Below are positions 1 through 64,000 of a stretch of DNA of 64,000 nucleotides, piece by piece. Made by a program: the position numbers and the translations under genes. A model generated the notes under the pieces. The model had not been told where the DNA came from, ran no database searches, and saw nothing but the letters and a program-made list of their open reading frames with translations. The first letter of the stretch is position 1, and each line of letters opens with the position of its first letter. The stretch comes from Alphaproteobacteria bacterium (GTDB lineage: Bacteria; Pseudomonadota; Alphaproteobacteria; JAVJVX01): contig JAVJVX010000005.1 in NCBI GenBank assembly GCA_040220875.1, positions 521,665-585,664 of the forward strand. Direction: 5' to 3'.

Positions 1-686
1 ATGCGCTTTGGTGGTCCGGCGTCGCCGCGGGTCTGTCCATCGGATTCTCCGCCATCGTCGAAGCGTTGCTCAGCGCCCATCTCCCCGACGCCCCGTGGCG
101 GCCCCTGGTCGACAATTTTGGCTACTGCGTTGGCTTTCTCATCGTTGTCCTGGGCCGACAGCAGCTCTTTACCGAAAGCACGATTACGGCGGTCCTGCCC
201 ACCGCCGCCGAGCCCACGCGCGACAACCTCCTCAACACGGCCCGTCTCTGGGGCATCGTGTTCCTCGCCAATATGGTGGGGACCTTTCTGATGGCTGCCG
301 CCCTCGTCCATATGGACATTTTCTCCCCCGCCACAAGCGCGGCGCTGCGCGATCTGTCCCTGCACATGATGTCGCCGAGCCCGGCCGGCATGTTTTTCCG
401 CGGGATCATAGCCGGCTGGCTGGTGGCGGCGATGGTCTGGCTGATCCCGAGCGCCGAGGCGGCGCGACTCTGGGTCGTGATCCTGATCACCTATCTGATT
501 GCGCTGGGCGATTTCACTCATATCGTCGCGGGGGCGGTGGAAGCCAATCTTCTGGTCCTGCTCGGGGACATAACGGCGGGCGAGATGGTGGTCCATTTTC
601 TGCTGCCCACCCTGGCTGGCAATATCGCGGGCGGGACGGCACTTTTCGCCCTGATCTCCTACGCCCAGGTGCGCGAGGAGCTTTAG
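1..686 (+). CDS. Formate/nitrite transporter (FNT) family channel, 5' end outside window
   Basis: Frame 3 is open from the window start. Translation (…ALWWSGVAAGLSIGFSAIVEALL… then ORF 66..686) is polytopic and hydrophobic, with FNT-like segments (GYCVGFLIVVLGRQQLFTES, FLANMVGTFLMAAAL, LAGNIAGGTALFAL). Confidence 0.75.
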   Translation, partial: ALWWSGVAAGLSIGFSAIVEALLSAHLPDAPWRPLVDNFGYCVGFLIVVLGRQQLFTESTITAVLPTAAEPTRDNLLNTARLWGIVFLANMVGTFLMAAALVHMDIFSPATSAALRDLSLHMMSPSPAGMFFRGIIAGWLVAAMVWLIPSAEAARLWVVILITYLIALGDFTHIVAGAVEANLLVLLGDITAGEMVVHFLLPTLAGNIAGGTALFALISYAQVREEL

Positions 687-694
687 CGGCGGAT

Positions 695-1885
695 CTAGTT
701 GGGATTTCCGGGCTGGATACCCCGGTTGGCCCGGGTGCAGAGCTTGCGCCAGGCCGTCGTGACGACATCCGGGCCGAATAGCCGCTCGCGGCGCCAACCA
801 TTCTCTTCGCCGTAAAAGCGCTCCATGGCCTCACGGGCGAAGACGTCCTCGTTGGTGAACTTGCCCGGCACGACATCGCGCCAGACATAGCGGACCTCGT
901 CGAAAAAGGCCTTCTTCTCCTGCTCGGTCCGGGTCTTGCGGCCCCAGGCGATAAAATAGCGGTGAGTCTTCTCCGTCACCGGCACATACCATTCGAAATG
1001 CACCGTATCGGGCGTGGGGAAGGGATCGACCCTGAGGCCGCACGGCATCCAGATCGTCACTTCGGGGATCATTCCTTCGAGGATACCCGGCTCGTCGGGC
1101 ATATAGCGGGCCGCGATGGTCACGCCCGGCTCCACCTCGGCCTCCCAGATGGGCCGGCCCGCGCCGCGGGTGAGCTTGACGCCCTTGGGTCCATCCCCCT
1201 CATAGACTTCGAGGCCATGCCCGTCGCCGAGGTCGGCGTCGCCGAGCACCGTCGGCACATGAAACCCCCGGACCAGGCCGGAATTCCGATGCATATAGGT
1301 ATGGGCAGGATCGAACCCGTTTTCCGCGCCAAGCCGCCAGTTGGCCTCGACGATGTTCGACCAGCCCTCGGGACAAAGCGTGAGATCGGGATCGAGAAAT
1401 CCCGGCTGCAGATCGTCGGCCAGCGGCGGCGGGTCGATATCGCCGATGAAGACGAAGACCATGCCTTTCTGCTCCTCGACCGGGTAGGTCTTGAGCGCGG
1501 CCTTGCCGATGAGCGGGCTCGTCGGATCGGTGATGATATGGGTGAGGTTGCCGTCGCGGATATCGTAGGTGAAGCCATGATACCAGCACGTCACCGAATG
1601 GGCGGCGTAGCACTCGAGGCGTTTCGATAATGGCACGCCCTTGTGCAGACATTGATCCTTGACGCAATACACCTTGCCGTCCAGGCGCCGGAAAAGCAGG
1701 TCCTCGCCCAGCATCGTGACGCTCCTGGCATGGCTGACCGGCTGGCCTTCGCGGTCGCTGACATCGGCTTCCGCCAACTCGTGGCTGAAAAACGCCGGAT
1801 ACCAGTGATTGCGAAAACCGAGAGCTGCGTCGATATAGGGCTCCCACGGCGTCGCCGCCCGGGCACGCTCCTTCTGCTCACTCAT
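695..1885 (-). CDS. Rieske [2Fe-2S] non-heme iron oxygenase, alpha-only type (about 396 aa)
   Basis: Rieske motif CVKDQCLHKG…CWYHGF near the N-terminus. The C-terminal catalytic domain has a His/Asp-rich mononuclear Fe region. RBS GGAGACAGGA lies upstream of the ATG at 1885. No beta-subunit gene is adjacent. Confidence 0.85.
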   Translation of the reverse strand: MSEQKERARAATPWEPYIDAALGFRNHWYPAFFSHELAEADVSDREGQPVSHARSVTMLGEDLLFRRLDGKVYCVKDQCLHKGVPLSKRLECYAAHSVTCWYHGFTYDIRDGNLTHIITDPTSPLIGKAALKTYPVEEQKGMVFVFIGDIDPPPLADDLQPGFLDPDLTLCPEGWSNIVEANWRLGAENGFDPAHTYMHRNSGLVRGFHVPTVLGDADLGDGHGLEVYEGDGPKGVKLTRGAGRPIWEAEVEPGVTIAARYMPDEPGILEGMIPEVTIWMPCGLRVDPFPTPDTVHFEWYVPVTEKTHRYFIAWGRKTRTEQEKKAFFDEVRYVWRDVVPGKFTNEDVFAREAMERFYGEENGWRRERLFGPDVVTTAWRKLCTRANRGIQPGNPN

Positions 1886-2087
1886 ATTGTCCTGTCTCCG
1901 CCCCTAAACCCACGTGCGAGAATCGCTCTTTGGCGCTTGCCCGGTATCCAGCCTAGACCGGGAAGCCGGCCCCTGTCAAGCCGGAGCCTAGGGGATATCA
2001 CGGAGGCATACGGCATCATTTGCCCCGGCCGTGAGTAGTTTCTAATGTTCGAGAGAATTCTGAGTGGAACGAGGGGAGGAGTACAAC

Positions 2088-2810
2088 ATGGCGACTTACG
2101 TCTTGGTGCATGGCGCTTTCATGGGAGCCTGGTTCTGGGAGGATATGGCACGCCGGCTGGAAGCGGCCGGCCATCGGGCGATCGCACCGGATTTGCCGAG
2201 CCAGGGCAGGGACACGCAGCCGGTCGCCGGGATCGGGCTCGATGATTATGTGAACCGCATCAGCGCGATAATTGATGACGAGGATGAGCCCGTCATCCTG
2301 GTCGGCCACAGCCTGGGCGGGCTGACCATCTCGCAAACAGCGGAGCGTCGCCCCGACAGGATCAGGAAACTGGTCTATGTCGCGGCCTTCCTGCTGCCCG
2401 ATGGCAGCAGCCCGCGAAAATTCTACGAAGATCTGGGCGTACCGTCGCCGGTGATGGGCGCCTCTATCATGCATGAGGACGGGACGGTCGATCTCAAGCC
2501 CGAGGCAATGGAGGAGATCATCTTCAATACCTCACCCGCCTGGCTGATCGAAGCGGCCATGGACCATTTGAAACCCACGTCGCGCAAGCCCATGGCCACG
2601 CCGCTCGAATTGAGTGACGGGAATTTCGGCCGCGTGCCGCGCGTATATATCGAGGCACTTCAGGACAAATCCATCCCGATCAAATATCAGCGCATGATGG
2701 TGGAGGCGCTGCCTTGCGCGACGGTGATCACCATGGACACCGACCATTCGCCGATGTTTTCGGCCCCCGACGAACTGGAACGCCACCTGCTGGACGTGGC
2801 GAAGGGCTAA
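2088..2810 (+). CDS. Alpha/beta-fold hydrolase (esterase/methylesterase-like)
   Basis: N-terminal VLVHGAF followed by the nucleophile elbow GHSLGG. RBS GGGAGGAG lies 6 nt before the ATG at 2088; the tracked ORF starts at an upstream GTG at 2064. Confidence 0.8.
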   Translation: MATYVLVHGAFMGAWFWEDMARRLEAAGHRAIAPDLPSQGRDTQPVAGIGLDDYVNRISAIIDDEDEPVILVGHSLGGLTISQTAERRPDRIRKLVYVAAFLLPDGSSPRKFYEDLGVPSPVMGASIMHEDGTVDLKPEAMEEIIFNTSPAWLIEAAMDHLKPTSRKPMATPLELSDGNFGRVPRVYIEALQDKSIPIKYQRMMVEALPCATVITMDTDHSPMFSAPDELERHLLDVAKG

Positions 2811-2832
2811 GGAGGGCCAGCGCCGACACGCC

Positions 2833-3891
2833 TCAGGTCACGATGGCGACATGCTCGAAACCGCTTGAAACCTGTGTCGCCGCATCGAGTGCCTCGGCCG
2901 CCTGGTCGAGCGGAAACACCTTGGCCGATGTCGCCGAAAGGTCGAGGGCGCCCGAGCCGATCAGGCGCAGCAACTCTTCCGTCATGTCGTAAGGGAACCA
3001 TTCGGATCCCCGAATCGTCAGCTTGCGCCCGATCATCATCGTCGCATAATCCACCGGGATGGTGGCGTCCAGCCCGCCGATCAGCACGGCGTGGCCTTCG
3101 ATGCCGAGCGCATCGATGGCCGCCCGCGTCGGCCGCGCATCCTGGGTGAACCCCGTCGCATCCACGAAGAGATTCGCCTGCCCGGCGACGGACAGGATAT
3201 CGGCAGCAGCAACCCCCTTGGCCGTGGAGACCGCCCTGACCCGACCGGGCGCCAGGCCTTCCAGCCGCTCGAGTGCAGCCGGCTTGCGGCCCATGGCGAT
3301 GATGGTCGAGGCCCCCATGGCGAGGAGCAGCAGGACCGCTGATACCCCCAGCGCCCCCGTTGCCCCGTTGACAATGGCAACGTGACCCGGCCGGAATGCG
3401 CCGCGCTTGATGGCGTAATAGGCCGTCCCGATATAGCCGAAACGGCTCAGCACGGCGGGATCGACCTTCTCGGCTGCGCCAAGGGGGGTGACGCATTCCG
3501 CCGGCAGGAGAAACTTCTCTGCAAAGCACCCGTTCGGCCATTCCTTCAGGACCGCTTCGCCGCCCGGCATCGGCGCCGCCAGCCCGACATAGCCGCCAAG
3601 CCCGGAAACGCCCTTCAGCGTCACCCAGTCATCGCAGTAGACCTTCTGGCCTGCTTCCAGCCCGTGCACGTCCTCGGCCACCGCCTCGACGGTGCCGATA
3701 GCGTCCGTACCCGGAATATAGGGCGGCGGCGGAAGCGGAAACGGCACCCGGCCTTCGGTAAACTCCTTCATCGGTGCCGGCACGAAGCCGGCATCCACCC
3801 GCACGATGACACATCCCGGCCGGAGCACCGGGTCGTCAACTTCCTCGACCCTGGCGGGGGTGGCGAAATCGCGAACGAGAAGCGCCTTCAT
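2833..3891 (-). CDS. Zn-dependent medium-chain dehydrogenase/reductase (MDR, quinone-oxidoreductase-like)
   Basis: GroES-like N-terminal domain and a Rossmann segment IVNGATGALGVSAVLL. Its start overlaps the upstream Rieske gene stop by 4 nt, so it is probably in the same operon. Confidence 0.85.
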   Translation of the reverse strand: MKALLVRDFATPARVEEVDDPVLRPGCVIVRVDAGFVPAPMKEFTEGRVPFPLPPPPYIPGTDAIGTVEAVAEDVHGLEAGQKVYCDDWVTLKGVSGLGGYVGLAAPMPGGEAVLKEWPNGCFAEKFLLPAECVTPLGAAEKVDPAVLSRFGYIGTAYYAIKRGAFRPGHVAIVNGATGALGVSAVLLLLAMGASTIIAMGRKPAALERLEGLAPGRVRAVSTAKGVAAADILSVAGQANLFVDATGFTQDARPTRAAIDALGIEGHAVLIGGLDATIPVDYATMMIGRKLTIRGSEWFPYDMTEELLRLIGSGALDLSATSAKVFPLDQAAEALDAATQVSSGFEHVAIVT

Positions 3892-5048
3892 GAGATTTTC
3901 CCCCCACCCTCGAGTTCGGCCGCATAGGCCCGGAAGCGTGTCACCAGCCAGCGGTTGAAATGAATGAGCGGCGTCTCCAGATATCCGTACCGGCCGCCAT
4001 AAACGAAGCGCGATCGCCGGCCCTCCTGAACCGCGCGGTTGGCCGTGATGTCCTGATCGTTGATCTCGTTGAAATCCTCGAGGACCTTTTCGAGAGTCTC
4101 CTCGAAATCGGGCCGCTTGACGGTGCTTTCGGGATAGAGGAAGCCAACTCGCAGCGTGATGTTCTCGGGTCCGGCCGGACGGATAATGAAATAGAAGGCG
4201 CCGTCGGGCAGCGTGGTGAAAAGCATGTTGGGCGGTACAACGCTGAACATGACCCGCCAGCGGTCTTCCTCCGTCAAGCTCTCGAGTACGGGAAACATGC
4301 TCTTGCCCGTCCGGGTGAAATTGGCGTCCCTGTGGGTAAAGGCCGTGGGCGAGAAGATGGCTCCGTCATCCTCCGGATCCCAGTCGGGAAAAGTCGCGTT
4401 CCGGTTCGGCGCCATGTCATGATAACCCCTGTGAGCGACGGCGGTGTGGTAGGGCTCGACGCCGTTCTCCTGCATCCATTTCCAGTTCCACGGATTATCC
4501 GGGATATCGATGGGCGGCAGGGCGACGAGGTCGGCCAGGCGATGATTCTTCACTTCCGCCGTCAGCCGCTTCAGCCGGGACGCGAGCGGGCGGGCCGTGC
4601 CGCTCAGATTGACAAAGATAAAGCCGTTCCAGATCTCACTGCGCAGAGTTGGCAGGCAGTGATCCTCCCGCAGCTCGTCGAGCGAGGCTGTCCGTTCCAT
4701 TTGCGGGGCCGACAACAATTCTCCGTCGAGGCCGTAGACCCAGCCATGATAAGGGCAGGTGAACTGCCGGGCGTTACCGCCCGCCTCGCCCAGGATATGC
4801 CCGCGATGGCGGCAGACCGCGGGCATCACCCGGATTTCACCGTCGTTGCCGTGCACGACGAGGAACGGGTCATCGTTGATTTCGATCGTGAAATAATCTC
4901 CCGGCCTGGGCACCGTGCCGTGATGGCCGAGACAGATCCAGTCCCGATCCCAGACGGCACGTTTTTCGAATTCGAACCATTCGGCCGAAGTGTAGCAGGC
5001 CGCCGGTAACGGCCGCGCCGTCTCGAAATCCTCGGTCGCGCTATCCAT
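3888..5048 (-). CDS. Rieske non-heme iron oxygenase, alpha-only type (about 386 aa)
   Basis: Rieske motif CRHRGHILG…CPYHGW. The start was reassigned to the internal ATG at 5046-5048 (MDSATEDF…). The listed ORF extends to 5873 only because the frame is open in GC-rich DNA. Confidence 0.8.
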   Translation of the reverse strand: MDSATEDFETARPLPAACYTSAEWFEFEKRAVWDRDWICLGHHGTVPRPGDYFTIEINDDPFLVVHGNDGEIRVMPAVCRHRGHILGEAGGNARQFTCPYHGWVYGLDGELLSAPQMERTASLDELREDHCLPTLRSEIWNGFIFVNLSGTARPLASRLKRLTAEVKNHRLADLVALPPIDIPDNPWNWKWMQENGVEPYHTAVAHRGYHDMAPNRNATFPDWDPEDDGAIFSPTAFTHRDANFTRTGKSMFPVLESLTEEDRWRVMFSVVPPNMLFTTLPDGAFYFIIRPAGPENITLRVGFLYPESTVKRPDFEETLEKVLEDFNEINDQDITANRAVQEGRRSRFVYGGRYGYLETPLIHFNRWLVTRFRAYAAELEGGGKIS

Positions 5049-5330
5049 GCCGGCGAGAAGCTCGCGCAGCACCGGCGAAAGACGAAAATCATCGTCAGGT
5101 GCAGAGTTGAAGCCCAAGGCCTTTCCCCCTTTGTTCAATAGTGCCGATTTGACCGGCGGGTCCGCTTCACGCCGCGCGGCAGGTCTGCCGGAATTGGTCG
5201 TTTTTCCGGATCGCGGGATGTTAGGATGCATGGTAGCGACGGCCCCGGCGGCGTGCAACGCGAATGGCAGGGGCGGTCCGGGATCTGAAATCGCAGCAAC
5301 AGAATTACGGATTTTTGGCAGGGAGGAATC

Positions 5331-5744
5331 ATGGCTCGCAAAACAGCGGTCCACAACGACCGCGCGCCGGATATGCGCGGGTTCTTCAATTGGGGATTGA
5401 AGATTTCCGACATGGACGAATTGTTCATCGCCACGGGACGGCCCGCCTGGGCGGCGGACGGTTCGGTCGTGAGCCCCGGCGATGCAGTGCGCCAGACGCA
5501 ATATATCCTTGAGGACATGGAGAAGTTTCTTGCCGAAGCCGGCTATGCGAAAGATGACCTGATCCGGATTGAATATACGTTCACCAAAGAGGTGGGCGAG
5601 GATCAGTACGAGGCAGTCTTCCGTGTTTTTGCCGACTGGCTCAAGGACGTAGCGGTGAAACCCGCCGCCAGCACACTCCGGATCGTTGACGGCCTCGCCC
5701 TGGCCGGCCTCGTCGTCGAATACGAATTCTGGACCGCGAAATAA
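5331..5744 (+). CDS. RidA/YjgF-like (Rid family) protein
   Basis: 137 aa with an RidA-like C-terminal region (…TLRIVDGLALAGLVVEYEF). RBS GGGAGGAA lies immediately upstream of the ATG. It is divergent from the Rieske gene. Confidence 0.7.
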   Translation: MARKTAVHNDRAPDMRGFFNWGLKISDMDELFIATGRPAWAADGSVVSPGDAVRQTQYILEDMEKFLAEAGYAKDDLIRIEYTFTKEVGEDQYEAVFRVFADWLKDVAVKPAASTLRIVDGLALAGLVVEYEFWTAK

Positions 5745-5803
5745 AACGCGAAATAAAAAATGCCGCGGGGCCCCGGGCCCAGCGATTGTCCGGATGCGCG
5801 ACG

Positions 5804-5825
5804 CCCGGCCCCGATCGGGGCCGGG
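5804..5825 (+). terminator. GC-rich hairpin downstream of the RidA-like gene
   Basis: Perfect inverted repeat cccggcccc-gatc-ggggccggg, preceded by an A-rich stretch. There is no U-tract, so this is tentative. Confidence 0.3.
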
Positions 5826-6026
5826 GTTCAGCGTTGCAAATTTGCGACATCCCGTCACTTTCTCCCGAAACACCGTTCACGATCCGTGTGATCGCATTGA
5901 AGGCCCGGCGCGCTCCGCGTTAGGTGTGGGAGAGGCCCCCGCGACCCGCGGCGATGTGACGAGCGCCGCCGGACCTGATCGTTGGTGGGAAAAACAATCA
6001 AAGATAGATAATGATTAGGAGTTTTC

Positions 6027-6698
6027 ATGACGGGCATTCGCGCCACGGCCGCTGTTGCGGCGACTTTCCTTTTTGCGCCGGCGCTGGCGCAGGCGCAGGA
6101 CGATACGCACTGGTTCAAGAAAGAGAGCGTCTACGCCTTCGGTACCGCTGGCTACAGCATTCTTGAGGATTCGAGCGTGACCAGTTCGGCTGGCAACGCC
6201 GAAATCGAAACCGATGGCGGTTGGGGGGTTCTCGGCGGTCTCGGCTACGATATCGGCCCTGTCCGGCTGGAGCTGGAAGGCAATGCCCGGTCCAACGAGG
6301 CCGATCAGGTCTCGGTTCTGGGTACCAGCGCGAGCGGAGACATCGATTCCTACGGGCTCATGGCCAATCTGTGGCTGGACTGGGATATGCGCCAGGAAAC
6401 CGGCATGCCCCTGATTCCCTATCTCGGCGGTGGGCTCGGCTGGGCACATCTCGAGGCGGACGGCATCGCCACCGGGGGCACGACGCTGGTCGACGATTCC
6501 GACGACCAGGTGGCCTTCCAGTGGGGAACCGGGTTTGCCTACGGTCTCGGGGAGAATGTCCAGTTAACGGTCGATTACCGCTATTACATTGCGTCCGACC
6601 CCGAGTTTACCGACACGGCCGGCGGCCGCGCCGAGCTCGACTACGACAGCCACCTGATCGGGGCCGGGCTGCGCTGGTATTTCAACCCGCGCAGCTAG
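6027..6698 (+). CDS. Outer-membrane beta-barrel protein (OmpW/OmpA-like small porin family)
   Basis: Signal peptide ending ALAQAQ. Alternating amphipathic beta-strand pattern, Gly/Tyr-rich, ending in a C-terminal Phe-containing strand (RWYFNPRS). Confidence 0.65.
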   Translation: MTGIRATAAVAATFLFAPALAQAQDDTHWFKKESVYAFGTAGYSILEDSSVTSSAGNAEIETDGGWGVLGGLGYDIGPVRLELEGNARSNEADQVSVLGTSASGDIDSYGLMANLWLDWDMRQETGMPLIPYLGGGLGWAHLEADGIATGGTTLVDDSDDQVAFQWGTGFAYGLGENVQLTVDYRYYIASDPEFTDTAGGRAELDYDSHLIGAGLRWYFNPRS

Positions 6699-6713
6699 CC
6701 GACAACGACGGGA

Positions 6714-6757
6714 GCGGGGTGCGAGATGGCGGAAAACCGGCCGCGCACCCCCGCTTT
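6714..6757 (+). terminator. Putative intrinsic terminator after the OMP gene
   Basis: Inverted repeat gcggggtgcg … cgcacccccgc followed by ttt. Confidence 0.35.
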
Positions 6758-6865
6758 CCCGGACATCCGGCGCCGCCACAGGCGGACGCCCCTTGCCAAT
6801 CCGATCTGCCCGCCTCATCTTTCCGGTCATCGCCATCGGACCGGGACAGAGGGAGATTCGCGGGC

Positions 6866-7333
6866 ATGAGCCTGAGCACAGACGAGGCACGCATCCAGCG
6901 TTGCTACGAATTGGCGCTGCGCGCGGTGCAGCACGGCAGCGAGCCCTTCGGCGCGCTGCTGGTCAAGGACGACACCATCATCATGGAGGCGGAAAACGCG
7001 ACCCGGAAGGGCGAAGACCCGACGCGCCACGCCGAGACGGAGCTGCTTGACCGGGCGCTCCGCGAACTCGGCATCGATGGTGTCCGCGGCGCCACAATCT
7101 ATACCAGCACGGAGCCGTGCCTCATGTGCTGCGGCAAAATGTATTGGGCGGGTCTCGCGCGACTCGTGTTCGGAGTCCGTATTTCAGAGTTGCGCAAGCT
7201 CATGGATTTCGACTACCGGCTGACCGCCGACGGACTTTTTGAGAGCATGAGCCCGCGAATTCCCGTCTCCGGTCCAGTGCTGGAGGCCGATGGCCTGGCG
7301 CAGCACCGCACCTTCTGGACCGCGCGCGACTAA
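6866..7333 (+). CDS. CMP/dCMP-type nucleoside/nucleotide deaminase (guanine/tRNA-adenosine deaminase-like)
   Basis: Zinc-binding motifs HAE and PCLMC. The start is the internal ATG at 6866 with RBS GGGAGA. The long upstream extension in ORF 6221..7333 is a GC artefact overlapping the OMP gene. Confidence 0.8.
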   Translation: MSLSTDEARIQRCYELALRAVQHGSEPFGALLVKDDTIIMEAENATRKGEDPTRHAETELLDRALRELGIDGVRGATIYTSTEPCLMCCGKMYWAGLARLVFGVRISELRKLMDFDYRLTADGLFESMSPRIPVSGPVLEADGLAQHRTFWTARD

Positions 7334-8049
7334 ACGGCGCCTTCCGCCACGTTGCGCGTTCCAAACCGGTCGAGCGCCGCGGTTGCTTCCTCGCGGGTCA
7401 TCACGTCGCCGAATTGCTGAATGATGTTCTCGAGCGCGGCCTGATGCTCGCGCTCCGAGAGCGCAGCACAGCAATCACGCAACATCACCACATCAAAATC
7501 CATCATCATCGCGTCCCGCGCCGTCGTCTCGCAGCAGATATTTGTCTTGGTTCCGGCGATAAAAAGGCTTCTGAACCCTCGGCTCCGGAGCATGCGCTCC
7601 AATGGCGAAGATCCGGGGATGAGCGCGCTGTAGCGGTTCTTGATTATGAATACGTCGCCTTCGCCAGGCTCCAGCTCGGGCCAGAGCTTCTGGCCCGGCG
7701 CCTCGGGGCGCAGGCTTTGGATGGTGCGCGTGCGCACCTCGTCGGAGACGAAGCGGTTGAAGAACCCGTCCCAGTCGCTGCCCCCCTCGCCGACCGGCTG
7801 GTTGGCGTGAACCACCCAGATCACCGTGCCGCCCCGCTCACGCAATGCAGCCGCGAACTCGTTGATATTCCCGACAATTCCCCGCGAGGCCGGAACCTCG
7901 GCCGGGCTCCCCTCGGCGACGAAAGTGGGCTGCATGTCGATCACCACGAGTGCGGCGCGCGAAGCGTCGATGGCATCAAACAAATGGTAGCGGCCCCGGC
8001 GCGCGATAACACGGTCGGCGACCTCCTTGCTGACATCCGAGTCATGCAT
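7330..8049 (-). CDS. Isochorismatase-family cysteine hydrolase
   Basis: Catalytic region NICCETTARDA and a conserved Asp/Lys context. Its stop overlaps the convergent deaminase gene stop by 4 nt. Confidence 0.85.
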   Translation of the reverse strand: MHDSDVSKEVADRVIARRGRYHLFDAIDASRAALVVIDMQPTFVAEGSPAEVPASRGIVGNINEFAAALRERGGTVIWVVHANQPVGEGGSDWDGFFNRFVSDEVRTRTIQSLRPEAPGQKLWPELEPGEGDVFIIKNRYSALIPGSSPLERMLRSRGFRSLFIAGTKTNICCETTARDAMMMDFDVVMLRDCCAALSEREHQAALENIIQQFGDVMTREEATAALDRFGTRNVAEGAV

Positions 8050-8064
8050 GCCGCTGCTCCTTCA

Positions 8065-8349
8065 TCAGACCTTGATTCGATCCTCAAGAAAGGGATCGCC
8101 CTGCGTCGCCGTCTCCGCATCGAGCAGCGTGCCACAGGACGGACAGAAGAACCGGCGCACCACCACATCATCGGCGGTGGTATAGATCCCATCCACCTGA
8201 TTGAGCGGCGCCTCGTCGAGACGGGCCTTCTCCTTCCATGACTGGCTGACGGGCGCGATCGCCGTTTTGCAGGCGGCGCAGGCTGTCATCCAGACCTGGC
8301 CCTTTTCCTGCGTGGCCACGAGGCTGGCCGAAAGTCGCTTTGTGTTCAT
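8065..8349 (-). CDS. Small Zn-ribbon protein, putative third subunit of a hydantoinase/acetone-carboxylase-type complex
   Basis: 94 aa with two Cys pairs (CAACK … CPSCG). Its start overlaps the stop of the hydantoinase-B gene by 4 nt, which suggests translational coupling. Confidence 0.5.
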   Translation of the reverse strand: MNTKRLSASLVATQEKGQVWMTACAACKTAIAPVSQSWKEKARLDEAPLNQVDGIYTTADDVVVRRFFCPSCGTLLDAETATQGDPFLEDRIKV

Positions 8350-10178
8350 TCCGCAGCCTCCGCCCGAAGCCGATCATCACGCATCTGCTGCCGCCGCTCG
8401 GCCGTCGCCGCCTGATCGACCCGGCCGGAAACCGGATCGGCGACCACGCCATAGAGCCTGAGGGCCGAATCGGCCGAGACCGCACCAAGCCGCAGATCCG
8501 TCTCGACCGCGGCCACCTCGCGCGCCAGAGGATCGCCAAACCCGCCGCCGCCATTCCAGCGCACATAGAGCCCGTCATCCGCGTCGAGCCCATAGAGGCC
8601 CCAGGAGATCCGCTCCGACTGGCCAACCATCTCATCGAGCGAGGCCGGCAGAGGCCCGCGATTGGATGGCCCCGACAGCACGTTCTTGACCTTGACGTAG
8701 TTCGACGGCCCGCCCGGCAGGCCACCCGCCAGCCCCTCGCTCATGGGACAGGTAATGCCCTTGCCCGAGATGACGAAACCGATCCCGCCCGCGGGCGAGC
8801 CATGGGGCACGATCGCGTATTCGGCGCCCATGCCGCCGCGATACTCACCGGCCCCGCCCGAATCGGGCATCATGCGCCGGAACAGGTAGAGGACGGGAAA
8901 TTCCGATTCCATCTGTTCCACATTGGCCATGCGCGAAATCGGGTTGGGCACTTCACCGCCCACATCGATCCCATCGGCGAAACTGCGGGCCCCGCCAGCG
9001 CCGCCGAAGGTCTCGGTCATGATCCCGATGGCGTCCTCGTTTCGCTGGTTCTTGCCGAAAAGGAACAGCGCCACGTGGCTGCCGTGCCAGACCGCGGTCG
9101 CTTCGTCCGCCAGGGTTTCACTGGCCGACAGCATCTTCGAGATGCAGGTCACGCTGGCATTGTTTACCGACTGGATGGCGCCCACCGTCGCAACGGAAAC
9201 CGGCGCCGGTCGTGTGCAGTTCACGATCGTGCCCTCGGGCGCGATCATGCGGATAGGCCGGATGACGCCCTCGTTCCAGGTGATGTCGTAGCAAAGCAAG
9301 GGGAAGATCGGCGCAAACATGCCCCCCCAGGCGGCCCAGTAGGCGCAGTTGACGCCATAGGCGGTCTGCGGACTGGAGCCGGAAAAATCGAAGGTCAACT
9401 CGTCGCCCGTCTTGGTCATGGTGAGCTCGACCCGGAAGCGCTCGCCCTTGAGTTCAAGAAACTGGCGCGACTGCCACTGGCCGTCCGGGAGTTCGCGGAG
9501 CCGGGCACGCAGACGCTCTTCCGACTGGCTGACAAGCCGTCTGCAGGCGTCGTCCACCTGCGCCACGCCGTATTTATCGACCAGCTCGGTCATGCGCTCA
9601 CGCGCGACGTTGTTGCAGGCGATCATGGACCGGATATCGAGCGCCACCATTTCGGACGACCGGACCATGTTCAGCATCGTGTTCAACACGTCATGGCGTA
9701 TCCGCCCCCGGTCCACCAGCTTGATCCCGGGCGAGGAAAATCCCTCGGTAAAAACATCGGTGGAATCCGGGCTGAACCCGCCGGGATTGAGTGCTCCGAT
9801 ATCATAGACGTGGACGAAGCAGGCACTCCATGCGACGAGCTCGCCCTCGTAGTGGATCGGTGCGACGAGATAGACATCCGATGTATGCAGCGCTGCCGTA
9901 TAGGGATCGTTGAGCAGGAACACATCGCCTTCGAAGATATCGCCCTCGAAGTTCCGGATAATGTGCTTGCAGGCCTGGCTGGCACTGGTCAGATGGTGCA
10001 GGAAACCCACGCCACCCATCAGCAGTTCACCCTTCGCCGAGTAAAGGGACACCATCAGGTCATGTCCCTCGTTGGTGATGGCGCTGCCCGAGACATGCTT
10101 GAGCGTGATGACCGCCTCGTCCACGACGCGAAACAGTCGATGGCGAATGATTTCGAAGGTAATGGGATCGAAGGACAT
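8346..10178 (-). CDS. Hydantoinase B / oxoprolinase family protein (HyuB-like)
   Basis: N-terminal DPITFEIIRHRL… is a typical HyuB start. 610 aa. Located directly after the hydantoinase-A gene. Confidence 0.85.
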   Translation of the reverse strand: MSFDPITFEIIRHRLFRVVDEAVITLKHVSGSAITNEGHDLMVSLYSAKGELLMGGVGFLHHLTSASQACKHIIRNFEGDIFEGDVFLLNDPYTAALHTSDVYLVAPIHYEGELVAWSACFVHVYDIGALNPGGFSPDSTDVFTEGFSSPGIKLVDRGRIRHDVLNTMLNMVRSSEMVALDIRSMIACNNVARERMTELVDKYGVAQVDDACRRLVSQSEERLRARLRELPDGQWQSRQFLELKGERFRVELTMTKTGDELTFDFSGSSPQTAYGVNCAYWAAWGGMFAPIFPLLCYDITWNEGVIRPIRMIAPEGTIVNCTRPAPVSVATVGAIQSVNNASVTCISKMLSASETLADEATAVWHGSHVALFLFGKNQRNEDAIGIMTETFGGAGGARSFADGIDVGGEVPNPISRMANVEQMESEFPVLYLFRRMMPDSGGAGEYRGGMGAEYAIVPHGSPAGGIGFVISGKGITCPMSEGLAGGLPGGPSNYVKVKNVLSGPSNRGPLPASLDEMVGQSERISWGLYGLDADDGLYVRWNGGGGFGDPLAREVAAVETDLRLGAVSADSALRLYGVVADPVSGRVDQAATAERRQQMRDDRLRAEAAE

Positions 10179-10181
10179 AGC

Positions 10182-12281
10182 TTAAAACTCGATCACGATG
10201 TTGCGATAAGGGTCCATGCGTGCACGGTGCCCGTCCTGGACGACGATGGTGGTGATGGGGGTCAGGATCACGGCCGCCCCCTCGATCACATTGCCCGGCT
10301 TCAAAGCCTCGAACCGATAGATCCTGCCGTCAACGAAAGAATCCGCGTTCAATGCGTAGATGCGCTTTGTGCCGATCAGCGCGGCCGCCGGATCCGCCGG
10401 GCCTTCCTCGAGCGGCACCATGCCGGGCGTGTTCAGCCGGCCCCGGGCCGTGAGACGGACCATCCGGATCTCGACTCCGGCCTCCTTGTAGGCCGAGCCC
10501 TTGCCGTATTTATCTTCGTAAAGCTGCTCGAAATCAGCGACCAGTCGCTCAAGCCCCGCCTCGTCCAGCGGCATATCGGCGCCGACCCGCGTGGTCACCT
10601 CATGCACCTGGCGGCGATAGCGCAGATCGGCTGCCAGATCCAGTTCGATCCGGTCATCCGAGAACCCTTCCTCGCGGAGGCGTGCCTGGCCTGCGGTGAT
10701 GAGCGCCGACAGCAATTCGTTTAACGTCTTTACCTCGCCCGGCACACGAATGGCGCAAGGTGTCGAGAATTCGTGCACCACGTCCGAGGCCACCATGCCA
10801 TAAGCGCAGTTGACGGAAGCGGTATAGGGAATGATGACGCGGCGAACACTGAGTTCGGCGCCGAACGCGTCTGCCAGAAGGGCGCAACTGCCCCCGAAGG
10901 CATGGATACTGAATTCGCGCGGATCATGGCCACGCTCCACCGTGACCTTACGGATGAGATCGGTGATCTGGGCGGCGGCGACCTTGTAGACGCCGACAGC
11001 CGCTTCCTCGACATCAAGGCCGAGGGGCCGGGCCACTTTTTCTTCGAAGGCACGGCGCGCACCCTCAACGTCCAGCGACAGCGATCCGTTGAGGAAGGTC
11101 GTCGGATCCATATAGCCGATCAGGGTCATCACATCGGTCAGCGCAGGCTCTGTCCCGCCCAGGCCGTAGCAGACCGGCCCCGGATTGCTTCCGGCGCTCT
11201 CCGGTCCGATGCGAAGCGATTTCGTCGCTGCATCAGCGCGTACCAGGCTGCCGCCGCCGGCACCGATCGAGACGATGTCGAGCTTGGGCGCCGTATAGTG
11301 GTAGCGGTCGACGATCGGTTCGCGGGCGTACTCCAGAAGCCCGCCGCGAATGACACCGACCTTGAAGGTGGTGCCGCCCATGTCGGCCGCGATCACGTCG
11401 TCCTCGCCCATGAGCTGACCCAGATCCTGACTGCCGATCAGGCCTGCCGCCGGGCCGCATTCGAGCATGCCGATCGAACGCTCCGCCGCCTCTTCGGCCG
11501 AGAGCAGCCCGCCATAGCCCTGCATCACCAGGACCGGCCCCTCATAGCCAGTCGATTTGAGCTGTTTTTGCAGATCGGTCAGATAAGCGTGGGTGACCGG
11601 CCCGGTATAGGCGTTGATCACGGTTGTCGATGTGCGTTCGTATTCGCCGGGCACCGGCGCAATCTCCTTGGATAGGGAGACATAGATTTCGGGGTCGATG
11701 CGCCCGATGATCTCCCGGATCTTTTCCTCATGGGCGGGGTTCGCGAAACTCCAGAGCAGGCTGACGGCCACGGCCTCGGCTCCGGTGCGATTCAGCAGAT
11801 CGCGCAGCGCGGCCTCGGTCTGCCGTTCATCCAGCTCGACCACGACCTCGCCCGCGGCATCCACCCGCTCCGTCACGCCGAGAATGGCGCTCTTATCCAC
11901 CAACGGACGCGCCCGGTGGGTCTTGACGGGATGCTTGATCTCCTCTTCCGTCAGCCCGCCCCAGCGGCCATAGGCGGCGCGCGTCATGGCAAGCGTGTCC
12001 TCGAACCCCCGTGTCGTGACAAGCGCCGTGGCGCCGCCGCTGCGGGTCAGGATCGCGTTGTCGACCACCGTGGACCCATGGACGAAGAGCCGCGTGTCGC
12101 GGAAGAGCTCCTCGACGGTGATGCCGAGATCGTCGGCCGCGGTTTTGATGGACGCCATGACGCCGTTGGCGAATTCAGGCGGGGTCGAGAGCGCCTTGCC
12201 CAGCGCGACGCCATGCTCGTCGGAAAAAACCACCGTGTCCGTGCACGTGCCCCCCACATCCGTCGCCACGACATAGCTCAT
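10182..12281 (-). CDS. Hydantoinase A / oxoprolinase family protein (HyuA-like)
   Basis: N-terminal VATDVGGTCTDTVV (hydantoinase/ASKHA fold). 699 aa. Confidence 0.9.
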   Translation of the reverse strand: MSYVVATDVGGTCTDTVVFSDEHGVALGKALSTPPEFANGVMASIKTAADDLGITVEELFRDTRLFVHGSTVVDNAILTRSGGATALVTTRGFEDTLAMTRAAYGRWGGLTEEEIKHPVKTHRARPLVDKSAILGVTERVDAAGEVVVELDERQTEAALRDLLNRTGAEAVAVSLLWSFANPAHEEKIREIIGRIDPEIYVSLSKEIAPVPGEYERTSTTVINAYTGPVTHAYLTDLQKQLKSTGYEGPVLVMQGYGGLLSAEEAAERSIGMLECGPAAGLIGSQDLGQLMGEDDVIAADMGGTTFKVGVIRGGLLEYAREPIVDRYHYTAPKLDIVSIGAGGGSLVRADAATKSLRIGPESAGSNPGPVCYGLGGTEPALTDVMTLIGYMDPTTFLNGSLSLDVEGARRAFEEKVARPLGLDVEEAAVGVYKVAAAQITDLIRKVTVERGHDPREFSIHAFGGSCALLADAFGAELSVRRVIIPYTASVNCAYGMVASDVVHEFSTPCAIRVPGEVKTLNELLSALITAGQARLREEGFSDDRIELDLAADLRYRRQVHEVTTRVGADMPLDEAGLERLVADFEQLYEDKYGKGSAYKEAGVEIRMVRLTARGRLNTPGMVPLEEGPADPAAALIGTKRIYALNADSFVDGRIYRFEALKPGNVIEGAAVILTPITTIVVQDGHRARMDPYRNIVIEF

Positions 12282-12395
12282 CCGGTATCCTTTTCTGCGC
12301 TATTCCCTGCCCACGCCCGGTGGCGCCCAGCCGGACGATAATATATTTAATTTCAATTGAAATCCAACGATAAAACGCCGCGGCGCGGCCGCCAT

Positions 12396-13070
12396 TCAGG
12401 CCCGGCCACGAGTTGTCGCTTTCCGCCGGGGGGCGCCCGTTCGCCGCCGCGGCGCGGGGGTCGCGCCCTTCTCCCTGCCGGTCTCAGCCGGCGTGGCACC
12501 TTTTGCGGCACCCCGCCCGTAGGTGGCCGTCACCCGCGTGCCTTCATCGAAAACCCCGGTCAGGATGTGAACGAGATCCGTCGTGGCGTCGATTTTCTTC
12601 CCCGGCAACGCCATCGAGCGGATCATCGGCCCCAGCACCTGGCGCTTCAATTCGGCGAAATTCTCGGTCGCTGCCGTCCCCTCCGGGGTCACCAGATATT
12701 CGTAGGATTTCTTTTTCGATCCCGGTTTCAGCCGGATGAGCTTGAGGTCGCGCAACTTGCGCAGGCTGTACTGGATGTTGGAGTGATCATCGCGGTTCAT
12801 CAGAGTACCCAGTACCGCGGCGCTTTTCGGCCGATCCTGCATCCGGATAACGTTGAGCAGCACGATCTCGTTCGCCGACAAAACATGGCCACTGGCCGTG
12901 CGGATGCCCACCTCGTTGAAGCGGTTGAAGGCCGACACAAAGCGCAGGATGGCAAATTCCAGCTCGGTGAGCGAGATCTCCTCCGCGTCACGCGCCAGAT
13001 GCCAGGATTTATCGAAATCCACCGTCGGATTTTGCGGCACGGGTTTTCGGGTCATGTTCCAGGCGGTCAA
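12396..13070 (-). CDS. Putative winged-helix transcriptional regulator with a basic Arg/Pro-rich tail
   Basis: 224 aa. The predicted HTH-like region is ISLTELEFAILRFV…SANEIVLLNVI. It sits upstream of, and on the same strand as, the hydantoinase operon. Confidence 0.45.
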   Translation of the reverse strand: MTAWNMTRKPVPQNPTVDFDKSWHLARDAEEISLTELEFAILRFVSAFNRFNEVGIRTASGHVLSANEIVLLNVIRMQDRPKSAAVLGTLMNRDDHSNIQYSLRKLRDLKLIRLKPGSKKKSYEYLVTPEGTAATENFAELKRQVLGPMIRSMALPGKKIDATTDLVHILTGVFDEGTRVTATYGRGAAKGATPAETGREKGATPAPRRRTGAPRRKATTRGRA

Positions 13071-13140
13071 GCGGTCAAAATGAAACTGCCGGCCAGTTTA
13101 CACTGGCCGGCAGTTATATTGCGAGTGATGTCCGCTGGGT

Positions 13141-14466
13141 TTAGCGGCCCGTCTCCTCGAGCACCGCGAGGTTGAAGTCCTCGGGGCTCAGGCCTGGCGG
13201 GTTCATTTCGCAAGCGCCACCACCCTCGATGGTGAAGAAGGTCGCGTGGTCGCGCTGGAAATCTATGTTCACACCGAACGAGGTGAACATGTAGATGGCG
13301 GGGTTGCCGTTGGCGTCACGCCATCCGTCCAGCGATTCGTAGACCCTGTTGGCAAACGAGGCCCATTTCCAGAATTCGCCCTTCTGGTCGTATCCGGCCA
13401 TGAAGTAGGGCCGCCAGATTTCGGCATCGAACCAGTTGATCTTGCGCGAATACGGATGGTATTCGGGCGGCGTCGATTCGACGACGTAGACCGGACGCAC
13501 TTCCCACATGTCCCTGGTATTCCAGTAGGGCTCGGTGCTCAGATCGATCCGCGGGAAGGTATCCTGATCGGAACTGGCGTTGGGATACCATGAGCCGCGA
13601 TCGGTGAGCGGCACGTCCTTGGCGCTGTTGGCGTGTGCGAAGACATGCGTCTTGCCGAGCAGCTTGTAGCTCTTGTACCAGCTGGGATGGGCGTTGAAGG
13701 TTTCAAGATCGTCCTGCAACTGGTCGGTTCCGCCGATGGGGTCCATCCAGGCGCCGCCCGACAGGCGGCGGATCCGGCGGACGGTGCGGATATAGGCCCA
13801 GATGTCATCCAGCTTGGGATCCCAGTACCGGATGGAAAAGGTGCCGAGGCCCTTGATGTCCTGCGGGAAGCGGGCGAAGAGCAGGCTCTTGTGGTACTGC
13901 GATCCGTCACCCTCCACGTAGGGTTGGTTGACCCGGGCCCGCATGTAGTAGCGCGCGAAGGTCCAGTGCTGGATGCGCTCGATCCCCTGCGAGCCTTCGA
14001 TGAAGACCTGGGCGAACGGGCACCAGAACTGGTCGCCGTGGGGCTGCATCGTCGTGTAGTTCCAGACGATCTTCGCAGCCACGTCCGGGTCGTCCGCGTT
14101 GATTTCCGGGAACGGAATGCCGGTCGTGTAGTTCTGGATCATGTTGGTGGTGGGATCGAGGCTGGCCTGGCCCTTGTACTGCTCGGTCAGCTGATTGATC
14201 CGCGGATCGTAGGGCATCGGATTGGTTGCCTCGACCGGGCGGATTTTCAGGTTCTTGTTGCGGACCTGCCATTCCAGCCGCTCCGGAATGAGGTCGCCCA
14301 CCTTGTGACCTTCGAAGGTCTGGGTCTTGACCTGGTCGATATTCGCAGCACTGATGACCGTCCCCGGGGCCAACTCCTCGGCGCCGGCGCTCGCCGACAG
14401 GCCGAGAGCGGCCGCGAACCCGACCGTGCCTGCGAATACGCGCATGCGGTCTCTTCTAGTTAACAT
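13141..14466 (-). CDS. DUF1329 family periplasmic protein (LolA-like), paralog 1
   Basis: Family motifs GIPFPE…KIVWNY, VRRIRRLSGGAWMD and RPVYVVESTPPEYHPYSRK…FDAEIW. Start reassigned to the ATG at 14466 with RBS GAGGAG 7 nt upstream. Signal peptide MRVFAGTVGFAAALGLSASAGA. Confidence 0.7.
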   Translation of the reverse strand: MLTRRDRMRVFAGTVGFAAALGLSASAGAEELAPGTVISAANIDQVKTQTFEGHKVGDLIPERLEWQVRNKNLKIRPVEATNPMPYDPRINQLTEQYKGQASLDPTTNMIQNYTTGIPFPEINADDPDVAAKIVWNYTTMQPHGDQFWCPFAQVFIEGSQGIERIQHWTFARYYMRARVNQPYVEGDGSQYHKSLLFARFPQDIKGLGTFSIRYWDPKLDDIWAYIRTVRRIRRLSGGAWMDPIGGTDQLQDDLETFNAHPSWYKSYKLLGKTHVFAHANSAKDVPLTDRGSWYPNASSDQDTFPRIDLSTEPYWNTRDMWEVRPVYVVESTPPEYHPYSRKINWFDAEIWRPYFMAGYDQKGEFWKWASFANRVYESLDGWRDANGNPAIYMFTSFGVNIDFQRDHATFFTIEGGGACEMNPPGLSPEDFNLAVLEETGR

Positions 14467-14764
14467 CCCGTACTCCTCAAGTTTATGAATTTGGTTTCCC
14501 GTCTCGAACCCATCGTGCTCCGAGGCAGGGCTGTCCACCCCAGACCGGTACCGATGCGTTCCCCCCAGAAAATTTCTGTCCCCCTTCTTTCGAGTGGGTT
14601 CGTGCTCAAGAATAACGGGGAATTCCATTCGCGGACAACATGAAAAGGATTTCAGACTCCGGATTTTTGACGCCCCGTCTGTCGCGCGACTCGGGACCGC
14701 GCCAACCCGCCCGCCGCGCCGAAAGCCGCGATTGCCCGTGATATCACGCGTCGCGGCGCGGCCG

Positions 14765-14781
14765 TGACCCTGCCAGGGTCA
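14765..14781. promoter_or_regulatory. Perfect 8-bp inverted repeat tgaccctg-c-cagggtca (candidate operator)
   Basis: Lies in the 370-nt intergenic region between the receiver gene and DUF1329 paralog 1. Confidence 0.25.
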
Positions 14782-14835
14782 TGAAAATATCACCAAAACG
14801 TGAGGCTCGCGTGCGCGTCGGCACGGTGCTGGAAA

Positions 14836-15246
14836 CTAGTTTTCCCGCGGTAGCCCGAGGGCCTCGCGCACGAAGCGGCGCAACTGACGGACAGGTACCG
14901 GCTTGTCGACGACGGCGTGGACTGCGACCCGTGCCCGATTGGCCCTGGCGACGGCATCAAAATCGCCTGACATCAGGATGATTTTGGCCGCCGGGTTGGC
15001 GGAGACCGCCATCTCCGCCACCTGGATCCCGTCGATCCGGGGCATGTTGATATCGATTATGAGCACGCGGGGGCGCAGTTCTTGAATCGTCGCGATCGCG
15101 CCGGTGCCGCTCAGCTCCTTGTAAATCGTGACACCATCCATTTTCAGCGCTTCGGCCACCAGCCGCACTGCCTCGATATCGTCGTCGACAACGAGGACGG
15201 CCTTGCTTTTTTTCTGGTAGTCACCTTCAACAACTTTCAGGGTCAT
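14836..15246 (-). CDS. Single-domain response-regulator receiver (CheY-like)
   Basis: VLVVDDD acidic pocket and phospho-acceptor context LIIDINMP. 136 aa. Located immediately downstream of the hybrid kinase gene. Confidence 0.85.
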   Translation of the reverse strand: MTLKVVEGDYQKKSKAVLVVDDDIEAVRLVAEALKMDGVTIYKELSGTGAIATIQELRPRVLIIDINMPRIDGIQVAEMAVSANPAAKIILMSGDFDAVARANRARVAVHAVVDKPVPVRQLRRFVREALGLPREN

Positions 15247-15256
15247 GGTCCTTGTC

Positions 15257-16648
15257 TCATTGTCTGTCCGAGATCATCTCGAGGACCTTTCGTCCGAGTG
15301 TGATGAGATCCAGCGGTTTCTCCAGAAGGGCGGTGTTGCCGTCCTGCAGATGGTCAGAGATCTCGCCGATATGGCTCGAGCCCGTGACGAAGATGACCGG
15401 CAGGCGCGGGTCACGCGCCCGGAGAAGTCGAAAAAGCGCTTTGCCATCCATGCCGGGCATGCGGAGATCGGTGATCACGATATCGGCGGCGGCGGCGGCA
15501 AAAGCGTCTGCGGCGGCGCGGCCTTCCTGGAAGGTCTCGACGACGCACCCCAGCGCGGTCAGGTAGGTCGCGACCATTTCCATCGCTTCCTTCTCGTCCT
15601 CGACGACAAAAACCCGCGCATCGATCCTGGTTACTCCGGGATTGAGGAGTCCGGGCGCGTTTTCGCTCGGGCGCGCCTCGTAGCTCACGGCTTCACCACC
15701 GCCCCCCGACTTTGCCCGCGCGCCCGAAGCCGGCAGGGTCACGCGGAACTCGGCCCCGCCCGGCACGTTCTCGACACTCACGCTGCCGCCCATTCGGCGG
15801 ACGATCGTCAATACGTTGGCGAGCCCAAGCCCCGTACCCTTACCCTCCTCCTTGGTCGTGAAAAAGGCGTCGAATATCTTGTCCTTGTGTGCCGCGACGA
15901 CGCCGCCGCCCGTATCACGTACCGTGAACCATGACATGTTGAGGGCGGCTTCTTCGGCAAGGTAGAGCGAGATTTCGCCGATCGGGCCGTCGCCCTTTAC
16001 CGACCGACCATTCTGCGCGGGCGCATCGCGCGCATTCTGCACGACCGCATCGCGTGCATTCTGCACGACCGCATCGCGCGCATTCTGCACAAGGTTGATG
16101 ACGATCTGTTCCACCTGAATGGCGAAACCCGTCGTCAACAGATGACTCTGCGCCACATCGACATTGAAACGGATGTGTGCGCGCTCCAGTTCGGCCTCGA
16201 GAAGCCGGGCCGCGCCAAGCAGCGCCTGGCTGAGCAGGAAATCCGAGGGCCGGCCCCCTTCCTTGCGGGCGAAACCCCGCATGTGGCGGATCATCTCGGC
16301 CATGCGCTGGGTTTGTCGCCGAATGGCACGAAAACGCGCGATCAGGGGCGAAGTGCCGTTCTCATCCGACATGATCGCCATATCGGCCTCCATGCGGATG
16401 ACATTGAGCGGCTGGTTCAGCTCATGGGTCAGGGTGGCCGCCATCTGGCCCAGAGACGCCATCTTCTGGGTCTGGACGAACTGGCTTTGCAGCAATTCGC
16501 GTTCGGTCGTATCACGGCCGGTCAGGATATAGATCTGCCGCCCACCGAGAGACATGCGGGTCAGGGCGGCATCGAAGGGAAACTTGCGTCCGGAAGGGCT
16601 TGCTCCCGAAAGACGCATGAATTTTGTCGCCGCCTCGTCATCCTCCAC
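15257..16648 (-). CDS. Hybrid sensor histidine kinase (HisKA-HATPase-REC); 3' part of a frameshifted PAS-kinase gene
   Basis: H-box LTHELNQPL, N-box NLVQNARDA (triplicated in tandem), G-box GTGLGL, and a C-terminal receiver (VFVVEDE…ITDLRMPGMDG). The N-terminus begins mid-PAS domain (RKFPFDAALTRMSLGGRQIYILTGRDTTERE). Confidence 0.8.
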   Translation of the reverse strand: MEDDEAATKFMRLSGASPSGRKFPFDAALTRMSLGGRQIYILTGRDTTERELLQSQFVQTQKMASLGQMAATLTHELNQPLNVIRMEADMAIMSDENGTSPLIARFRAIRRQTQRMAEMIRHMRGFARKEGGRPSDFLLSQALLGAARLLEAELERAHIRFNVDVAQSHLLTTGFAIQVEQIVINLVQNARDAVVQNARDAVVQNARDAPAQNGRSVKGDGPIGEISLYLAEEAALNMSWFTVRDTGGGVVAAHKDKIFDAFFTTKEEGKGTGLGLANVLTIVRRMGGSVSVENVPGGAEFRVTLPASGARAKSGGGGEAVSYEARPSENAPGLLNPGVTRIDARVFVVEDEKEAMEMVATYLTALGCVVETFQEGRAAADAFAAAAADIVITDLRMPGMDGKALFRLLRARDPRLPVIFVTGSSHIGEISDHLQDGNTALLEKPLDLITLGRKVLEMISDRQ

Positions 16649-18035
16649 CGGCCATCAGGTGCTTCAGGTTTTCTGCCTCGTAGGTGCTGAAAAGAACATT
16701 CACGGGTGCACCGATCGTATCGTGTTCGTTCCGGCCGAAGACCCGCTGGGCGGCACGATTGAGCGATTCGATCAGACCGCCGGGGCTGATCGTCACGATG
16801 GCCTCGCCCGCCTGCTCCAACACGGTGCGGATGCGGCGCTCCTGCGCCATCAGATCCGCTTCGGCCTTCTTTCGCGGGGTGATGTCCGAAAAGGTATCGA
16901 CGATGCCATCCCTGAACGCGATAGCCCTGACCTCGAGCCAGACATCGCCCTCCGCGGTTGGCTGGCGATACTCAAATTGCTGCAGTTGCGATGTTTCAAT
17001 CGCATCAACGAATTTTTGAAACAGGCCTGTGTCCCGTGCTTCGGGAAAGGCCCCGAGCAGGGAATTTCCGACAAGTGTTCCGCCCCGATAGCGCAGCAAC
17101 CTCTGGGCTGCGCGGTTCACCAGGTCGTTCCTGAAGTCGACGATCCGGCCCGTGTCATCCCGAATGGTCGTCAATTTGGCGATGCCGATGGAAGACGCCT
17201 CGAAAATCCCCTCAATGAGAGCGAGCGCCGCATCCCGTTCGGTCATGGTCTGACGTTCTTCCGTCACATCGAGCGATATGCCCCCCAGGCCGACGAGGGC
17301 GCCATCCGAAGCGGTGACGGGAAACTTGATCGATTCGAAAATTCGTTCGCGGCCATTGAGCACAGCCATCTCATCGACGGTAACGGTTTTTCCGGCCTTC
17401 ATCACCGCGAGGTCGTTCTCACGCAGTCTATTGCCCAGATCGGTCGGGTGAATTTCCTGGTCCGTCCGCCCGATCATGTCTTCCGGGTTTAGCCCGTAGA
17501 ATTCGGACCCGTAGGTACTGTGCAGCAGGTATCTTCCGTCCGGGGTCTTGAAATAGACCGCAGCCGGCACGGCGTGCAGGAAGGCCAGGAACCGGGCCTC
17601 AAGATCCTTGTGCAGTTTTTCGAGGCGCTGCACCTGATCCAGGCCGGCGACCGGATTGGCCTCGCGCAGGCTGACGATGAGGCGCTCGTCCATGGGGTTC
17701 AGGCGGATCAGGAAATCGGTTCCCTCATGATCCTTGAAACGGTGCAGGAGGCTTTCCGGCCTGACCTGATCGAGGACACGGGACAGGATGCGCGCGAATC
17801 CGTCGGGCAGGGGCGCCGGCATCACAGCGGCCAGCGACGAGAGATCGCCGGCACTGCTGGCCAGCAATCGCGCCTTCCGGTTGCGATAGAGACAGATGAA
17901 GTCCTCGAGCCGTTCGCCCGGCCCCTGGCGTTCGACGAAATAGACCGCCTCGTCGGCGGTTTCGACGACCGCCCCCAGCATGTCCCGTGGCAAGGAGGCG
18001 ACTCGCCAGACTTGAGGTTTTGGGGCTGATGACAC
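16638..18035 (-). CDS. Multi-PAS sensor segment; 5' part of the frameshifted hybrid histidine kinase gene
   Basis: Several PAS-like repeats. It ends GRNEHDTIGAPVNVLFSTYEAE…, the first half of a PAS domain whose second half continues in the +1 frame at the start of ORF 15257..16648. Confidence 0.75.
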   Translation of the reverse strand: MSSAPKPQVWRVASLPRDMLGAVVETADEAVYFVERQGPGERLEDFICLYRNRKARLLASSAGDLSSLAAVMPAPLPDGFARILSRVLDQVRPESLLHRFKDHEGTDFLIRLNPMDERLIVSLREANPVAGLDQVQRLEKLHKDLEARFLAFLHAVPAAVYFKTPDGRYLLHSTYGSEFYGLNPEDMIGRTDQEIHPTDLGNRLRENDLAVMKAGKTVTVDEMAVLNGRERIFESIKFPVTASDGALVGLGGISLDVTEERQTMTERDAALALIEGIFEASSIGIAKLTTIRDDTGRIVDFRNDLVNRAAQRLLRYRGGTLVGNSLLGAFPEARDTGLFQKFVDAIETSQLQQFEYRQPTAEGDVWLEVRAIAFRDGIVDTFSDITPRKKAEADLMAQERRIRTVLEQAGEAIVTISPGGLIESLNRAAQRVFGRNEHDTIGAPVNVLFSTYEAENLKHLMAGGG

Positions 18036-18257
18036 GGGGCGGGCCTATACGCAGTGTGCGGTTGCGGCAGCACGGGATGAGCGAGGTGCGTCCGCCGGCG
18101 AAGGCCGACTATAACACAGGGGATAGGAAAATCATCATAAGACCGGGGATGGCCCGTTAACCCTGACCGCCCGCAGCCTCATTGTGATAGCCGGGTGATA
18201 GCCGGGTGATAGCCGGAATTTCGATGAATTCGAGGTGCCGGCGAAGGCGCCGCAAAG

Positions 18258-21026
18258 CTAGCAAATGATGCCGCACTGGCGCGCGCGGAGCACCGCGTCG
18301 ATCCGCCGGTGCACATCAAGCTTGGCGAAGATTTGCTTCAGGTGCCATTTGACGGTGTTCTCGGTCAGGCCCAGCTCGACCGCAATCAGCCGGTTGGGCA
18401 TCCCCCGGCCAACGCGCTCGAGAATTTCGACCTCCCGTGCCTTGAGCGGATCGGACAGGGTCGCCGCCCTGAACGACTCCTCGGCATCAGCCGCCTCGCG
18501 ACCGGACTCGGCCTCGAAAGCAGCGAGAAGGTGAAGCACATATTGCTGCAGATCGCCCGAGACGAAATCGGACAGCAGCCGGTTCGCCGCCAGCAACGAC
18601 TGTATCCGGGCGCCTTCGTCAACGAAGCTGCGCACGAGGCCCGCTGGCGCGCCAAGGCGCAGGGATTGGTGGAGAGCGCGGTGAGCACCGCGCTCGTCCC
18701 CGGTCAGGTCAAGCGCGCGAGCATGCACGAGATGTAATTGGCAGGCGAGCCGCCAGGCGCCCCGATTCTCGAGAAAGCGTGCCCATTTGCGTGCCGGTCC
18801 CGCGGCCGCCGCCGGGTCCTCGCCAGCGAGGCGCAGTCGAATCCAGACGAGTGCCGGCATCAAATCGAGACTGCCGCTGTCCGACCCCGGCAGGATCGCG
18901 GGGCCGTCGGCGGCAATGCCGGCCCGCAGCGCGAGCTCACGTGCCCGATCGGCCTTGCCGGCGGTCAGCAACTGCCGGACCTCCTCCGCGATGAGCGTGA
19001 CGTCGAGACGGGCAAAGCCCTTGTTGCGAGCGATGATGCGCCCTTCGCCGAGAATTCTCAGCGCATCCTCACGCCGGCCCGAGCGCCACAAAATCCGGGA
19101 TTGATAGAGATAGCCGGCGACCAGTTGGTCGACGAACCCGATCTCGTCGGCCATGTGGAGGTTTTCTTCCAGAAGGCCTGCTGCCTTTTCTACTTCGTCG
19201 CGCTCGTAATGGAGCTCGGCCAGCAGCGGGGCGACCACCGCGATCAAGGGCGACTGGTTTCCTGAAAACCGTTTGAGTGATGCGAGGGCTCGCCTGAAGG
19301 AGTCTTCCGCGATATCGAGCCGCCCCATCATCAGGGCGCTGGCCCCCTGAATCCCGTCGAGAAAAGCCAGCCCGACGTGACTGTCCGTCATCTCGAAAAG
19401 ATCGCGCGCGCGCGCGGCCCTCTCCGCCAGGCGCTCGAACTGGAAAAACTCCCGCTCGGCAATGATCAGCACCGCTTCGGTACTGCCGGTCAGGTATGAA
19501 TCCTCGGGCGCCAGCTTGAGGTATTCAGTAGCCAATTCCCGCGTCGCCGCGAGGTCGTCGCGCAGCCCCGCCAGCATCAGCTTATTGTGCAATACGCGGC
19601 TGGCCAGGCTGTGGGACCTGCTCCCGCGCGAATTGCCCCTGTCCGCAGGGAGCCGGTGTTCGATGTCGTCGAGAATTCGCCGCGCTTCATCGAACTGCCA
19701 GCGCATCTGCAGTGCCCAGGCCTGCACCAGCCGGGCGCGGGGATAGTCCTGGAGATAGGATTCAGGGATCCGGCGGAAATAGCGATTGATGAAGGAAATT
19801 TGCCCGGTATATACGATCCGGTCGCTCCAACGGTCGAGCAGCGCGGCCGCTTCGGAAAAATCTTCGGCCCTGAGCGCGTGATCCACCGCCTCGCCAAAAA
19901 GGCCGTTTTCGGAAAACCAGCGCGAGGCCTTGAGATAAATCTCATTCAACCGGATTCCGGCGCCGGCCGCCCGGTTCTCGGCAAATTCGGCCAGCAGGTG
20001 ATGATAGCGGAACCATTTACGGGTCGAGTCCAGCGGCACGATGAACAGGTTGCGATCGGCCAAATAGCGGATCACCTGGGCCGAATCCCGCCTGCCCGTG
20101 ACGAAGTCACATAAATCCGCACAAAATCGTTCCAGGGGTGCCGTCTGCAGCACGAAGGTGTAGACATCCTGGGGCACGTTCGCGAGCACATCCTCGGCCA
20201 GGAAGTCCGCAATATCGGCGTGCGCGCCGGAGAAACTCCGGAGCGCGCCGGTCATGTTCTGTGGTGTGCGGGTCCTGAGCGAGATGGACATGAGCTGCAG
20301 GGCCGCAATCCATCCCTCGGCCTTGTGGTTCAGGAGCGCGAGATCCTCCGCCTCCAGATCTATGTCGAGCGCGGCGCGAAAATAGAGGTTCGCCTCGCTG
20401 ACCGAGAACTTCATATCGTCTGATCTGATCTCGGCAAGGGTCCCCTGCATGCGGAATCGCGCGAGCGGCAGCGCCGGACGTTCCCGGCTGAGCAGCATGA
20501 GATGAAGATTGCCCGGACAGAGCTCCGCCATGAGGCGCACGGCCTCGATCACTTCACCATCTGCCAGAACGTGGAAATCGTCGAGAACGAGCCACACATC
20601 TTCCTCGCGGGCGAGGAGTGCTTCCGTCAGATGAGCCGCGGCGCGAACCGGCGACACGGCCCTGCCCGCTTCCAGAACAGCGGACAAGGCGTGGCCCAGC
20701 TCCGTTCCCGCGTGATCGAGAGCCGCGCATATATATGAGAGAAAGATGTGCAGGTCATTGTCGCCCCGGTCCAGACTGACCCAGGCGACGGTCCGGCCGG
20801 CGCCGCGCGCTTCCTCGGCCCATTGGGCGAACAGGCTGGTCTTGCCGAATCCGGCCGGCGCCACGGCCGCCATGAGCGGGCGCTCGGACAGGGCACACAC
20901 CTTGTCGAGCAGACGCTCGCGGCGGGTCAATCGCCCGGGCCGGGGCAGAAAGACCTTGGTTGAAATAAGGGCCGGCGCTTCCGGCATTCGCCTCTCCTCC
21001 CGCTGGCGAAGCGGGGAGGATAGCAA
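18258..21026 (-). CDS. Large ATP-binding LuxR-family regulator (MalT/LAL-like), copy 1
   Basis: N-terminal P-loop GFGKTSL. 922 aa. C-terminal LuxR HTH (EVEILERVGRGMPNRLIAVELGLTENTVKWHLKQIFAKL). Confidence 0.85.
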   Translation of the reverse strand: MLSSPLRQREERRMPEAPALISTKVFLPRPGRLTRRERLLDKVCALSERPLMAAVAPAGFGKTSLFAQWAEEARGAGRTVAWVSLDRGDNDLHIFLSYICAALDHAGTELGHALSAVLEAGRAVSPVRAAAHLTEALLAREEDVWLVLDDFHVLADGEVIEAVRLMAELCPGNLHLMLLSRERPALPLARFRMQGTLAEIRSDDMKFSVSEANLYFRAALDIDLEAEDLALLNHKAEGWIAALQLMSISLRTRTPQNMTGALRSFSGAHADIADFLAEDVLANVPQDVYTFVLQTAPLERFCADLCDFVTGRRDSAQVIRYLADRNLFIVPLDSTRKWFRYHHLLAEFAENRAAGAGIRLNEIYLKASRWFSENGLFGEAVDHALRAEDFSEAAALLDRWSDRIVYTGQISFINRYFRRIPESYLQDYPRARLVQAWALQMRWQFDEARRILDDIEHRLPADRGNSRGSRSHSLASRVLHNKLMLAGLRDDLAATRELATEYLKLAPEDSYLTGSTEAVLIIAEREFFQFERLAERAARARDLFEMTDSHVGLAFLDGIQGASALMMGRLDIAEDSFRRALASLKRFSGNQSPLIAVVAPLLAELHYERDEVEKAAGLLEENLHMADEIGFVDQLVAGYLYQSRILWRSGRREDALRILGEGRIIARNKGFARLDVTLIAEEVRQLLTAGKADRARELALRAGIAADGPAILPGSDSGSLDLMPALVWIRLRLAGEDPAAAAGPARKWARFLENRGAWRLACQLHLVHARALDLTGDERGAHRALHQSLRLGAPAGLVRSFVDEGARIQSLLAANRLLSDFVSGDLQQYVLHLLAAFEAESGREAADAEESFRAATLSDPLKAREVEILERVGRGMPNRLIAVELGLTENTVKWHLKQIFAKLDVHRRIDAVLRARQCGIIC

Positions 21027-21099
21027 ATTCCGCCCCCCTTTCGCAGGGAAAAAGGGCGAGTGCCGGCCCCTGCCGGCCTCAAATCACCGGGAGCCGGCG

Positions 21100-22212
21100 C
21101 TAGGCGAGGGCGGCCACATCCAGAAGGCCGCCCGTCACGATATTGTTGGGCGACTTGAATGTCGGGATGACGTATTTCCCGATCAGTTCGATCGAACGCA
21201 TGAGCTCCTCGTGTTTCATGATCCCGTCCAGGCGCAGGATGACTTCGTCATAACCGAGCGCCTGAAGGCGGGTAATCTGCTCGATGAAGTAATCGGGTGT
21301 CCCCACCATCAGTCCCGGTGTCGTGCTCTGCACGTAATCAATATCGTTGATGTGCGACTGGATCTTCTCGATCTGGTCCATGTACTTGTAATCGGGTGAC
21401 CGCTTGGCGAGATTTTTGTAAATTTCGATGACTGCGTGGAAAAATTCGATCGTGGTCGGACCGCCCTGCTCCATCGCGTCCTTCTTTGTCTCGGCACAGT
21501 AGGCCGGAAGAACCAGAAATGAGAGAGAGTTGGTCACGAACTTCCCGACCTGTTTTGTCGGCGCGGCGATCTCCTTCTGATAGATCCGGGCGCATTCCTC
21601 GGCGTAGTCCCAGCCGAAATAACTGTCCCACGCCATCGCGCCGATCCCCTTCTCGCCGGCGATCTTGTGCATTTCAAGACTGGTCGTCGCGACATAGATA
21701 GGCGGGTGCGGGTTTTGCAGCGGCTTGGGCGTGAGGTAGACCGGCGTTTTCATATCCCAGTATTTTCCGTGGAACTCTACCTGCTCCTCCGTCATGGCCT
21801 GGACGATGAAATCCAGGGATTCATTCCATTGGGCGCGGGTCTCGGTCGGATCGACGCCCATCGCGTCCATGGTGATGATCGAGTTGGATCGGCCGGTCCC
21901 GAACTCGGCCCGGCCATCGGAGACGAGATCCAGAGTTGCAAGCTGCTCGGCGATCCGCAGCGGGTGATTGAACTTGATCAGGAGGCGGACCATGTGGCGC
22001 AGCTTGATACGGCTCGTGTGGGCGGCGACAGTGCCGTAAAAAACTTCCGTCGCCCCCATCCCGAAATCGCGCAGGAAGTGCTGCTCGGACGAACCCCAGA
22101 AATCGAAGCCCATTTCTTCCGCCAGCACGATCTCGTCGATCATCTCCTTGTAGCGGCGATGATGGGTCGTGCCGTGAGGCACCGTGGCCTCGTGAATAAG
22201 TCCGAACCGCAT
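21100..22212 (-). CDS. LLM-class flavin-dependent (luciferase-like) monooxygenase
   Basis: TIM-barrel LLM features (MRFGLIHE…, …LRLDG…). Start reassigned to the ATG at 22212 with RBS GAGGAG. Confidence 0.85.
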   Translation of the reverse strand: MRFGLIHEATVPHGTTHHRRYKEMIDEIVLAEEMGFDFWGSSEQHFLRDFGMGATEVFYGTVAAHTSRIKLRHMVRLLIKFNHPLRIAEQLATLDLVSDGRAEFGTGRSNSIITMDAMGVDPTETRAQWNESLDFIVQAMTEEQVEFHGKYWDMKTPVYLTPKPLQNPHPPIYVATTSLEMHKIAGEKGIGAMAWDSYFGWDYAEECARIYQKEIAAPTKQVGKFVTNSLSFLVLPAYCAETKKDAMEQGGPTTIEFFHAVIEIYKNLAKRSPDYKYMDQIEKIQSHINDIDYVQSTTPGLMVGTPDYFIEQITRLQALGYDEVILRLDGIMKHEELMRSIELIGKYVIPTFKSPNNIVTGGLLDVAALA

Positions 22213-22418
22213 AATGTTCTCTCCTCGAACGGTAAGATTGTGCGCTATTCTCGCCCCCCGGCCGGCGCCCCCACACCCCTCTATTCGGGTAGGACGCACA
22301 GCACACAGGCCCTGTCGTCTGCCGGGCCGCCCGGCATACGCTACCCGGAACGAGGGGTGACGACCCCGCCCGGCACGTCCCATGCTGGGCGTAACGCAAT
22401 ATCGCAAAGGGGGGCTGA

Positions 22419-22814
22419 ATGGCTGAACCGCAATCCAAGGACTGTTCGGACGGGCTGGTCCGGGCGATGCTGGCGGGCGATCTGGACGCCTTCGTGGCGC
22501 AGTATACCGACGACGCCGTGCTTTACGGACCCGCCAATGTCCAGAGTGTGGGCAAGGAGGCCATCCGCGCCGAGATGGGAGAATTTTTCAAGGTCATCCA
22601 GGCCGATTCCTTCGACTGGGACGATAACGCGGCCGTCTCGGGTGACGTGGCATATCACTGGGGCACCTGGACGTTGAAGGGCAAGAACAAGGTGACGGGC
22701 GATGACCTGGAGCTCAAGGCCAGGACGCTCGACGTACGCCGTCGGCAGGCGGATGGCACCTGGCTCATCGCGGCCGACCACGCCTCATGGTTTCCGCAGG
22801 CACCGGACGCCTAG
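22419..22814 (+). CDS. SnoaL-like/NTF2-fold (DUF4440-type) small protein
   Basis: 131 aa. Typical DUF4440 segments (…FVAQYTDDAVLYGP… …TWLIAADHAS). Confidence 0.5.
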   Translation: MAEPQSKDCSDGLVRAMLAGDLDAFVAQYTDDAVLYGPANVQSVGKEAIRAEMGEFFKVIQADSFDWDDNAAVSGDVAYHWGTWTLKGKNKVTGDDLELKARTLDVRRRQADGTWLIAADHASWFPQAPDA

Positions 22815-23039
22815 CGGGCTTCCGCGAGGTCGACGTCCATCCGCGGCCGATCGGCCGAATCTCCCCGGCGCCCGGGTGCCGGGCGAAAAACCGCCTCCCC
22901 GGGGGCAAGCCGACCGTGAGGAAAGCGGCATCCTGGGGGCATGCGCGCTGAGGACACCGCAAGCGTGCCCCCTGTCGGGGGACACGGAAAAGCCGGCCCG
23001 CCTGCCCTCGGATACCCGGCCCGCCGGTGCGGCGGCGGC

Positions 23040-25847
23040 TCATATCAGGCCGGCGTTTTCCGCCATTCGAACCGCAGCAAGACGACGGCGGACGCCCAGC
23101 TTCTGATAAATGTGGCGTATGTGCCAACGAACCGTCGTAATTCGGATCTTGAGGTGCTGGGCAATTTCACTGTCGGAAAGCCCGGCGCCCATCGCGCGCA
23201 GAACCTCAGCCTCCCGCGGCGTCAACAGGTTCTCGCTGACCGAAGCGACCATGGTGGCAGGCCCCGCCTTGCTCTGCATGAATTTATTGCAGGCCGCGAA
23301 AAACCTGTCGAGGTCGCGCGTGCCCACGAGGCGCGTGGCCTGGTCACGCAAGAGCTGCAGAGTTGGCCAGAGCCATGACAATTCATCATAAACTGTTCGC
23401 CCGAAACCATGCGAATTCGCGAGCCGCGCCGTGGCGCCCAGAACCTCGGCGGCCTTCGCCGTGGTGCCTAACCGGCCATGGAGGCCCACACGCAACAAAT
23501 TTATTTTCAGGAGCGGCCTAAAGGCTCCACCCGCGTCGAGCACCCGGGAGATCGCCTCTAGTGCGGCCGAGGCTTCCTGTAATAATCCTTCGTCTTCGCG
23601 ACCGGCGAGGAGGGCGGCGCGGGCAAATTTTTCGTGCAGCCCCAGGCTTTCCAATGTCAACCCGCGCTTTGACGCCAAACGGAAAGGCGGCGGCGCGCTT
23701 TTCAGGGTGTCGGAGACGATTCCGGCAACGAACGGGAGAGTTTCGATATCACGACCGTCCCGAGCGATCCGAACCACCTGCCCGACGGAGGGAGGGAGCG
23801 CGGCTTGTCGCAAGATCTCGTTCTCGATGGCCACAGAAATTCTTGGATACCCGTATCGTTGGGCGAAATCCTGCGCTTCCTGCGCGACCGTTCTGAAAGT
23901 CCCGGTTGGTCCCCGTTCAGCCATTTTGAGGCGCAGCACATGCGCCACACCAAAAAGATCCGGCAGGGCAAAACTCTGCAGGCAGGGCAGTATTTCTCCG
24001 ATCTGCGCGTTCAGGCCTTCCAGCTCGTTCAATTCGTAACGAATCTCCATTTGCCCGACGATAGCCATTGACTCGAGTGTACTGCGGGTGTCGCCCAAGG
24101 ACTGGGCAAGCTCGACCGCCAGCTGGAAGGAGCGAGACGCCGATTGCCACTTGCCGAGATCACCATGGATGATGCCGGAAATGCAGCAATGATAGATCTT
24201 GCCCAATTGCGCATCGGTCCTGGCATAGAGGCTTTCTGCGCGTTCCAGGATGGGGGTGGCGCTATTGAGATCGCCGGCGTGGCGTGTGGCAAGAGCCAGG
24301 CAAGACCACGTCGTCGCCTCGTCATACAGATTTGCTCCCGAAGACTTGTATGTGTCGAGCCACTGGGTGGCCTGCTCGCGAACGCGGGGCAGATCGTCCT
24401 GAAACAGGGAGAGCATCATCTCACGATGCTTGATCCGGCCTTCCAGGGATAGAAATTTCGCCGCAGAAATCCGCTTTGTCTTTTGGAGGGTTTTGAGACG
24501 TCCGCGTATCCGTTTTAAGACCTGCTCGGCTTCGTCAAAAGATAACTTGCCCTCAAGCGCCCAGACCTGATTCAACAGGATATCAGGAAACCGGTCCACG
24601 ACCGCCATCGGCAGTCCTTCCACGGAATCAAGCAGTTCCTTGATCTTGCCCCGAGAAAAAAGATCCTGTGAGATTGAGCTCACAATGCCGGCGGCCTCGT
24701 CCGTCAATCCCGCAGCAAGGGCGTGTTCAAGCAAATTTTCCTGCGACACGTCCCCGCGACTGAGGAACCTAAAGGCATATTTGTGCCATTGCCTTTTTTT
24801 GTCGGGGGCCTCTTCCTGGAAGATACGGCGAAGGCTCTCGCACAATGTCCGATTTAACTGGAGTTTGCCGGGAACGGATGCCGATGACGGCTCCAGAAGA
24901 AATTCCCGGTCCCGCGCATCCTGGAATGCGTCAAGCAAGGCCGGGGTCCTCGACAAAGAACGGACGTCGTCAATGCCAAACTGTCCAAGTGCGGCCAGTT
25001 GAAACAGGGAATGGCGGGCGGCGCGCGATCGAACCGCCAGAAATTTGGCTCGGACATAATCGTCGAGGATTTCCTCGATCTGACGTTTTGTCGGCCTCGA
25101 TCCGGCCCGGAATTTCTGGTGATGATGCGAGACATGAGCAATGGGCCCGATCCAGCCATCGCTGGCATCGATAAGATCGGAAATGGGCATAGGTGGATCT
25201 TCCGTGCCCGTCACAAGCGAATAATACGTTTGGAGCGATTGCGCGGTATAACGGAGCTTGTCGTGCGTAAAGACTTCCGGAAAAACCGCGCCGTTCGGGA
25301 CCTCTTCCAGAAGAGGGGCTGGCAGCCGCCGGCCGAGCACGACCAGCTTCAATCCTGACTCAGGCGAGGCACCAAGCTCCCCAAGGAGTCTGGCCGCAGC
25401 GCCATTGTCCAATTGCTCGACGTCATCGATTACCAGCGTCGCCGAGATATCCCGCGCTGAAAATTCGTCCAGTAGAAGTGCAGGAAAAAGCATGCGGAGT
25501 GCCGGATTGTTTTGCCGGCGCAGGGTGGCAATACCACTGCCGACAACGAGCCCCGCCCGCGAGAGAGCTGCGACAATGTCACCGAACAACCGGCCCGGCT
25601 CGCTATGGGCGGCCCCCAGACGAAGCCAGGCGACCGTTTGACCGCGCTTGATCGCCCCATCGGCCCAAATGGCGAGAAGGGTCGATTTTCCCCAACCAGG
25701 CGGAGCGACGAGATAGCTTGGGGTTTCGCCGAGCGAGTCGAGGACCGGAGCGGCAGCCGCCGGCGGTGGCAGCGCAAAGGGTGGCAGGGCCACCGGACGG
25801 AAACGGATCTCTCCGCTTAACTGGGCAGAGGCGAGGGGACTGTCCAT
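23040..25847 (-). CDS. Large ATP-binding LuxR-family regulator (MalT/LAL-like), copy 2
   Basis: P-loop GWGKSTL. 935 aa. C-terminal LuxR HTH (EAEVLRAMGAGLSDSEIAQHLKIRITTVRWHIRHIYQKL). Confidence 0.85.
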   Translation of the reverse strand: MDSPLASAQLSGEIRFRPVALPPFALPPPAAAAPVLDSLGETPSYLVAPPGWGKSTLLAIWADGAIKRGQTVAWLRLGAAHSEPGRLFGDIVAALSRAGLVVGSGIATLRRQNNPALRMLFPALLLDEFSARDISATLVIDDVEQLDNGAAARLLGELGASPESGLKLVVLGRRLPAPLLEEVPNGAVFPEVFTHDKLRYTAQSLQTYYSLVTGTEDPPMPISDLIDASDGWIGPIAHVSHHHQKFRAGSRPTKRQIEEILDDYVRAKFLAVRSRAARHSLFQLAALGQFGIDDVRSLSRTPALLDAFQDARDREFLLEPSSASVPGKLQLNRTLCESLRRIFQEEAPDKKRQWHKYAFRFLSRGDVSQENLLEHALAAGLTDEAAGIVSSISQDLFSRGKIKELLDSVEGLPMAVVDRFPDILLNQVWALEGKLSFDEAEQVLKRIRGRLKTLQKTKRISAAKFLSLEGRIKHREMMLSLFQDDLPRVREQATQWLDTYKSSGANLYDEATTWSCLALATRHAGDLNSATPILERAESLYARTDAQLGKIYHCCISGIIHGDLGKWQSASRSFQLAVELAQSLGDTRSTLESMAIVGQMEIRYELNELEGLNAQIGEILPCLQSFALPDLFGVAHVLRLKMAERGPTGTFRTVAQEAQDFAQRYGYPRISVAIENEILRQAALPPSVGQVVRIARDGRDIETLPFVAGIVSDTLKSAPPPFRLASKRGLTLESLGLHEKFARAALLAGREDEGLLQEASAALEAISRVLDAGGAFRPLLKINLLRVGLHGRLGTTAKAAEVLGATARLANSHGFGRTVYDELSWLWPTLQLLRDQATRLVGTRDLDRFFAACNKFMQSKAGPATMVASVSENLLTPREAEVLRAMGAGLSDSEIAQHLKIRITTVRWHIRHIYQKLGVRRRLAAVRMAENAGLI

Positions 25848-26003
25848 GGCGCGTCCGGTCTTCGGTCATTTGGAAACGAAGGTCCACCACAGAGCCTTGT
25901 GACGCATGATCCCCCAGTCGTGGCAGGTTTGTCCATAAACCGATTAGCTGGGGTCGAGGAAAAATGGGGGCGCCTCTCAGACGCCCCCGGAGAAAGCAGG
26001 ATC

Positions 26004-27275
26004 CTATCGCCCGCCATCCAGGACGCGCAGGCTGACCGAATCCTCCTCGACCGTCGGATCGTTGAACTTGGGGTCGAGGATATACATGGTCGCATGCATG
26101 CGCTGGAGATCTATTGTATGCCCCTGGCCGCTCCGCACGATCTGACGCTCGGGCGTCGCGTTATTTGGCGATCCCCACACCTTGAACAGCTGAACCATCT
26201 GCTTCCAGCGTTCGCCTTTCCGATCGAAGAATTCACCCAGGAAGAGGCTGTATTCCTCGGCATCCATATAGATGATTTTCTTGGAGTAAGGGTGATACTC
26301 CGGCGGGGTCGCCTCGATGATGTAAACTTCCCGCGGCTCCCAGAACGCGATCGGGTTCCAGTAAGGTGCCTCCCCCAGATTTACCGCCGGGAACCGTTCA
26401 TCGGCGACGCCGAGGCCCAGGACGCCTTTCAGGAAGGGGCCGGGATTATTGGCTGAGACCAGCATTTTCTGCCGGCCCAGCACCTTGTAGGACGGGTACC
26501 AGGCTGGATGGGCGTTGAAGATATCGAAATCGTCTTGCAACTGGTCTGTCCCGCCGATGGGGTCCATCCAGGCGCCGCCCGAAAGCCGGCGAATCCGGCG
26601 CACGGTCCGGACATAGGCCCAGGTGTCGTTCAGCTTGGGTTCGACATAGCGGATCGCGAAGGTCCCGAGCCCCTCGATGTCATGGGGCTGAAGGGCAAAC
26701 AGGAGCTGTTTGTTGAAAATTGTGCCGTTGCCCGCAGTGTGGCCGTTCCCTACCAGACGCCCGACCATCTTGTAGCTCAACTGGGTCCAGATCTGCTCGC
26801 GATCGAGCCCCTGGGTGCCGTCGATGAGGACCATGGCGAACTCGGGATTGTAGAAGGAATCCCCTTCCTGGCGACCATAGGTGTAATTCCAGATCAGCTT
26901 CAGTCCGGCTTTGGGATCGGACTCGATTTCAACCTCCGGAAAAGGCGCCCCAGCAACCCAGTTCATCGGGGTCTTGGTGGCCGGATCGAGTTGGATCTTT
27001 CCGGCATTGGCCGCTGTCAGCCTGTCCATGAGAGGGTCGCGTGGCCAAGGTGTCGGGTCCATGATGCGAAGCTTAAGATTGTAGTTGCTGACCAGGTGCC
27101 CGACCCCGTCCGCCAGCATGTCGGACACCGGTGTGCCGTCGACGGTCTTGTCCAGACTTTGCTGAAGGTTGTCCTTGGAAATTATGGTGTTTTCGGGCAG
27201 TGCCTCGGCACTGGCCCCGGTCAGCGTGACCGCGCTGAGCATCAGCGTGGTCGCAATGAACCCCATTCTCTTCAT
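26004..27275 (-). CDS. DUF1329 family periplasmic protein, paralog 2
   Basis: Signal peptide, then GAPFPEVEIESDPKAGLKLIWNYT, VRRIRRLSGGAWMDPIGGTD and PREVYIIEATPPEYHPYSKK. RBS GGGGAG lies upstream of the ATG at 27275. Confidence 0.7.
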   Translation of the reverse strand: MKRMGFIATTLMLSAVTLTGASAEALPENTIISKDNLQQSLDKTVDGTPVSDMLADGVGHLVSNYNLKLRIMDPTPWPRDPLMDRLTAANAGKIQLDPATKTPMNWVAGAPFPEVEIESDPKAGLKLIWNYTYGRQEGDSFYNPEFAMVLIDGTQGLDREQIWTQLSYKMVGRLVGNGHTAGNGTIFNKQLLFALQPHDIEGLGTFAIRYVEPKLNDTWAYVRTVRRIRRLSGGAWMDPIGGTDQLQDDFDIFNAHPAWYPSYKVLGRQKMLVSANNPGPFLKGVLGLGVADERFPAVNLGEAPYWNPIAFWEPREVYIIEATPPEYHPYSKKIIYMDAEEYSLFLGEFFDRKGERWKQMVQLFKVWGSPNNATPERQIVRSGQGHTIDLQRMHATMYILDPKFNDPTVEEDSVSLRVLDGGR

Positions 27276-27370
27276 CGGCTTTTCTCCCCAGGATTTGGGC
27301 GGCCCCCATTCAGGCAGGCCGCACCGGTCGCATTCGAATTATCTTTTTCTGGTTTAGGGGGCGGTTGGGC

Positions 27371-28621
27371 TCAGTATTTTATTTCCGAGGCTTTCTTCCC
27401 TCGCACCATCTGGTCCGCCGCTTCGTACAGGTGACGGCAGGTGATTTCCTGATCGGAAAATTGAAGGAACGGCACGGCACCGCTTTTCAACCCTTGCTGC
27501 GTGCTTTCCTCCGTACTGAGGTCTTCGAGAAGCCCGTCCCTGAACTGCACGACCAAAACCTCTTGGGCCAGGCGCTCACCAATGGTCTGAGGCTTGGGCG
27601 AATACATCTTGCAGACCCAGTGAGTTTCATCCACGGCGACCGGCCAAAACTCGTAGGTGAAATACCAGTCGGGGGCCATGTCGATGAAATTGATGGGAAA
27701 GATGACGTTGACCTCGAAGGCGTGATTGGCATCGCCATCCGGGTTTATGCCCGGTGGCGGGCCTTCAGGCAGGCCCCGCGCCTCGCGGTTACGGACCATC
27801 CCGCCGCCGGAATACTTGTAGGCGAGTTGCTCGATCTCCGTGGGCTGGTAATTGGGATTTCGCGGGATCGTCGCAGAGTGGTGGGGGCCGTAAATCCGGA
27901 CAGAAGAGATTCGGGCGGCTTCGCGCGGTGCCTCCACGAAGGCCGGCCCCAGCCAGTTCCGATGCACCCAGCCGACATGATATAATTCATGGAAGGCGTC
28001 GATGAAGACCTTCCAGTTACATTTGACTTGTGCCGACCATTTGCCGATCTGCACCATCTTGTCGAATGGATAGCCGTCGAGCTGTTCCCCGAGTCCGCCC
28101 AGATAGTCTTTCAGGTTCTGCTCCGGCTCCGGCTCCGCGTTGACAAAGATGAACCCGTTCCAAGTTTCTGTTGCGATGGGTGCCAACGCGAGCGTCGCCT
28201 CGTCCAAGTCGAAGAATCTGTCCCTGTCCGTTACGTGGACGAGTTTGCCCATGTTGTCGTAAACCCAGCCGTGGAAGCCGCAGGAAAAGAACTTCGTATT
28301 GCCGTGCTGCTCGTAGCAAACCTGATTGCCCCGGTGCCGGCACGAATTGTGGAATGCGCGAACAATGCCGTCTTTACCGCGCACAACGATAAGATTGGTG
28401 TTCAGGATCGAGATTGGCTTCTGGAAATAGTCACCCGGTTCCGGAATTTCCTGCTCCCGGCCAACCATCATCCAGGTTTTCTTGAATATGTTTTCGCGCT
28501 CCTTCTCGAAATATTCAGGAGATGTATAGGCCTCCGCCGGGATCGGTCCCGTTCCCATGCTGGGGAATTCCGGAGCGAAAAATTTCTCGTAATCGTTCGA
28601 CGTCTTGTCTGTTACTGCCAT
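27371..28621 (-). CDS. Rieske non-heme iron oxygenase, alpha-only type (about 416 aa)
   Basis: Rieske motif CRHRGNQVC…CGFHGW. The ATG at 28621 is preferred over the GTG at 28633 used by the ORF track. Confidence 0.85.
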   Translation of the reverse strand: MAVTDKTSNDYEKFFAPEFPSMGTGPIPAEAYTSPEYFEKERENIFKKTWMMVGREQEIPEPGDYFQKPISILNTNLIVVRGKDGIVRAFHNSCRHRGNQVCYEQHGNTKFFSCGFHGWVYDNMGKLVHVTDRDRFFDLDEATLALAPIATETWNGFIFVNAEPEPEQNLKDYLGGLGEQLDGYPFDKMVQIGKWSAQVKCNWKVFIDAFHELYHVGWVHRNWLGPAFVEAPREAARISSVRIYGPHHSATIPRNPNYQPTEIEQLAYKYSGGGMVRNREARGLPEGPPPGINPDGDANHAFEVNVIFPINFIDMAPDWYFTYEFWPVAVDETHWVCKMYSPKPQTIGERLAQEVLVVQFRDGLLEDLSTEESTQQGLKSGAVPFLQFSDQEITCRHLYEAADQMVRGKKASEIKY

Positions 28622-28719
28622 TGGGGTCCCCACGAATCATCTGCTGTGCCGTTTATCGGAAATTGGCCTTAGAACTCAGGTGATAATCGGGAACAGGGCC
28701 AGGTCTTCGACCGTTTCGG

Positions 28720-29052
28720 TCAAAAGCCCGTTCCGTGAATGTTGTAGCGTTCGATTTCGAACGAATTCGGAACTCGTACTTGTCCGTAAAGTTCAATGCA
28801 GGGCGCGATCTCGATAAGCATGCAAGACAGGTTGAGAAGGTTTTGCTCCTTCTCGTCGAGAGTCCCGATATCGAACTGATCGAGATGCGCCGCTATTTTT
28901 TCCATTTTCGGCAGCACGGTTTCGTAAAATTCCCCGATTTCTTCCATCGTGCTTTTGTGGCGACGCTCGTTCCGTGCCTTCTCGGTGGGCAAGGCCCATC
29001 GGTCAAGGAGCGGCCCGAGTTCTCCGAATCCTTCCGGTAATTGACCCGTCAT
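28720..29052 (-). CDS. Hypothetical small protein (110 aa) in a locally lower-GC patch
   Basis: Clean ORF downstream of, and on the same strand as, the Rieske gene. No recognisable motif. Confidence 0.3.
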   Translation of the reverse strand: MTGQLPEGFGELGPLLDRWALPTEKARNERRHKSTMEEIGEFYETVLPKMEKIAAHLDQFDIGTLDEKEQNLLNLSCMLIEIAPCIELYGQVRVPNSFEIERYNIHGTGF

Positions 29053-29077
29053 CTCTTTGCTTCACTCCCGATCGCCT

Positions 29078-29096
29078 ATCCTGGGCCCGGCCCAGG
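29078..29096. promoter_or_regulatory. 19-bp perfect palindrome tcctgggcc-c-ggcccagga (candidate operator)
   Basis: Located 26 nt upstream of the start of ORF 28720..29052, in a 340-bp divergent intergenic region. Confidence 0.3.
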
Positions 29097-29393
29097 ATTT
29101 CCGCAGGGAAGGGAAAACAATTTTCGAATCCGTGGATACCTGACTTTTAGAAGGGGGTTTCCGGCCCGCCGGTTTCGCCCTGGCGCTCCCCTCATTTTTA
29201 AGGGGATCGGGGCAAGAAAGGGGCCGGGAACGCGCATGGGGGAGGCCCGGTTCCGCCTGAACGGTGAGAGACTTGCTTTCTTTGATCCCCCTGGCTTAAG
29301 CAAGGCGCGCGGGACCGGGCTGAGGTTGGGGCCCCCGCCCGCGGCCACCTGCGGATGGCCCCGGCAAGCGGCCCACACGGAATTTAAGGGGGT

Positions 29394-30257
29394 ATGATGA
29401 CCATTCACACAGACCTGCTCGGCACCGAGACTTATTTCGTCGAGACGCCGATCGGGCGGACGCGGGTGATTGAGGCAGGCGAGGGGCCGGCACTCTTTTT
29501 ATTGCATGGCGGCGGCGGGCACGCCGAGGCCTTCAGCCGCAACCTCATGCGGCTGGCCCAGGGGTGCCGGGCCATATCGCTCGACCTGCTCTGGCACGGG
29601 CTTTCGAGCGCACCCGCCTTCGAGGATCCCAACTGGCTCAAGCAATTCACGCGACAGATACTCGAGCTGATGGACGCGCTCGGGATCGACAAGGCGAGCG
29701 TCGAGGCCGAATCGGCGCCGGGCTGGGTCCCCATCGACATGGCCCTGAACCATTCCGACCGGGTGGAGAAGATCATCCTCAACAATATCTGGGGCGTTCA
29801 GTTCAAGCCGGGCACCGTCTCGGAGCATGAAGGATCATCCGACAACTTTCTCAAGACCAGCCTCCGCGCCCTCGAAAATCCCACGATGGACACGATCCGC
29901 GAGCGCATGCGCCCGCTTTTTCCGGCGGGCGGTCTGACCGAGGAAATTGTCGCCGTGCGTCGGGCCCTTTGGTCGCGCCCGGCGACCCGCGAGGGTATGC
30001 GCGGTTTTTACGAGCATCTCTTCGCGCCGGAAACAAATGCCCTTCAGTTCACCGAAGCCGATGTCGCCGCCATCAGACACCCCGCTCTCGTGCTGTGGAG
30101 CGACGGCAACGCCCTTAATGGCCCCGACGCGGGCGAGCGCCTGCACGGCCTCATCCAGGGCTCCCGTTTCCATGTGATCGAGAACGCCGGCCAGTGGTCG
30201 CAATGGGAGCAACCGGAGGAGCATGACCGGCTGCTTCTGGAATTCCTCGCTGCCTGA
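29394..30257 (+). CDS. Alpha/beta-fold hydrolase (meta-cleavage-product hydrolase-like)
   Basis: Oxyanion-hole LFLLHGGGG. The nucleophile elbow is atypical (EAESAPG). Strong RBS AAGGGGG upstream. Confidence 0.75.
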   Translation: MMTIHTDLLGTETYFVETPIGRTRVIEAGEGPALFLLHGGGGHAEAFSRNLMRLAQGCRAISLDLLWHGLSSAPAFEDPNWLKQFTRQILELMDALGIDKASVEAESAPGWVPIDMALNHSDRVEKIILNNIWGVQFKPGTVSEHEGSSDNFLKTSLRALENPTMDTIRERMRPLFPAGGLTEEIVAVRRALWSRPATREGMRGFYEHLFAPETNALQFTEADVAAIRHPALVLWSDGNALNGPDAGERLHGLIQGSRFHVIENAGQWSQWEQPEEHDRLLLEFLAA

Positions 30258-30275
30258 TGTTGCGCCGGCCGGGCC

Positions 30276-31073
30276 TCACTCTTCGAGTGGCGGCAGACCC
30301 AGCCGCTCGCGCACCGCGCCCTCGCGGCTGGGCTTGAGGCCGACCGTCCGTCCTTCCTGCACCGCGATCCCGGGCGGCACGCCGTTGGCCGCACGATACA
30401 GCGCCCACATCGCGCCCACCCGATTGGAGGACTGGCAATGCACGAGGACGGGGTAATGGGCCGGATCGTTGACATAGTCGCTGAAGGCTTCGACGTCGGC
30501 CGGTGAGGGCGCGCCTGAGGAGACGGGAATGTGAATATAGGTCAACCCCGCCTTTTTTGCCGCCGCTTCCTCTTCGGGCGCGCCTTCCTCAACGGTGTTC
30601 AGATTGATCACGCTCTTGAAGCCAAGCGCCTTGAGCCGGTCGAAGGCGGTAATATCAACGACGCCGCCCGTCCCGACATAGGGCGCGGCCCGAAGATAGT
30701 TCTTCACGATATCAGGCATCTGGTCGCCATAGGGTGCCTGAGCGTAGCCCGCCGGCACGTCGAAGGGATTAGCGGCCGGCCCCGAGAAAGCGGGCCTGGC
30801 GGCGCAGGGCGAGGCCCGGTCGCGCGCCCGCGGGGCGCAGGGGCTGGCCTTGCGCCCCGGCCTGGCGGCACAGGGATTGACCGGCGCGCAAGGGTTCATT
30901 GCCCCCCGTCCCGCGCCCGATCCGCGCGGCTGGGCCGGGGCGCAGGGATTGACCTGAGCCTGAGCCGCGGGTGTAGCGAAGGGAACCGGTCCCGTGATGA
31001 TCGGGGCGCCCGTGACGCCGAGGCCGGCGATGATGGGCAGGGTGGTCATGTAGGTCAGTTTGCGTCGGCTCAC
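30276..31073 (-). CDS. DUF442/tyrosine-phosphatase-like (CX5R) periplasmic protein with N-terminal NPCAP repeats
   Basis: Signal peptide. Repeats NPCAPAQP, NPCAPVNPCAARP and ASPCAP…ASPCAARP. C-terminal domain has VLVHCQSSNRVG (phosphatase/sulfurtransferase-like P-loop). GTG start with RBS AAGGGAG. Confidence 0.6.
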   Translation of the reverse strand: MSRRKLTYMTTLPIIAGLGVTGAPIITGPVPFATPAAQAQVNPCAPAQPRGSGAGRGAMNPCAPVNPCAARPGRKASPCAPRARDRASPCAARPAFSGPAANPFDVPAGYAQAPYGDQMPDIVKNYLRAAPYVGTGGVVDITAFDRLKALGFKSVINLNTVEEGAPEEEAAAKKAGLTYIHIPVSSGAPSPADVEAFSDYVNDPAHYPVLVHCQSSNRVGAMWALYRAANGVPPGIAVQEGRTVGLKPSREGAVRERLGLPPLEE

Positions 31074-31124
31074 CGGTTTTCTCCCTTTGCGTGATATGCG
31101 CCTGTGATCCCGGCGAGCGGTCGG

Positions 31125-31724
31125 CTATTCGTGCCCGGCCAGATCGCGCGCCGAGAGGGGGCCGCCCCGCGCCGCTTCCAGTCGGGCGGCGAGCGCCCAG
31201 CCGAGCGCGCCCATCAGAATGAGCATCGCGATGATAAGCCAATCCGGCAGACCGAGAAACGCGCCCATGTCCTGTCCCTCGGGTGCCCGGGCAGCCAGAT
31301 ATAGCCCTTCCAGGGGCTCGAAGAACGCGGCGAACAGCCAGGTCCCGGCAAGCATGCCGAGGATGAAGACGCCCGCATCACCGCGACCCGTCGCGATTCC
31401 CGCGGCCGAGGTGCCGGGGCAATAGCCGCCGATGGCGAAGCCCGCGCCGATGAGCAGCCCGCCGATCGCCGTCGCCCAAAAAAACACGGTCGGCGAAAAC
31501 ACCGCCTGCGCCCCGATCACGCCGAGGGCTTCGGCCAGCCAGAGCCCGATGGCCGCGACGATCACTGCCGTCAGCATGACCTTGAATACGGTCCAGTCCG
31601 ACAGGCGGAACTGGCCGGTCAGCTTTCTCGGGCTTGCCAGTCCCGCCCCCTCGAGGATGAAGCCGAACAGAATCCCGATCAGAAGTCCCGAGGCGAGGCC
31701 GTTATCATAAAGTGGAAGATTCAT
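31125..31724 (-). CDS. YeeE/YedE family (DUF395) sulfur-compound transporter, C-terminal half-protein
   Basis: Motif GGYCPG. Polytopic. Its start overlaps the upstream partner gene by 4 nt. Confidence 0.8.
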   Translation of the reverse strand: MNLPLYDNGLASGLLIGILFGFILEGAGLASPRKLTGQFRLSDWTVFKVMLTAVIVAAIGLWLAEALGVIGAQAVFSPTVFFWATAIGGLLIGAGFAIGGYCPGTSAAGIATGRGDAGVFILGMLAGTWLFAAFFEPLEGLYLAARAPEGQDMGAFLGLPDWLIIAMLILMGALGWALAARLEAARGGPLSARDLAGHE

Positions 31725-32251
31725 TCCCAGTCCCTTCGCACAAAATGATGGGCGAGAAATCCGGCCGCGAAGAAACAGAGCAAAAAGAGAAATCCGGCCA
31801 CCGCCAGCGTGGCACTGCCCGACAGGCCCAGCCCGCTGGTGCAGCCGCGCGCGAGACGCGCGCCGAAACCGACGAGAAGCCCGCCCGCGAAGGCGAAGAC
31901 CATCCGGCGTCCACGGGAACTGGCCCGTCCCCGCTCCACGGTCGCGCGGAACCGGCCGCTGACAAGGCTGCCGGCGAACGCACCGATCACGAGACCGATG
32001 ATCTCCCAGGTGATCCAGGACGCGAGAACGCCGCCCGCCTGCACATAGGGGCCGAGATACGCGTTCGTCTCGGTCCAGGCGGGCGCCAGCGCGGCCGACA
32101 GCGCCACCGTCGCGCGCGTGAAGAAGCCGCTGGCGCCAAAACCGTGTCCGGTGATCAGAAATGCGAGAAAAAGAACGAGCCCCAGCAGAATGCCGGCCAG
32201 CAAAGGGGACCAGAATTGTTTCACCGACGTTTCAGCCCCCCCATTCGCCAT
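31721..32251 (-). CDS. YeeE/YedE family (DUF395) sulfur-compound transporter, N-terminal half-protein
   Basis: Motif RGCTSGLG. RBS AAGGAG lies 11 nt upstream of the ATG. Confidence 0.8.
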   Translation of the reverse strand: MANGGAETSVKQFWSPLLAGILLGLVLFLAFLITGHGFGASGFFTRATVALSAALAPAWTETNAYLGPYVQAGGVLASWITWEIIGLVIGAFAGSLVSGRFRATVERGRASSRGRRMVFAFAGGLLVGFGARLARGCTSGLGLSGSATLAVAGFLFLLCFFAAGFLAHHFVRRDWE

Positions 32252-32321
32252 CCCCGTCTCACTCCTTGCTACCGACCTGATCGTTCAGTCCATGTCGACA
32301 TGCGGGGCCTGTCCAGGCAAT

Positions 32322-32363
32322 CAACCCGTTGCGCAACCCGTTGCGAAATTGGGGCGAAATTGC
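32322..32363. promoter_or_regulatory. Direct repeats upstream of the yeeE/yedE pair: caacccgttgcg x2 in tandem, then gcgaaattg x2
   Basis: Lies in the 480-bp non-coding region 5' of the minus-strand transporter operon. Confidence 0.25.
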
Positions 32364-32734
32364 GCCCGCGTTTTATCGCCGCTGCCGGTTGTTCCCGCTT
32401 GTGCCCGGCCGGCACGCCTTGGGCGAAGTGTATCGGGCCGTGGCCCGTGTATTTTGAGGTGGATCAAACGACGCCAGGCCGCGCGCGTTCGCGGGCCCGG
32501 GGCGTTTCCACGCGGGAGGCCCGCACCCTGGCCGATCTCTTCGGCCCTGTACCGCCGGCCCGCGTCCGGTTTGCCGTCACGGTCGCGGTCCATATCGTCT
32601 TCCCGTCCTTCACGATCGGGCTGGCTGATCCTGAAAACCGACGGCGAATTGCAGGAGGCGCCTTCTCTGATTCGTCGGACTCCGGGCCGCCGGCGTGTTC
32701 TGCGTGGCGGCGCTCGACCACGGATTGCGGTTTC

Positions 32735-33508
32735 TTATCCCCCTTCCCTGGTCCGGGCGCCGACGCCGAGCCGCCGGCCGAGACGAAAGGCCACAGCGCT
32801 CAAAGTCAGAGCCACGACCAGCGCAGGACCGATCGGCAGATCCAGCGCATAACCACCGCCAAGGCCAAGCCCGATCGCCAGCACCGCAGATGCCCAAGCG
32901 AGGCCAAGCGGCCGGCCAGCGCCGCCACCGGCGCCGAGTGCCGGCAGGATCAGCGTCGCGAATACCACATAGACGCCGACGAGCTGAACAGAGAGGGTCA
33001 CGGTGATAGCGAACAGGATGTAGAAGGCGAGCCCCTGGCGAAGCGCCGGCACGCGGAGCCAGAGGGCGAGGATGAGCGCAAAGGCGGGAACGGTCTGCAG
33101 GACATCCGTCCAGGTCACAAACAGTACCTGTCCCGACAGCACGTGCTGGATTTCCTCGCCACCGTGGGGATGGTTTGCAAGGGCCAGCAGGGTCAGGGCG
33201 GCGGCGGCAATAAAACTGGCACCGATCACGGCTTCCTGCTCGCGGGCCGCAGTTCGCTCGATCCAGCGGAAGAACAAGGCTGCAAGAACGCTGGCGGCGA
33301 CCGCCATTGCCTGAACCAGCGCCCAGGCCGGGTCGTGCAGCACGAGATTGACCAGCACGATGACCAGCCCTGCGATCTGTGCGATGGCGAGATCGATGAA
33401 CACGATCCCGCGCCGGAGCACCTCGATACCGAGTGGCGCGTGGACGAGAGCCACGGTCACCGCGATCGTCAGGGCGGGGCCGAGAATGTCGAAAAGATCA
33501 CCGCCCAC
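32735..33508 (-). CDS. ABC-3 family metal permease (ZnuB/MntB-like)
   Basis: Conserved segments GIEVLRRGIVFIDLAIAQIAG and HPHGGEEIQHVLSGQVLF. The start is uncertain; a GTG at about 33508 overlaps the upstream gene. The first about 100 aa of the listed ORF are an artefact. Confidence 0.65.
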   Translation of the reverse strand: MGGDLFDILGPALTIAVTVALVHAPLGIEVLRRGIVFIDLAIAQIAGLVIVLVNLVLHDPAWALVQAMAVAASVLAALFFRWIERTAAREQEAVIGASFIAAAALTLLALANHPHGGEEIQHVLSGQVLFVTWTDVLQTVPAFALILALWLRVPALRQGLAFYILFAITVTLSVQLVGVYVVFATLILPALGAGGGAGRPLGLAWASAVLAIGLGLGGGYALDLPIGPALVVALTLSAVAFRLGRRLGVGARTREGG

Positions 33509-34415
33509 GACGCACGCTTTCCAGTCGCGCAAGGGTGGTTTCGAACAGCGCCACCAGATCGGGGGCGCCGTCCGCACCCACGGTGTAAGGCAGAACAAGT
33601 TCCGGCAGCCCTGTGCGCCCGGAAAGCCAGCGGGCCGCCACGGGCGGATCGTAGGGCGTGCGCAGGATCGCCGACACCTGCCCCGTCCGTGCCCGGTCGA
33701 GAAGCGCCTCAAGATGGGCGGAGGTGGGGGGCAGGCCCGGCTTCGGTTCGAGGGTCGCGACACGATCAAGGCCCAACCACGCGACAAGATAGGTCCAGGC
33801 CTTGTGATGGGTGATAACCTTCATGCCACGAAATCCCTCGGCCCGCTTTTCCCACGCCGCGATCCGGGCCGACCAACCGCTCACAAAGGCTTCGACGCCA
33901 GCCTGGTAACGTTCGGCATTCGCCGGATCAATGATCGCGAGACGCTCGGCCAGAACCCGGGCGAGCGTCACCAGGTTGCGCGGATCGAGATGGACATGCG
34001 GATTGCCCTGCGGGTGGATATCGCCCGCCGCACGGTCCAGGCTGAGCGGCCTGTCGCGCAATTCGACATGATCGGCGGCCAGCAGATGACCCGGCTGCCC
34101 AGGTTGAACCCCTGCCGGCGCGCCCCTTTGGAGCAAAAGTGGCAGCCAGCCGATTTCAAGATCGGCGCCCGAACAAAACACCAGATCGGCGCTCCGGATG
34201 CGGGCGATCAGGCTTGGCCGTGCGCGAATGTAATGTGGGTCCTGAAAGGCCGTCGTGGCCGCGAAGGCCTCGATTTCACCCCCGCCCACCGCCTCGGCCA
34301 GGGCCGCCCATTCCGGCTCGCAGGCGAAGACGCGCACTCCCGCCTTGGCCGGCGGCGGCAGGAGGATCGCGGCCGCCGAAGCGGCCGCGATAACGAAGTT
34401 TTTGATCAGTCTCAC
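33498..34415 (-). CDS. Periplasmic metal-binding protein, TroA/ZnuA family
   Basis: Signal peptide. His-containing metal-site motifs (DPHYIRARPS, NPHVHLDP, HHKAWTYL). Confidence 0.75.
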   Translation of the reverse strand: MRLIKNFVIAAASAAAILLPPPAKAGVRVFACEPEWAALAEAVGGGEIEAFAATTAFQDPHYIRARPSLIARIRSADLVFCSGADLEIGWLPLLLQRGAPAGVQPGQPGHLLAADHVELRDRPLSLDRAAGDIHPQGNPHVHLDPRNLVTLARVLAERLAIIDPANAERYQAGVEAFVSGWSARIAAWEKRAEGFRGMKVITHHKAWTYLVAWLGLDRVATLEPKPGLPPTSAHLEALLDRARTGQVSAILRTPYDPPVAARWLSGRTGLPELVLPYTVGADGAPDLVALFETTLARLESVRRGR

Positions 34416-34426
34416 GGCTCCGGTCC

Positions 34427-35818
34427 CTAAAACGGATGCGCCCCATGGGCGCCGATGCTCATGACGTATTGCAGGACGAACTGGTTGTCCGTTTTGCTGG
34501 CGGCAAGCGTCTCGCGATTATACTGGAAGCGCAGGCGCTCGAACTCGCTGTTTGTCCAGTCCGCCATGAAGGCAAGAGCCTCCGGGTCTTCGCCCGCCGG
34601 GTCGAGAGCGCTGCCGAGAAGGCCGGCCGGCACCGACGGGGCATCGAGGCGGCTGTAGCGCACACCGACACGCCAGGGCGGCGCGAATTTGTAGACGCTC
34701 TGCACATACCAGCCGCTGGCATCATCATCGAAACCGATCGGGCCCGTCCCCGCATCCGTGTCTTCATAGACGCCATCCTCGTCACGCCAAAAGAACTCGC
34801 CCTGCAGGATCAGTTCCGACTGACGCGGGTTGCCCGTGAGGGCCCAGGTGTAGCGCAGATCGGCTATGTAGAGCCTCGAGTCGCCGGCAAAAGTCACGGC
34901 CCCCTCATTCGCTTCGCGGGAGACGATATCACTGTCGAGCACATATCCGCCGATGCGCCAGTTATGCCGGAGACCGAAATCACCGCCCACGCGTCCGAAG
35001 GCGGACCACGATTCTACTCCATCTTCCGAGCCGCCGGCCGGGAAGTCCTCGCCCCGAAAAACGCCACCGCCGATTTCCGCAAAGAAGGGAGGCGGCAACA
35101 CCCAGGCTGCCTCCACCCCATCGTCGTTATAGGATTTGTTCAGGAAGGTCCGATACGGCAAAGGCCGGTCAGCGAAATCATCGGCGTGGGCGTGAATTTC
35201 ATTCAGGTAGCCGAGAGTCCAGAAAGCCCGGCCGGCCTTGAGACGAAATCCGTCGGGCAACGGCAGGCCCGGCAGGGTCTGGATGTAGGCCTCCTCCAGC
35301 TCAATCTTGTCTTCCCCGTCCTCACGCACGACCGCGACCGTCGAACTGCCATAGAACTTGTCATCGACATTGGCGGAGAAATTGAGCTCCGATTCGTCGA
35401 TGGCCAGCCCCTCGCGCCCGCGCTCGCCCTCTTCGCCGATCGCGAAGCCGGCGATCTCCGAGTCTTCGGCCGAGAAGGTCGAAAACTTGCCATTGAGGAT
35501 GACGCCAATGGACGGGTTGAAGCTGTTATCGCGCACGACCCGCTTGCCGGCATTGGCAGAGACGGGGCTGGCCGGTGGCCTCGCGGCCGGGGCCGCCACG
35601 GTGGAGGTGGGCGGTGCGGCCGGCGCCTGTCGCTGTCTCGCTTCCACTGCCTGAAGCTGTGCTTCGAGCGCGGTGATGCGTTGTTCATAGGCGCTTCTTA
35701 TCTGCTGAAGTTCCTGGCGCAAGGCCTCGACTTCAGGGGATTGGGCGCCGGCCGGCGCTGCGTTCAGGCAAAGTGGGACGGCCGCGGTGATGGCGGCACG
35801 GCACAGTATCGTGCGCAT
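34427..35818 (-). CDS. Putative outer-membrane porin with N-terminal coiled coil
   Basis: Signal peptide, then a Gln/Ala-rich coiled coil (EALRQELQQIRSAYEQRITALEAQLQAVEARQRQ), then a beta-rich Gly/Tyr/Asp-rich region ending …GAHGAHPF. Confidence 0.5.
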   Translation of the reverse strand: MRTILCRAAITAAVPLCLNAAPAGAQSPEVEALRQELQQIRSAYEQRITALEAQLQAVEARQRQAPAAPPTSTVAAPAARPPASPVSANAGKRVVRDNSFNPSIGVILNGKFSTFSAEDSEIAGFAIGEEGERGREGLAIDESELNFSANVDDKFYGSSTVAVVREDGEDKIELEEAYIQTLPGLPLPDGFRLKAGRAFWTLGYLNEIHAHADDFADRPLPYRTFLNKSYNDDGVEAAWVLPPPFFAEIGGGVFRGEDFPAGGSEDGVESWSAFGRVGGDFGLRHNWRIGGYVLDSDIVSREANEGAVTFAGDSRLYIADLRYTWALTGNPRQSELILQGEFFWRDEDGVYEDTDAGTGPIGFDDDASGWYVQSVYKFAPPWRVGVRYSRLDAPSVPAGLLGSALDPAGEDPEALAFMADWTNSEFERLRFQYNRETLAASKTDNQFVLQYVMSIGAHGAHPF

Positions 35819-35873
35819 GACACTCTCCTAGTGATTTGGATGGGTGGATGAGGGCTCCGCAGGAGCCCGGTCG

Positions 35874-36233
35874 TCAGGAGAGCGTACGGGGTGGGGCGCG
35901 AATGCGGCCCGAATCGACCGGCTGGTAGCCCGGATTCTGGTCCTGGGCGAGCGGTGCGCGGGCGATATGGCGGGTGAAGGGCACCGGCAGGGCCGGCGCG
36001 TTTTCAGCGAGCCCGGTGAGCCCCTTCGCGAGCACGGCGATTTCGCACGCGGCGCCATTATGGCTGTGCGCGTCACCACCGAACTCGGTGTTGTGGTGCA
36101 GCGCGACGATTTGCGCGCCGACGAGCAGCGCGGACAGCACGAACGCCGGCAGAAATCGGCGGACGCCGGCCGGCAGGCCAGGCCACACTCCCATCTCGCA
36201 CAGTCTTGTCTGGCCGCCCCGGCGCTTGCTCAT
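35874..36233 (-). CDS. Small His-rich exported protein (possible metal-binding)
   Basis: Hydrophobic N-terminus and HHNTEFGGDAHSHNG. The start is uncertain. Confidence 0.3.
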   Translation of the reverse strand: MSKRRGGQTRLCEMGVWPGLPAGVRRFLPAFVLSALLVGAQIVALHHNTEFGGDAHSHNGAACEIAVLAKGLTGLAENAPALPVPFTRHIARAPLAQDQNPGYQPVDSGRIRAPPRTLS

Positions 36234-36361
36234 GGTCCGGACGCTAAAGAAATAGTTTGGGCGCGTCCAGCATCTCGCACCCGCTACAGGAAACCTACAA
36301 ACAGGCGGGCGAAAGGTGATAGGGTTGAGGCCGCCTCGCATCGCCGCCGCCGGAGTTCGCC

Positions 36362-37657
36362 ATGTTCTTGTTTCTTTCGGGCCGTGTCGCCGTTCTCGGA
36401 TGTCTCGCCTTATTGGTCCTGCCGCTTGCAGCGGGCGCCAGCCGTGCAGCCGGTGGCGAGCCGCTCACCGCCGGCACGCGCATAGATGCGGGCGCTCTTG
36501 CTGATTTGGAGGACCGGGAATTCCACGGCACGCGGCTGGCCGATCTTGTGACCGATCGGATCGCCTGGCAGATGCGGACTTTCGGCCTCACTCTCGAATT
36601 GGCCGACCCCAAACCCTATCCGGACGATCCGCGGTTCGAGGAAGCGACCGCGAAATTTGCCAAGGATGTGCGCTTCGATCCGGCGACCGGCCGCATCGAT
36701 GGCTGGAAGGCCGGCCTGCCCTTTCCCGAGGTCGATGCCATCAACGACCCGAATGCGGCCATCAAGATCGTCTGGAACCTCACCCACGGGCGCAACGGTG
36801 GTGACATCGTGCACAATCCGGGCGAGGTCATCCTTCTGATCGACCGGCAGGCCGGGCTGGAACGGCTGCAGCACTGGACTTTCACCAATTTCAAGATGAA
36901 AGGCATCCTTCGTTTTCCGGAGACACCGGTCCTTGGCGACGGGGACATTCTGGCCAAGACCCTGTTCTTCGCCATGAGCCCGCAGGACATCAAGGGCGTG
37001 GGGACTTTCACCATCAAATATGATACCGGCCGGCTCAACGATTCCTGGGCCTATGTGCGCGATGTGCGCCGCATCCGCCGCCTGTCGGGCTCGACCTGGA
37101 TGGACCGGATTTCGGGCACGGACTGGCTGAACGACGATTTCTCGGGATTTGGCGCCTATCCGACCTGGTATGAGGATTTCGAAATCCTTGGCCGGACGGA
37201 AGTGCTGCTGGTGGCGAACAGCCGCATGCCGACGCAGATCCTCGATGCCTCGAGCGAGAACGAGCGCTTTCCGCGTTTCGATCTGGCCTCGGCTCCCCAT
37301 TGGAATGTGATCGACGATTGGGAGCCGCGCGATGTGTATATCGTCAAGGCAACGCCGCCGGACGCCCACCCGTATGGCTACAAGATCCTCTATATCGGCG
37401 CCGATGGGTTTCATCCGTTCCTGACAGAAATGTACGACAAGGCCGGCAACCACATGAAAACCCAGATACTCGGCCAGACGCTGCGCGAAACGGTCGATGA
37501 CGTAACGCGCTGGGCCGTGCATGAGGCCTATGACATGACGGCGGACTTCCAGTCCGGACACGCGACCGCCTTCGCCTCGGCGCCGGAGGTGCAGATCAAC
37601 CCGCCCATGGCGGAGGAGGATGTCAGCCTCTCTGTCCTCGAGACGATGGGCCGTTAG
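36362..37657 (+). CDS. DUF1329 family periplasmic protein, paralog 3
   Basis: GLPFPEVDAINDPNAAIKIVWNLT, VRRIRRLSGSTWMDRISGTD and PRDVYIVKATPPDAHPYGYK. Signal peptide. Confidence 0.7.
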   Translation: MFLFLSGRVAVLGCLALLVLPLAAGASRAAGGEPLTAGTRIDAGALADLEDREFHGTRLADLVTDRIAWQMRTFGLTLELADPKPYPDDPRFEEATAKFAKDVRFDPATGRIDGWKAGLPFPEVDAINDPNAAIKIVWNLTHGRNGGDIVHNPGEVILLIDRQAGLERLQHWTFTNFKMKGILRFPETPVLGDGDILAKTLFFAMSPQDIKGVGTFTIKYDTGRLNDSWAYVRDVRRIRRLSGSTWMDRISGTDWLNDDFSGFGAYPTWYEDFEILGRTEVLLVANSRMPTQILDASSENERFPRFDLASAPHWNVIDDWEPRDVYIVKATPPDAHPYGYKILYIGADGFHPFLTEMYDKAGNHMKTQILGQTLRETVDDVTRWAVHEAYDMTADFQSGHATAFASAPEVQINPPMAEEDVSLSVLETMGR

Positions 37658-37662
37658 GTCGA

Positions 37663-39744
37663 TCAGGCGTTTGTCAGTGGGGTGAATTCCTCGAGATCGC
37701 CCGGCTCGATATATTTTGTCCAGTTGTCGAAACGCTCGAGACCGGCAAGGAAGCCCTCATATATCGCGTGTTCGATCCGCCGGGGCGCCACACAGTCTCC
37801 GACGCGATGGACGTTCGCCAACTCGTCCTTGAGCGCGAAGTAGAGACTGTCGGCCGGAAGCTGCGCCGTCGACAGGACAAAGTGATCGACAGGCCCGATC
37901 GTCGTCTTCTCGCCGGAATAGATATTGAAGATGTGAGCCGTATCGCCCGAGAGTTTCTCGGCCCAGCTATTGGGCGTGATCCTGAGCCCCGCCTTCATCA
38001 CCCGCGGCAGAATTTCGGGCAGATCGAGCGTGGCGTTCATGCGGTGAAACGCCGATGGATGGCGGGTCAGGAGATGCACCTCGTGCCCGTCCGAAAGCAG
38101 TAATTCGGCCAGGCCGGCGGTGTAGCGCGTTCCATCGTCGTCCAGAATCAGGACCCGCTTCCCCAACCCGCCGGGCGCGCGAATGGCATCCCAGCCCGAG
38201 ACCACATTGGACTGATCGACGCCGGGCAGGCGTTCGACCGCCGGGTTGACGATATTGAAGCCCGACATGTCCGGCACCGCGCCCGTCGCGACGATGACAC
38301 CGCCGGGCGCAAGATCGCGGATCCCGGCCACCGTTGCCTCGGTGCCCCTCAGGATATCGACGCCCAGCCGGACGAGCTGGCGTTCCAGGTCGCGGGCGAT
38401 ATGGGCAAAGCTCTGCCGGCGCGGTGTCTTGAGGATAAGGTCGACCTGGCCGCCCAGCTTTTCCGATTTCTCGAACAGTGTCACGTTGTGCCCGCGCCGC
38501 GCCAGCGTCTCGGCCGCCTTTAGGCCGGCCGGACCGCCACCGACGACGACCCAGCGTCCCGGTTTTGCGGCCCGGGTGATGGTGCGCTCATTGAAGACCT
38601 CCTCGCGGCCGGCACTGGGCGTCAGGATGCAGGTCATCGGCCCTCCCTCGAACAGGCGGCCGATGCAACCCTGGTTGCAGCGAATGCAATGGGTGATCTC
38701 ATCTTCCCGGCCCTCGCGCACCTTGTTCACGAATTCCGGGTCGGCCAGGTTGGCCCGCGTCATCGCGACCATGTCGCAAACACCATCGGCCAGCGCCCGT
38801 TCGGCCATGGCGGGATGGCTGATGCCTCCCACCAGGAAGACGGGCAGGCCCGCGACGGCCTCGCGCAATTGCTTGCACCTGTCGCGGAGCCAGCCGTCGG
38901 GGACATCGAAAGGGGGGATCATGTAATTGGGCACGTGATAGGTGCCAGCCGTCACCACGATGTAATCGACCGTCCCGCTTTCCTTGAAGCGCTTGGCGAT
39001 CTCGATCCAGTCCTCCACCTCGAGCCCGCCCGGGACCATCTCGGTCAGGGGCAGGCGGATGCCGACGACGTAATCGGGGCCGACCCGTTCGCGTACGCTT
39101 TCGGTCACTTCCAGCGGCAGCCGCAATCGGTTTTCGAAACTGCCGCCATAGGCATCCGTGCGCTTGTTGAAGGCCGGCGAGAGGAATTGCTGCAACAGGT
39201 AGGAATGCGCGAGATGCACCTCGACCCCATCGAACTCCGCCTGTTTGGCGTAATCGGCCGTCAGCGCCCAGCCGTCGCGCAGCTCGTCCATATCCTCACG
39301 CTCCATCGCCTTGGCCATTTCATGGAGAGCCGGCGACTTGATGTTGGAGGCTGACCAGAGGACGCGAAAATCGTCCATCGAACTTGACGATCCGTTGACG
39401 CCGAAATGATTGAGCTGGGCGATGATATGGGCGCCATGAGCATGCACGGTCCGTGTGAGCGCGAGGTCGGGCTCCAGCATTTCCGGCTTGTAACCGTAGG
39501 AATAACCACGGGCGAAGGTATTGGACGTGGGATGCACCAGCCGGTTCCCGGTTGTCAGCAGACCCAGCCCGCCTTTCGCGCGCGCCTCGTGGTAGTAGCG
39601 GTCACGATTATTGGTCACACCGGTCTTCTTGTGGAACATCTTGGCGTGACCGGACTGCATGATCCGGTTTCGGATCGTGAGACCCTTCAACGCGAGGGGC
39701 TCGAAAATATGGGGATAGGTGGTTTCGCCGGGCTGGCGCGGCAT
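37663..39744 (-). CDS. OYE-like FMN / 4Fe-4S / FAD-NAD(P) flavoprotein (TMADH / 2,4-dienoyl-CoA-reductase family)
   Basis: OYE TIM-barrel N-terminus. Cys cluster CIRCNQGC…C. Dinucleotide-binding [10 protein letters not shown]. Start reassigned to the ATG at 39744. Confidence 0.8.
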
Positions 39745-39998
39745 GGGACTTCCTCTCGTAATCGGGTTGCCGGCGGGGCGCAACGCCGGCGCTTCCTCGT
39801 GAGAATGCCGGGCACCGACCAGCGTTTCGCCGCTCTTGGAGGTGGCGCTTATAAGGGATATTACGTAGTTCGCCGAGTTGGCGCAAGGCACGGCGCGCGG
39901 CCACCCTGCGCCGCCCCGATCGCATCTTGATCTGGCCCATCGGCCCTCGGCCTTACCCGGTGTTAGGCTGATCGACGGTTTTTCGGACCTGACAGCGC

Positions 39999-42710
39999 AT
40001 GACGGACCCTGCCGACCAGCCCACCTATCACGCCGTTCCGGTGGATGAGACGCTTGTCGCCCTGGGAGCGACAGAAAAAGGGCTGAGCGAGCGGGAGGCG
40101 GCGGACCGGCTCGCGAAACATGGCGCCAACCGGCTGCCCCCGCCGGTGAAACAGAGCACGGTGCGCCGTTTCCTCCATCATTTTCACAACGTCCTGATCT
40201 ATGTCCTGCTCGGCTCCGCGATCATCACCGCAAGCCTGGGACACATCACGGACACGGGTGTCATTCTGGCCGTGGTCGTGGTCAACGCACTGATCGGATT
40301 TATCCAGGAAGGCCGGGCCGAACAGGCGATGGATGCGATCCGTCAAATGCTCGCCTCACGCACGACGGTGCTGCGCGACGGCAAGCGGAACAGCATCGCG
40401 AGTGCCGATATCGTGCCCGGCGACATCGTCCTGCTGGAGGCGGGCGACAAGGTGACGGCTGATTTGCGCCTTTTGTCCGCGCGCGGACTGCGCATGGAAG
40501 AGGCCGTGCTGACGGGCGAGTCCGTCCCGGTGGAAAAGACGACCCGGCCGGTGGCTGAAACGGCCGCGCTGGGGGACCGGTCCTCCATGGCCTATAGCGG
40601 CACGCTGGTCGCCGGCGGGACCGGTCGGGGAGTGGTGGTCGCCACCGCCGGCGCTACCGAGATCGGGCATATCAGCGGCATGCTGTCACGCGTGGAGACA
40701 CTGACGACGCCCCTTGTCGAGCAAATGAACCTGTTTGCCCGCTGGCTGACCGTGCTGATCCTGCTCGTCGCCGCCGTTTTGCTTGCCTATGGCTATTTCG
40801 TCGGCCACGTCCCGTTCGCGGAGCTCTTCATGGCCGTGGTGGGGCTTTCAGTTGCCGCCATTCCAGAAGGTCTGCCGGCCGTCCTCACCATCACTCTTGC
40901 GATCGGGGTCCAGGCCATGGCGCGGCGCAACGCCATTGTCCGTCGCCTGCCGGCAATCGAGACAATCGGCGCCGTCTCGGTGATTTGCAGCGACAAGACC
41001 GGCACGCTGACGCGCAACGAAATGATGGCGGCGACGATCGCCACGGCGGCCCAAGGCTATACGGTGGGCGGAAGCGGCTACGCGCCGGAAGGTACGATCC
41101 GGATCGGAGAGACGGTGCACGATGCCCGGGACGACGCAGTGCTCCGTGAGGTTGCTCATGTGGCCGCGCTTTGCAACGACGCCGTTCTGCGCGCTCACGA
41201 GACGGACTGGCGGGTCGAGGGCGATCCGATGGAGGGAGCGTTGCAGGCGCTGGCCGGCAAGATCACGGGGGATCATGCACAAGCGTTTGCCGGATGGACA
41301 CGCACCGACGCCATTCCTTTCGATGCCAGTCATCGCTATATGGCTGTCCTGCATCACGATCATGAGGGCCATGCGCGGATCGATGTAAAGGGCGCGCCCG
41401 AGCGCGTCCTCGAAATGTGCGCGGACCAGCTTGCGTCCGACGGCGGCACAGCCCCCCTCGACCGGGACGACTGGCATACCAGGGTCGAGGCCATCACGGC
41501 CGAGGGCCAGCGCGTTCTGGCCCTGGCCCGGCGGAACGTGGCACCGGATCACGTGGTCCTGAATACCGAAGATCTCGAGGGCCGATTGACCCTGGTTGGC
41601 CTGATCGGTCTGATCGACCCGCCCCGACCGGAGGCCATCGCCGCCGTCGGCGAATGCCACGAGGCCGGTATACGCGTGAAGATGATCACCGGCGACCACG
41701 CCGGCACGGCACGCGCGATCGCCCGCCAGATCGGGCTGCAGAATCCGGACCGTGTCCTCACGGGCGCGGACCTTGAAGACATGGACGATGCGCGCCTCAG
41801 CGAAGTGGCGGTGGAGACCGACATCTTCGCCCGCACCAGTCCGCATCACAAGCTGCGCCTGGTCATGGCGCTTCAGGCCCACGGACTGACGGTTGCCATG
41901 ACCGGTGACGGAGTGAACGACGCGCCGGCGCTGAAGCGCGCCGATGCCGGGATCGCCATGGGCCAGAAAGGAAGTGAGGCGGCAAAGGAAGCGGCCGAAC
42001 TGGTGCTGGCGGATGACAATTTTGCCTCGATTGTGGCCGCCGTGCGCGAGGGGCGTACCGTCTATGACAATATCAAGAAGGTGATCAGCTGGACGCTTCC
42101 CACGAATGCCGGCGAGGCGCTGACCATCATTATCGCCCTGTTCCTGGGCATGGCATTGCCGGTGACACCCGTCCAGATCTTGTGGATCAACCTTATCACC
42201 GCCGTCACGCTCGGGCTTGCGCTCGCCTTCGAACCGACGGAAGAGGACACGATGCGACGCGCGCCACGCGCGCGCCGGGCCCCACTTCTGACGGGGGAGT
42301 TGATCTGGCGCATCGTGCTGGTCTCGGGGCTGTTCGTGTTCGCTGTTTTCGGCCTTTATTCTTTTTCAATCGACCGGGGCGATGCGCCCGAGATGGCGCG
42401 GACCATAGCAGTGAATACGCTCGTGACGCTCGAAATCTTCAATCTGTTCTTTGTCCGGAATATTTACGGGACGTCCCTGACCTGGAAAGCCGTGCGCGGC
42501 ACGCGCGTCGTCTGGATTACCGTCCTGTCGGTTGTGGCCGCGCAGTTCGCCCTAACCTATTTGCCGGTACTTCAGACGGTGTTTGAAACCCGCGCGCTCT
42601 CGGTCTTCGATGGCCTGCTGATCGTCGCCACGGGCGCGGTGTTTTTCGCCATCATCGAGGCGGAAAAACAGATCCGCCTCGCCTTGCGCAATCGGGGGCC
42701 CGGCGCCTGA
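39999..42710 (+). CDS. P2-type cation-transporting ATPase (Ca2+/Mg2+-ATPase family)
   Basis: Phosphorylation motif [10 protein letters not shown], hinge [15 protein letters not shown] actuator motif. 903 aa. Confidence 0.9.
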
Positions 42711-42864
42711 GCCTCCTTCCGGCGCACCGCCTGAAGCCGGCGGCAGGCCGGGGGTTCCCTTCCCCACCGGATCATGCTGAGTTGCCTCGGTAAAACCGCT
42801 CTGGTTGAGGATCGGCGTTCCGGTTATTTTGGCGGCCAACGTGAGCACAAGATAGGCGATCGAT

Positions 42865-43833
42865 ATGAATGTTCGTAACCGGGCGAAAACCCTGGAAGAA
42901 GTCGATTTTGGCAACCATCCCAGCCTCCAACGGGTGTGTCGGGAACAGGTCGGGGTCTGGCCGGCGCACGAGGCAACGCTGGCGACAAGCCTTCGGGACC
43001 GTTCCACCGAGGTCCTGAGGGACTCGGAGATTTTTGCCTCTCTTATTCTGCGGATCGCGGAAGATCATTCGCAGCCGATTCGGAAGATCTGCACCGATTA
43101 TCGCTATTTCTGCGAAGAAATGATCCTCAAGGCCGAACTCTTTTTCCGTCGCAACAAGCGCTATGAACGTTCCACCTTCGAAGAGGCCTATAACGACGTG
43201 TATGCCGATCCCGTCATCATGGAAAAATATATGAACGGGCTTCTGCTATCCGGCCTTTTCTGGATCAATCACGCCAACGCCCTGACTTACTACCGCACAA
43301 AATTTCTGGCGGGCAATGTCGAGGGGTACGACCATCTTGAGGTCGGGCCCGGCCACGGCACGCTGCTCTATTTCGCGGCCACGGATCCGCGCATGGGCTC
43401 GGCGACGGGTTGGGATGTCAGCCCGGGAGCCATCGATGCAACGCGGCGAACTCTGGCAGCAATCGGCGTGGACGAAAAAGTGTCTCTGGTCTGCCAGAAC
43501 CTGTATGACGCGCCGGGCAGCGTTAATCGCTACGACAGCATTGTCGTCAGCGAGGTTCTGGAGCATCTGGAAGATCCCAAGGGGGCTTTGGTGTGCTTGC
43601 ACGACTACCTGAAGCCGGGCGGTCGGATCTACGTAAACATGCCGGCCAACAGTCCGGCACCCGATCATATATTCCTGATCACCGACGCTGAGGAAACGCT
43701 CGGCTTCATGAGGGAGGCCGGCTTCGAAATCGAGCAGAGAGAGTTGTTTCCCATGACCGGCTACAGCCTCGAGCAATGCAGGAAGCACGCACTTACAGTG
43801 AACTGCGCGGCCATTGGGCGGAAAAAGCCCTAA
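42865..43833 (+). CDS. Class I SAM-dependent methyltransferase with an N-terminal extension of about 120 aa
   Basis: Motif I LEVGPGHG and post-I VVSEVLEHLEDP. Its stop overlaps the convergent FkbH-like gene. Confidence 0.8.
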   Translation: MNVRNRAKTLEEVDFGNHPSLQRVCREQVGVWPAHEATLATSLRDRSTEVLRDSEIFASLILRIAEDHSQPIRKICTDYRYFCEEMILKAELFFRRNKRYERSTFEEAYNDVYADPVIMEKYMNGLLLSGLFWINHANALTYYRTKFLAGNVEGYDHLEVGPGHGTLLYFAATDPRMGSATGWDVSPGAIDATRRTLAAIGVDEKVSLVCQNLYDAPGSVNRYDSIVVSEVLEHLEDPKGALVCLHDYLKPGGRIYVNMPANSPAPDHIFLITDAEETLGFMREAGFEIEQRELFPMTGYSLEQCRKHALTVNCAAIGRKKP

Positions 43834-45743
43834 TCGTCTCCTGTCCCTGCCTGTTCGACCTCGAAGGGAAGGTTGTCGCGCGGCGTGAAGCCATCAACCT
43901 CCAGCCGCCAGGTGGTCCGCCCCCCCTCGTCCTCGACGAGATCGAAGCCAAAATTGGCGAACAGATCCTTTACGAGGGAGTTTTTCGGAGTCGGATCATA
44001 ATGGCCGATAATTTCCCCGACCTCCCGCTCCTTCGCCGCCCGGACCAATTGGTGCAGGACCGCATCCTCGACATTGCGCCCAAGCACGCGGCAGCTCATC
44101 AGCCATGTCTCGATATCCCAGGTCTGCCCGACCTGGTTGATGATGACGACCGATATGATGCCGTTATCTCCAAACCGGTCACGCAGGCGGGCCTGAAGCG
44201 TATATGTTTCGGGCGAGCGGGATAGTTCGGCGACTTCCTTTTCCGTATATCGTCTGGTCGTCAGATTGAACTGGTTCGTCTTGTTTATGAGCTGTGTGAT
44301 GCGAGGCAACTGGGCGGCAGTGAACGGGGCGAACCGGATGACCATATCCAGCGATTTCAGGTAGTCCTCGATGCTTCTGGACTTCGACTGAAGCTCGGCC
44401 CGCTTGACATTGTCGCGGTACTGGCGGGCCCTGGCGCGATCTTCCTGCGAGAAGATGACGCTCTCGAAATATCCGGCGCTCAGGACGGTTCTGGGTATCA
44501 AGGCCGGATCTTCCGGCAATTCCGGCACCGCCAGGGCCGGCAAGGCCTCACGGACCTGTTCACGCTCGAACGGGTTGTCATCGACAAAAACGATGGCATC
44601 CAGGCCAATATTGAGGACCTTCGCAATTGCTTCGATATTGGTTGCCTTGTCGGTCCAGTTCGCCTGGAACACCGAGATATGTTCTTCCCGAAGAAGCATA
44701 TCGGGGTGCTCCCGAAACGGCTGCAGGGCGATCTCGTCGTCGTTTTTCGAGCAGATTGCGAGGATGATGCCCCGGCTGTGCAGATCCAGCGCCATTTTCT
44801 GAATATCGAGATGGGCCTCGGCGATGGCATCGCCCTGTCCCACGAGGATACCCTCCAGCCCGTCGTCGCCGACAACGCCGGACCACAGGGTGTTATCCAG
44901 ATCGAGGACGAGACATTTTCTGGACTTGCCGCGGATCGCGGCAATCAGGCGGGAGACGTGATCGACATATAGGGGGACGAGCTTCTGGGAAAAGGGGAGC
45001 TTGTAGTGATTCCACTGAACCGGGTCATGCCAGGTTTCGAGCCCAACGGATGCAGCCAGGCCGGCAACGTTCAGAACGTAATCTCCGCTCTCTCGGGCGA
45101 GATCCTCCAGCCGCCGGTTGAACAGCGCGCTCATGGACAGGTTGGTCCCGGCTACTCGCCTGTCCATACTGCCAAATGCGGAATCGGGAAATGGCGCGAG
45201 GGTCTGGTAGATGACGAAAGCCCCCGAAGCGGCCGCGATCCCCGTGCGGATCGTGCGCAGATAGTCGATCGCTTCCTCGACCGCCGCCTGCTCCTGCTCG
45301 AACGAGCCGAACTCGACATCGCCAAACGGCAGGCCGCGCTTGTCGAGCGCAAGCAGCACGGCATCGGGCCTGGCCGCGTTCACGGTCGAAGCCGGGTTCG
45401 TCGCTTCCTGGATCACCTGATCGTAGTCGGCCTGAACAACCTCGAGGTTCAGACCGAACCGGGCGGCAGCGGCCGGCAGCGCGGGCGCGTAAAGGCAGGT
45501 CGTGCCATTGCCGATGACACCAAGCCGGAATTCCGTCATCGGCGCCAGGTTCGAGCCGTTCTCGCGCGCAATTTCGATGGATTTGGTCAGGCGCGCCAGC
45601 TTGTTCGCGTCAAGCCGGCAGTTCGCCAGCGACATGATCGCGACCCCCGACTCATGCGGCCGTTTATCAAATTCGGCGCAACGGGCGCGGAAATCCTCCG
45701 GGGTCGGCTTCAGCCAGGGAAGGTTTTGAACAGAAAACGCCAT
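43830..45743 (-). CDS. FkbH-like HAD-IIIC phosphatase-family loader with C-terminal GNAT-like domain
   Basis: HAD motif I LVLDLDNTLW in the centre. Domain order is N-terminal domain, then HAD, then an acyl-CoA-N-acyltransferase-like C-terminus, which matches FkbH/OzmB-type glyceryl-ACP-forming enzymes. Confidence 0.7.
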   Translation of the reverse strand: MAFSVQNLPWLKPTPEDFRARCAEFDKRPHESGVAIMSLANCRLDANKLARLTKSIEIARENGSNLAPMTEFRLGVIGNGTTCLYAPALPAAAARFGLNLEVVQADYDQVIQEATNPASTVNAARPDAVLLALDKRGLPFGDVEFGSFEQEQAAVEEAIDYLRTIRTGIAAASGAFVIYQTLAPFPDSAFGSMDRRVAGTNLSMSALFNRRLEDLARESGDYVLNVAGLAASVGLETWHDPVQWNHYKLPFSQKLVPLYVDHVSRLIAAIRGKSRKCLVLDLDNTLWSGVVGDDGLEGILVGQGDAIAEAHLDIQKMALDLHSRGIILAICSKNDDEIALQPFREHPDMLLREEHISVFQANWTDKATNIEAIAKVLNIGLDAIVFVDDNPFEREQVREALPALAVPELPEDPALIPRTVLSAGYFESVIFSQEDRARARQYRDNVKRAELQSKSRSIEDYLKSLDMVIRFAPFTAAQLPRITQLINKTNQFNLTTRRYTEKEVAELSRSPETYTLQARLRDRFGDNGIISVVIINQVGQTWDIETWLMSCRVLGRNVEDAVLHQLVRAAKEREVGEIIGHYDPTPKNSLVKDLFANFGFDLVEDEGGRTTWRLEVDGFTPRDNLPFEVEQAGTGDD

Positions 45744-45784
45744 ATCAGGAAATCTTCATATACGGGACCCGGGAAGGCGCAAAG

Positions 45785-46219
45785 TCAGTCGGGCCCGTCC
45801 AGAAGTTTCGAGCCCGCCGTTCCGCTGGCGACGAGTTTGTCGCCGCACCTGACCTGAAACTTCAACTTGACCGTATGGGTGGCCTCTGACTTGTGCGTGA
45901 TGGTTGCCTCCATCACCGCCTCTTCATCGACATACAAGGGCCGATTAAAATCAATTTTCCAACTGGTTGCCAACCCAAAGTCGCCGGGAAGATACATCCC
46001 CACCAGATTGGACAGCCGCGCGACGGTCAATGCCCCGTACACGACAACATCTTCAAAACCCCTGGCGCGCGCAAATGCGCGATCCATGTGTATGCGGCTG
46101 CGGTCGCCGGAGAGCTCCGCGAACTTTTCCATGTCGTCCCGGGACACCGAGAACGGCACGGTCACGGCCATGTCCTGCTGTATCTGATCCCACGTCAGTA
46201 TATTGGGCCTGACCGTCAA
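45785..46219 (-). CDS. MaoC-like (hot-dog fold) dehydratase
   Basis: 144 aa with hot-dog features. Its start overlaps the ACP gene stop by 4 nt. Confidence 0.75.
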   Translation of the reverse strand: MTVRPNILTWDQIQQDMAVTVPFSVSRDDMEKFAELSGDRSRIHMDRAFARARGFEDVVVYGALTVARLSNLVGMYLPGDFGLATSWKIDFNRPLYVDEEAVMEATITHKSEATHTVKLKFQVRCGDKLVASGTAGSKLLDGPD

Positions 46220-46473
46220 CCCGCCGTCCTTTTCTGGATCACTTTGACGAATTCCCCGACGTTGTTCAGGTTGGCGATTTCCCCTGACGAGAACTGAATG
46301 CCGAACTCTTCCTCGACGGCCACGACGAGACGGATGTTGCTGAGACTGTCCCAGGCCGGCACCTCGGCAGCGGTCATCTCCGGATGCGGCACAATATCGT
46401 CGTCATCGAAGACATCCCTGAAAACAGGCGTCAAGCGCTTGTAAACCTCTTCAGTCTCAATCATTTGAACCAA
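46216..46473 (-). CDS. Acyl/peptidyl carrier protein, DltC-like
   Basis: 85 aa. Phosphopantetheine site WDSLSNIRLVVAVEEEFGIQF, closely resembling the DltC DSL…EEEFGI signature. Confidence 0.8.
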   Translation of the reverse strand: MVQMIETEEVYKRLTPVFRDVFDDDDIVPHPEMTAAEVPAWDSLSNIRLVVAVEEEFGIQFSSGEIANLNNVGEFVKVIQKRTAG

Positions 46474-46524
46474 AACCTTCCTTAACGAAGCGATCGGGGC
46501 GCTCTCAAGGCTCGCCGGGGCGCC

Positions 46525-47676
46525 CTATTTTTCCTGGTTGCTGATAATCAGTGCCGTGGCCTGTGGCAAGAGGCTATCGGCAAGCTCGGCATATCCCGCG
46601 GCGTTCAGATGCACGTGGTCCAGAAACATGCCCGGTTTCAGGGACTCCAGCGCCGGATGATATCCGATATACCGGCCGTCCGCGTGATCTTCGATATGGC
46701 GCCGCAGCACCTCCAAATCCTGCTGGTGCTTCGACACGTCCACAATCTGCCGCAGAACGCCCGGGTTTTCCGTCGCATAAAAGATCAGCGTGGGCTGACG
46801 GGTCGCAGACAGAAACTCCAGCATGTACTGCAGGGCCGCAAGCTGGCGATTATCACCCTCAAGACGGATTGCGCTGTAACGCCTCTTCGCCTTGATCATA
46901 AGAATCGCCCGCTCCGAACGCTCCTCCTTGCGTGTCATCTCCGGGACGCCGCCCTTGAACCAGAGATCGATCTTCGTGCGAAGATTCCGCGTGAAGTTCA
47001 CGGGCTCGCCATCCAGCAGGTGCCACTGCAGGAAATCGGAAACGCGGTGGAGAAACCAGTACCCGGAGACGGTATCGTCAATCACCGAGGACAGGCGGGC
47101 GCCCTTTCCGCCCGTCGTGAGGCGACCGTTCCCCGAGATTTCCATGTCGTTGAGCCAGGGCCGGGTTTCCGCTTCTCCCGCCTCCTCGAAATCGTCCGAG
47201 AAGGAACGCAGGCTCAGATCAAACAGCAGCAGATCCGGCTTGTAGGGCTGAATGATCCGGACGAGGTTTTCCAGATCCTGCGGCAGGGCACCGTTCATGC
47301 CGAGGTTCAGAACCATCAGGTCCCGATCAGGAAAGGACCCCGCCAGCCGCTCCTGAAGTTGCCGCGAAATCACGTGTCTCCGCCAGTCGTCGTCGCCGTG
47401 TGCCTCCATCGACCGGCCATAAACCAGCGAATCCCCGAGGATGATCACCTTGATCCCGTCAAACTCGCGCAACGCCTCGAGCTTTGCGTAGAGCACGCTC
47501 GGCGTTTGAATATCGACGATCCTGAACAGCGTCTGGTTCTGCGAGAACCAGACGCGCACGGCGGCATCGATCACTCCAATGCAGAGCAGGACGAGCACGA
47601 CGACCTTCGCCAGCGCCACCAGATTGTGCAAATGGCCCGGGCGAGCGTTCTCTGTGACTGGCGTGTCCTGTGCCAT
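46525..47676 (-). CDS. Membrane-anchored SGNH/GDSL hydrolase-fold protein (DltD/AlgJ-like acyltransferase)
   Basis: N-terminal TM helix. Block I ILGDSLVYG and block V DHVHLNAAGY. RBS GGACAGGG. Confidence 0.75.
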   Translation of the reverse strand: MAQDTPVTENARPGHLHNLVALAKVVVLVLLCIGVIDAAVRVWFSQNQTLFRIVDIQTPSVLYAKLEALREFDGIKVIILGDSLVYGRSMEAHGDDDWRRHVISRQLQERLAGSFPDRDLMVLNLGMNGALPQDLENLVRIIQPYKPDLLLFDLSLRSFSDDFEEAGEAETRPWLNDMEISGNGRLTTGGKGARLSSVIDDTVSGYWFLHRVSDFLQWHLLDGEPVNFTRNLRTKIDLWFKGGVPEMTRKEERSERAILMIKAKRRYSAIRLEGDNRQLAALQYMLEFLSATRQPTLIFYATENPGVLRQIVDVSKHQQDLEVLRRHIEDHADGRYIGYHPALESLKPGMFLDHVHLNAAGYAELADSLLPQATALIISNQEK

Positions 47677-47691
47677 GCCGACCCTGTCCAG

Positions 47692-47805
47692 CTAGAAGTT
47701 CTGATACACGAAAAATGTCTGGCCCGAATTCATCAGGAGCAGAATTGCGGCTATCTTAAGGGCCAGCCAGAAGCTGCTGATGAGGAGCCCGGTTCTGTTA
47801 TTCAT
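47692..47805 (-). CDS. Unlisted 37-aa hydrophobic peptide (MNNRTGLLISSFWLALKIAAILLLMNSGQTFFVYQNF), DltX-like
   Basis: Its ATG overlaps the MBOAT stop (TGATG). It ends 12 nt before the SGNH start. One predicted TM helix and a C-terminal Tyr-containing tail VYQNF. It is below the ORF-track size cutoff. Confidence 0.45.
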   Translation of the reverse strand: MNNRTGLLISSFWLALKIAAILLLMNSGQTFFVYQNF

Positions 47806-49028
47806 CACCTAAATCCCAGCATTCTGCCGAAAATACCGCCCCACTCGGAGGCCGACGTCAGCCACAGCGTCAAACTCACCGAAACGAACGAATACACCAT
47901 AAGGCGCTTGGCATAGACGGTCGCGACGTTCGGACCCTGCCCGGCCGCCGCCGATGCCTTGAAGATCTTCTTGTATGCCTGGCTCAGGGCGAGAGCGCCG
48001 CCATGAAGGATGCCGAAGACCAGGAAACCGACCGTGGTCCCATGCCACATGGCGATGAGCACCATGGAGAAGAAATACGAGGCAACCACCAGGGCGAACT
48101 GGTACTGGCGCCGGACGTTTTTAAAAACATAAACGTTTATCGGCGTGAAAATGTAATCCTTCACCAGGCTGCTGAGCGACATATGCCAGCGCTCCCAGAA
48201 CTCCTGGATGTTGGTGGAGTGGAACGGCCGATTGAAATTCTCGACCACCCTGAACCCCATCAGCATCGCGAGCCCGATGACAATGTCGCAATATCCACTG
48301 AAATCCAGATAGATCAGAAGCAACTGCGACATCACGCCGAGCCACAGAACCGGTACAGACATGTCCATAGGATTGTCGAATGCCAGGATGCCGAACACGG
48401 ACAGGTTATCGGCAATCACGAATTTCTTGATCATGCCGTTAGCGATACGGTGCAGGGCCGGCATCACCAGATCCGGGTTCCACTGCGGTTGCGTCATCTG
48501 GGTTTCGAAACGCCGATAGCGTTCGATCGGACCGGCCAGTATGAGTGGGAAAAACAGGATGTAGTTGCAGTAACGCAAAAGGCCGGGTTCTTCGATGAAC
48601 TCGACCTCCATAAGGTAACTGATACTCCTGAATACCATGTAGGAGATGCCGATGATCTGGACCGTCACATAGTAAAACGGGTTAACGGACGAAAATAACG
48701 AACCGTCCCGAACCAGAAACAGGAATGCCCACAAGCCAACGACGCTGACGCCAAGGATTGCCGAAGCCCGAGAGGCTTCGGCGCGCAACCGCCACCGTCC
48801 GATGAAATAGGTGAGGACGATGAACGACACCAGAATGCCGACGGTTTCAACGTTAACGAAGAAGGCCGATATGAAATAAATATTGAAGGCCAGGAGAGTA
48901 ATATTCCTGGCCGTTGCCTTGCCCAGCAGGTTCATCGCGATGACGGCCAGGATCGCGAACAGCAGGAATTCCCAGCTGTTGATCGCAAATCCCGACAGGG
49001 AGTCTCCATTAGCGTCAAATACGGGCAT
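47805..49028 (-). CDS. Membrane-bound O-acyltransferase (MBOAT; DltB/AlgI-like)
   Basis: Polytopic 407 aa. Invariant MBOAT His in ERWHMSLS. Confidence 0.85.
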   Translation of the reverse strand: MPVFDANGDSLSGFAINSWEFLLFAILAVIAMNLLGKATARNITLLAFNIYFISAFFVNVETVGILVSFIVLTYFIGRWRLRAEASRASAILGVSVVGLWAFLFLVRDGSLFSSVNPFYYVTVQIIGISYMVFRSISYLMEVEFIEEPGLLRYCNYILFFPLILAGPIERYRRFETQMTQPQWNPDLVMPALHRIANGMIKKFVIADNLSVFGILAFDNPMDMSVPVLWLGVMSQLLLIYLDFSGYCDIVIGLAMLMGFRVVENFNRPFHSTNIQEFWERWHMSLSSLVKDYIFTPINVYVFKNVRRQYQFALVVASYFFSMVLIAMWHGTTVGFLVFGILHGGALALSQAYKKIFKASAAAGQGPNVATVYAKRLMVYSFVSVSLTLWLTSASEWGGIFGRMLGFR

Positions 49029-49138
49029 CAGGGACTCGTTTCCTGCGTATCGGGTATCGGGCGGGAGTGACTGGCACGGACCTGTGTCAGCCGGTTGCCG
49101 GAGCGGCCGGCCAGGCGGGACCAGCGCTGCGGCACCAT

Positions 49139-50404
49139 CTACCGGGCAGCGGGAAGGATTTCAATCTTGTCGATAAAGAGACCACGATTCGGACCCCGAA
49201 AATCATACCCCATGGCAAGCCTGCACCCGCCTGTATCCCCACATCGAAAATCGACAGACCATGTCGCCGGGCTCGATTTCCACAATCTTTCCGTCGTCTT
49301 GCTTTCCGTCGTCTCGAACTCCGCCCCGCGCTCTATGACGGCCGTATCGCTTTTCGCCCAAAACTTCAAATCCCCCTGACTCGCCCGGTAACTATGGATA
49401 TTAAGCCGGTAGAGGCGGTCGGGCGTCGGGTTTATGAACTCCCATTCAAGGCTGAACGTGTCCCTGTGTGTCCCGAGTGAGCGCCCCATCTCGCCGCTGA
49501 TGCCCATCTCCCGTCCATCCGAGGTCACGTCGGCAAACGCGCCGTCAATTTCGCCCAGGACGAGTCCGTCGGGATGCTCCGACAGATCGACCTGCGGGAA
49601 AAGTACCTTCATGTCGTCCCCGCGCCAGAACCCGTAGGTCCTGGCGTTGCGGATGTAGTCCACGGTGTAAACCTGCTTCATACGCTCATTGTTGTTGACG
49701 CGCCGACCACCTTCCCGATTTTCACTGATGTAGCGATCGATGGTCTTCTGGAAAACGACCATGTTTTCGTGAGCCGTCTCGGGATCCTGCTTGATCTCCT
49801 CCCAGGACATCACATGGTCACCCCGCATGAAGACGCCGGCATATGTGACGTCGAACATGTGCCATGCCCCGTCATAGTAAACCTGCGCAACACTGTGAGC
49901 GCCGAAATTCCTGTTGAAGTTGTAGATGTTGAAAACGCCGGCGGGAATGTTTGCGAACTTGAGCATTTCCACGAACATGCGTGTCTTGGCGCCGCACCGG
50001 CCAACCCGGTTGGAGAACCACGCCAGCGGGTCCCGACCGTAATCGCTGGCCCGGTCGTTGCGGATATTCGAGGATACCCATAATGCCAGACGCATGGTTT
50101 TTTCGGCATCCGTTGTGGCGCCATCCAGGATCCGCTCGACATTGGTCGCCATATCGGATGTGAGAAGCTCCGTCCGGAGCCTGGCGATCTGCTCCAGATT
50201 CCGCCTGTTGGCGGCCTGCAGTTCCTGCCTGAGTTCGGCAATCTCGCCCCGCCCGGGCTGCTTATCCCCAGCCCTGACCGACCGCTCGACTTGAGCGCTC
50301 AGGATCTCGTAGCCGGCAAGATACATCAGCGCCGAAGAGATCAGCGTCGCAATGACGAGGATAATGAGGACGCTTCCGATATTTTTGGGGTTCAGGTTAA
50401 ACAT
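49139..50404 (-). CDS. Membrane-anchored transglutaminase-like cysteine-protease-fold protein
   Basis: N-terminal TM helix. Cys-His-Asp candidates RCGAKTRMFVEML, GAHSVAQVY and WHMFDV. Confidence 0.55.
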   Translation of the reverse strand: MFNLNPKNIGSVLIILVIATLISSALMYLAGYEILSAQVERSVRAGDKQPGRGEIAELRQELQAANRRNLEQIARLRTELLTSDMATNVERILDGATTDAEKTMRLALWVSSNIRNDRASDYGRDPLAWFSNRVGRCGAKTRMFVEMLKFANIPAGVFNIYNFNRNFGAHSVAQVYYDGAWHMFDVTYAGVFMRGDHVMSWEEIKQDPETAHENMVVFQKTIDRYISENREGGRRVNNNERMKQVYTVDYIRNARTYGFWRGDDMKVLFPQVDLSEHPDGLVLGEIDGAFADVTSDGREMGISGEMGRSLGTHRDTFSLEWEFINPTPDRLYRLNIHSYRASQGDLKFWAKSDTAVIERGAEFETTESKTTERLWKSSPATWSVDFRCGDTGGCRLAMGYDFRGPNRGLFIDKIEILPAAR

Positions 50405-50430
50405 TCGTTTTTATCTGATCTTTCCCGGAT

Positions 50431-50991
50431 CTATTGAGCGGTGAGCGCGTCCATATCTAGGAGGTTCTTTTCAAGCACGAGGAGGCCCTCGTCACTTGTC
50501 CTGAACAGAAGCGATCCGTAGTACCTGAACGAATCGGGATCGGCCGTATCGTATTCATCGGCGCTGAAGATGGAAACGTAGTCGATCTCGACGCTGGTGA
50601 GGTCAGAGAAATACTCCTCGTTGCAGATATAACGAGTGCCCAGCATCTTCCCCGTGTCCACAAAGGCAGCGACACGGCTTTCGACGTCGCGATCGACCAG
50701 TTGATCCCATGCGGGCTGAACATCGAGGGCAATGTACAGGACCTCACCATCCTTCTCGGGTGTCACATCCCGGAAGTCGATGTGCAGCGCATCGGCGAGT
50801 TCCAGCGGAGCTTCGCACGCGATGCCGGGGGAATTCTTTTTGCCGCCCCCGGCAAGCGCCGCGCCCTGTCCGGCCAGCGACAGGGTCACCATCACCGCCA
50901 GCCCGAGCAGAGCGGTCCGGGATATCTGGAAGGTATTGCGGGCGGCGCAAAGAACGCCGGCGGGCCGAACGGCCTTGTTTGGCTTGTGAAC
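50431..50991 (-). CDS. Small secreted protein of unknown function
   Basis: Signal-like ALLGLAVMVTLSLAGQGAALA. The start is uncertain (GTG near 50991 or ATG near 50892). First gene of the minus-strand operon. Confidence 0.35.
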   Translation of the reverse strand, partial: VHKPNKAVRPAGVLCAARNTFQISRTALLGLAVMVTLSLAGQGAALAGGGKKNSPGIACEAPLELADALHIDFRDVTPEKDGEVLYIALDVQPAWDQLVDRDVESRVAAFVDTGKMLGTRYICNEEYFSDLTSVEIDYVSIFSADEYDTADPDSFRYYGSLLFRTSDEGLLVLEKNLLDMDALTAQ

Positions 50992-51375
50992 CACTTTCAA
51001 ACCTGCTCTATCGCGGCGCCTTTGCGCCTCTTGCGGCCGGGCCGGGTTTTCCGGAGTATAGCGGCCGCGTTCCACCACAATCCGCTTTTGCGGCGACAAT
51101 AGAGGGGAGGCGGTCGACCACGGTTTTGCCGCCACAAGCTATCAAATTACGCGTTGATCCATCAAGTTAGACTTTACCTCCGCATGAGGCGAAACGGCTG
51201 GATTGCCCGACAAAAATCGGGGGAAAGTCGAGAAGGCCCTTACCCCCCCTTGGGACCAGGCGCCTATTCTGGCATACCAGGATGGCCGCGGCGGGAAGCG
51301 GCCACGCGGCCGGCCTTCGGCCCGGCCGGATTGCCGCGATCTGGCTGTCTGGCTGTCTGGTGAGGAGAATTCGGA

Positions 51376-53379
51376 ATGCCATCTCGATTTTTGTGGCGGA
51401 TGAAACAGCGTTTCATCTCCCTCCCCATCCCGCGCACCGCGCTTCTGATTGCAACAGGCCTCGCGGCAATATTTCTCGTCCCCATGTTTTCCGTTTCGGC
51501 GGAATCCTACCGAAACACGCTCTCCTTCATCGATTCCGTCGATCCTTATCAAAAAGAGGGACTTGTCGAGATTTACGGCGGAGAGCTGCGCCTGCCCAAG
51601 GACGGGCCCGTCGGCATAAAATCCGCCCAGTTTCAGATACTCGATTCACACGCCCTCCTGGTCTGGAGCCAGGGCCGCTTTCCGGCCGACGGCGCGACAC
51701 ATCTGGAGCTGAGGTTTGAGCGCCCGGTCCCCGCGCGGCTCCCCTTCAGGGTCGGAATCGCGCTCAGGAACGGAGAGGTGCATACTTTTTATCCGAAGGA
51801 TCAATTCACTTTTCCGGATCCGAGTTCTGTCGGGCCCTATCTTCGCAACATCCCCGACGAGTTGATCGCGGGCCTGGAAAAACAGGGGGAGCCGACCAGC
51901 CTGGAGAAAATCGGGGAAGGCCTTTACCGCGCGCCCCTCGCCGATCTGCGCCTTGATTCCGCCGATCCCGGCACCGGGATCGACTATTTCTTCATCGAGT
52001 GGGTCGGCGCACAAGGCCAGACAGTTTCTATCCGGAATCTCGGCCTTGTGACTCTTTTGGACGAACCCGGACCGGATACGATCGACGTCAAAGGCCGGGT
52101 CATCGGAAATGCCGAGCCGGGAACGCCGGTGCGGATGCTGTCTGAAGCCGGCGAAACGAGATCGTCGGCCTTGGCGGCCGATATGGAATTTACTTTTGCG
52201 GATGTTCCCGCTGACAGCCGGGTTTCAATCTGGCTTCGCGAGGCGGAGACCGATTTCTTTGTCACCCATGGCCGCTGGATCGAGGCGGCGACCGCCCAGG
52301 GCCGGCTGGTTATCGATACCCGCCCCCGGATATCCCTCTCGCAAGAGGTCACGAATCCCGAAAAACCCAAGCCGCCGCCACGCGACCTGTCGCGCCCCAA
52401 TAGCAGCCTGTTCCCGAGAAAGAGCAAGTATTTTGGCCTGAGGGTCCCGCATTCGCGCCAGCTCTATACGGGCATCCCGGGGAAGGTCACGGAATTCCAC
52501 AACGTCACCTTCGCCAATAATTATGGATATTTTGACCGGGACAGGTTTTTCGACAATCCGGACGGCTGTTTCCGGGCCGTCGTGATGGGGCCGAGCACGA
52601 TCACCAACATCATGCACCGGACGACGGAGAAGTTTAATGTTCTGCTCGAGGCGGAGCTGGGCGTCCGACTGCAAAAATGTGCGGAAATCATCGCCGCCGG
52701 CCAGGGCGGCGCGCCACCCTCCAACCACTACCAGCGCATGGAAACCTATGTTCGCGCCTTCAAGCCGGATGTGGTTCTGATCGAGGTGGAGGTGGGGACG
52801 CTGACGTTTCTGCACCCGATCCTTCAGCAGAAGATATTGGGCGTCGATCCGGAGCATCCCCGATGGGGCGCCGTCTATTACGATGAGGGAGGCCGGCTCC
52901 AGTTCCGGCCCAGGGATGTGCGATATCGCCGCCACCTGACGCCCAGGGACATGTCTCCATTGAAGAGCGACGTCCTGCCCAACCAGGCGCTCCTGATACC
53001 GTACGATCGGATGCCGCCGGAAGGCCGGGAAACGTTTGCCATTTTTCGCGATTTTCTGGACAAGCTGAAGCGGGAAAACCCGGATATACGTTTTATCCTG
53101 TTTTCATTCCATGCCCAGATCCGGGCGGCGCAGGACCCCTCGACCGGCCGGCAGCCCCACGCGCTTGAAAACGGCGAGACAACAGAATTGGGATTCGAGA
53201 TTTTCGCCGAGAATGTCCGGCGCTTCTGCGAGGAGAATGATTTCGAGTGCATTGTCCCGCCCCTCCCCTCCGGCATCGAGGACGAGGATCGCTACCTCAC
53301 CTGGCGGTACGACAACCACCTGTCCTACCGGGGTCAGCAATGGCTGTCGCATATGCTGACGGACGCGCTCGCACCCTGA
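51376..53379 (+). CDS. Large exported protein with C-terminal SGNH-like (AlgX/AlgJ-type) domain
   Basis: N-terminal signal/TM. The C-terminal half has a block-I-like VVMGPSTITN (Ser retained, Asp replaced by Pro) and block V DNHLSYRGQQWLSHML. RBS GAGGAG. Confidence 0.5.
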   Translation: MPSRFLWRMKQRFISLPIPRTALLIATGLAAIFLVPMFSVSAESYRNTLSFIDSVDPYQKEGLVEIYGGELRLPKDGPVGIKSAQFQILDSHALLVWSQGRFPADGATHLELRFERPVPARLPFRVGIALRNGEVHTFYPKDQFTFPDPSSVGPYLRNIPDELIAGLEKQGEPTSLEKIGEGLYRAPLADLRLDSADPGTGIDYFFIEWVGAQGQTVSIRNLGLVTLLDEPGPDTIDVKGRVIGNAEPGTPVRMLSEAGETRSSALAADMEFTFADVPADSRVSIWLREAETDFFVTHGRWIEAATAQGRLVIDTRPRISLSQEVTNPEKPKPPPRDLSRPNSSLFPRKSKYFGLRVPHSRQLYTGIPGKVTEFHNVTFANNYGYFDRDRFFDNPDGCFRAVVMGPSTITNIMHRTTEKFNVLLEAELGVRLQKCAEIIAAGQGGAPPSNHYQRMETYVRAFKPDVVLIEVEVGTLTFLHPILQQKILGVDPEHPRWGAVYYDEGGRLQFRPRDVRYRRHLTPRDMSPLKSDVLPNQALLIPYDRMPPEGRETFAIFRDFLDKLKRENPDIRFILFSFHAQIRAAQDPSTGRQPHALENGETTELGFEIFAENVRRFCEENDFECIVPPLPSGIEDEDRYLTWRYDNHLSYRGQQWLSHMLTDALAP

Positions 53380-53428
53380 ACCATTGCAACTCCTGCCCTC
53401 CGGACTTCCCGGATAGAGAGATCTGGCC

Positions 53429-54922
53429 GTGACCAAGAAGGCTCTGTTTATCGCATTCCTGACACTCCTCACGATCGGGGGCGCCTATTTCGCGACCGTA
53501 ACCTGGTGGAGTCCGACCGGCGATCATGACGCAGAGCCGGCGGAAGCGAGCGTCCGGGGGGGGCGCCTCGTGGTGGATCCCGGCACGACGCTCCCCCTGA
53601 CCACCCTCTTCGATATTCCTCAAAGCATTCTCTCGCGGATCGAGACGATCGAGGTCAGGCGCGCCGCCGGAAGAGGCGGTCAGATCATCCAAGACAACGC
53701 GCCGGTCGCACAAAACAGGAAAGCCGTCTCGCTTTCCCGCGAGGACCTCCCCACCGTCAGCGTCCACATGGGAGATGGACATACCCAGATTTTCGCCCTG
53801 CGTTATGCCGCCGGCAACAGCTGGTCGAAATGGCACTCGGGTGCCCTGATCAACAAGGTGATCAGGGACGAGACGGAACGCGTCGACAGAATAAACGCGG
53901 AAATTCTGGAAATTCTGAGAGACGGCGAGGACCGCGATCACCTCGTCCAGGCCCTGCATGCGAAATGCCAGGCGTGGATGCCTCAATATGTCTCATTTCT
54001 GGAAGCCGCCTCGGAAGGCGGTTATGCCATGGTGCCGCTGGAGGCGTTCGAGGACTCCGGCACGGACGGCAATCTCCTCTACATGCGCCATGATATCCAT
54101 GTGCGCGACATCGCCGGCGGGGCCTGCATGATGGTCCTTGAAGGCCGGCGTGGCGTGAGCTCCAGCATGCATCTGCACTGGAATGCGGCGGCGCGGCAGG
54201 ACGCGGCCCGTGATGATTTCCTGCTTCTGAAGAAGCTTGAAGGTTTTGGACATCGCTGGGGCCTGCATCTGAGCCCGGCTGATTCCTATCTGTGGTTCAA
54301 GCACTGCCCCGACTACACGCAGCAGAATGACAGATGCCTGAGACCTTTTGTGGACAGGCTTGTCGGCTCCCGTGATTTCAAGGAGGCCGCCAGGAGCGAG
54401 TACTGGTACGAGCCGTTCCCCGGATACAGGGTTCTCAAGGACGCGGACCGCTTCGCGCCCGGCCTCGTACGTGACCTTGTTACCGGCGGCAGAAACCGCT
54501 TTGCCGACGCCCTCGCCAGCCTGCGCGAGGCCTTTTCGCCGGTCTCGTCCTGGTCGTCGCATGGCGGCATGACCCTGCAAAAACAGGCCCTGCGGATGCG
54601 GCGGGAGAAAGACACGCCAACACAACAGATCGGGGAATTCGTCGGGATGATCGGTCAGGGCCACACATTCCTTGGCCTCGAATGGGCGACAAAACACGGC
54701 GCCGGGATCGAGCCCTATCAGATGATGTCGCGATACGGGCTCGACTATCTGACCGACTCGATCACGACGCGTGTCAGCGGCGCCTGTTTCGAGGCGCGGC
54801 TCCGCGAGATCATGGCCAGGGGCGAGCCCTTCCACGTCCTGGTCCACCCCTATTTGTGGCTCTACGGACTGCCCGGGCAGGACCCGTCAGAACCCTGCGA
54901 GCGTATCGGCGCCACGTATTAG
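53429..54922 (+). CDS. Membrane-anchored hypothetical protein (497 aa)
   Basis: N-terminal TM helix LFIAFLTLLTIGGAYFATV. No confident motif. Probably co-transcribed with the AlgX-like gene. Confidence 0.4.
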   Translation: MTKKALFIAFLTLLTIGGAYFATVTWWSPTGDHDAEPAEASVRGGRLVVDPGTTLPLTTLFDIPQSILSRIETIEVRRAAGRGGQIIQDNAPVAQNRKAVSLSREDLPTVSVHMGDGHTQIFALRYAAGNSWSKWHSGALINKVIRDETERVDRINAEILEILRDGEDRDHLVQALHAKCQAWMPQYVSFLEAASEGGYAMVPLEAFEDSGTDGNLLYMRHDIHVRDIAGGACMMVLEGRRGVSSSMHLHWNAAARQDAARDDFLLLKKLEGFGHRWGLHLSPADSYLWFKHCPDYTQQNDRCLRPFVDRLVGSRDFKEAARSEYWYEPFPGYRVLKDADRFAPGLVRDLVTGGRNRFADALASLREAFSPVSSWSSHGGMTLQKQALRMRREKDTPTQQIGEFVGMIGQGHTFLGLEWATKHGAGIEPYQMMSRYGLDYLTDSITTRVSGACFEARLREIMARGEPFHVLVHPYLWLYGLPGQDPSEPCERIGATY

Positions 54923-55203
54923 GCGCCCGGACAGGAAACCCCTTGGCGATTTCGGTTGCCAAGGGAGAGAGAACGTGCGAGACAGGCGCCGTGCTCGCCG
55001 GGTGTAGGTGACGATCATTCGTCAACGGCGACCATTAACCGAGCAACCTTCCCCGCGTATTGATCGTTGCCTTGGACACCGCGCCCCGAACAGGCGGCGC
55101 ACCAAGCAGGCAGCTGACCTACGCCACGCTCCCTCCCTTAGAGAAAACCCCCGCTTGCGGCCGGCATGAGCCCGGCGCGCAACCAGAAATTGAGAGTATT
55201 CCT

Positions 55204-56565
55204 TTGAAAAAGTTCACCGAGCTCGGCCTTGCCGAGCCCCTCCTTCGCGCCATCACGGCAGAAGGCTATACCCGGCCAACGCCAATCCAGGCAGAGCTGA
55301 TCCCCGTGCTGCTCGCCGGGCGCGACGCCGTCGGCATCGCCCAGACCGGCACCGGCAAGACGGCGGCCTTTGTGCTGCCGTTACTGAACCGCCTTGCCGG
55401 CGATCGCCTGCCGCGCCTGCCAAAATCCTGCCGGGCCCTGATCCTGGCGCCGACCCGCGAGCTTGCGGCGCAAATCGCGGACAACATCCGCACCTACGGC
55501 CGACATGTTCGCCCGCAGGTCGCAGTCATCGTCGGCGGGACGCGGCCAGGCCCTCAGATTCGCAGCATGGCGCCTGGCGTCGATATCCTGGTCGCCACGC
55601 CGGGGCGGCTGCTCGACCACATGTCAAGCGGCGCTGTGCGCCTCGAAGGCGTGAGCACACTTATCCTCGATGAGGCGGACCAGATGCTTGACCTGGGGTT
55701 CCTGCCGGCGATCCGGCGGATCGTGGCCAGGGCACCGTCGAAAAGGCAGACCGTCCTCCTGTCGGCCACCATGCCCGGACCCATCCGGGCGCTTGCGAAC
55801 GACTTTCTCCGTGCGCCGGCGGAAATCTCCGTCACACCGGCCTCACGTCCGATCGAGCGCATCGAGCAGAAGGTAATTCACGTGCCGCATCCGGCGAAAC
55901 GCCGGGTGCTGGTGGAGGTGCTGAGGGACCGGGCTGTGGAGCGGGCCATCGTCTTCACCCGCACCAAGCGCGGGGCCGACCGCGTGACCCAACACCTGAT
56001 GAAGGCGGGGATCGACGCCGCCGCGATCCATGGGGACAAGAGCCAGGGCCAGCGCGAACGGGCGCTCGGCGCGTTCCGGAGCGGAAAGACCATTATCCTG
56101 GTAGCGACCGACATTGCGGCCCGCGGGATCGATGTCGACGACGTCTCGCACGTCGTCAACTACGAGCTGCCAAATGTTCCCGAGGCTTACGTCCATCGCA
56201 TCGGGCGCACGGCACGGGCGGGCAAGAATGGCGTGGCGGTGTCGTTGTGCGACGTCGGAGAACGTCCCTATCTCCGTGACATTGAGAAGCTGATCGGCCG
56301 CGCGATCGAGGTGTCGGGGGACATTCGTCCTGCGCCCGGCGATGAGGCGACCCCGCGCCTCCCGGGCCGGCAGCCGGAGAAGTCACGGCACAAGGAACAG
56401 CAGCACAAATCGCAACAGAAGAAGAAAAACGGGCAGCGGAACGCCGGCCGTGGTCGCGGCCGCAACAATCCGGGAGGTTCTTCGGGGGCCCCGGGCCGCC
56501 CCGCGCGGGCGCCTCAGTCGAACAGACGGCGGCGCGCGGGCTCGGGATCGAGCGCAGCCAGGTAA
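55204..56565 (+). CDS. DEAD-box ATP-dependent RNA helicase (RhlE-like) with Arg/Gly-rich C-terminal tail
   Basis: Q-motif GYTRPTPIQ, Walla A TGTGKT, DEAD, SAT, HRIGRTAR. The probable start is the TTG at 55204; upstream ORF residues are non-helicase. Confidence 0.85.
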   Translation: MKKFTELGLAEPLLRAITAEGYTRPTPIQAELIPVLLAGRDAVGIAQTGTGKTAAFVLPLLNRLAGDRLPRLPKSCRALILAPTRELAAQIADNIRTYGRHVRPQVAVIVGGTRPGPQIRSMAPGVDILVATPGRLLDHMSSGAVRLEGVSTLILDEADQMLDLGFLPAIRRIVARAPSKRQTVLLSATMPGPIRALANDFLRAPAEISVTPASRPIERIEQKVIHVPHPAKRRVLVEVLRDRAVERAIVFTRTKRGADRVTQHLMKAGIDAAAIHGDKSQGQRERALGAFRSGKTIILVATDIAARGIDVDDVSHVVNYELPNVPEAYVHRIGRTARAGKNGVAVSLCDVGERPYLRDIEKLIGRAIEVSGDIRPAPGDEATPRLPGRQPEKSRHKEQQHKSQQKKKNGQRNAGRGRGRNNPGGSSGAPGRPARAPQSNRRRRAGSGSSAAR

Positions 56566-56628
56566 GAGCGAAACCCCGCGCGCGACCGGCCGACCGGTCC
56601 GGTCACGACGCGTGGCGATACCCTTGCG

Positions 56629-56895
56629 TCAATGGAAGCCAGCGACGAAGGTTGTGGGCGTGAGGGTGGCGTGGACATCGTGCGGCCGAACCCAGCTTCC
56701 CGATAACCCGACCGGCTCGTGGCCGATCGCCAGGCCCTTCTCGACCGGATATTCGCCTTTCAGGATATGGACGTCGGTGCCGCAGATCGTAGTGGTGGTG
56801 ATGCGGATCAGCGCGTCGAGCGGTCCTACATCGGGCAGGGGTTTCTCGTCCAGCACGATACGGTTCGGCTCCACGAAGACAGCACATTTCATCAT
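56629..56895 (-). pseudogene. Truncated remnant of a Zn-dependent alcohol dehydrogenase (N-terminal GroES-like domain only)
   Basis: First about 65 aa match ADH_N (ICGTDVHILKGEYP…GHEPVG). The ORF then degenerates and ends about 60 nt from the convergent helicase stop. Confidence 0.55.
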
Positions 56896-56953
56896 CTGGG
56901 TCTTAGCCGCATCCTCCTAAGCAATATACACCGTCCACCAACCGACCGTTCTG

Positions 56954-57232
56954 CTACGGTCTATCGATCTTGTCGGATCCTGAGCCTGTTTCATCTGCCG
57001 GCGTAGCATGCATATCGTGGTCTCGAGGCCGGTTGGCAAGCCTGTCCAAGTAGCTCTCCAGGTCTTCGGCGGCGATCCGCCACTCCCGGCCGACGTTGAT
57101 GCCACGGAGATCGGCACCCTTGATCCAGGCGCAAACGGCTGATCCGCCGACCTTGAGTAGGTTGGCCACCTCTTTGACCGAGGGAAACTGGCGCGTCAGC
57201 ACATGAGGGTATACGAGTTCATCTAGACGCAT
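56954..57232 (-). mobile_element. Excisionase-family helix-turn-helix DNA-binding protein (Xis/AlpA-like)
   Basis: LTRQFPSVKEVANLLKVGGSAVCAWIKGADLRGINVGREWRIAAEDLESYL matches the excisionase-family HTH consensus. It is followed by an AT-rich patch at 57.24-57.52 kb. Confidence 0.65.
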
Positions 57233-57514
57233 TTGACGTTATAAGATGCGACTTCTGCGCTCTTTGATGCAGGCTCAAGGTCGTTCATGGATGGAGCAAT
57301 GAGGCAGATTGCACCACGGCGGCGGTTCCTGGCGCGCTGGGATTGATCGAGCGGCCTTTCGATTCACTTCATTCGAAATACTCGATATCGATCATGTGTT
57401 TTCACGAAGCCCCTCATCCATAGAGCGAGGGAAAAGGCTATGGTAACATTTCGCAATATGTAGGACCTGTTTGAGTGAATATTGCTTTCTGATCCAATGC
57501 ATTAAAGGGAGCAC

Positions 57515-57766
57515 TTGACCATGTCGGAAGATAGCGGGCGGCCCCTGACGGAAATGGGCCCTGAAAAATCGAGGGGGCCGCGGACTCTTCTGCAGTGGGT
57601 TTGCGCTCTTGTCGGGACCGCAGCTGCGGTGGTCATTCTGTGGGTGCTCGGATTGACCGTGTGGTCGGCCATGGCGCTGCTGTTCTTGATCGCATGCCCG
57701 CTCGTGGTGGTCTGGATTCTGGTGCTTCAACGGCGCCTGAAAACGCGATCGGGGAACGGGCCATGA
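57515..57766 (+). CDS. Small two-TM membrane protein translationally coupled to copA
   Basis: RBS AAGGGAG. Its stop overlaps the copA ATG (ATGA). 83 aa. Confidence 0.45.
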   Translation: MTMSEDSGRPLTEMGPEKSRGPRTLLQWVCALVGTAAAVVILWVLGLTVWSAMALLFLIACPLVVVWILVLQRRLKTRSGNGP

Positions 57767-60276
57767 ACGACAAAGCGTCCCCAACCGCCGCGGCCTGGAC
57801 GGCAACACTGTATGTCCCCGGCATGGGCAGCGACCACTGCGCCGGCATCGTTTCCACCTCACTCAAGCGCGTGGACGGCGTGAGCGATGTGCGCACCAAT
57901 ATCGCGGCGCACCGTGTCGAGGTTCGCTTTGACATCGCGCGTGTCGACAAGGACGCCTTGCGAGCTGCGGTCGAGCGGGCGGGCTACGACGTCGATCGTG
58001 TGGATGCGGAAGATGGAGAAGCCGGCCGCGAGATTCGCTTAACCGTGCCAGGCATGGGCAGCGATCACTGTGCCGGTATCGTTTCGGAATCCATTCACCG
58101 GCTCTCGGGCATCAGCGAAATCGGCACAAATATCGCCAATCATCGCGTAACCGTTCGCTTCGATCCCGCACAAGCAAGTGCTGATACGATCAGAAACGCA
58201 GTTGAACGCGCGGGCTACGATGTCGCCGGCGTTGAAACGGTTGCAACAGCGACACCGTCTGCCGGAGAAGAAGCCGAGGAACGTTATCTTATCCAGGCAT
58301 GGAAACGGCTGTGGATCGCCGCGGTTCCGACCACCCTGATCATGGTGCTAATGGCAGTCCACATGTTCTGGGTTCCGGTCCCGGGATATCTCGCCATCGT
58401 CGCAGTGCTCGCTTTTCCGGTGGTGTTCACTTACGGCGGTGTGGCCACTCACCGTTCGGCCTGGCGTTCGCTGACCAACCGCACGGCCAACATGGACGTG
58501 CTGATCTCAATGGGCAGCCTGCCACCCTATCTGATCGGTCTCGTCGGCTTCGTCTATCCGATGACCTCGTTCATCGAGATGGCCGCGACAATCATGACTT
58601 TCCACCTATTGGGCCGCTACCTCGAAACCCGGGCCAAGGGTCGGGCCTCCCAGGCGATCAAGCGGCTCATTACGATGGGCGCCAAGACGGCTGCTGTTCT
58701 ACGCGCCGGCCAGGAAGTGGAGGTGCCTGTCGCGGAGTTGCAGGTCGGTGACATCATGGTGGTGCGTCCCGGCGCCAAGGTACCGACCGACGGGGAGATC
58801 ATCGAGGGCAACAGCCATCTCGACGAGTCCATTGCCACCGGCGAATCCGTCCCCATCGAAAAGGGCCCGGGCGACCCAGTGATCGGCGCCACCATTAACA
58901 AGGAGGGCATGCTCAAGGTTCGCGCCGCCAAGGTGGGCGCAGATACATTCCTCTCGCAGGTAATCCGGCTCGTCGAAGAGGCACAGGGCTCCAAAGTCCC
59001 CATCCAGGAGTTCGCCGACCGCGTCACGGCGCGGTTCGTGCCGGCGGTGATCCTGATCAGCCTGGCGAGTCTCGTAATCTGGCTGCTGTTCGCGGAAGAG
59101 CTTCGGCCGATCCTAGCCTGGGGCGCCGGCTTCCTACCGTGGGTGGATCCGACCCTTGCACCGCTCATGGTCGCCATTTTGTCCGCCGTCGCGGTGCTGG
59201 TCATTGCCTGTCCCTGTGCGCTGGGGCTCGCCACACCGACTGCGATCATGGTCGGTTCCGGTCTGGGAGCGGAGCGCGGCATCCTGATCCGTTCGGGTGA
59301 AGCCATCCAAACACTGAAGGACGTCAAGGTCGTCGTTCTCGACAAGACCGGGACAATCACCGAAGGGCGCCCATCGCTGACCGACGTGATCGCGGCCGAG
59401 GGGTTCGATGAAAAAACGGTCCTTCGGGGGGCGGCGTCCGTCGAAGCCGGGTCGGAACATCCGCTGGGCCAGGCGATCGTTTCCGGTGCCAGGGAGCGCG
59501 GCCTGGATGTCCCTGCCGTCGAAGGCTTCAAGGCAATTACGGCGCGCGGCGTCGAGGGGCGGGCTGCTGGGCGCCTCGTCAGAGTGGGAAGCCGTCGGCT
59601 CCTCAACGAATCGGGCATCGAGCTTGGCTCGCTCGACGAAGCGCTGACGAGCCTCGAAACCGAAGGCAAGACGGCGATGCTGGTTGCCATCGAGGATCGG
59701 GCCGCGGGCATCGTCGCCGTCGCGGACACTATCAAGGCCGATTCGAAGGCCGCTATCGCCTCCCTGCACGAGATGGGTATCCTGGTTGCGATGGTGACGG
59801 GCGACAATGAACGCACGGCAAAGTTCGTGGCCTCGCAGGTCGGCATTGACGAGGTCATGGCGGGCGTGCTGCCGGAGGGCAAGGTCGAGGCCATCCGCGC
59901 GCTTCAACAGAAGCACGGCAACCACGTAGCGATGGTGGGCGACGGCATCAACGACGCACCGGCGCTCAAGCAGGCGAACGTCGGGATCGCGATCGGCGCA
60001 GGCGCGGACGTGGCCATCGAGGCCGCCGACGTCACGCTGGTCAAGGGAGAGCTGACAAAAGCTGTCGAGGCGATCCGCCTATCCAGGGCAACATTCGGAA
60101 AAATTCTCCAAAACCTGTTCTGGGCCTGGTTCTACAACGTCGCCGCGATCCCGGTCGCCGCCCTCGGTCTCCTCCACCCGATGGTGGGCGTTATTGCCAT
60201 GACCGCGAGCTCGCTCTCCGTGATCGGTAATTCACTGCTGTTGAAGCGCGCGCGGATCGAGGTGCACAAGCCGTGA
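57763..60276 (+). CDS. copA: Cu(I)-translocating P1B-1-type ATPase (CopA-like) with two N-terminal HMA-like domains
   Basis: CPC in TM6, DKTGTIT, GDGINDAPAL. TM7 NX6YNX4P and TM8 PX6MXXSSX5N signatures of Cu+ pumps. Start reassigned to the ATG at 57763. Confidence 0.88.
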   Translation: MNDKASPTAAAWTATLYVPGMGSDHCAGIVSTSLKRVDGVSDVRTNIAAHRVEVRFDIARVDKDALRAAVERAGYDVDRVDAEDGEAGREIRLTVPGMGSDHCAGIVSESIHRLSGISEIGTNIANHRVTVRFDPAQASADTIRNAVERAGYDVAGVETVATATPSAGEEAEERYLIQAWKRLWIAAVPTTLIMVLMAVHMFWVPVPGYLAIVAVLAFPVVFTYGGVATHRSAWRSLTNRTANMDVLISMGSLPPYLIGLVGFVYPMTSFIEMAATIMTFHLLGRYLETRAKGRASQAIKRLITMGAKTAAVLRAGQEVEVPVAELQVGDIMVVRPGAKVPTDGEIIEGNSHLDESIATGESVPIEKGPGDPVIGATINKEGMLKVRAAKVGADTFLSQVIRLVEEAQGSKVPIQEFADRVTARFVPAVILISLASLVIWLLFAEELRPILAWGAGFLPWVDPTLAPLMVAILSAVAVLVIACPCALGLATPTAIMVGSGLGAERGILIRSGEAIQTLKDVKVVVLDKTGTITEGRPSLTDVIAAEGFDEKTVLRGAASVEAGSEHPLGQAIVSGARERGLDVPAVEGFKAITARGVEGRAAGRLVRVGSRRLLNESGIELGSLDEALTSLETEGKTAMLVAIEDRAAGIVAVADTIKADSKAAIASLHEMGILVAMVTGDNERTAKFVASQVGIDEVMAGVLPEGKVEAIRALQQKHGNHVAMVGDGINDAPALKQANVGIAIGAGADVAIEAADVTLVKGELTKAVEAIRLSRATFGKILQNLFWAWFYNVAAIPVAALGLLHPMVGVIAMTASSLSVIGNSLLLKRARIEVHKP

Positions 60277-60521
60277 CTGACAATCATTCGACGAAGCAAA
60301 TCGAAGGTCCCAGGCGCTCGTTCTGGAATACGCCGGCCGGCTTCGCGCTCTGCGTCTTCCTAGCAATCGGTGGCGTGTTCATATGGCTGGAGCATCGCGC
60401 CCACATTCTGGGGGAATTGCCGCTGTTGCTACTCCTGATCATCTGCGTCGGCATGCATTTCTTCATGCATCGCGGTCACGGTGGCCACCGCGGAGGGGGC
60501 GCAGGTCGAGATGAACGGTGA
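60273..60521 (+). CDS. DUF2933-like small membrane protein with His-rich C-terminus
   Basis: 82 aa, two TM helices, tail HRGHGGHRGGGAG. It overlaps the copA stop. Confidence 0.5.
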   Translation: MTDNHSTKQIEGPRRSFWNTPAGFALCVFLAIGGVFIWLEHRAHILGELPLLLLLIICVGMHFFMHRGHGGHRGGGAGRDER

Positions 60522-61167
60522 CGTGCCCGCTTACGGTCTGTGGTTCCTGGTCGTCATCAACGCGGCGATCTTCATTCTATTCGCGTTCAGCTTTTTCAGG
60601 CCACGGACCGCACACGACTGGCGCTCTCTGGGGGCATTTTCAGCCTTCATCGTCGCGTTGTTCGCCGAAATGTACGGGTTTCCGCTGACGCTCTACCTGC
60701 TCGCTGGCTGGCTCGGCAATCGATTCCCTGCGCTCGATCCGATGTCTCACGACGCCGGGCACCTCTGGCCGGCGTTGTTCGGTTGGTCGATGGACCCGCA
60801 CTGGAGCCCATTCCATTTGCTGAGCTTCGTGTTCATCGGGGGCGGCTTCATCCTGATCGCCAAGGCCTGGCGTGTCCTTCACGACGCGCAACGGGAGGGA
60901 AAATTGGCCACGACCGGGCCCTATGCCCGGGTCCGACACCCCCAATACGTCGGCTTCGCCCTCATCATGATCGGATTCTTCCTGCAGTGGCCAACGCTGG
61001 TGACCGGACTGATGCTGCCGATCCTGCTCGTGATGTACTGGCGCCTCGCCCGGCGCGAGGAACGCGAGGTCGAGGCGGCCTTCGGCGATGCGTATCCCAC
61101 CTATGCCCGTCGCGTTCCGGCGTTTTTCCCATCCCTAGTCTTGGCGTCGAAAGAGCGTGCTGCATGA
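60511..61167 (+). CDS. ICMT/PEMT-family membrane methyltransferase (isoprenylcysteine carboxyl methyltransferase-like)
   Basis: Conserved GPYARVRHPQYVGFALIMIGFFL segment. Confidence 0.7.
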   Translation: MNGDVPAYGLWFLVVINAAIFILFAFSFFRPRTAHDWRSLGAFSAFIVALFAEMYGFPLTLYLLAGWLGNRFPALDPMSHDAGHLWPALFGWSMDPHWSPFHLLSFVFIGGGFILIAKAWRVLHDAQREGKLATTGPYARVRHPQYVGFALIMIGFFLQWPTLVTGLMLPILLVMYWRLARREEREVEAAFGDAYPTYARRVPAFFPSLVLASKERAA

Positions 61168-61212
61168 AGCCGAGGCACGGCTTGAAACACAACTGTAAAA
61201 GGGGAACGGATC

Positions 61213-61695
61213 ATGAGACTGACAGCGCTAACTACCTTCCTCATCACGGGATTTCTGCTGGTCGCTGTAGCGGCCACCGCGCATGCGCAGGCAACAGATC
61301 AAGGGCCCCACGCACATCATCCGGAGGAAACCCGGACCACGCCCGAAGCGCAGGCACCCGGCACAGCAGCGGCTCCGCCTGCCGCAATGAATCAGGGCAA
61401 TCCGGGCATGGTGCACATGATGTCGGGTGCCGGTTCCGCCTCTCCTTTGGCCATGATGGGAAATCATGGCGTGATTTACGGCATGCCGGAGGCCCGGGAA
61501 GAGGTGACGCCCCAGCGTGTGCGCGCCTTTCCGGAGAGGTATCTGGCCTGGCACGACAATCCGCGCCTGAGGTTGGGCAAAATCTCGAAAGCCGAGGATG
61601 GCAGCATCACAGCCAAGATCGTCACCATCGACGGCTCGTTGGTGCAGAAGTTCGCCTTCAACCGCTACCCTGGCCTGTTCCGGCAGGTCCAGTGA
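61213..61695 (+). CDS. Secreted Met/His-rich protein (candidate periplasmic copper-binding protein)
   Basis: Signal peptide ending AHAQA. HAHHPEE, GMVHMMSGAG and MMGNHG motifs. Confidence 0.5.
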   Translation: MRLTALTTFLITGFLLVAVAATAHAQATDQGPHAHHPEETRTTPEAQAPGTAAAPPAAMNQGNPGMVHMMSGAGSASPLAMMGNHGVIYGMPEAREEVTPQRVRAFPERYLAWHDNPRLRLGKISKAEDGSITAKIVTIDGSLVQKFAFNRYPGLFRQVQ

Positions 61696-61729
61696 CCCGC
61701 CGCGGCGAGCGTCAGCGGGGCGTCCGAGC

Positions 61730-63094
61730 ATGAGTGCCCGACTGTCTTTCCTCGGTGCAGTCGGCACCGTCACGGGTTCGAAATACCTGCTCGAGTATGA
61801 CGGTGCGCGTATCTTGATCGATTGCGGGCTCTTTCAGGGGTTCAAGCAGCTCCGCTTGCGCAATTGGGCGCCCCTCCCGACTGATCCGCAACGTATTGAC
61901 GCCGTGGTTTTGACCCACGCCCATCTCGATCATTCAGGCTATCTGCCGCTCCTGGTCCGAAAGGGGTTCGCGGGTCAGGTCGTCTGCACTGAGGCCACGC
62001 GGGATCTTTGCGAGATCCTGCTCCCCGATAGTGGTTACCTGCAGGAGAAGGATGCCGAGTTCGCCAACCGACATGGCTTCTCGAAGCACCGCCCTGCGCT
62101 GCCACTCTACACGAAGGCCGACGCCGACGCCTGTATGGATCGCTTCGCGACGGTCGCTTTTGGCAACGAGACGAAAATCGCCGACAAGTTCTCCGTCCGT
62201 TTCTTGCCTGCCGGCCACATTCTCGGCGCGGCCATTGTGGAAGTTCGTTTTGCCGGGCGGACCCTCGTCTTCTCCGGCGATTTGGGGCGACCCAATAGCG
62301 CCACAACGGTCGATCCCACGCCTGTCGCTCATGCCGATTACCTGGTCGTCGAATCGACTTACGGCGATCGGCGTCATGAGACGCAGGACGCAGAGGAGGT
62401 GCTTGCCGAGGTCATCAACCATACGGCCGCGCGGGGCGGCACCGTCCTCATCCCAGCGTTCGCGGTCGGTCGAGCCCAGTCGCTTCTCTTCCACCTCCAG
62501 CGCCTGAAGGCGAATAAGCGCATCCCCGACTTGCCCATATTCCTCGACAGTCCGATGGCGATCGATGCGAGTGAGGTGTTCTGCAAGCATATCGAGGCAC
62601 ACCGGCTGACCACCGAGCAATGCCGAAAGGCTTGCAGTATTGCCCGCTACGTGCGCGAACCGGAGGAATCCAAGTCGCTCGACCGCGAGATTATGCCAAA
62701 GATCATCATCTCGGCGAGCGGTATGGCGACCGGTGGGCGAGTCCTTCACCACCTGAAGCATTTCGCGCCGGACCGCCGCAATACCATTCTTTTCACGGGC
62801 TTCCAGGCGGGCGGGACGCGTGGTGCCGCCATGACAGCCGGTGCAGAGAGTGTAAAGATTCATGGCAGCTACATCCCGATACGGGCAGAGGTCGCCAACC
62901 TGCAAATGTTGTCGGCACACGCCGACGCGGACGAGATCATGACGTGGCTGGGACACTTCGCCGATCCACCACGCACGACCTTCGTGACACATGGCGAGCC
63001 GGCCGCCTCGGATGCTCTGCGCCACCGGATCGCGGAAGAACTCGGATGGCCTTGCACGGTGCCGGACTACCGCGATGAAACCGAGCTGACATGA
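61730..63094 (+). CDS. MBL-fold beta-CASP hydrolase (RNA-metabolising metallo-beta-lactamase family)
   Basis: HAHLDHSG motif and beta-CASP-like C-terminal segments. Start reassigned to the ATG at 61730. Confidence 0.8.
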   Translation: MSARLSFLGAVGTVTGSKYLLEYDGARILIDCGLFQGFKQLRLRNWAPLPTDPQRIDAVVLTHAHLDHSGYLPLLVRKGFAGQVVCTEATRDLCEILLPDSGYLQEKDAEFANRHGFSKHRPALPLYTKADADACMDRFATVAFGNETKIADKFSVRFLPAGHILGAAIVEVRFAGRTLVFSGDLGRPNSATTVDPTPVAHADYLVVESTYGDRRHETQDAEEVLAEVINHTAARGGTVLIPAFAVGRAQSLLFHLQRLKANKRIPDLPIFLDSPMAIDASEVFCKHIEAHRLTTEQCRKACSIARYVREPEESKSLDREIMPKIIISASGMATGGRVLHHLKHFAPDRRNTILFTGFQAGGTRGAAMTAGAESVKIHGSYIPIRAEVANLQMLSAHADADEIMTWLGHFADPPRTTFVTHGEPAASDALRHRIAEELGWPCTVPDYRDETELT

Positions 63095-64000
63095 CGGCGA
63101 AGCCACCACCGAACGCTGCGCTCAACCGGTCGGCCCCGAACACCCTACGCGCACGGCGCCTCGGGATCGACACGCAATACGAGGCGGTCGTGTTCATGCG
63201 CGAGGACTGCCCCATCTGCCGGTCCGAAGGATTTGCGGCCCAGGCGCGGGTTCGGCTGACGCACGGTGAGCAGTCGGTCATTGCGACCCTGTATCACGTC
63301 AGCGGGGACTTGCTCAGGCACGACGAGGCCGGCCTGTCGGAGTCGGCCTGGCACCGTCTGGGACTCGTCGACGGCGAGCTGATTTCCGTGAGTCACCCGC
63401 GCCCGCTCGACTCTCTGAGCAAGGTTCGCGCGAAGGTCTATGGGGAGCCCTTTGACGCAATCGCACTCGAGGAAGTTGTCACCGATATCGTCGCCGGCAG
63501 GTACTCGGACATTTATTTGTCCTCGTTCATTACCGCTTGTTCCGCAAGACCCCTCGACCATGACGAGACGGTCGCGTTGACGAGAGCGATGGCGGATGCT
63601 GGCGAACGCCTAGATTGGGACACCACGCCTATCGTCGACAAGCACTGCGTCGGCGGCCTTCCAGGAAACCGAACCACGCCGATCGTCGTTGCCATTGCGG
63701 CTGCTTGTGGCCTCACCATGCCGAAAACATCATCCCGGGCGATCACGTCGCCGGCGGGAACGGCGGACGCCATGGAAACCCTGGCTCCGGTCGATCTCGA
63801 CATCCCTGCCATGAGGAATGTCGTAGAACGCGAGGGCGGCTGCGTGATCTGGGGCGGAGCGGTGCGCCTGAGCCCCGCGGACGACACGCTAATCCGTGTC
63901 GAGCGCGCCCTCGATCTCGATAGTGGAGGTCAACTTGTCGCTTCCGTGTTGTCGAAGAAAATCGCCGCCGGCTCCACCCACCTGATTCTTGACCTGCCCG
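63091..64000 (+). CDS. Thymidine-phosphorylase-family protein (putative thymidine/AMP phosphorylase type), 3' end outside window
   Basis: Not in the ORF track because there is no stop before the window end. Its ATG overlaps the MBL gene stop (ATGA). My own translation shows DKHCVGGLPGNRTTPIVVAIAAACG and SSRAITSPAGTADAMETL, matching phosphorylase phosphate/glycosyl-site motifs. Confidence 0.7.
   Translation, partial: MTAKPPPNAALNRSAPNTLRARRLGIDTQYEAVVFMREDCPICRSEGFAAQARVRLTHGEQSVIATLYHVSGDLLRHDEAGLSESAWHRLGLVDGELISVSHPRPLDSLSKVRAKVYGEPFDAIALEEVVTDIVAGRYSDIYLSSFITACSARPLDHDETVALTRAMADAGERLDWDTTPIVDKHCVGGLPGNRTTPIVVAIAAACGLTMPKTSSRAITSPAGTADAMETLAPVDLDIPAMRNVVEREGGCVIWGGAVRLSPADDTLIRVERALDLDSGGQLVASVLSKKIAAGSTHLILDLP

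What the first reader, a model, noticed from the sequence alone, without database searches (positions are those of the whole stretch)
51376..54922. Divergently transcribed AlgX-like SGNH protein with a GPS (not GDS) nucleophile block, plus a second membrane protein next to the acylation operon
The 667-aa exported protein ends with an SGNH block V (DNHLSYRGQQW…). Its block I reads VVMGPSTITN, so the Ser is retained but the usual Asp is Pro. The N-terminal 380 aa have no obvious motifs and may be a carbohydrate-binding module. In alginate acetylation, the MBOAT AlgI works with two SGNH-like proteins, AlgJ and AlgX. Here the operon's GDSL protein plus this divergent AlgX-like protein would recreate that two-SGNH architecture. 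A 240-bp divergent promoter region lies between the two transcription units. It contains a direct repeat ggctgtct x2 just before the RBS.
Basis: partly seen in the sequence, partly recalled or inferred. Interest (0 to 1): 0.5.

Follow-up and report, generated by a model that had tools for sequence, protein, structure and literature searches.

The report
Uncharacterised SGNH partner of MBOAT acylation systems
The 667-residue exported protein is a real but non-canonical SGNH-fold enzyme with sugar-binding-like modules, from an unnamed family that almost always sits beside membrane acyl-export (MBOAT) systems, and here the neighbouring system is an unusual carrier-protein-dependent, Dlt-like pathway in an alphaproteobacterium.

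Summary
ORF 51376-53379(+) encodes a 667-aa exported protein with VVMGPSTITN (402-411) and DNHLSYRGQQW (646-656). ORF 53429-54922(+) follows it.

The 'GPS' is not special. The family motif is G-x-S with a variable middle residue. Block V is D-x-H, not D-x-x-H, and block III is degenerate. AlgJ/AlgX share these three quirks, but this protein is not circularly permuted and does not match the AlgX Pfam model. It is an analogue of AlgX, not a member of that family.

No Pfam or NCBIfam model covers the family. It lies within 10 kb of an MBOAT gene in 15 of 20 loci examined.

The window's operon is Dlt-like: FkbH loader, MaoC, ACP, anchored SGNH, a 37-aa DltX-like microprotein ending FVYQNF, and a DltB-like MBOAT.

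The most likely role is a polymer-facing terminal acyltransferase. An Ape1-like esterase is the main rival.

The 497-aa protein is an orphan with one N-terminal TM segment. The 8-nt repeat is real but has no evidence of function.

The parts
51376..53379 (+). X667: exported or membrane-anchored multidomain SGNH protein from an unnamed family
   Evidence: ORF; homologues; AF2 model pLDDT 89.2, pTM 0.89
51421..51504 (+). N-terminal hydrophobic segment (residues 16-43): signal peptide or membrane anchor
   Evidence: Kyte-Doolittle scan; homologues carry N-terminal TM segments plus linkers
51505..52065 (+). Beta-jelly-roll, CBM-like module (residues ~44-230)
52078..52320 (+). Ig-like / CarboxypepD_reg-like beta-sandwich (residues ~235-315)
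   Evidence: PDB profile hits to Lap/Bap Ig repeats; PF13620 in 9 of 49 family members
52456..53376 (+). Non-canonical SGNH domain (residues ~361-667), including the family-invariant DRDRFFDNPD loop (387-396)
52594..52596 (+). Ser407 codon: predicted nucleophile in G405-P406-S407
   Evidence: Ser in 44 of 49 and Cys in 4 of 49 family members; aligns with the Ser of GDS in the GDSL383 family
53311..53319 (+). Asp646-Asn647-His648: block V with D-x-H spacing
   Evidence: D in 47 of 49, H in 49 of 49; aligned to DGlHYSPAG of GDSL-like protein 7bxd with a one-residue gap
53429..54922 (+). Y497: orphan protein with one N-terminal TM segment, 49 bp downstream of X667, probably co-transcribed
   Evidence: ORF; found only in the same species; no Pfam, NCBIfam or PDB match; unrelated to the Z family; GC3 0.76
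51340..51360 (+). Tandem 8-nt repeat (TCTGGCTG x2.6) just upstream of the GAGGAG ribosome-binding site of X667
   Evidence: function untested
50431..51000 (-). Small exported protein ('fam6'); the listed ORF runs to 51135 but the true start is probably near 50994-51000. Recurrent neighbour of X-family genes
49139..50404 (-). Membrane-anchored transglutaminase-like protein. Present in the operon only in this window
   Evidence: PF01841 E=1.8e-13; no counterpart in other loci
47805..49028 (-). MBOAT, DltB-like. It lacks a C-terminal FxYxxF motif
   Evidence: PF03062 E=4e-24; TIGR04091 197 bits, below the 375-bit cut-off; C-terminus ...GRMLGFR
47692..47805 (-). 37-aa DltX-like microprotein MNNRTGLLISSFWLALKIAAILLLMNSGQTFFVYQNF. 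Its start overlaps the MBOAT stop codon (TGATG)
   Evidence: conserved in L003, L006-L010 and L015; motif defined in PMC12148441
46525..47676 (-). Membrane-anchored GDSL/SGNH protein (GDSL383): positional analogue of DltD/PatB
   Evidence: Lipase_GDSL_2 and Lipase_GDSL matches; TM segment 13-46
46216..46473 (-). Acyl carrier protein (DSL phosphopantetheine attachment site)
   Evidence: PF00550; sequence
45785..46219 (-). MaoC-like dehydratase
   Evidence: PF01575 E=6e-14
43830..45743 (-). FkbH-domain / HAD-IIIC protein: presumed loader of the carrier protein
   Evidence: TIGR01686 316.7 bits against a 146.65-bit cut-off; PF21211
42865..43833 (+). SAM-dependent methyltransferase, homologous to the one beside the MBOAT in the Bradyrhizobium loci

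Best explanation
X667 is an extracytoplasmic enzyme, either anchored in the inner membrane or secreted. It has three modules: a CBM-like beta-jelly-roll, an Ig-like spacer, and a non-canonical SGNH domain with a predicted Ser407-His648-Asp646 triad. It belongs to an unnamed family that is a dedicated partner of MBOAT/SGNH envelope-polymer acylation systems.

In this window the partner system is Dlt-like. The inferred route is as follows. An FkbH-type enzyme loads a small acyl group onto an ACP, probably one derived from glycerate. A MaoC dehydratase and a methyltransferase may modify it. The DltB-like MBOAT passes the acyl group to the C-terminal Tyr of a 37-aa DltX-like microprotein (FVYQNF). 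The anchored SGNH protein GDSL383 then takes it.

I propose that X667 performs the last, polymer-proximal step. It would accept the acyl group on Ser407 and transfer it to a hydroxyl of a polysaccharide held by its beta-sandwich modules. That is the role AlgX plays relative to AlgI/AlgJ, reached by a different, non-permuted SGNH lineage.

Shown here: the fold, the conserved triad residues, the domain architecture, the extracytoplasmic topology and the conserved gene linkage. Inferred: the acyl relay, the direction of the reaction (transfer rather than hydrolysis), the acyl group and the target polymer.

For: Catalytic residues across 49 diverse members: G405 in 47, S407 in 44 plus Cys in 4, D646 in 47, H648 in 49. 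Ser/Cys exchange is typical of a catalytic nucleophile. Profile-profile alignment places G-x-S on GDS and the His on the DxxH His of the operon's GDSL family.

D-x-H spacing, a non-Asp block I and a degenerate block III are the same departures from the canon reported for the acetyltransferases AlgJ/AlgX (PMC4148444).

Linkage: an MBOAT lies within 10 kb in 15 of 20 loci, from Bradyrhizobium, unclassified proteobacterial, Enterobacteriaceae-labelled and metagenomic contigs. This holds across three donor types: FkbH/ACP, AMP-binding/carrier, and MBOATs with a fused FxYxxF motif plus a carbamoyltransferase. Several loci also carry polysaccharide genes: GT4, Wzm/Wzt, Wzy_C, GT2.

Dlt-like context: ACP, DltB-like MBOAT, a microprotein ending FVYQNF, and an anchored SGNH. 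The mechanism precedent is in PMC12148441.
Against: In the Dlt and PatAB systems, one MBOAT plus one SGNH suffices for transfer. GDSL383 could therefore be the terminal transferase and X667 something else.

The block II Gly is mostly retained (G442 in 34 of 49). PatB and OatA replace this residue, which is thought to favour transfer over hydrolysis.

No expression or biochemical data exist. One family member (L016) has no MBOAT within 10 kb.
Confidence: 0.45

Rival explanations
1. Ape1-like editing esterase. X667 uses its CBM-like modules to bind the acylated polymer and hydrolyses the ester that the MBOAT/DltX-like/GDSL383 machinery installs. It would thereby tune the level of modification, as Ape1 does for PatA/PatB and DltE does in some Dlt systems.
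Against: Unlike Ape1 and CE3 esterases, the family lacks canonical GDS(L), GxND and DxxH motifs. It instead shares D-x-H and loss of block III with the transferases AlgJ/AlgX. No activity data exist.
Confidence: 0.3
2. Non-catalytic or scaffold role. X667 binds the polymer, or organises the periplasmic complex together with the small fam6 protein, and the SGNH domain contributes little or no turnover.
For: Block III is degenerate and the oxyanion hole cannot be assigned. The window protein lacks C584, which is conserved in 37 of 49 members. The nearest structural neighbour, CgnD, is a very slow enzyme with a poorly positioned Ser.
Against: Ser/Cys407, Asp646 and His648 are conserved in 47-49 of 49 members at 16-33% overall identity. 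That argues for retained catalysis.
Confidence: 0.08
3. Unrelated SGNH lipase or esterase that merely happens to neighbour the acylation operon, with independent regulation.
For: It is transcribed divergently. No promoter or shared regulator was identified. L016 shows a family member without an MBOAT nearby.
Against: Linkage to MBOAT/SGNH pairs persists at about 30% protein identity, across phyla and across three different donor chemistries, in 15 of 20 loci.
Confidence: 0.07
4. A true AlgX orthologue acting in alginate-type acetylation.
For: D-x-H motif; SGNH plus a carbohydrate-binding-like module; an MBOAT and a second SGNH nearby.
Confidence: 0.02

Closest known systems
AlgX (with AlgI/AlgJ/AlgF) of Pseudomonas alginate O-acetylation
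   Same: A periplasmic SGNH-type domain joined to a carbohydrate-binding-like module. It works beside an MBOAT and a second, membrane-anchored SGNH protein. Block V is D-x-H, block I lacks Asp, and the block III Asn is missing (PMC4148444).
   Different: AlgX/AlgJ are circularly permuted (Asp-x-His comes before Ser), while X667 has the canonical order. X667 has no PF16822 match. The domain order is reversed: CBM-like at the N-terminus and SGNH at the C-terminus. The donor system is ACP plus a DltX-like microprotein, not an AlgI with a fused motif. No alginate genes are present.
Ape1 (O-acetylpeptidoglycan esterase) of the PatA/PatB cluster
   Different: [quoted passage not shown] X667 has G-x-S, D-x-H, a degenerate block III, a different beta-sandwich and an extra Ig-like domain. 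Its activity is unknown.
DltD / PatB (SGNH transferases of MBOAT-SGNH pathways)
   Different: The positional DltD/PatB equivalent here is GDSL383, which sits next to the microprotein and the MBOAT. X667 is an additional, larger protein with binding modules and D-x-H spacing.
CE2 carbohydrate esterases (e.g. Est2A 3u37, CjCE2B 2w9x)
   Same: Two-module architecture: an N-terminal beta-jelly-roll and a C-terminal SGNH domain.
   Different: CE2 enzymes are secreted plant-cell-wall esterases with no link to MBOAT systems. Sequence identity is about 8-17%.

Membership tests
SGNH/GDSL hydrolase superfamily | Alpha/beta/alpha flavodoxin-like SGNH fold | tested here: met
SGNH/GDSL hydrolase superfamily | Block I nucleophile Ser at the end of beta1 (GDS) | tested here: met
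   G405-P406-S407 directly after strand 399-405. Ser in 44 of 49 plus Cys in 4 of 49. The middle residue is variable and Asp is not among its six commonest residues. Aligns to GDS of the GDSL383 family
SGNH/GDSL hydrolase superfamily | Block V D-x-x-H | tested here: inconclusive
   Asp646 (47 of 49) and His648 (49 of 49) are present but with D-x-H spacing. There is a one-residue gap against DGlH of 7bxd. Triad geometry was not measurable
SGNH/GDSL hydrolase superfamily | Block II Gly and block III Asn (oxyanion hole) | tested here: not met
   G442 occurs in 34 of 49 members. Position 471 is Asn in only 16 of 49 and is Val in X667
SGNH/GDSL hydrolase superfamily | Pfam Lipase_GDSL_2 (PF13472) above the gathering score | tested here: not met
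   14.9 bits against a 32.9-bit cut-off, C-terminal part only; 2 of 49 relatives match at E<=0.01
AlgX/AlgJ family (PF16822) | Match to the ALGX SGNH-like domain model | tested here: not met
   No hit for X667 at E<=1; 1 of 49 relatives at E=9.8e-4
AlgX/AlgJ family (PF16822) | Circularly permuted order of catalytic residues (Asp-x-His before Ser) | tested here: not met
   Ser407 precedes Asp646-x-His648; the definition comes from PMC4148444
AlgX/AlgJ family (PF16822) | D-x-H block V, non-GDS block I, block III absent | tested here: met
AlgX/AlgJ family (PF16822) | Alginate biosynthesis operon context (established knowledge: algD-alg8-alg44-algK-algE-algG-algX-algL-algI-algJ-algF-algA) | tested here: not met
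   The genes scanned from 31.7 to 56.6 kb are an FkbH/ACP/MBOAT cluster flanked by a P-type ATPase and a DEAD-box helicase
Ape1-type O-acetyl esterases | Typical SGNH hydrolase fold with an appended CBM, encoded beside an MBOAT plus SGNH transferase | tested here: inconclusive
   Context and general architecture match. The sequence motifs are non-canonical. Esterase activity cannot be tested here
Dlt-type carrier-dependent MBOAT pathway (neighbouring operon) | Carrier protein + DltB-like MBOAT + microprotein ending in FxYxxF + membrane-anchored SGNH | tested here: met
   PF00550 ACP; TIGR04091 E=5.8e-58; 37-aa ORF ending FVYQNF; GDSL383 with TM segment 13-46. The set is conserved in L003, L006-L010 and L015
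Dlt-type carrier-dependent MBOAT pathway (neighbouring operon) | DltA adenylation enzyme loading D-alanine; DltB equivalog score | tested here: not met
   The loader is an FkbH-domain protein (TIGR01686 316.7 bits), not an AMP-binding enzyme. The MBOAT scores 197 bits against a 375-bit cut-off

The most novel reading that the evidence does not exclude
The 12-kb island (42865-54922) may encode an undescribed proteobacterial Dlt-like pathway. It would export a non-amino-acyl, glycerate-derived group: FkbH-loaded, then dehydrated and/or methylated. The route would be ACP, then MBOAT, then the Tyr of a DltX-like microprotein, then the anchored SGNH. X667 would belong to a new family of polymer-targeting terminal SGNH acyltransferases that deposit this group on a surface polysaccharide. 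Elsewhere that family is fused or paired with an ~800-aa 'Z' domain of unknown function. The outcome would be a new chemical modification of the Gram-negative envelope and a new class of enzymes installing it.
Probability: 0.3. Interest if true: 0.8.

Novelty: new variant of a known kind. Interest (0 to 1): 0.6.

Why it matters
MBOAT-SGNH systems acylate peptidoglycan, teichoic acids, alginate and cellulose, and they affect virulence, antibiotic resistance and symbiosis. A recent mechanistic paper states that MBOAT/SGNH pathways other than Dlt lack a carrier protein and a DltX-like microprotein (PMC12148441). This locus and its relatives in Bradyrhizobium and other bacteria have both. They use an FkbH loader (or an AMP-binding loader in L015) and carry an extra, unannotated SGNH protein family with polymer-binding modules.

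Two things follow. First, the loci give testable candidates for an unknown envelope modification in cultured nitrogen-fixing symbionts. Second, the X family shares the AlgJ/AlgX active-site peculiarities without the circular permutation, which makes it a natural experiment on what turns an SGNH fold into a transferase rather than an esterase.

Tried and rejected
- The word-index homology searches returned almost nothing: 3 hits for X667, 1 for Y497, and nothing new when re-queried with a 9-sequence profile. Only the exhaustive profile scan revealed the family.
- The first AF2 run, with a 3-sequence alignment, was poor (pLDDT 56.6) and was discarded in favour of the 49-sequence run.
- The afdb50 fold library was unavailable.
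- Y497 gave nothing in Pfam or NCBIfam, nothing in PDB sequence searches, and nothing by BLASTP against all ORFs of the fetched loci.
- I tested whether Y497 is a diverged version of the ~900-aa Z protein that occupies its position in other loci. BLASTP, hmmsearch and hhalign with 8- and 23-sequence profiles found only an insignificant SSHGG/TSHGG patch (probability <1%). Rejected.
- I first read the ~900-aa downstream proteins as X paralogues, based on BLAST clustering. Pairwise comparison showed that they share only the Ig-like module. Corrected.
- The Z profile has no PDB sequence match. Seven long relatives have no Pfam domains.
- The promoter scan of the intergenic region found nothing.
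- Literature searches for FkbH with MBOAT or DltB, and for Bradyrhizobium with MBOAT, found no description of this system.
Full report
**1. Observation**

The window contains ORF 51376-53379(+) of 667 aa and ORF 53429-54922(+) of 497 aa. On the opposite strand lies this gene string:
- an FkbH-domain protein (43830-45743)
- a MaoC dehydratase (45785-46219)
- an ACP (46216-46473)
- a GDSL/SGNH protein of 383 aa (46525-47676)
- an MBOAT (47805-49028)
- a transglutaminase-like protein (49139-50404)
- a small exported protein (50431-~51000)

VVMGPSTITN is residues 402-411 and DNHLSYRGQQW is residues 646-656. The tandem GGCTGTCT x2 lies at 51343-51358, just before a GAGGAG ribosome-binding site.

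Two details need correcting. Block V is D-x-H rather than D-x-x-H. The 240-bp intergenic figure depends on an upstream start codon that is probably wrong: alignment with ~146-aa homologues and the position of the signal peptide suggest a start near 50994-51000.

**2. What X667 is**

Pfam gives only a sub-threshold Lipase_GDSL_2 match at the C-terminus (14.9 bits). NCBIfam gives nothing.

The word-index search found just three relatives. An exhaustive profile scan of 1.84 billion representatives found 829 proteins at E<=1e-3 and 85 at E<=1e-30. The public copies of this protein are annotated as hypothetical proteins in uncultured Alphaproteobacteria MAGs.

With a 49-sequence alignment, AlphaFold gives a confident model (pLDDT 89.2, pTM 0.89). 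Its parts are:
- an N-terminal hydrophobic helix (residues 16-43)
- a beta-jelly-roll (~44-230)
- an Ig-like sandwich (~235-315)
- a low-confidence Pro-rich linker
- an alpha/beta domain (~361-667)

**3. Active site**

Counts across 49 members that are 16-33% identical to X667 (column counts):

| Position | Conservation (of 49) |
|---|---|
| G405 | 47 |
| S407 | 44, plus Cys in 4 |
| D646 | 47 |
| H648 | 49 |
| 406 | variable: S19, G11, E6, A5, H3, P2; Asp not among its six commonest residues |
| 442 (block II Gly) | 34 |
| 471 (block III Asn) | 16 |

A family-specific loop, D387-R-D-R-F-F-D-N-P-D, precedes beta1, and D387 is invariant.

Profile-profile alignment with the operon's own GDSL383 family (E=1.2e-4, 259 columns) superposes G-x-S on GDS and His648 on the DxxH His. 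A PDB profile hit aligns DG-HYSPrG with DGlHYSPAG of a GDSL-like protein, leaving a one-residue gap. I could not measure triad distances because the model coordinates are not exposed.

**4. Relation to AlgX**

**5. Genomic linkage**

I examined 20 loci that encode an X-type SGNH domain: the window, the P0002 contig and L001-L018. An MBOAT lies within 10 kb in 15 of them. Four of the remaining five are contigs cut close to the gene (L002, L004, L011, L017). Only L016 has full flanks and no MBOAT.

The partner systems come in three flavours:
(a) FkbH-MaoC-ACP-SGNH-microprotein-MBOAT plus a methyltransferase. This type is found in the window, five Bradyrhizobium loci (L003, L006, L008-L010) and one proteobacterial MAG (L007).
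(b) AMP-binding enzyme, 82-aa carrier, MBOAT, 37-aa microprotein and SGNH (L015).
(c) An MBOAT with a fused C-terminal FIYFDF motif, a GDSL protein and a carbamoyltransferase, with SxtJ in some loci and DUF5989 in most. This type is found in L001, L005, L012 and L018, and in part in the P0002 contig.

Polysaccharide genes occur nearby in several loci: GT4, Wzm/Wzt, Wzy_C and GT2. The divergent arrangement seen in the window recurs in L003, L006-L009 and L015.

**6. The neighbouring operon is Dlt-like**

Between the MBOAT and GDSL383 lies an unlisted 37-codon ORF (47692-47805, minus strand). Its ATG overlaps the MBOAT stop codon (TGATG). It encodes MNNRTGLLISSFWLALKIAAILLLMNSGQTFFVYQNF. That is a single TM helix ending in the FxYxxF 'acyl-shuttle' motif described for DltX and for the C-termini of PatA/AlgI-type MBOATs (PMC12148441).

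The window's MBOAT lacks that motif (it ends ...GRMLGFR) and is DltB-like (TIGR04091 E=5.8e-58, below the equivalog cut-off). The microprotein is conserved, ending in ..F[VAI]YQNF, in L003, L006-L010 and L015.

Together with the ACP (DSL site) and the anchored SGNH, this reproduces the DltC/DltB/DltX/DltD logic. The difference is that an FkbH-domain loader stands in place of DltA. From established knowledge of FkbH enzymes (glyceryl-ACP formation from 1,3-bisphosphoglycerate), the donor is probably a C3 glycerate-derived unit, perhaps dehydrated by MaoC and methylated. This is inference only.

The cited paper states that non-Dlt MBOAT/SGNH pathways lack a carrier protein and a DltX-like microprotein. 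I found no paper linking FkbH with DltB or MBOAT systems.

**7. Other partners**

In most loci the X gene is followed by a ~900-aa 'Z' protein. Z has no Pfam or PDB match apart from a C-terminal CarboxypepD_reg-like module.

X and Z occur fused in both orders. P0007 is X-Z (hhalign E=1e-126). About 25 of the 152 listed representatives match the Z profile over much or all of its length as well as the X profile. P0075 is one example, with Z at the N-terminus and the X-type region after it.

The window has no Z. Y497 sits in its place. Y497 has one N-terminal TM segment and coding-like GC3 (0.76). It lies 49 bp after X667 with no terminator between them. It has no detectable relative outside its own species and no similarity to Z. 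Its function is unknown.

The small exported 'fam6' protein (window 50431-~51000) is a recurrent neighbour of X genes.

**8. Mechanism**

*Best-supported reading (confidence about 0.45).* X667 is the polymer-facing SGNH of the system. It would take the acyl group from acyl-Tyr or from GDSL383 onto Ser407 and deliver it to a polysaccharide bound by its beta-sandwich modules. This role is analogous to that of AlgX.

The support is the conserved triad with Ser/Cys exchange, the AlgJ/AlgX-like motif deviations, the binding modules joined by a flexible linker (with an additional long N-terminal linker after the membrane anchor in many homologues), and the tight linkage to three kinds of MBOAT systems.

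*Main rival (about 0.3).* X667 is an Ape1-like editing esterase. The structural neighbours are mostly carbohydrate esterases. Ape1 is an SGNH-plus-CBM protein in the PatAB cluster. The block II Gly is largely retained. One SGNH already sits beside the MBOAT.

Sequence and structure alone cannot separate transfer from hydrolysis.

*Minor rivals.* A scaffold or binding role, a chance neighbour, or a true AlgX orthologue. The last fails the membership tests.

**9. Verdict**

The finding is real and its central idea holds: a second SGNH protein is functionally tied to the acylation operon. The label 'AlgX-like' should be replaced by 'member of an uncharacterised SGNH family analogous to AlgX/Ape1'. 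The GPS motif is unremarkable within that family. The direct repeat has no supporting evidence of function.

The more striking result lies next door: a Dlt-type, carrier- and microprotein-dependent MBOAT pathway with an FkbH loader in Proteobacteria.

Novelty: new variant of a known kind. Interest: 0.6.

Noticed in passing
window 47692-47805 (-): An unlisted 37-aa ORF between the MBOAT and GDSL383 encodes a single-TM microprotein ending in FVYQNF, the DltX-type FxYxxF acyl-shuttle motif. Its ATG overlaps the MBOAT stop codon (TGATG). It is conserved in L003, L006-L010 and L015.
   Followed up: yes
window 42865-47676 (methyltransferase, FkbH, MaoC, ACP, GDSL383): The carrier protein appears to be loaded by an FkbH-domain enzyme rather than a DltA-type adenylase, with a MaoC dehydratase and a SAM methyltransferase alongside. 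This suggests a glycerate-derived acyl donor for an MBOAT pathway. No literature describing this combination was found.
   Followed up: partly
L001 3439-3633; L005 2417-2599(-); L012 8179-8328; L018 5933-6082: DUF5989 microproteins lie next to a carbamoyltransferase, with an SxtJ gene alongside in L001. Those translated here (L001, L005, L012) end in PF[VI]YT[IL]F, which also fits FxYxxF. These may form a second Tyr-shuttle, possibly for carbamoyl groups, in the same loci as MBOATs that end in FIYFDF.
   Followed up: no
L003 11812-14586, L006 11812-14595, L013 4413-7025 and others; P0007, P0075: A ~900-aa 'Z' protein family has many invariant residues (e.g. LPYPF..SF.SD.D, WHRGN.DH.H.W, TSHGG) and no Pfam or PDB match apart from a C-terminal CarboxypepD_reg-like module. 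It follows X genes and occurs fused to X-type SGNH domains in both orders. It is absent from the window.
   Followed up: partly
window 42865-54922: The cluster has lower G+C (0.588) than its flanks (0.647 upstream, 0.628 downstream). The flanks hold unrelated genes (a P-type ATPase and a DEAD-box helicase). This is consistent with a horizontally acquired island.
   Followed up: partly
window 49139-50404 (-): A membrane-anchored transglutaminase-like (PF01841) protein sits inside the operon between the MBOAT and the fam6 gene. It has no counterpart in the related loci, where a methyltransferase occupies that position.
   Followed up: no
window 50431-51135 (-): The longest ORF for the small exported fam6 protein probably over-extends its N-terminus by about 45 codons. 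Its hydrophobic signal segment is at residues 71-95 and its homologues are ~146 aa. Fam6 proteins accompany X genes in L003, L006, L007, L009, L010 and L015.
   Followed up: partly
L007 5524-6549(-), L010 17207-18220(+): Two of the FkbH-type loci carry an extra KAS III-like gene (PF08545) and another conserved ~250-aa gene inside the cluster. This hints that the ACP-bound acyl group is elaborated further in some lineages.
   Followed up: no
L016 10001-14002: One Z-SGNH fusion (P0089) has no MBOAT within 10 kb. It lies near squalene-hopene cyclase, a radical-SAM gene and BamA. It is the only examined locus that has full 10-kb flanks and no MBOAT gene.
   Followed up: no
window 54940-54965: An 8-bp GC-rich hairpin (CCCTTGGC...GCCAAGGG) lies 18 nt after the Y497 stop codon, without a T-tract. 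It may mark the end of the X667-Y497 transcription unit.
   Followed up: no

Follow-up and report, generated by a model that had tools for sequence, protein, structure and literature searches.

The stretch analyzed here covers 955 bases within a window of 64,000 nucleotides of alphaproteobacterial DNA, and it lies between an intact RNA helicase gene and a copper-export gene set (Table 1). It holds the stub of an alcohol dehydrogenase (ADH) gene, a small HTH_17 gene and an AT-rich spacer, all at or near the positions given by an earlier, sequence-only reading, which had taken the stretch for the boundary of an integrative element. The join of helicase, ADH stub, HTH gene, sm81 and CopA was found again in at least five independent assemblies and is therefore not an assembly artefact. 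Only two strains are known, the window strain and a sister strain (strain B) that is 99.3% identical to it, and both carry the gene block that begins at this seam.

Table 1. Features of the seam, its left neighbor and the gene block on its right
Feature	Position	Strand	Basis or remark
DEAD-box RNA helicase, RhlE-like, intact	55204..56565	+	Pfam DEAD and Helicase_C, NCBIfam RhlE-type
Spacer, 117 bp, helicase stop to ADH breakpoint	56566..56682		without matches
Zn-dependent NAD(P) alcohol dehydrogenase pseudogene stub	56683..56895	-	codons 1-62 in frame, frameshift, codons 63-71, truncation
Spacer, 58 bp, HTH stop to ADH start	56896..56953		no homologue found (ADH loci, ~180 fetched loci)
HTH_17 / TIGR01764 gene, 92 aa	56954..57232	-	Pfam HTH_17 and NCBIfam TIGR01764, above curated cut-offs
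AT-rich spacer, 288 bp, between divergent HTH gene and sm81-copA	57233..57520		48.3% GC
sm81, 81 aa, hydrophobic, probably membrane protein	57521..57766	+	first gene of shared copper module
CopA, Cu(I)-type P1B ATPase, two N-terminal HMA domains	57763..60276	+	Pfam, NCBIfam
DUF2933 small membrane protein	60273..60521	+	Pfam; syntenic with copA in 19/39 long loci
PEMT/ICMT-like membrane methyltransferase	60481..61167	+	Pfam, NCBIfam; syntenic in 18/39 long loci
160-aa signal-peptide protein, Met/His-rich stretches	61213..61695	+	homologues in 16/39 long CopA loci
Beta-CASP metallo-beta-lactamase-fold RNase-like protein	61730..63094	+	Pfam, NCBIfam; syntenic in L030, L040, L047, L056
Thymidine-phosphorylase-family gene, 5' part, runs off window	63091..64000	+	same accessory block
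tRNA-Ser(CGA)	L168 18501-18589, equivalent to 70230-70318	-	3' end faces block

The left neighbor of the seam, the helicase gene, is convergent with the ADH stub. Outside its own cluster, which holds one 99% strain variant, relatives of the helicase reach at most 74% identity, and the named ones come almost all from Alphaproteobacteria. Synteny was not kept in the contexts of the orthologues P0011, P0023, P0009 and P0032, all within that 74%. The spacer that follows the helicase stop gave no blastn match in about 180 fetched loci or in the rest of the 73 kb available (the window and the 9 kb to its right), and shuffled sequence yielded an equally good RNA fold (z -0.6). Zero differences separate the two strains over this spacer. 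No notable repeats were seen around the seam; a 13-nt inverted repeat around the HTH gene (56919/57475) was considered as a MITE and rejected, being close to chance expectation.

The stub lies in an ORF of 88 aa (56629-56895, minus strand) that matches Pfam ADH_N at residues 25-63 (E 2.6e-6) and shares 89% identity over residues 1-63 with full-length ADHs of 355 aa. A frameshift follows residue 62, after which homology resumes as 'VIGKLGSAA' (residues 63-71) and ends at about 56683; most alignments, to fetched ADH loci and to 61 plasmid ADH genes, end between 56683 and 56691. The truncated remnant recognized earlier is thus a real pseudogene of about 71 codons with one frameshift, in which only codons 1-71 are left of a complete enzyme of about 355 aa with GroES-like catalytic and Rossmann NAD(P) domains. 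Its ORF stops 63 bp, and its homology 117 bp, from the helicase stop. The sister strain carries the identical frameshift and breakpoint, and a tblastn search with a full-length relative as query revealed no further ADH pieces, either within the window or over the next 9 kb on its right side.

It had been proposed that insertion of an element disrupted the ADH gene. The missing 3' part points to the helicase and not to the copper block, and therefore insertion of the copper block did not split the gene; the geometry is wrong for such an event, and the 3' part is also absent at the other end of the block. We likewise rejected the idea that recurrent ADH N-terminal fragments mark a shared insertion hot spot, as the short matches end at differing positions. 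Those matches are frameshifted calls or contig ends, and the closest of them (L087) is a full-length gene with frameshifts. Full-length ADH relatives lie less than 10 kb from module-type genes at six of the 34 loci of at least 12 kb (L087, L088, L090, L096, L123 and L166) and at the short locus L101; the majority are located away from module genes. Searches by tblastn and with a family HMM likewise revealed no such HTH gene immediately preceding a full-length ADH. More probably, the stub is cargo left behind.

The HTH protein scores above the curated cut-offs of both HTH_17 (33.4 bits, cut-off 27) and TIGR01764 (34.4 bits, cut-off 28.8). The latter model describes an excisionase-family DNA-binding domain, so the protein does possess the winged-helix domain expected of an excisionase. 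It was previously described as Xis/AlpA-like. No further Pfam family was matched at E <= 0.01, AlpA's PF05930 and the MerR models included, PHROG excisionase matches were weak (23 bits), and a sequence search against the PDB gave no match. Among 1.84 billion representatives, only five relatives were found at E <= 1e-10, the best being 57% identical. The closest annotated relatives (40-54% identity) reside on six plasmids, and one metagenomic relative is 39% identical. In all seven contexts that were read, the layout is USP <-> HTH_17 -> cation transporter, and in none of the seven is the gene beside an integrase. The relatives lead cation:proton antiporter or P-type ATPase operons, the P-type ATPase occurring in Actibacterium, with FNR-type boxes in four of the seven spacers. 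We conclude that the HTH gene, itself divergent and orphaned, belongs to a subfamily whose members normally stand at the head of USP-linked cation-transporter operons. Small size and an equal DNA-binding domain are shared with Xis-type HTH_17/TIGR01764 proteins, but here there is no partner integrase and the closest relatives lead USP-linked transporter operons. The HTH gene is therefore not a demonstrable excisionase, and both the AlpA likeness and the role of Xis marker fall away.

Separately, the regular recurrence of the layout USP <-> HTH_17 -> cation transporter, together with FNR-type boxes, is a small side lead to a possible regulatory unit. An 82-aa ORF that follows the HTH gene of L087 was examined as an sm81 homologue and rejected, having turned out to be the N-terminal part of a frameshifted cation:proton antiporter.

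To the right of the seam, sm81 overlaps copA by ATGA, and copA in turn directly overlaps the DUF2933 gene. Homologues of sm81 lie directly upstream of copA in ten loci (including L006, L029, L030, L031, L047, L056, L061, L072 and L073), and the leftmost DNA homology to any CopA-module locus starts at 57579 (L006). The left edge of the copper module is thus sm81, and no CopA locus shares the ADH stub, the AT-rich patch or, by tblastn and a family HMM, the HTH gene. All parts of the metal-resistance block expected from the letters alone (copA, DUF2933, ICMT-like and Met/His-rich protein) were confirmed. The ORFs from 56.9 to 61.7 kb gave no MerR or cupredoxin Pfam matches; a merR is present at L047. 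CopA relatives with 70-87% identity occur across Alpha-, Beta- and Gammaproteobacteria, Planctomycetes and Sumerlaeota, and module synteny recurs at many of these cross-class and cross-phylum loci. Judged by these sequence relationships, the copper set is evidently a horizontally spread module, a fitting cargo for horizontal transfer.

A merR-copA-cupredoxin-DUF2933-ICMT cluster has been reported on genomic islands and plasmids of Alteromonas and diverse other genera (Cusick et al. 2021, PMC8478169). The module described here has in common with those clusters the order copA, DUF2933, ICMT-like methyltransferase and a wide, non-phylogenetic distribution. Unlike them, it has no merR upstream, where sm81 instead follows a unique AT-rich spacer and a divergent HTH_17 gene; it has no cupredoxin gene between copA and DUF2933; and it is followed by the Met/His-rich protein and a beta-CASP, TP-like and PRPP-synthetase set.

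The AT-rich segment, put at about 280 bp in the sequence-only reading, was confirmed at 288 bp; the same reading's estimate of 65% GC for the window has to be corrected to 62.0%. Among 288-bp windows taken over the whole 73 kb, the GC content of the segment ranks in the lowest 0.06%, and four further GC troughs reach 0.483-0.49. The spacer contains AAAGGGAG as a ribosome-binding site ahead of sm81. It gave no match against CopA, ADH or HTH loci, no sigma-70 consensus, terminator or operator dyad was scored in it, and Rfam and RNA folding gave nothing. The only FNR-box match is an unconvincing one with two mismatches at -163. At nine other loci, the sm81 homologue directly follows other genes, without an AT-rich gap. 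Because the module's usual upstream genes and its MerR regulator are missing here, the spacer is presumed to hold the promoter or promoters of sm81-copA.

Such an arrangement would also suit a working divergent regulatory unit, in which the MerR-like winged-helix HTH_17 protein would bind the AT-rich spacer and control sm81-copA, its own gene or both, in place of MerR/CueR. The gene pair is indeed divergent around the spacer, the merR known from L047 and from the published clusters is missing, and relatives of the HTH gene precede cation transporters, including the P-type ATPase of Actibacterium. Moreover, the window strain has an intact HTH ORF, as do all five places shown for the exact sequence (eight contigs read). 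In those relatives, however, gene and transporter are co-directional rather than divergent, and the downstream partner of the HTH gene here is a dead ADH stub. Strain B has an intact copper module, yet its HTH gene has lost the start codon (ATG to ATA) and carries R14A, C34R and K27P, the last a helix-breaking change in the first helix. With four non-synonymous changes against one synonymous, the HTH gene is under relaxed selection and is decaying in the sister strain. The protein also lacks the dimerisation helix of MerR and the Cys pair of a MerR/CueR-type metal sensor. Its sole cysteine, C34, lies inside the HTH, where relatives carry arginine, and its tail is acidic and unconserved. Given in addition a spacer free of dyad operators and promoter consensus, and CopA loci that all lack this HTH, we consider a working regulatory unit unlikely.

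A broader conjecture, which we regard as a long shot, is that the HTH_17 gene may represent a subfamily of small regulators, so far undescribed, that lead FNR-box-controlled cation-transporter operons in USP (hypoxia-type) clusters. One copy would then have been captured beside a mobile copper-ATPase module without its MerR, and would control the module from the AT-rich spacer. 

Among known systems, the low-oxygen-activated (lxa) locus of Burkholderia cenocepacia (Sass et al. 2013, PMC3721108) combines a Zn-alcohol dehydrogenase, a metal-dependent RNase, a cation-transporting ATPase and universal stress proteins. Its repertoire is similar in kind to that of the present block, a likeness by annotation only; unlike the lxa locus, this block has no USP gene and its spacer no convincing FNR box. 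A DUF2933-ICMT operon is a target of FixK2 (FNR-type) in Bradyrhizobium.

Past the window, the block continues with genes for a PRPP synthetase, a SHOCT protein, p153, an amino-acid permease and a Na/Ca exchanger, followed by a low-GC ORF and tRNA-Ser(CGA). In total, the accessory block measures about 13.7 kb: it starts at the helicase stop (56565) and reaches the tRNA gene 6.2 kb beyond the window, ending at that gene's 3' end, a classic site for islands. The ORF adjoining the tRNA gene (252 aa) has a GC of 0.52 and a GC3 of 0.53, and no Pfam, NCBIfam or PHROG match. The sister strain is colinear until 9 nt into the tRNA 3' end and unrelated beyond, a break that could be a metagenome mis-join. 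Recent exchange is indicated by the stretch from 61.7 to 66.4 kb, which is nearly identical in the two strains against a difference of about 1% elsewhere. No block-free close relative was found, either in a genome-collection scan with the lineage-specific neighbor p497 or among helicase relatives.

A still-excisable integrative element would explain an end at a tRNA gene with a strain-variable join, and the HTH gene, above both cut-offs and with its weak PHROG matches, would be its excisionase (recombination directionality factor), with an integrase located further along. The sequence-only reading had indeed allowed for an integrase beyond the window. Up to 9 kb past it there is none: no integrase Pfam family was matched in the called genes from 51.7 kb to 73 kb, the vicinity of the tRNA gene included, nor in the 30 large ORFs of the window. 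The direct repeats or att sites then suggested for a search did not appear at 20 nt or more. No second copy of the 20-, 30- or 45-mer from the tRNA-Ser 3' end was found in the 73 kb at up to 25% mismatches, cores below about 12 nt being indistinguishable from chance, and no repeat of the tRNA 3' end occurs near the seam. This absence, the seven of seven HTH relatives that lead cation-transporter operons next to USP genes and not integrases, the lack of a PF05930 match, and the loss of the start codon and the K27P change in the sister strain make an excisable element very improbable. The 955 bases are better read as an old, inactive seam beside a copper-export gene set, ordinary in nature, than as the working end of a mobile element.

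The absence of a compositional discontinuity had been named beforehand as grounds for abandoning the boundary altogether, and the scan of 56-70 kb revealed no break in tetranucleotides (correlation z -0.5 to +0.4) or in GC3. The block has a GC3 of 0.69-0.79, as do p667 and p497 to its left, with deviations inside it confined to the 288-bp spacer and the ORF next to the tRNA gene. These data, together with the lack of integrase and repeats, would agree with there being no island at all, but a long-resident chromosomal stress and metal cluster that underwent internal deletions (of the ADH 3' part and of the HTH partners) and adjoins the tRNA gene by coincidence. The seam is present in both strains with similar divergence (about 0.7-1%) on its two sides, and CopA, with 79-87% identity to some Alphaproteobacteria, exceeds the helicase (up to 74%) only modestly. 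On the other hand, vertical descent cannot account for CopA at 70-79% identity in Gamma- and Betaproteobacteria, Planctomycetes and Sumerlaeota. A low-GC ORF and a strain break at the tRNA 3' end, the near-identity of 61.7-66.4 kb between strains, and the published association of the copper cluster with genomic islands (PMC8478169) also argue against permanent residence, which we therefore judge improbable. Of the proposed boundary, what stands is accessory, horizontally spread DNA to the right of the seam in a block that ends at a tRNA 3' end; integrase, att repeats, compositional break and excisionase do not.

The ADH stub, the HTH gene and the AT-rich spacer are not usual neighbors of one another or of the copper module. 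The explanation that we favor, with slightly better than even confidence, is that an old accessory block lacking an integrase has, at its tRNA-distal edge, a decayed patchwork seam formed by these three pieces. The main cargo of this block is the horizontally spread copper-efflux set of sm81, copA, DUF2933, ICMT and Met/His-rich protein, joined to the beta-CASP, thymidine-phosphorylase-like, PRPP-synthetase, SHOCT and p153 genes and two transporters. The block would have entered at the tRNA gene. The three mutually unrelated pieces of the seam, among them an HTH_17 gene apparently parted from its usual partners (a USP gene upstream, a cation transporter downstream), would remain from earlier cargo that deletion or recombination removed, and the unique spacer may now serve as holder of the copA promoter. 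Nothing directly shows an insertion event, and the foreign DNA could in truth extend further to the left, where 45-52 kb is compositionally odd. Integrase-less tRNA islands, degenerate or 'anchored', show the same features: accessory cargo bounded by the 3' end of a tRNA gene, a join there that varies between strains, a low-GC ORF beside the tRNA gene, and pseudogene debris at the far edge. Unlike in tRNA-associated islands, no integrase, direct repeat or compositional signal was found here, nor an empty-site relative, and we therefore infer island status rather than observe it.

The significance of these results is small and mainly a matter of annotation hygiene. An 'excisionase family' label from TIGR01764/HTH_17, beside a pseudogene and an AT-rich gap, should not be taken to mark an island where there is no integrase. 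The known mobile copA-DUF2933-ICMT module, for its part, gains one host, an unclassified alphaproteobacterial MAG lineage, and one layout, with neither merR nor cupredoxin.

The segment at 56566-57520 is flanked by a rightward helicase gene on its left and a rightward copper-export operon on its right (Table). The elements that the sequence-only reading placed at this seam, an alcohol dehydrogenase (ADH) remnant, an HTH gene, an AT-rich patch and copper genes, were confirmed, and their join is present in at least five independent assemblies. The GC content of the window was measured at 62.0%, rather than the 65% given earlier. The contig is readable for 9 kb further right, and across the resulting 73 kb the spacer ranks in the lowest 0.06% of 288-bp windows; GC troughs of 0.483-0.49 occur at four further places, so that the spacer is striking but not unique.

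Table. Features of the seam, the copper operon and the right end of the block
Feature	Position	Strand	Description
DEAD-box helicase	55204-56565	+	RhlE-like, intact; left neighbour of the segment
ADH-stub ORF, 88 aa	56895-56629	-	identity to full-length Zn-dependent NAD(P) ADHs
Gap, 58 bp			separates HTH ORF from ADH ORF (minus-strand reading order)
HTH ORF, 92 aa	57232-56954	-	above curated cut-offs for Pfam HTH_17 and NCBIfam TIGR01764 (excisionase family DNA-binding)
Spacer, 288 bp			48.3% GC; from HTH start to sm81
sm81, 81 aa	57521-57766		hydrophobic protein, unannotated; first gene of operon, good ribosome-binding site ahead
copA	57763-60276		after sm81
252-aa ORF	L168 (continuation of the contig) 17689-18447 (= 69418-70176)		GC 0.52, GC3 0.53; beside tRNA 3' end
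tRNA-Ser(CGA)	L168 18501-18589 (= 70230-70318, beyond window)	-	3' end faces block

Residues 1-62 of the ADH stub are 89% identical to full-length 355-aa enzymes. A one-base frameshift follows, past which ADH homology runs for nine more codons (VIGKLGSAA) and ends, at 56683-56691 in most alignments to the fetched ADH loci and in those to 61 plasmid ADH genes. The remnant is real, with an extent of 56683-56895 and not 56629-56895 as first proposed. Neither the window nor the next 9 kb holds a further ADH piece, and the 117 bp from the breakpoint to the helicase stop codon matched nothing. Since the missing 3' part faces the helicase, the ADH gene was not the insertion site of the copper block.

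Full-length ADH relatives have contexts of their own, such as HlyD-RbbA-ABC permease. A minority, at seven loci, have module-type genes within 10 kb: p153 and the amino-acid permease (L088), copA, DUF2933 and ICMT (L090), a universal stress protein (USP) gene, HTH_17 and an antiporter (L087), beta-CASP (L101), or P-type ATPases (L096, L123, L166). Six of the seven come from the 34 loci of at least 12 kb, L101 being a shorter locus. The B. cenocepacia lxa locus brings together a Zn-ADH, a metal-dependent RNase, a cation ATPase and USPs (PMC3721108), gene kinds similar to those of the ADH and module neighbourhoods when compared by annotation only. Given these neighbours and the lxa gene mix, the stub is plausibly leftover cargo from the same stress-gene pool. 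At L087 (ERZ2680845, 1.79-Mb contig), frameshifts split many genes (ADH, antiporter, SNF transporter) into short ORFs, which has the look of assembly error and gives rise to false 'truncated ADH' protein entries in the database.

A word-index search returned only one near-identical relative of the HTH protein. When 1.84 billion representatives were searched exhaustively with HMMER, no more than five relatives reached E <= 1e-10, and the best of these was 57% identical. The closest annotated relatives (40-54% identical) are plasmid- or chromid-borne, in Skermanella (two contexts), Paracoccus, Actibacterium, Agrobacterium and Martelella, and a seventh context is that of a metagenomic relative (39% identical) in L087. 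All seven are alike, with one or two USP genes on one strand, the HTH gene on the opposite strand and, 0-135 bp after it, a cation:proton antiporter, or in Actibacterium a cation P-type ATPase instead. This triad recurs in L172-L177 and L087, and in four of the seven an FNR-type site, TTGAC-N4-ATCAA, stands in the USP-HTH spacer, 71-95 bp before the HTH start. In none of the seven contexts does an integrase stand beside the HTH gene, as it would beside an Xis, and an AlpA-family match is absent from the reported domain matches. The gene had been taken for an Xis/AlpA-type marker; it cannot be demonstrated to be an excisionase.

In the window, the HTH gene has neither a USP nor a cation transporter partner. 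(A second P-type ATPase in the window, at 39999-42710, is of the type II cation class (Cation_ATPase_N/C), as found after HTH_17 in Actibacterium, but has no adjoining HTH gene.) In a sister strain the HTH start codon is ATA, and the protein carries K27P in its first helix and two other replacements, versus one synonymous change; the 2.5% divergence is the highest of the annotated genes in the 18.5 kb compared. With its lost start codon, replacements and top divergence, the gene looks like one under relaxed selection. Its position ahead of the copper operon could suit a working regulator of copA, which we consider unlikely beside these signs of decay.

The sm81 gene overlaps copA by ATGA, and copA is followed by genes for DUF2933, a PEMT/ICMT-like methyltransferase, a Met/His-rich signal-peptide protein (p160), a beta-CASP hydrolase and a thymidine-phosphorylase-family (TP) protein, the last crossing the window's end. 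The sm81 product matched no Pfam or NCBIfam family and is probably a membrane protein; the label 'Flp pilus assembly protein TadB', given by one source, looks wrong. Its homologues lie immediately 5' of copA in at least ten loci of different classes. When one genome per species was scanned, CopA relatives 70-87% identical turned up in Alpha-, Beta- and Gammaproteobacteria, Planctomycetes and Sumerlaeota, whereas helicase relatives outside its own cluster are at most 74% identical, the named ones almost all alphaproteobacterial. The order sm81-copA-DUF2933-ICMT-p160 is retained in many CopA loci, and beta-CASP, TP, PRPP synthetase, SHOCT and p153 genes also in some. Since diverse genera are reported to carry copA-DUF2933-ICMT, with merR and a cupredoxin gene, on genomic islands and plasmids (PMC8478169), the module is a mobile unit, already described, and the DNA right of the seam is horizontally spread. 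Here the module begins on the left with sm81, and DNA homology to any other locus extends no further left than 57579. The AT-rich spacer, HTH gene and ADH stub occur in none of the CopA loci, and the sm81 homologue at nine other loci directly follows upstream copper genes or a MerR gene, without an AT-rich gap. Another tRNA-adjacent copy of the module is L031 (Propylenella MAG), where tRNA-Arg(CCT) (5095-5171) lies ~400 bp from the start of the homologous copper region.

Past the TP-like gene come PRPP synthetase, SHOCT, p153, an amino-acid permease (whose homologues accompany the module at other loci too), a Na/Ca exchanger, the 252-aa ORF and tRNA-Ser(CGA), then a 215-aa ORF of unknown family and rplU-rpmA-obg. 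A tRNA 3' end is the kind of site where islands sit. The 252-aa ORF has no Pfam, NCBIfam or PHROG match; it occupies the position expected of an integrase but is not one. The sister strain is 99.3% identical and colinear from 51.7 kb to 9 nt inside the tRNA 3' end, and then continues (L170 18510 onward) into unrelated DNA with formamidase, ABM and Rieske genes; the break reflects a strain-variable hot spot or else a metagenome mis-join. Only 3 differences separate the strains in ~4.6 kb, from 61730 to 64000 and on to the equivalent of 66437 (L168 10001-14708), with flanks at ~0.7-1.2%. The low divergence of this stretch, which holds the beta-CASP, TP-like, PRPP-synthetase, SHOCT and p153 genes, suggests that it was recently recombined or exchanged between lineages as a sub-block.

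No integrase domain was found in the genes called from 51.7 to 73 kb, tRNA side included, or in 30 large ORFs inside the window, an integrase having been suggested to lie beyond the window or to have been lost; nor do the 73 kb hold a second copy (at least 20 nt) of the tRNA 3' end. A still-mobile element with its Xis, as first envisaged, is very improbable. Tetranucleotide usage of 56-70 kb is like the rest (z -0.5 to +0.4) and the block genes have the same GC3 (0.69-0.79) as the genes left of the helicase, so the quantitative scan shows no compositional discontinuity of the kind an island boundary had implied. Clear tetranucleotide outliers in the 73 kb are confined to 24000-30000 (Rieske oxygenase and a DUF1329 gene) and 45000-52000 (MBOAT, transglutaminase-like and GDSL-like genes), with z about -2 to -3.2 and GC down to 0.48-0.53; these two stretches make a stronger case for recent acquisition than the copper block does. 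Three DUF1329/LolA-like paralogues (13141-14628, 26004-27275, 36362-37657) and two large MalT-type LuxR regulators (18258-21026, 23040-25847) lie within 25 kb.

Both strains share the ADH frameshift and breakpoint and differ by ~0.7-1% left and right of the seam alike, indicating that the arrangement is older than the strain split. No block-free relative was found, a scan with a lineage-specific neighbour gave nothing, and the neighbourhoods of more distant helicase orthologues are unrelated. An alternative without an island, in which a resident cluster suffered internal deletions, would suit the uniform composition; set against the wide spread of CopA, we hold it to be improbable.

We lean towards reading the seam as a decayed patchwork that marks the far edge, away from the tRNA, of an old accessory block lacking an integrase, and consider this somewhat probable. 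The copper module would be the block's live cargo, while the ADH stub and HTH gene would be debris of cargo carried earlier; of the seam's parts, only the AT-rich spacer would be likely to function, as the region now upstream of sm81-copA. This reading and all its rivals are ordinary biology, and the seam demands no new mechanism.
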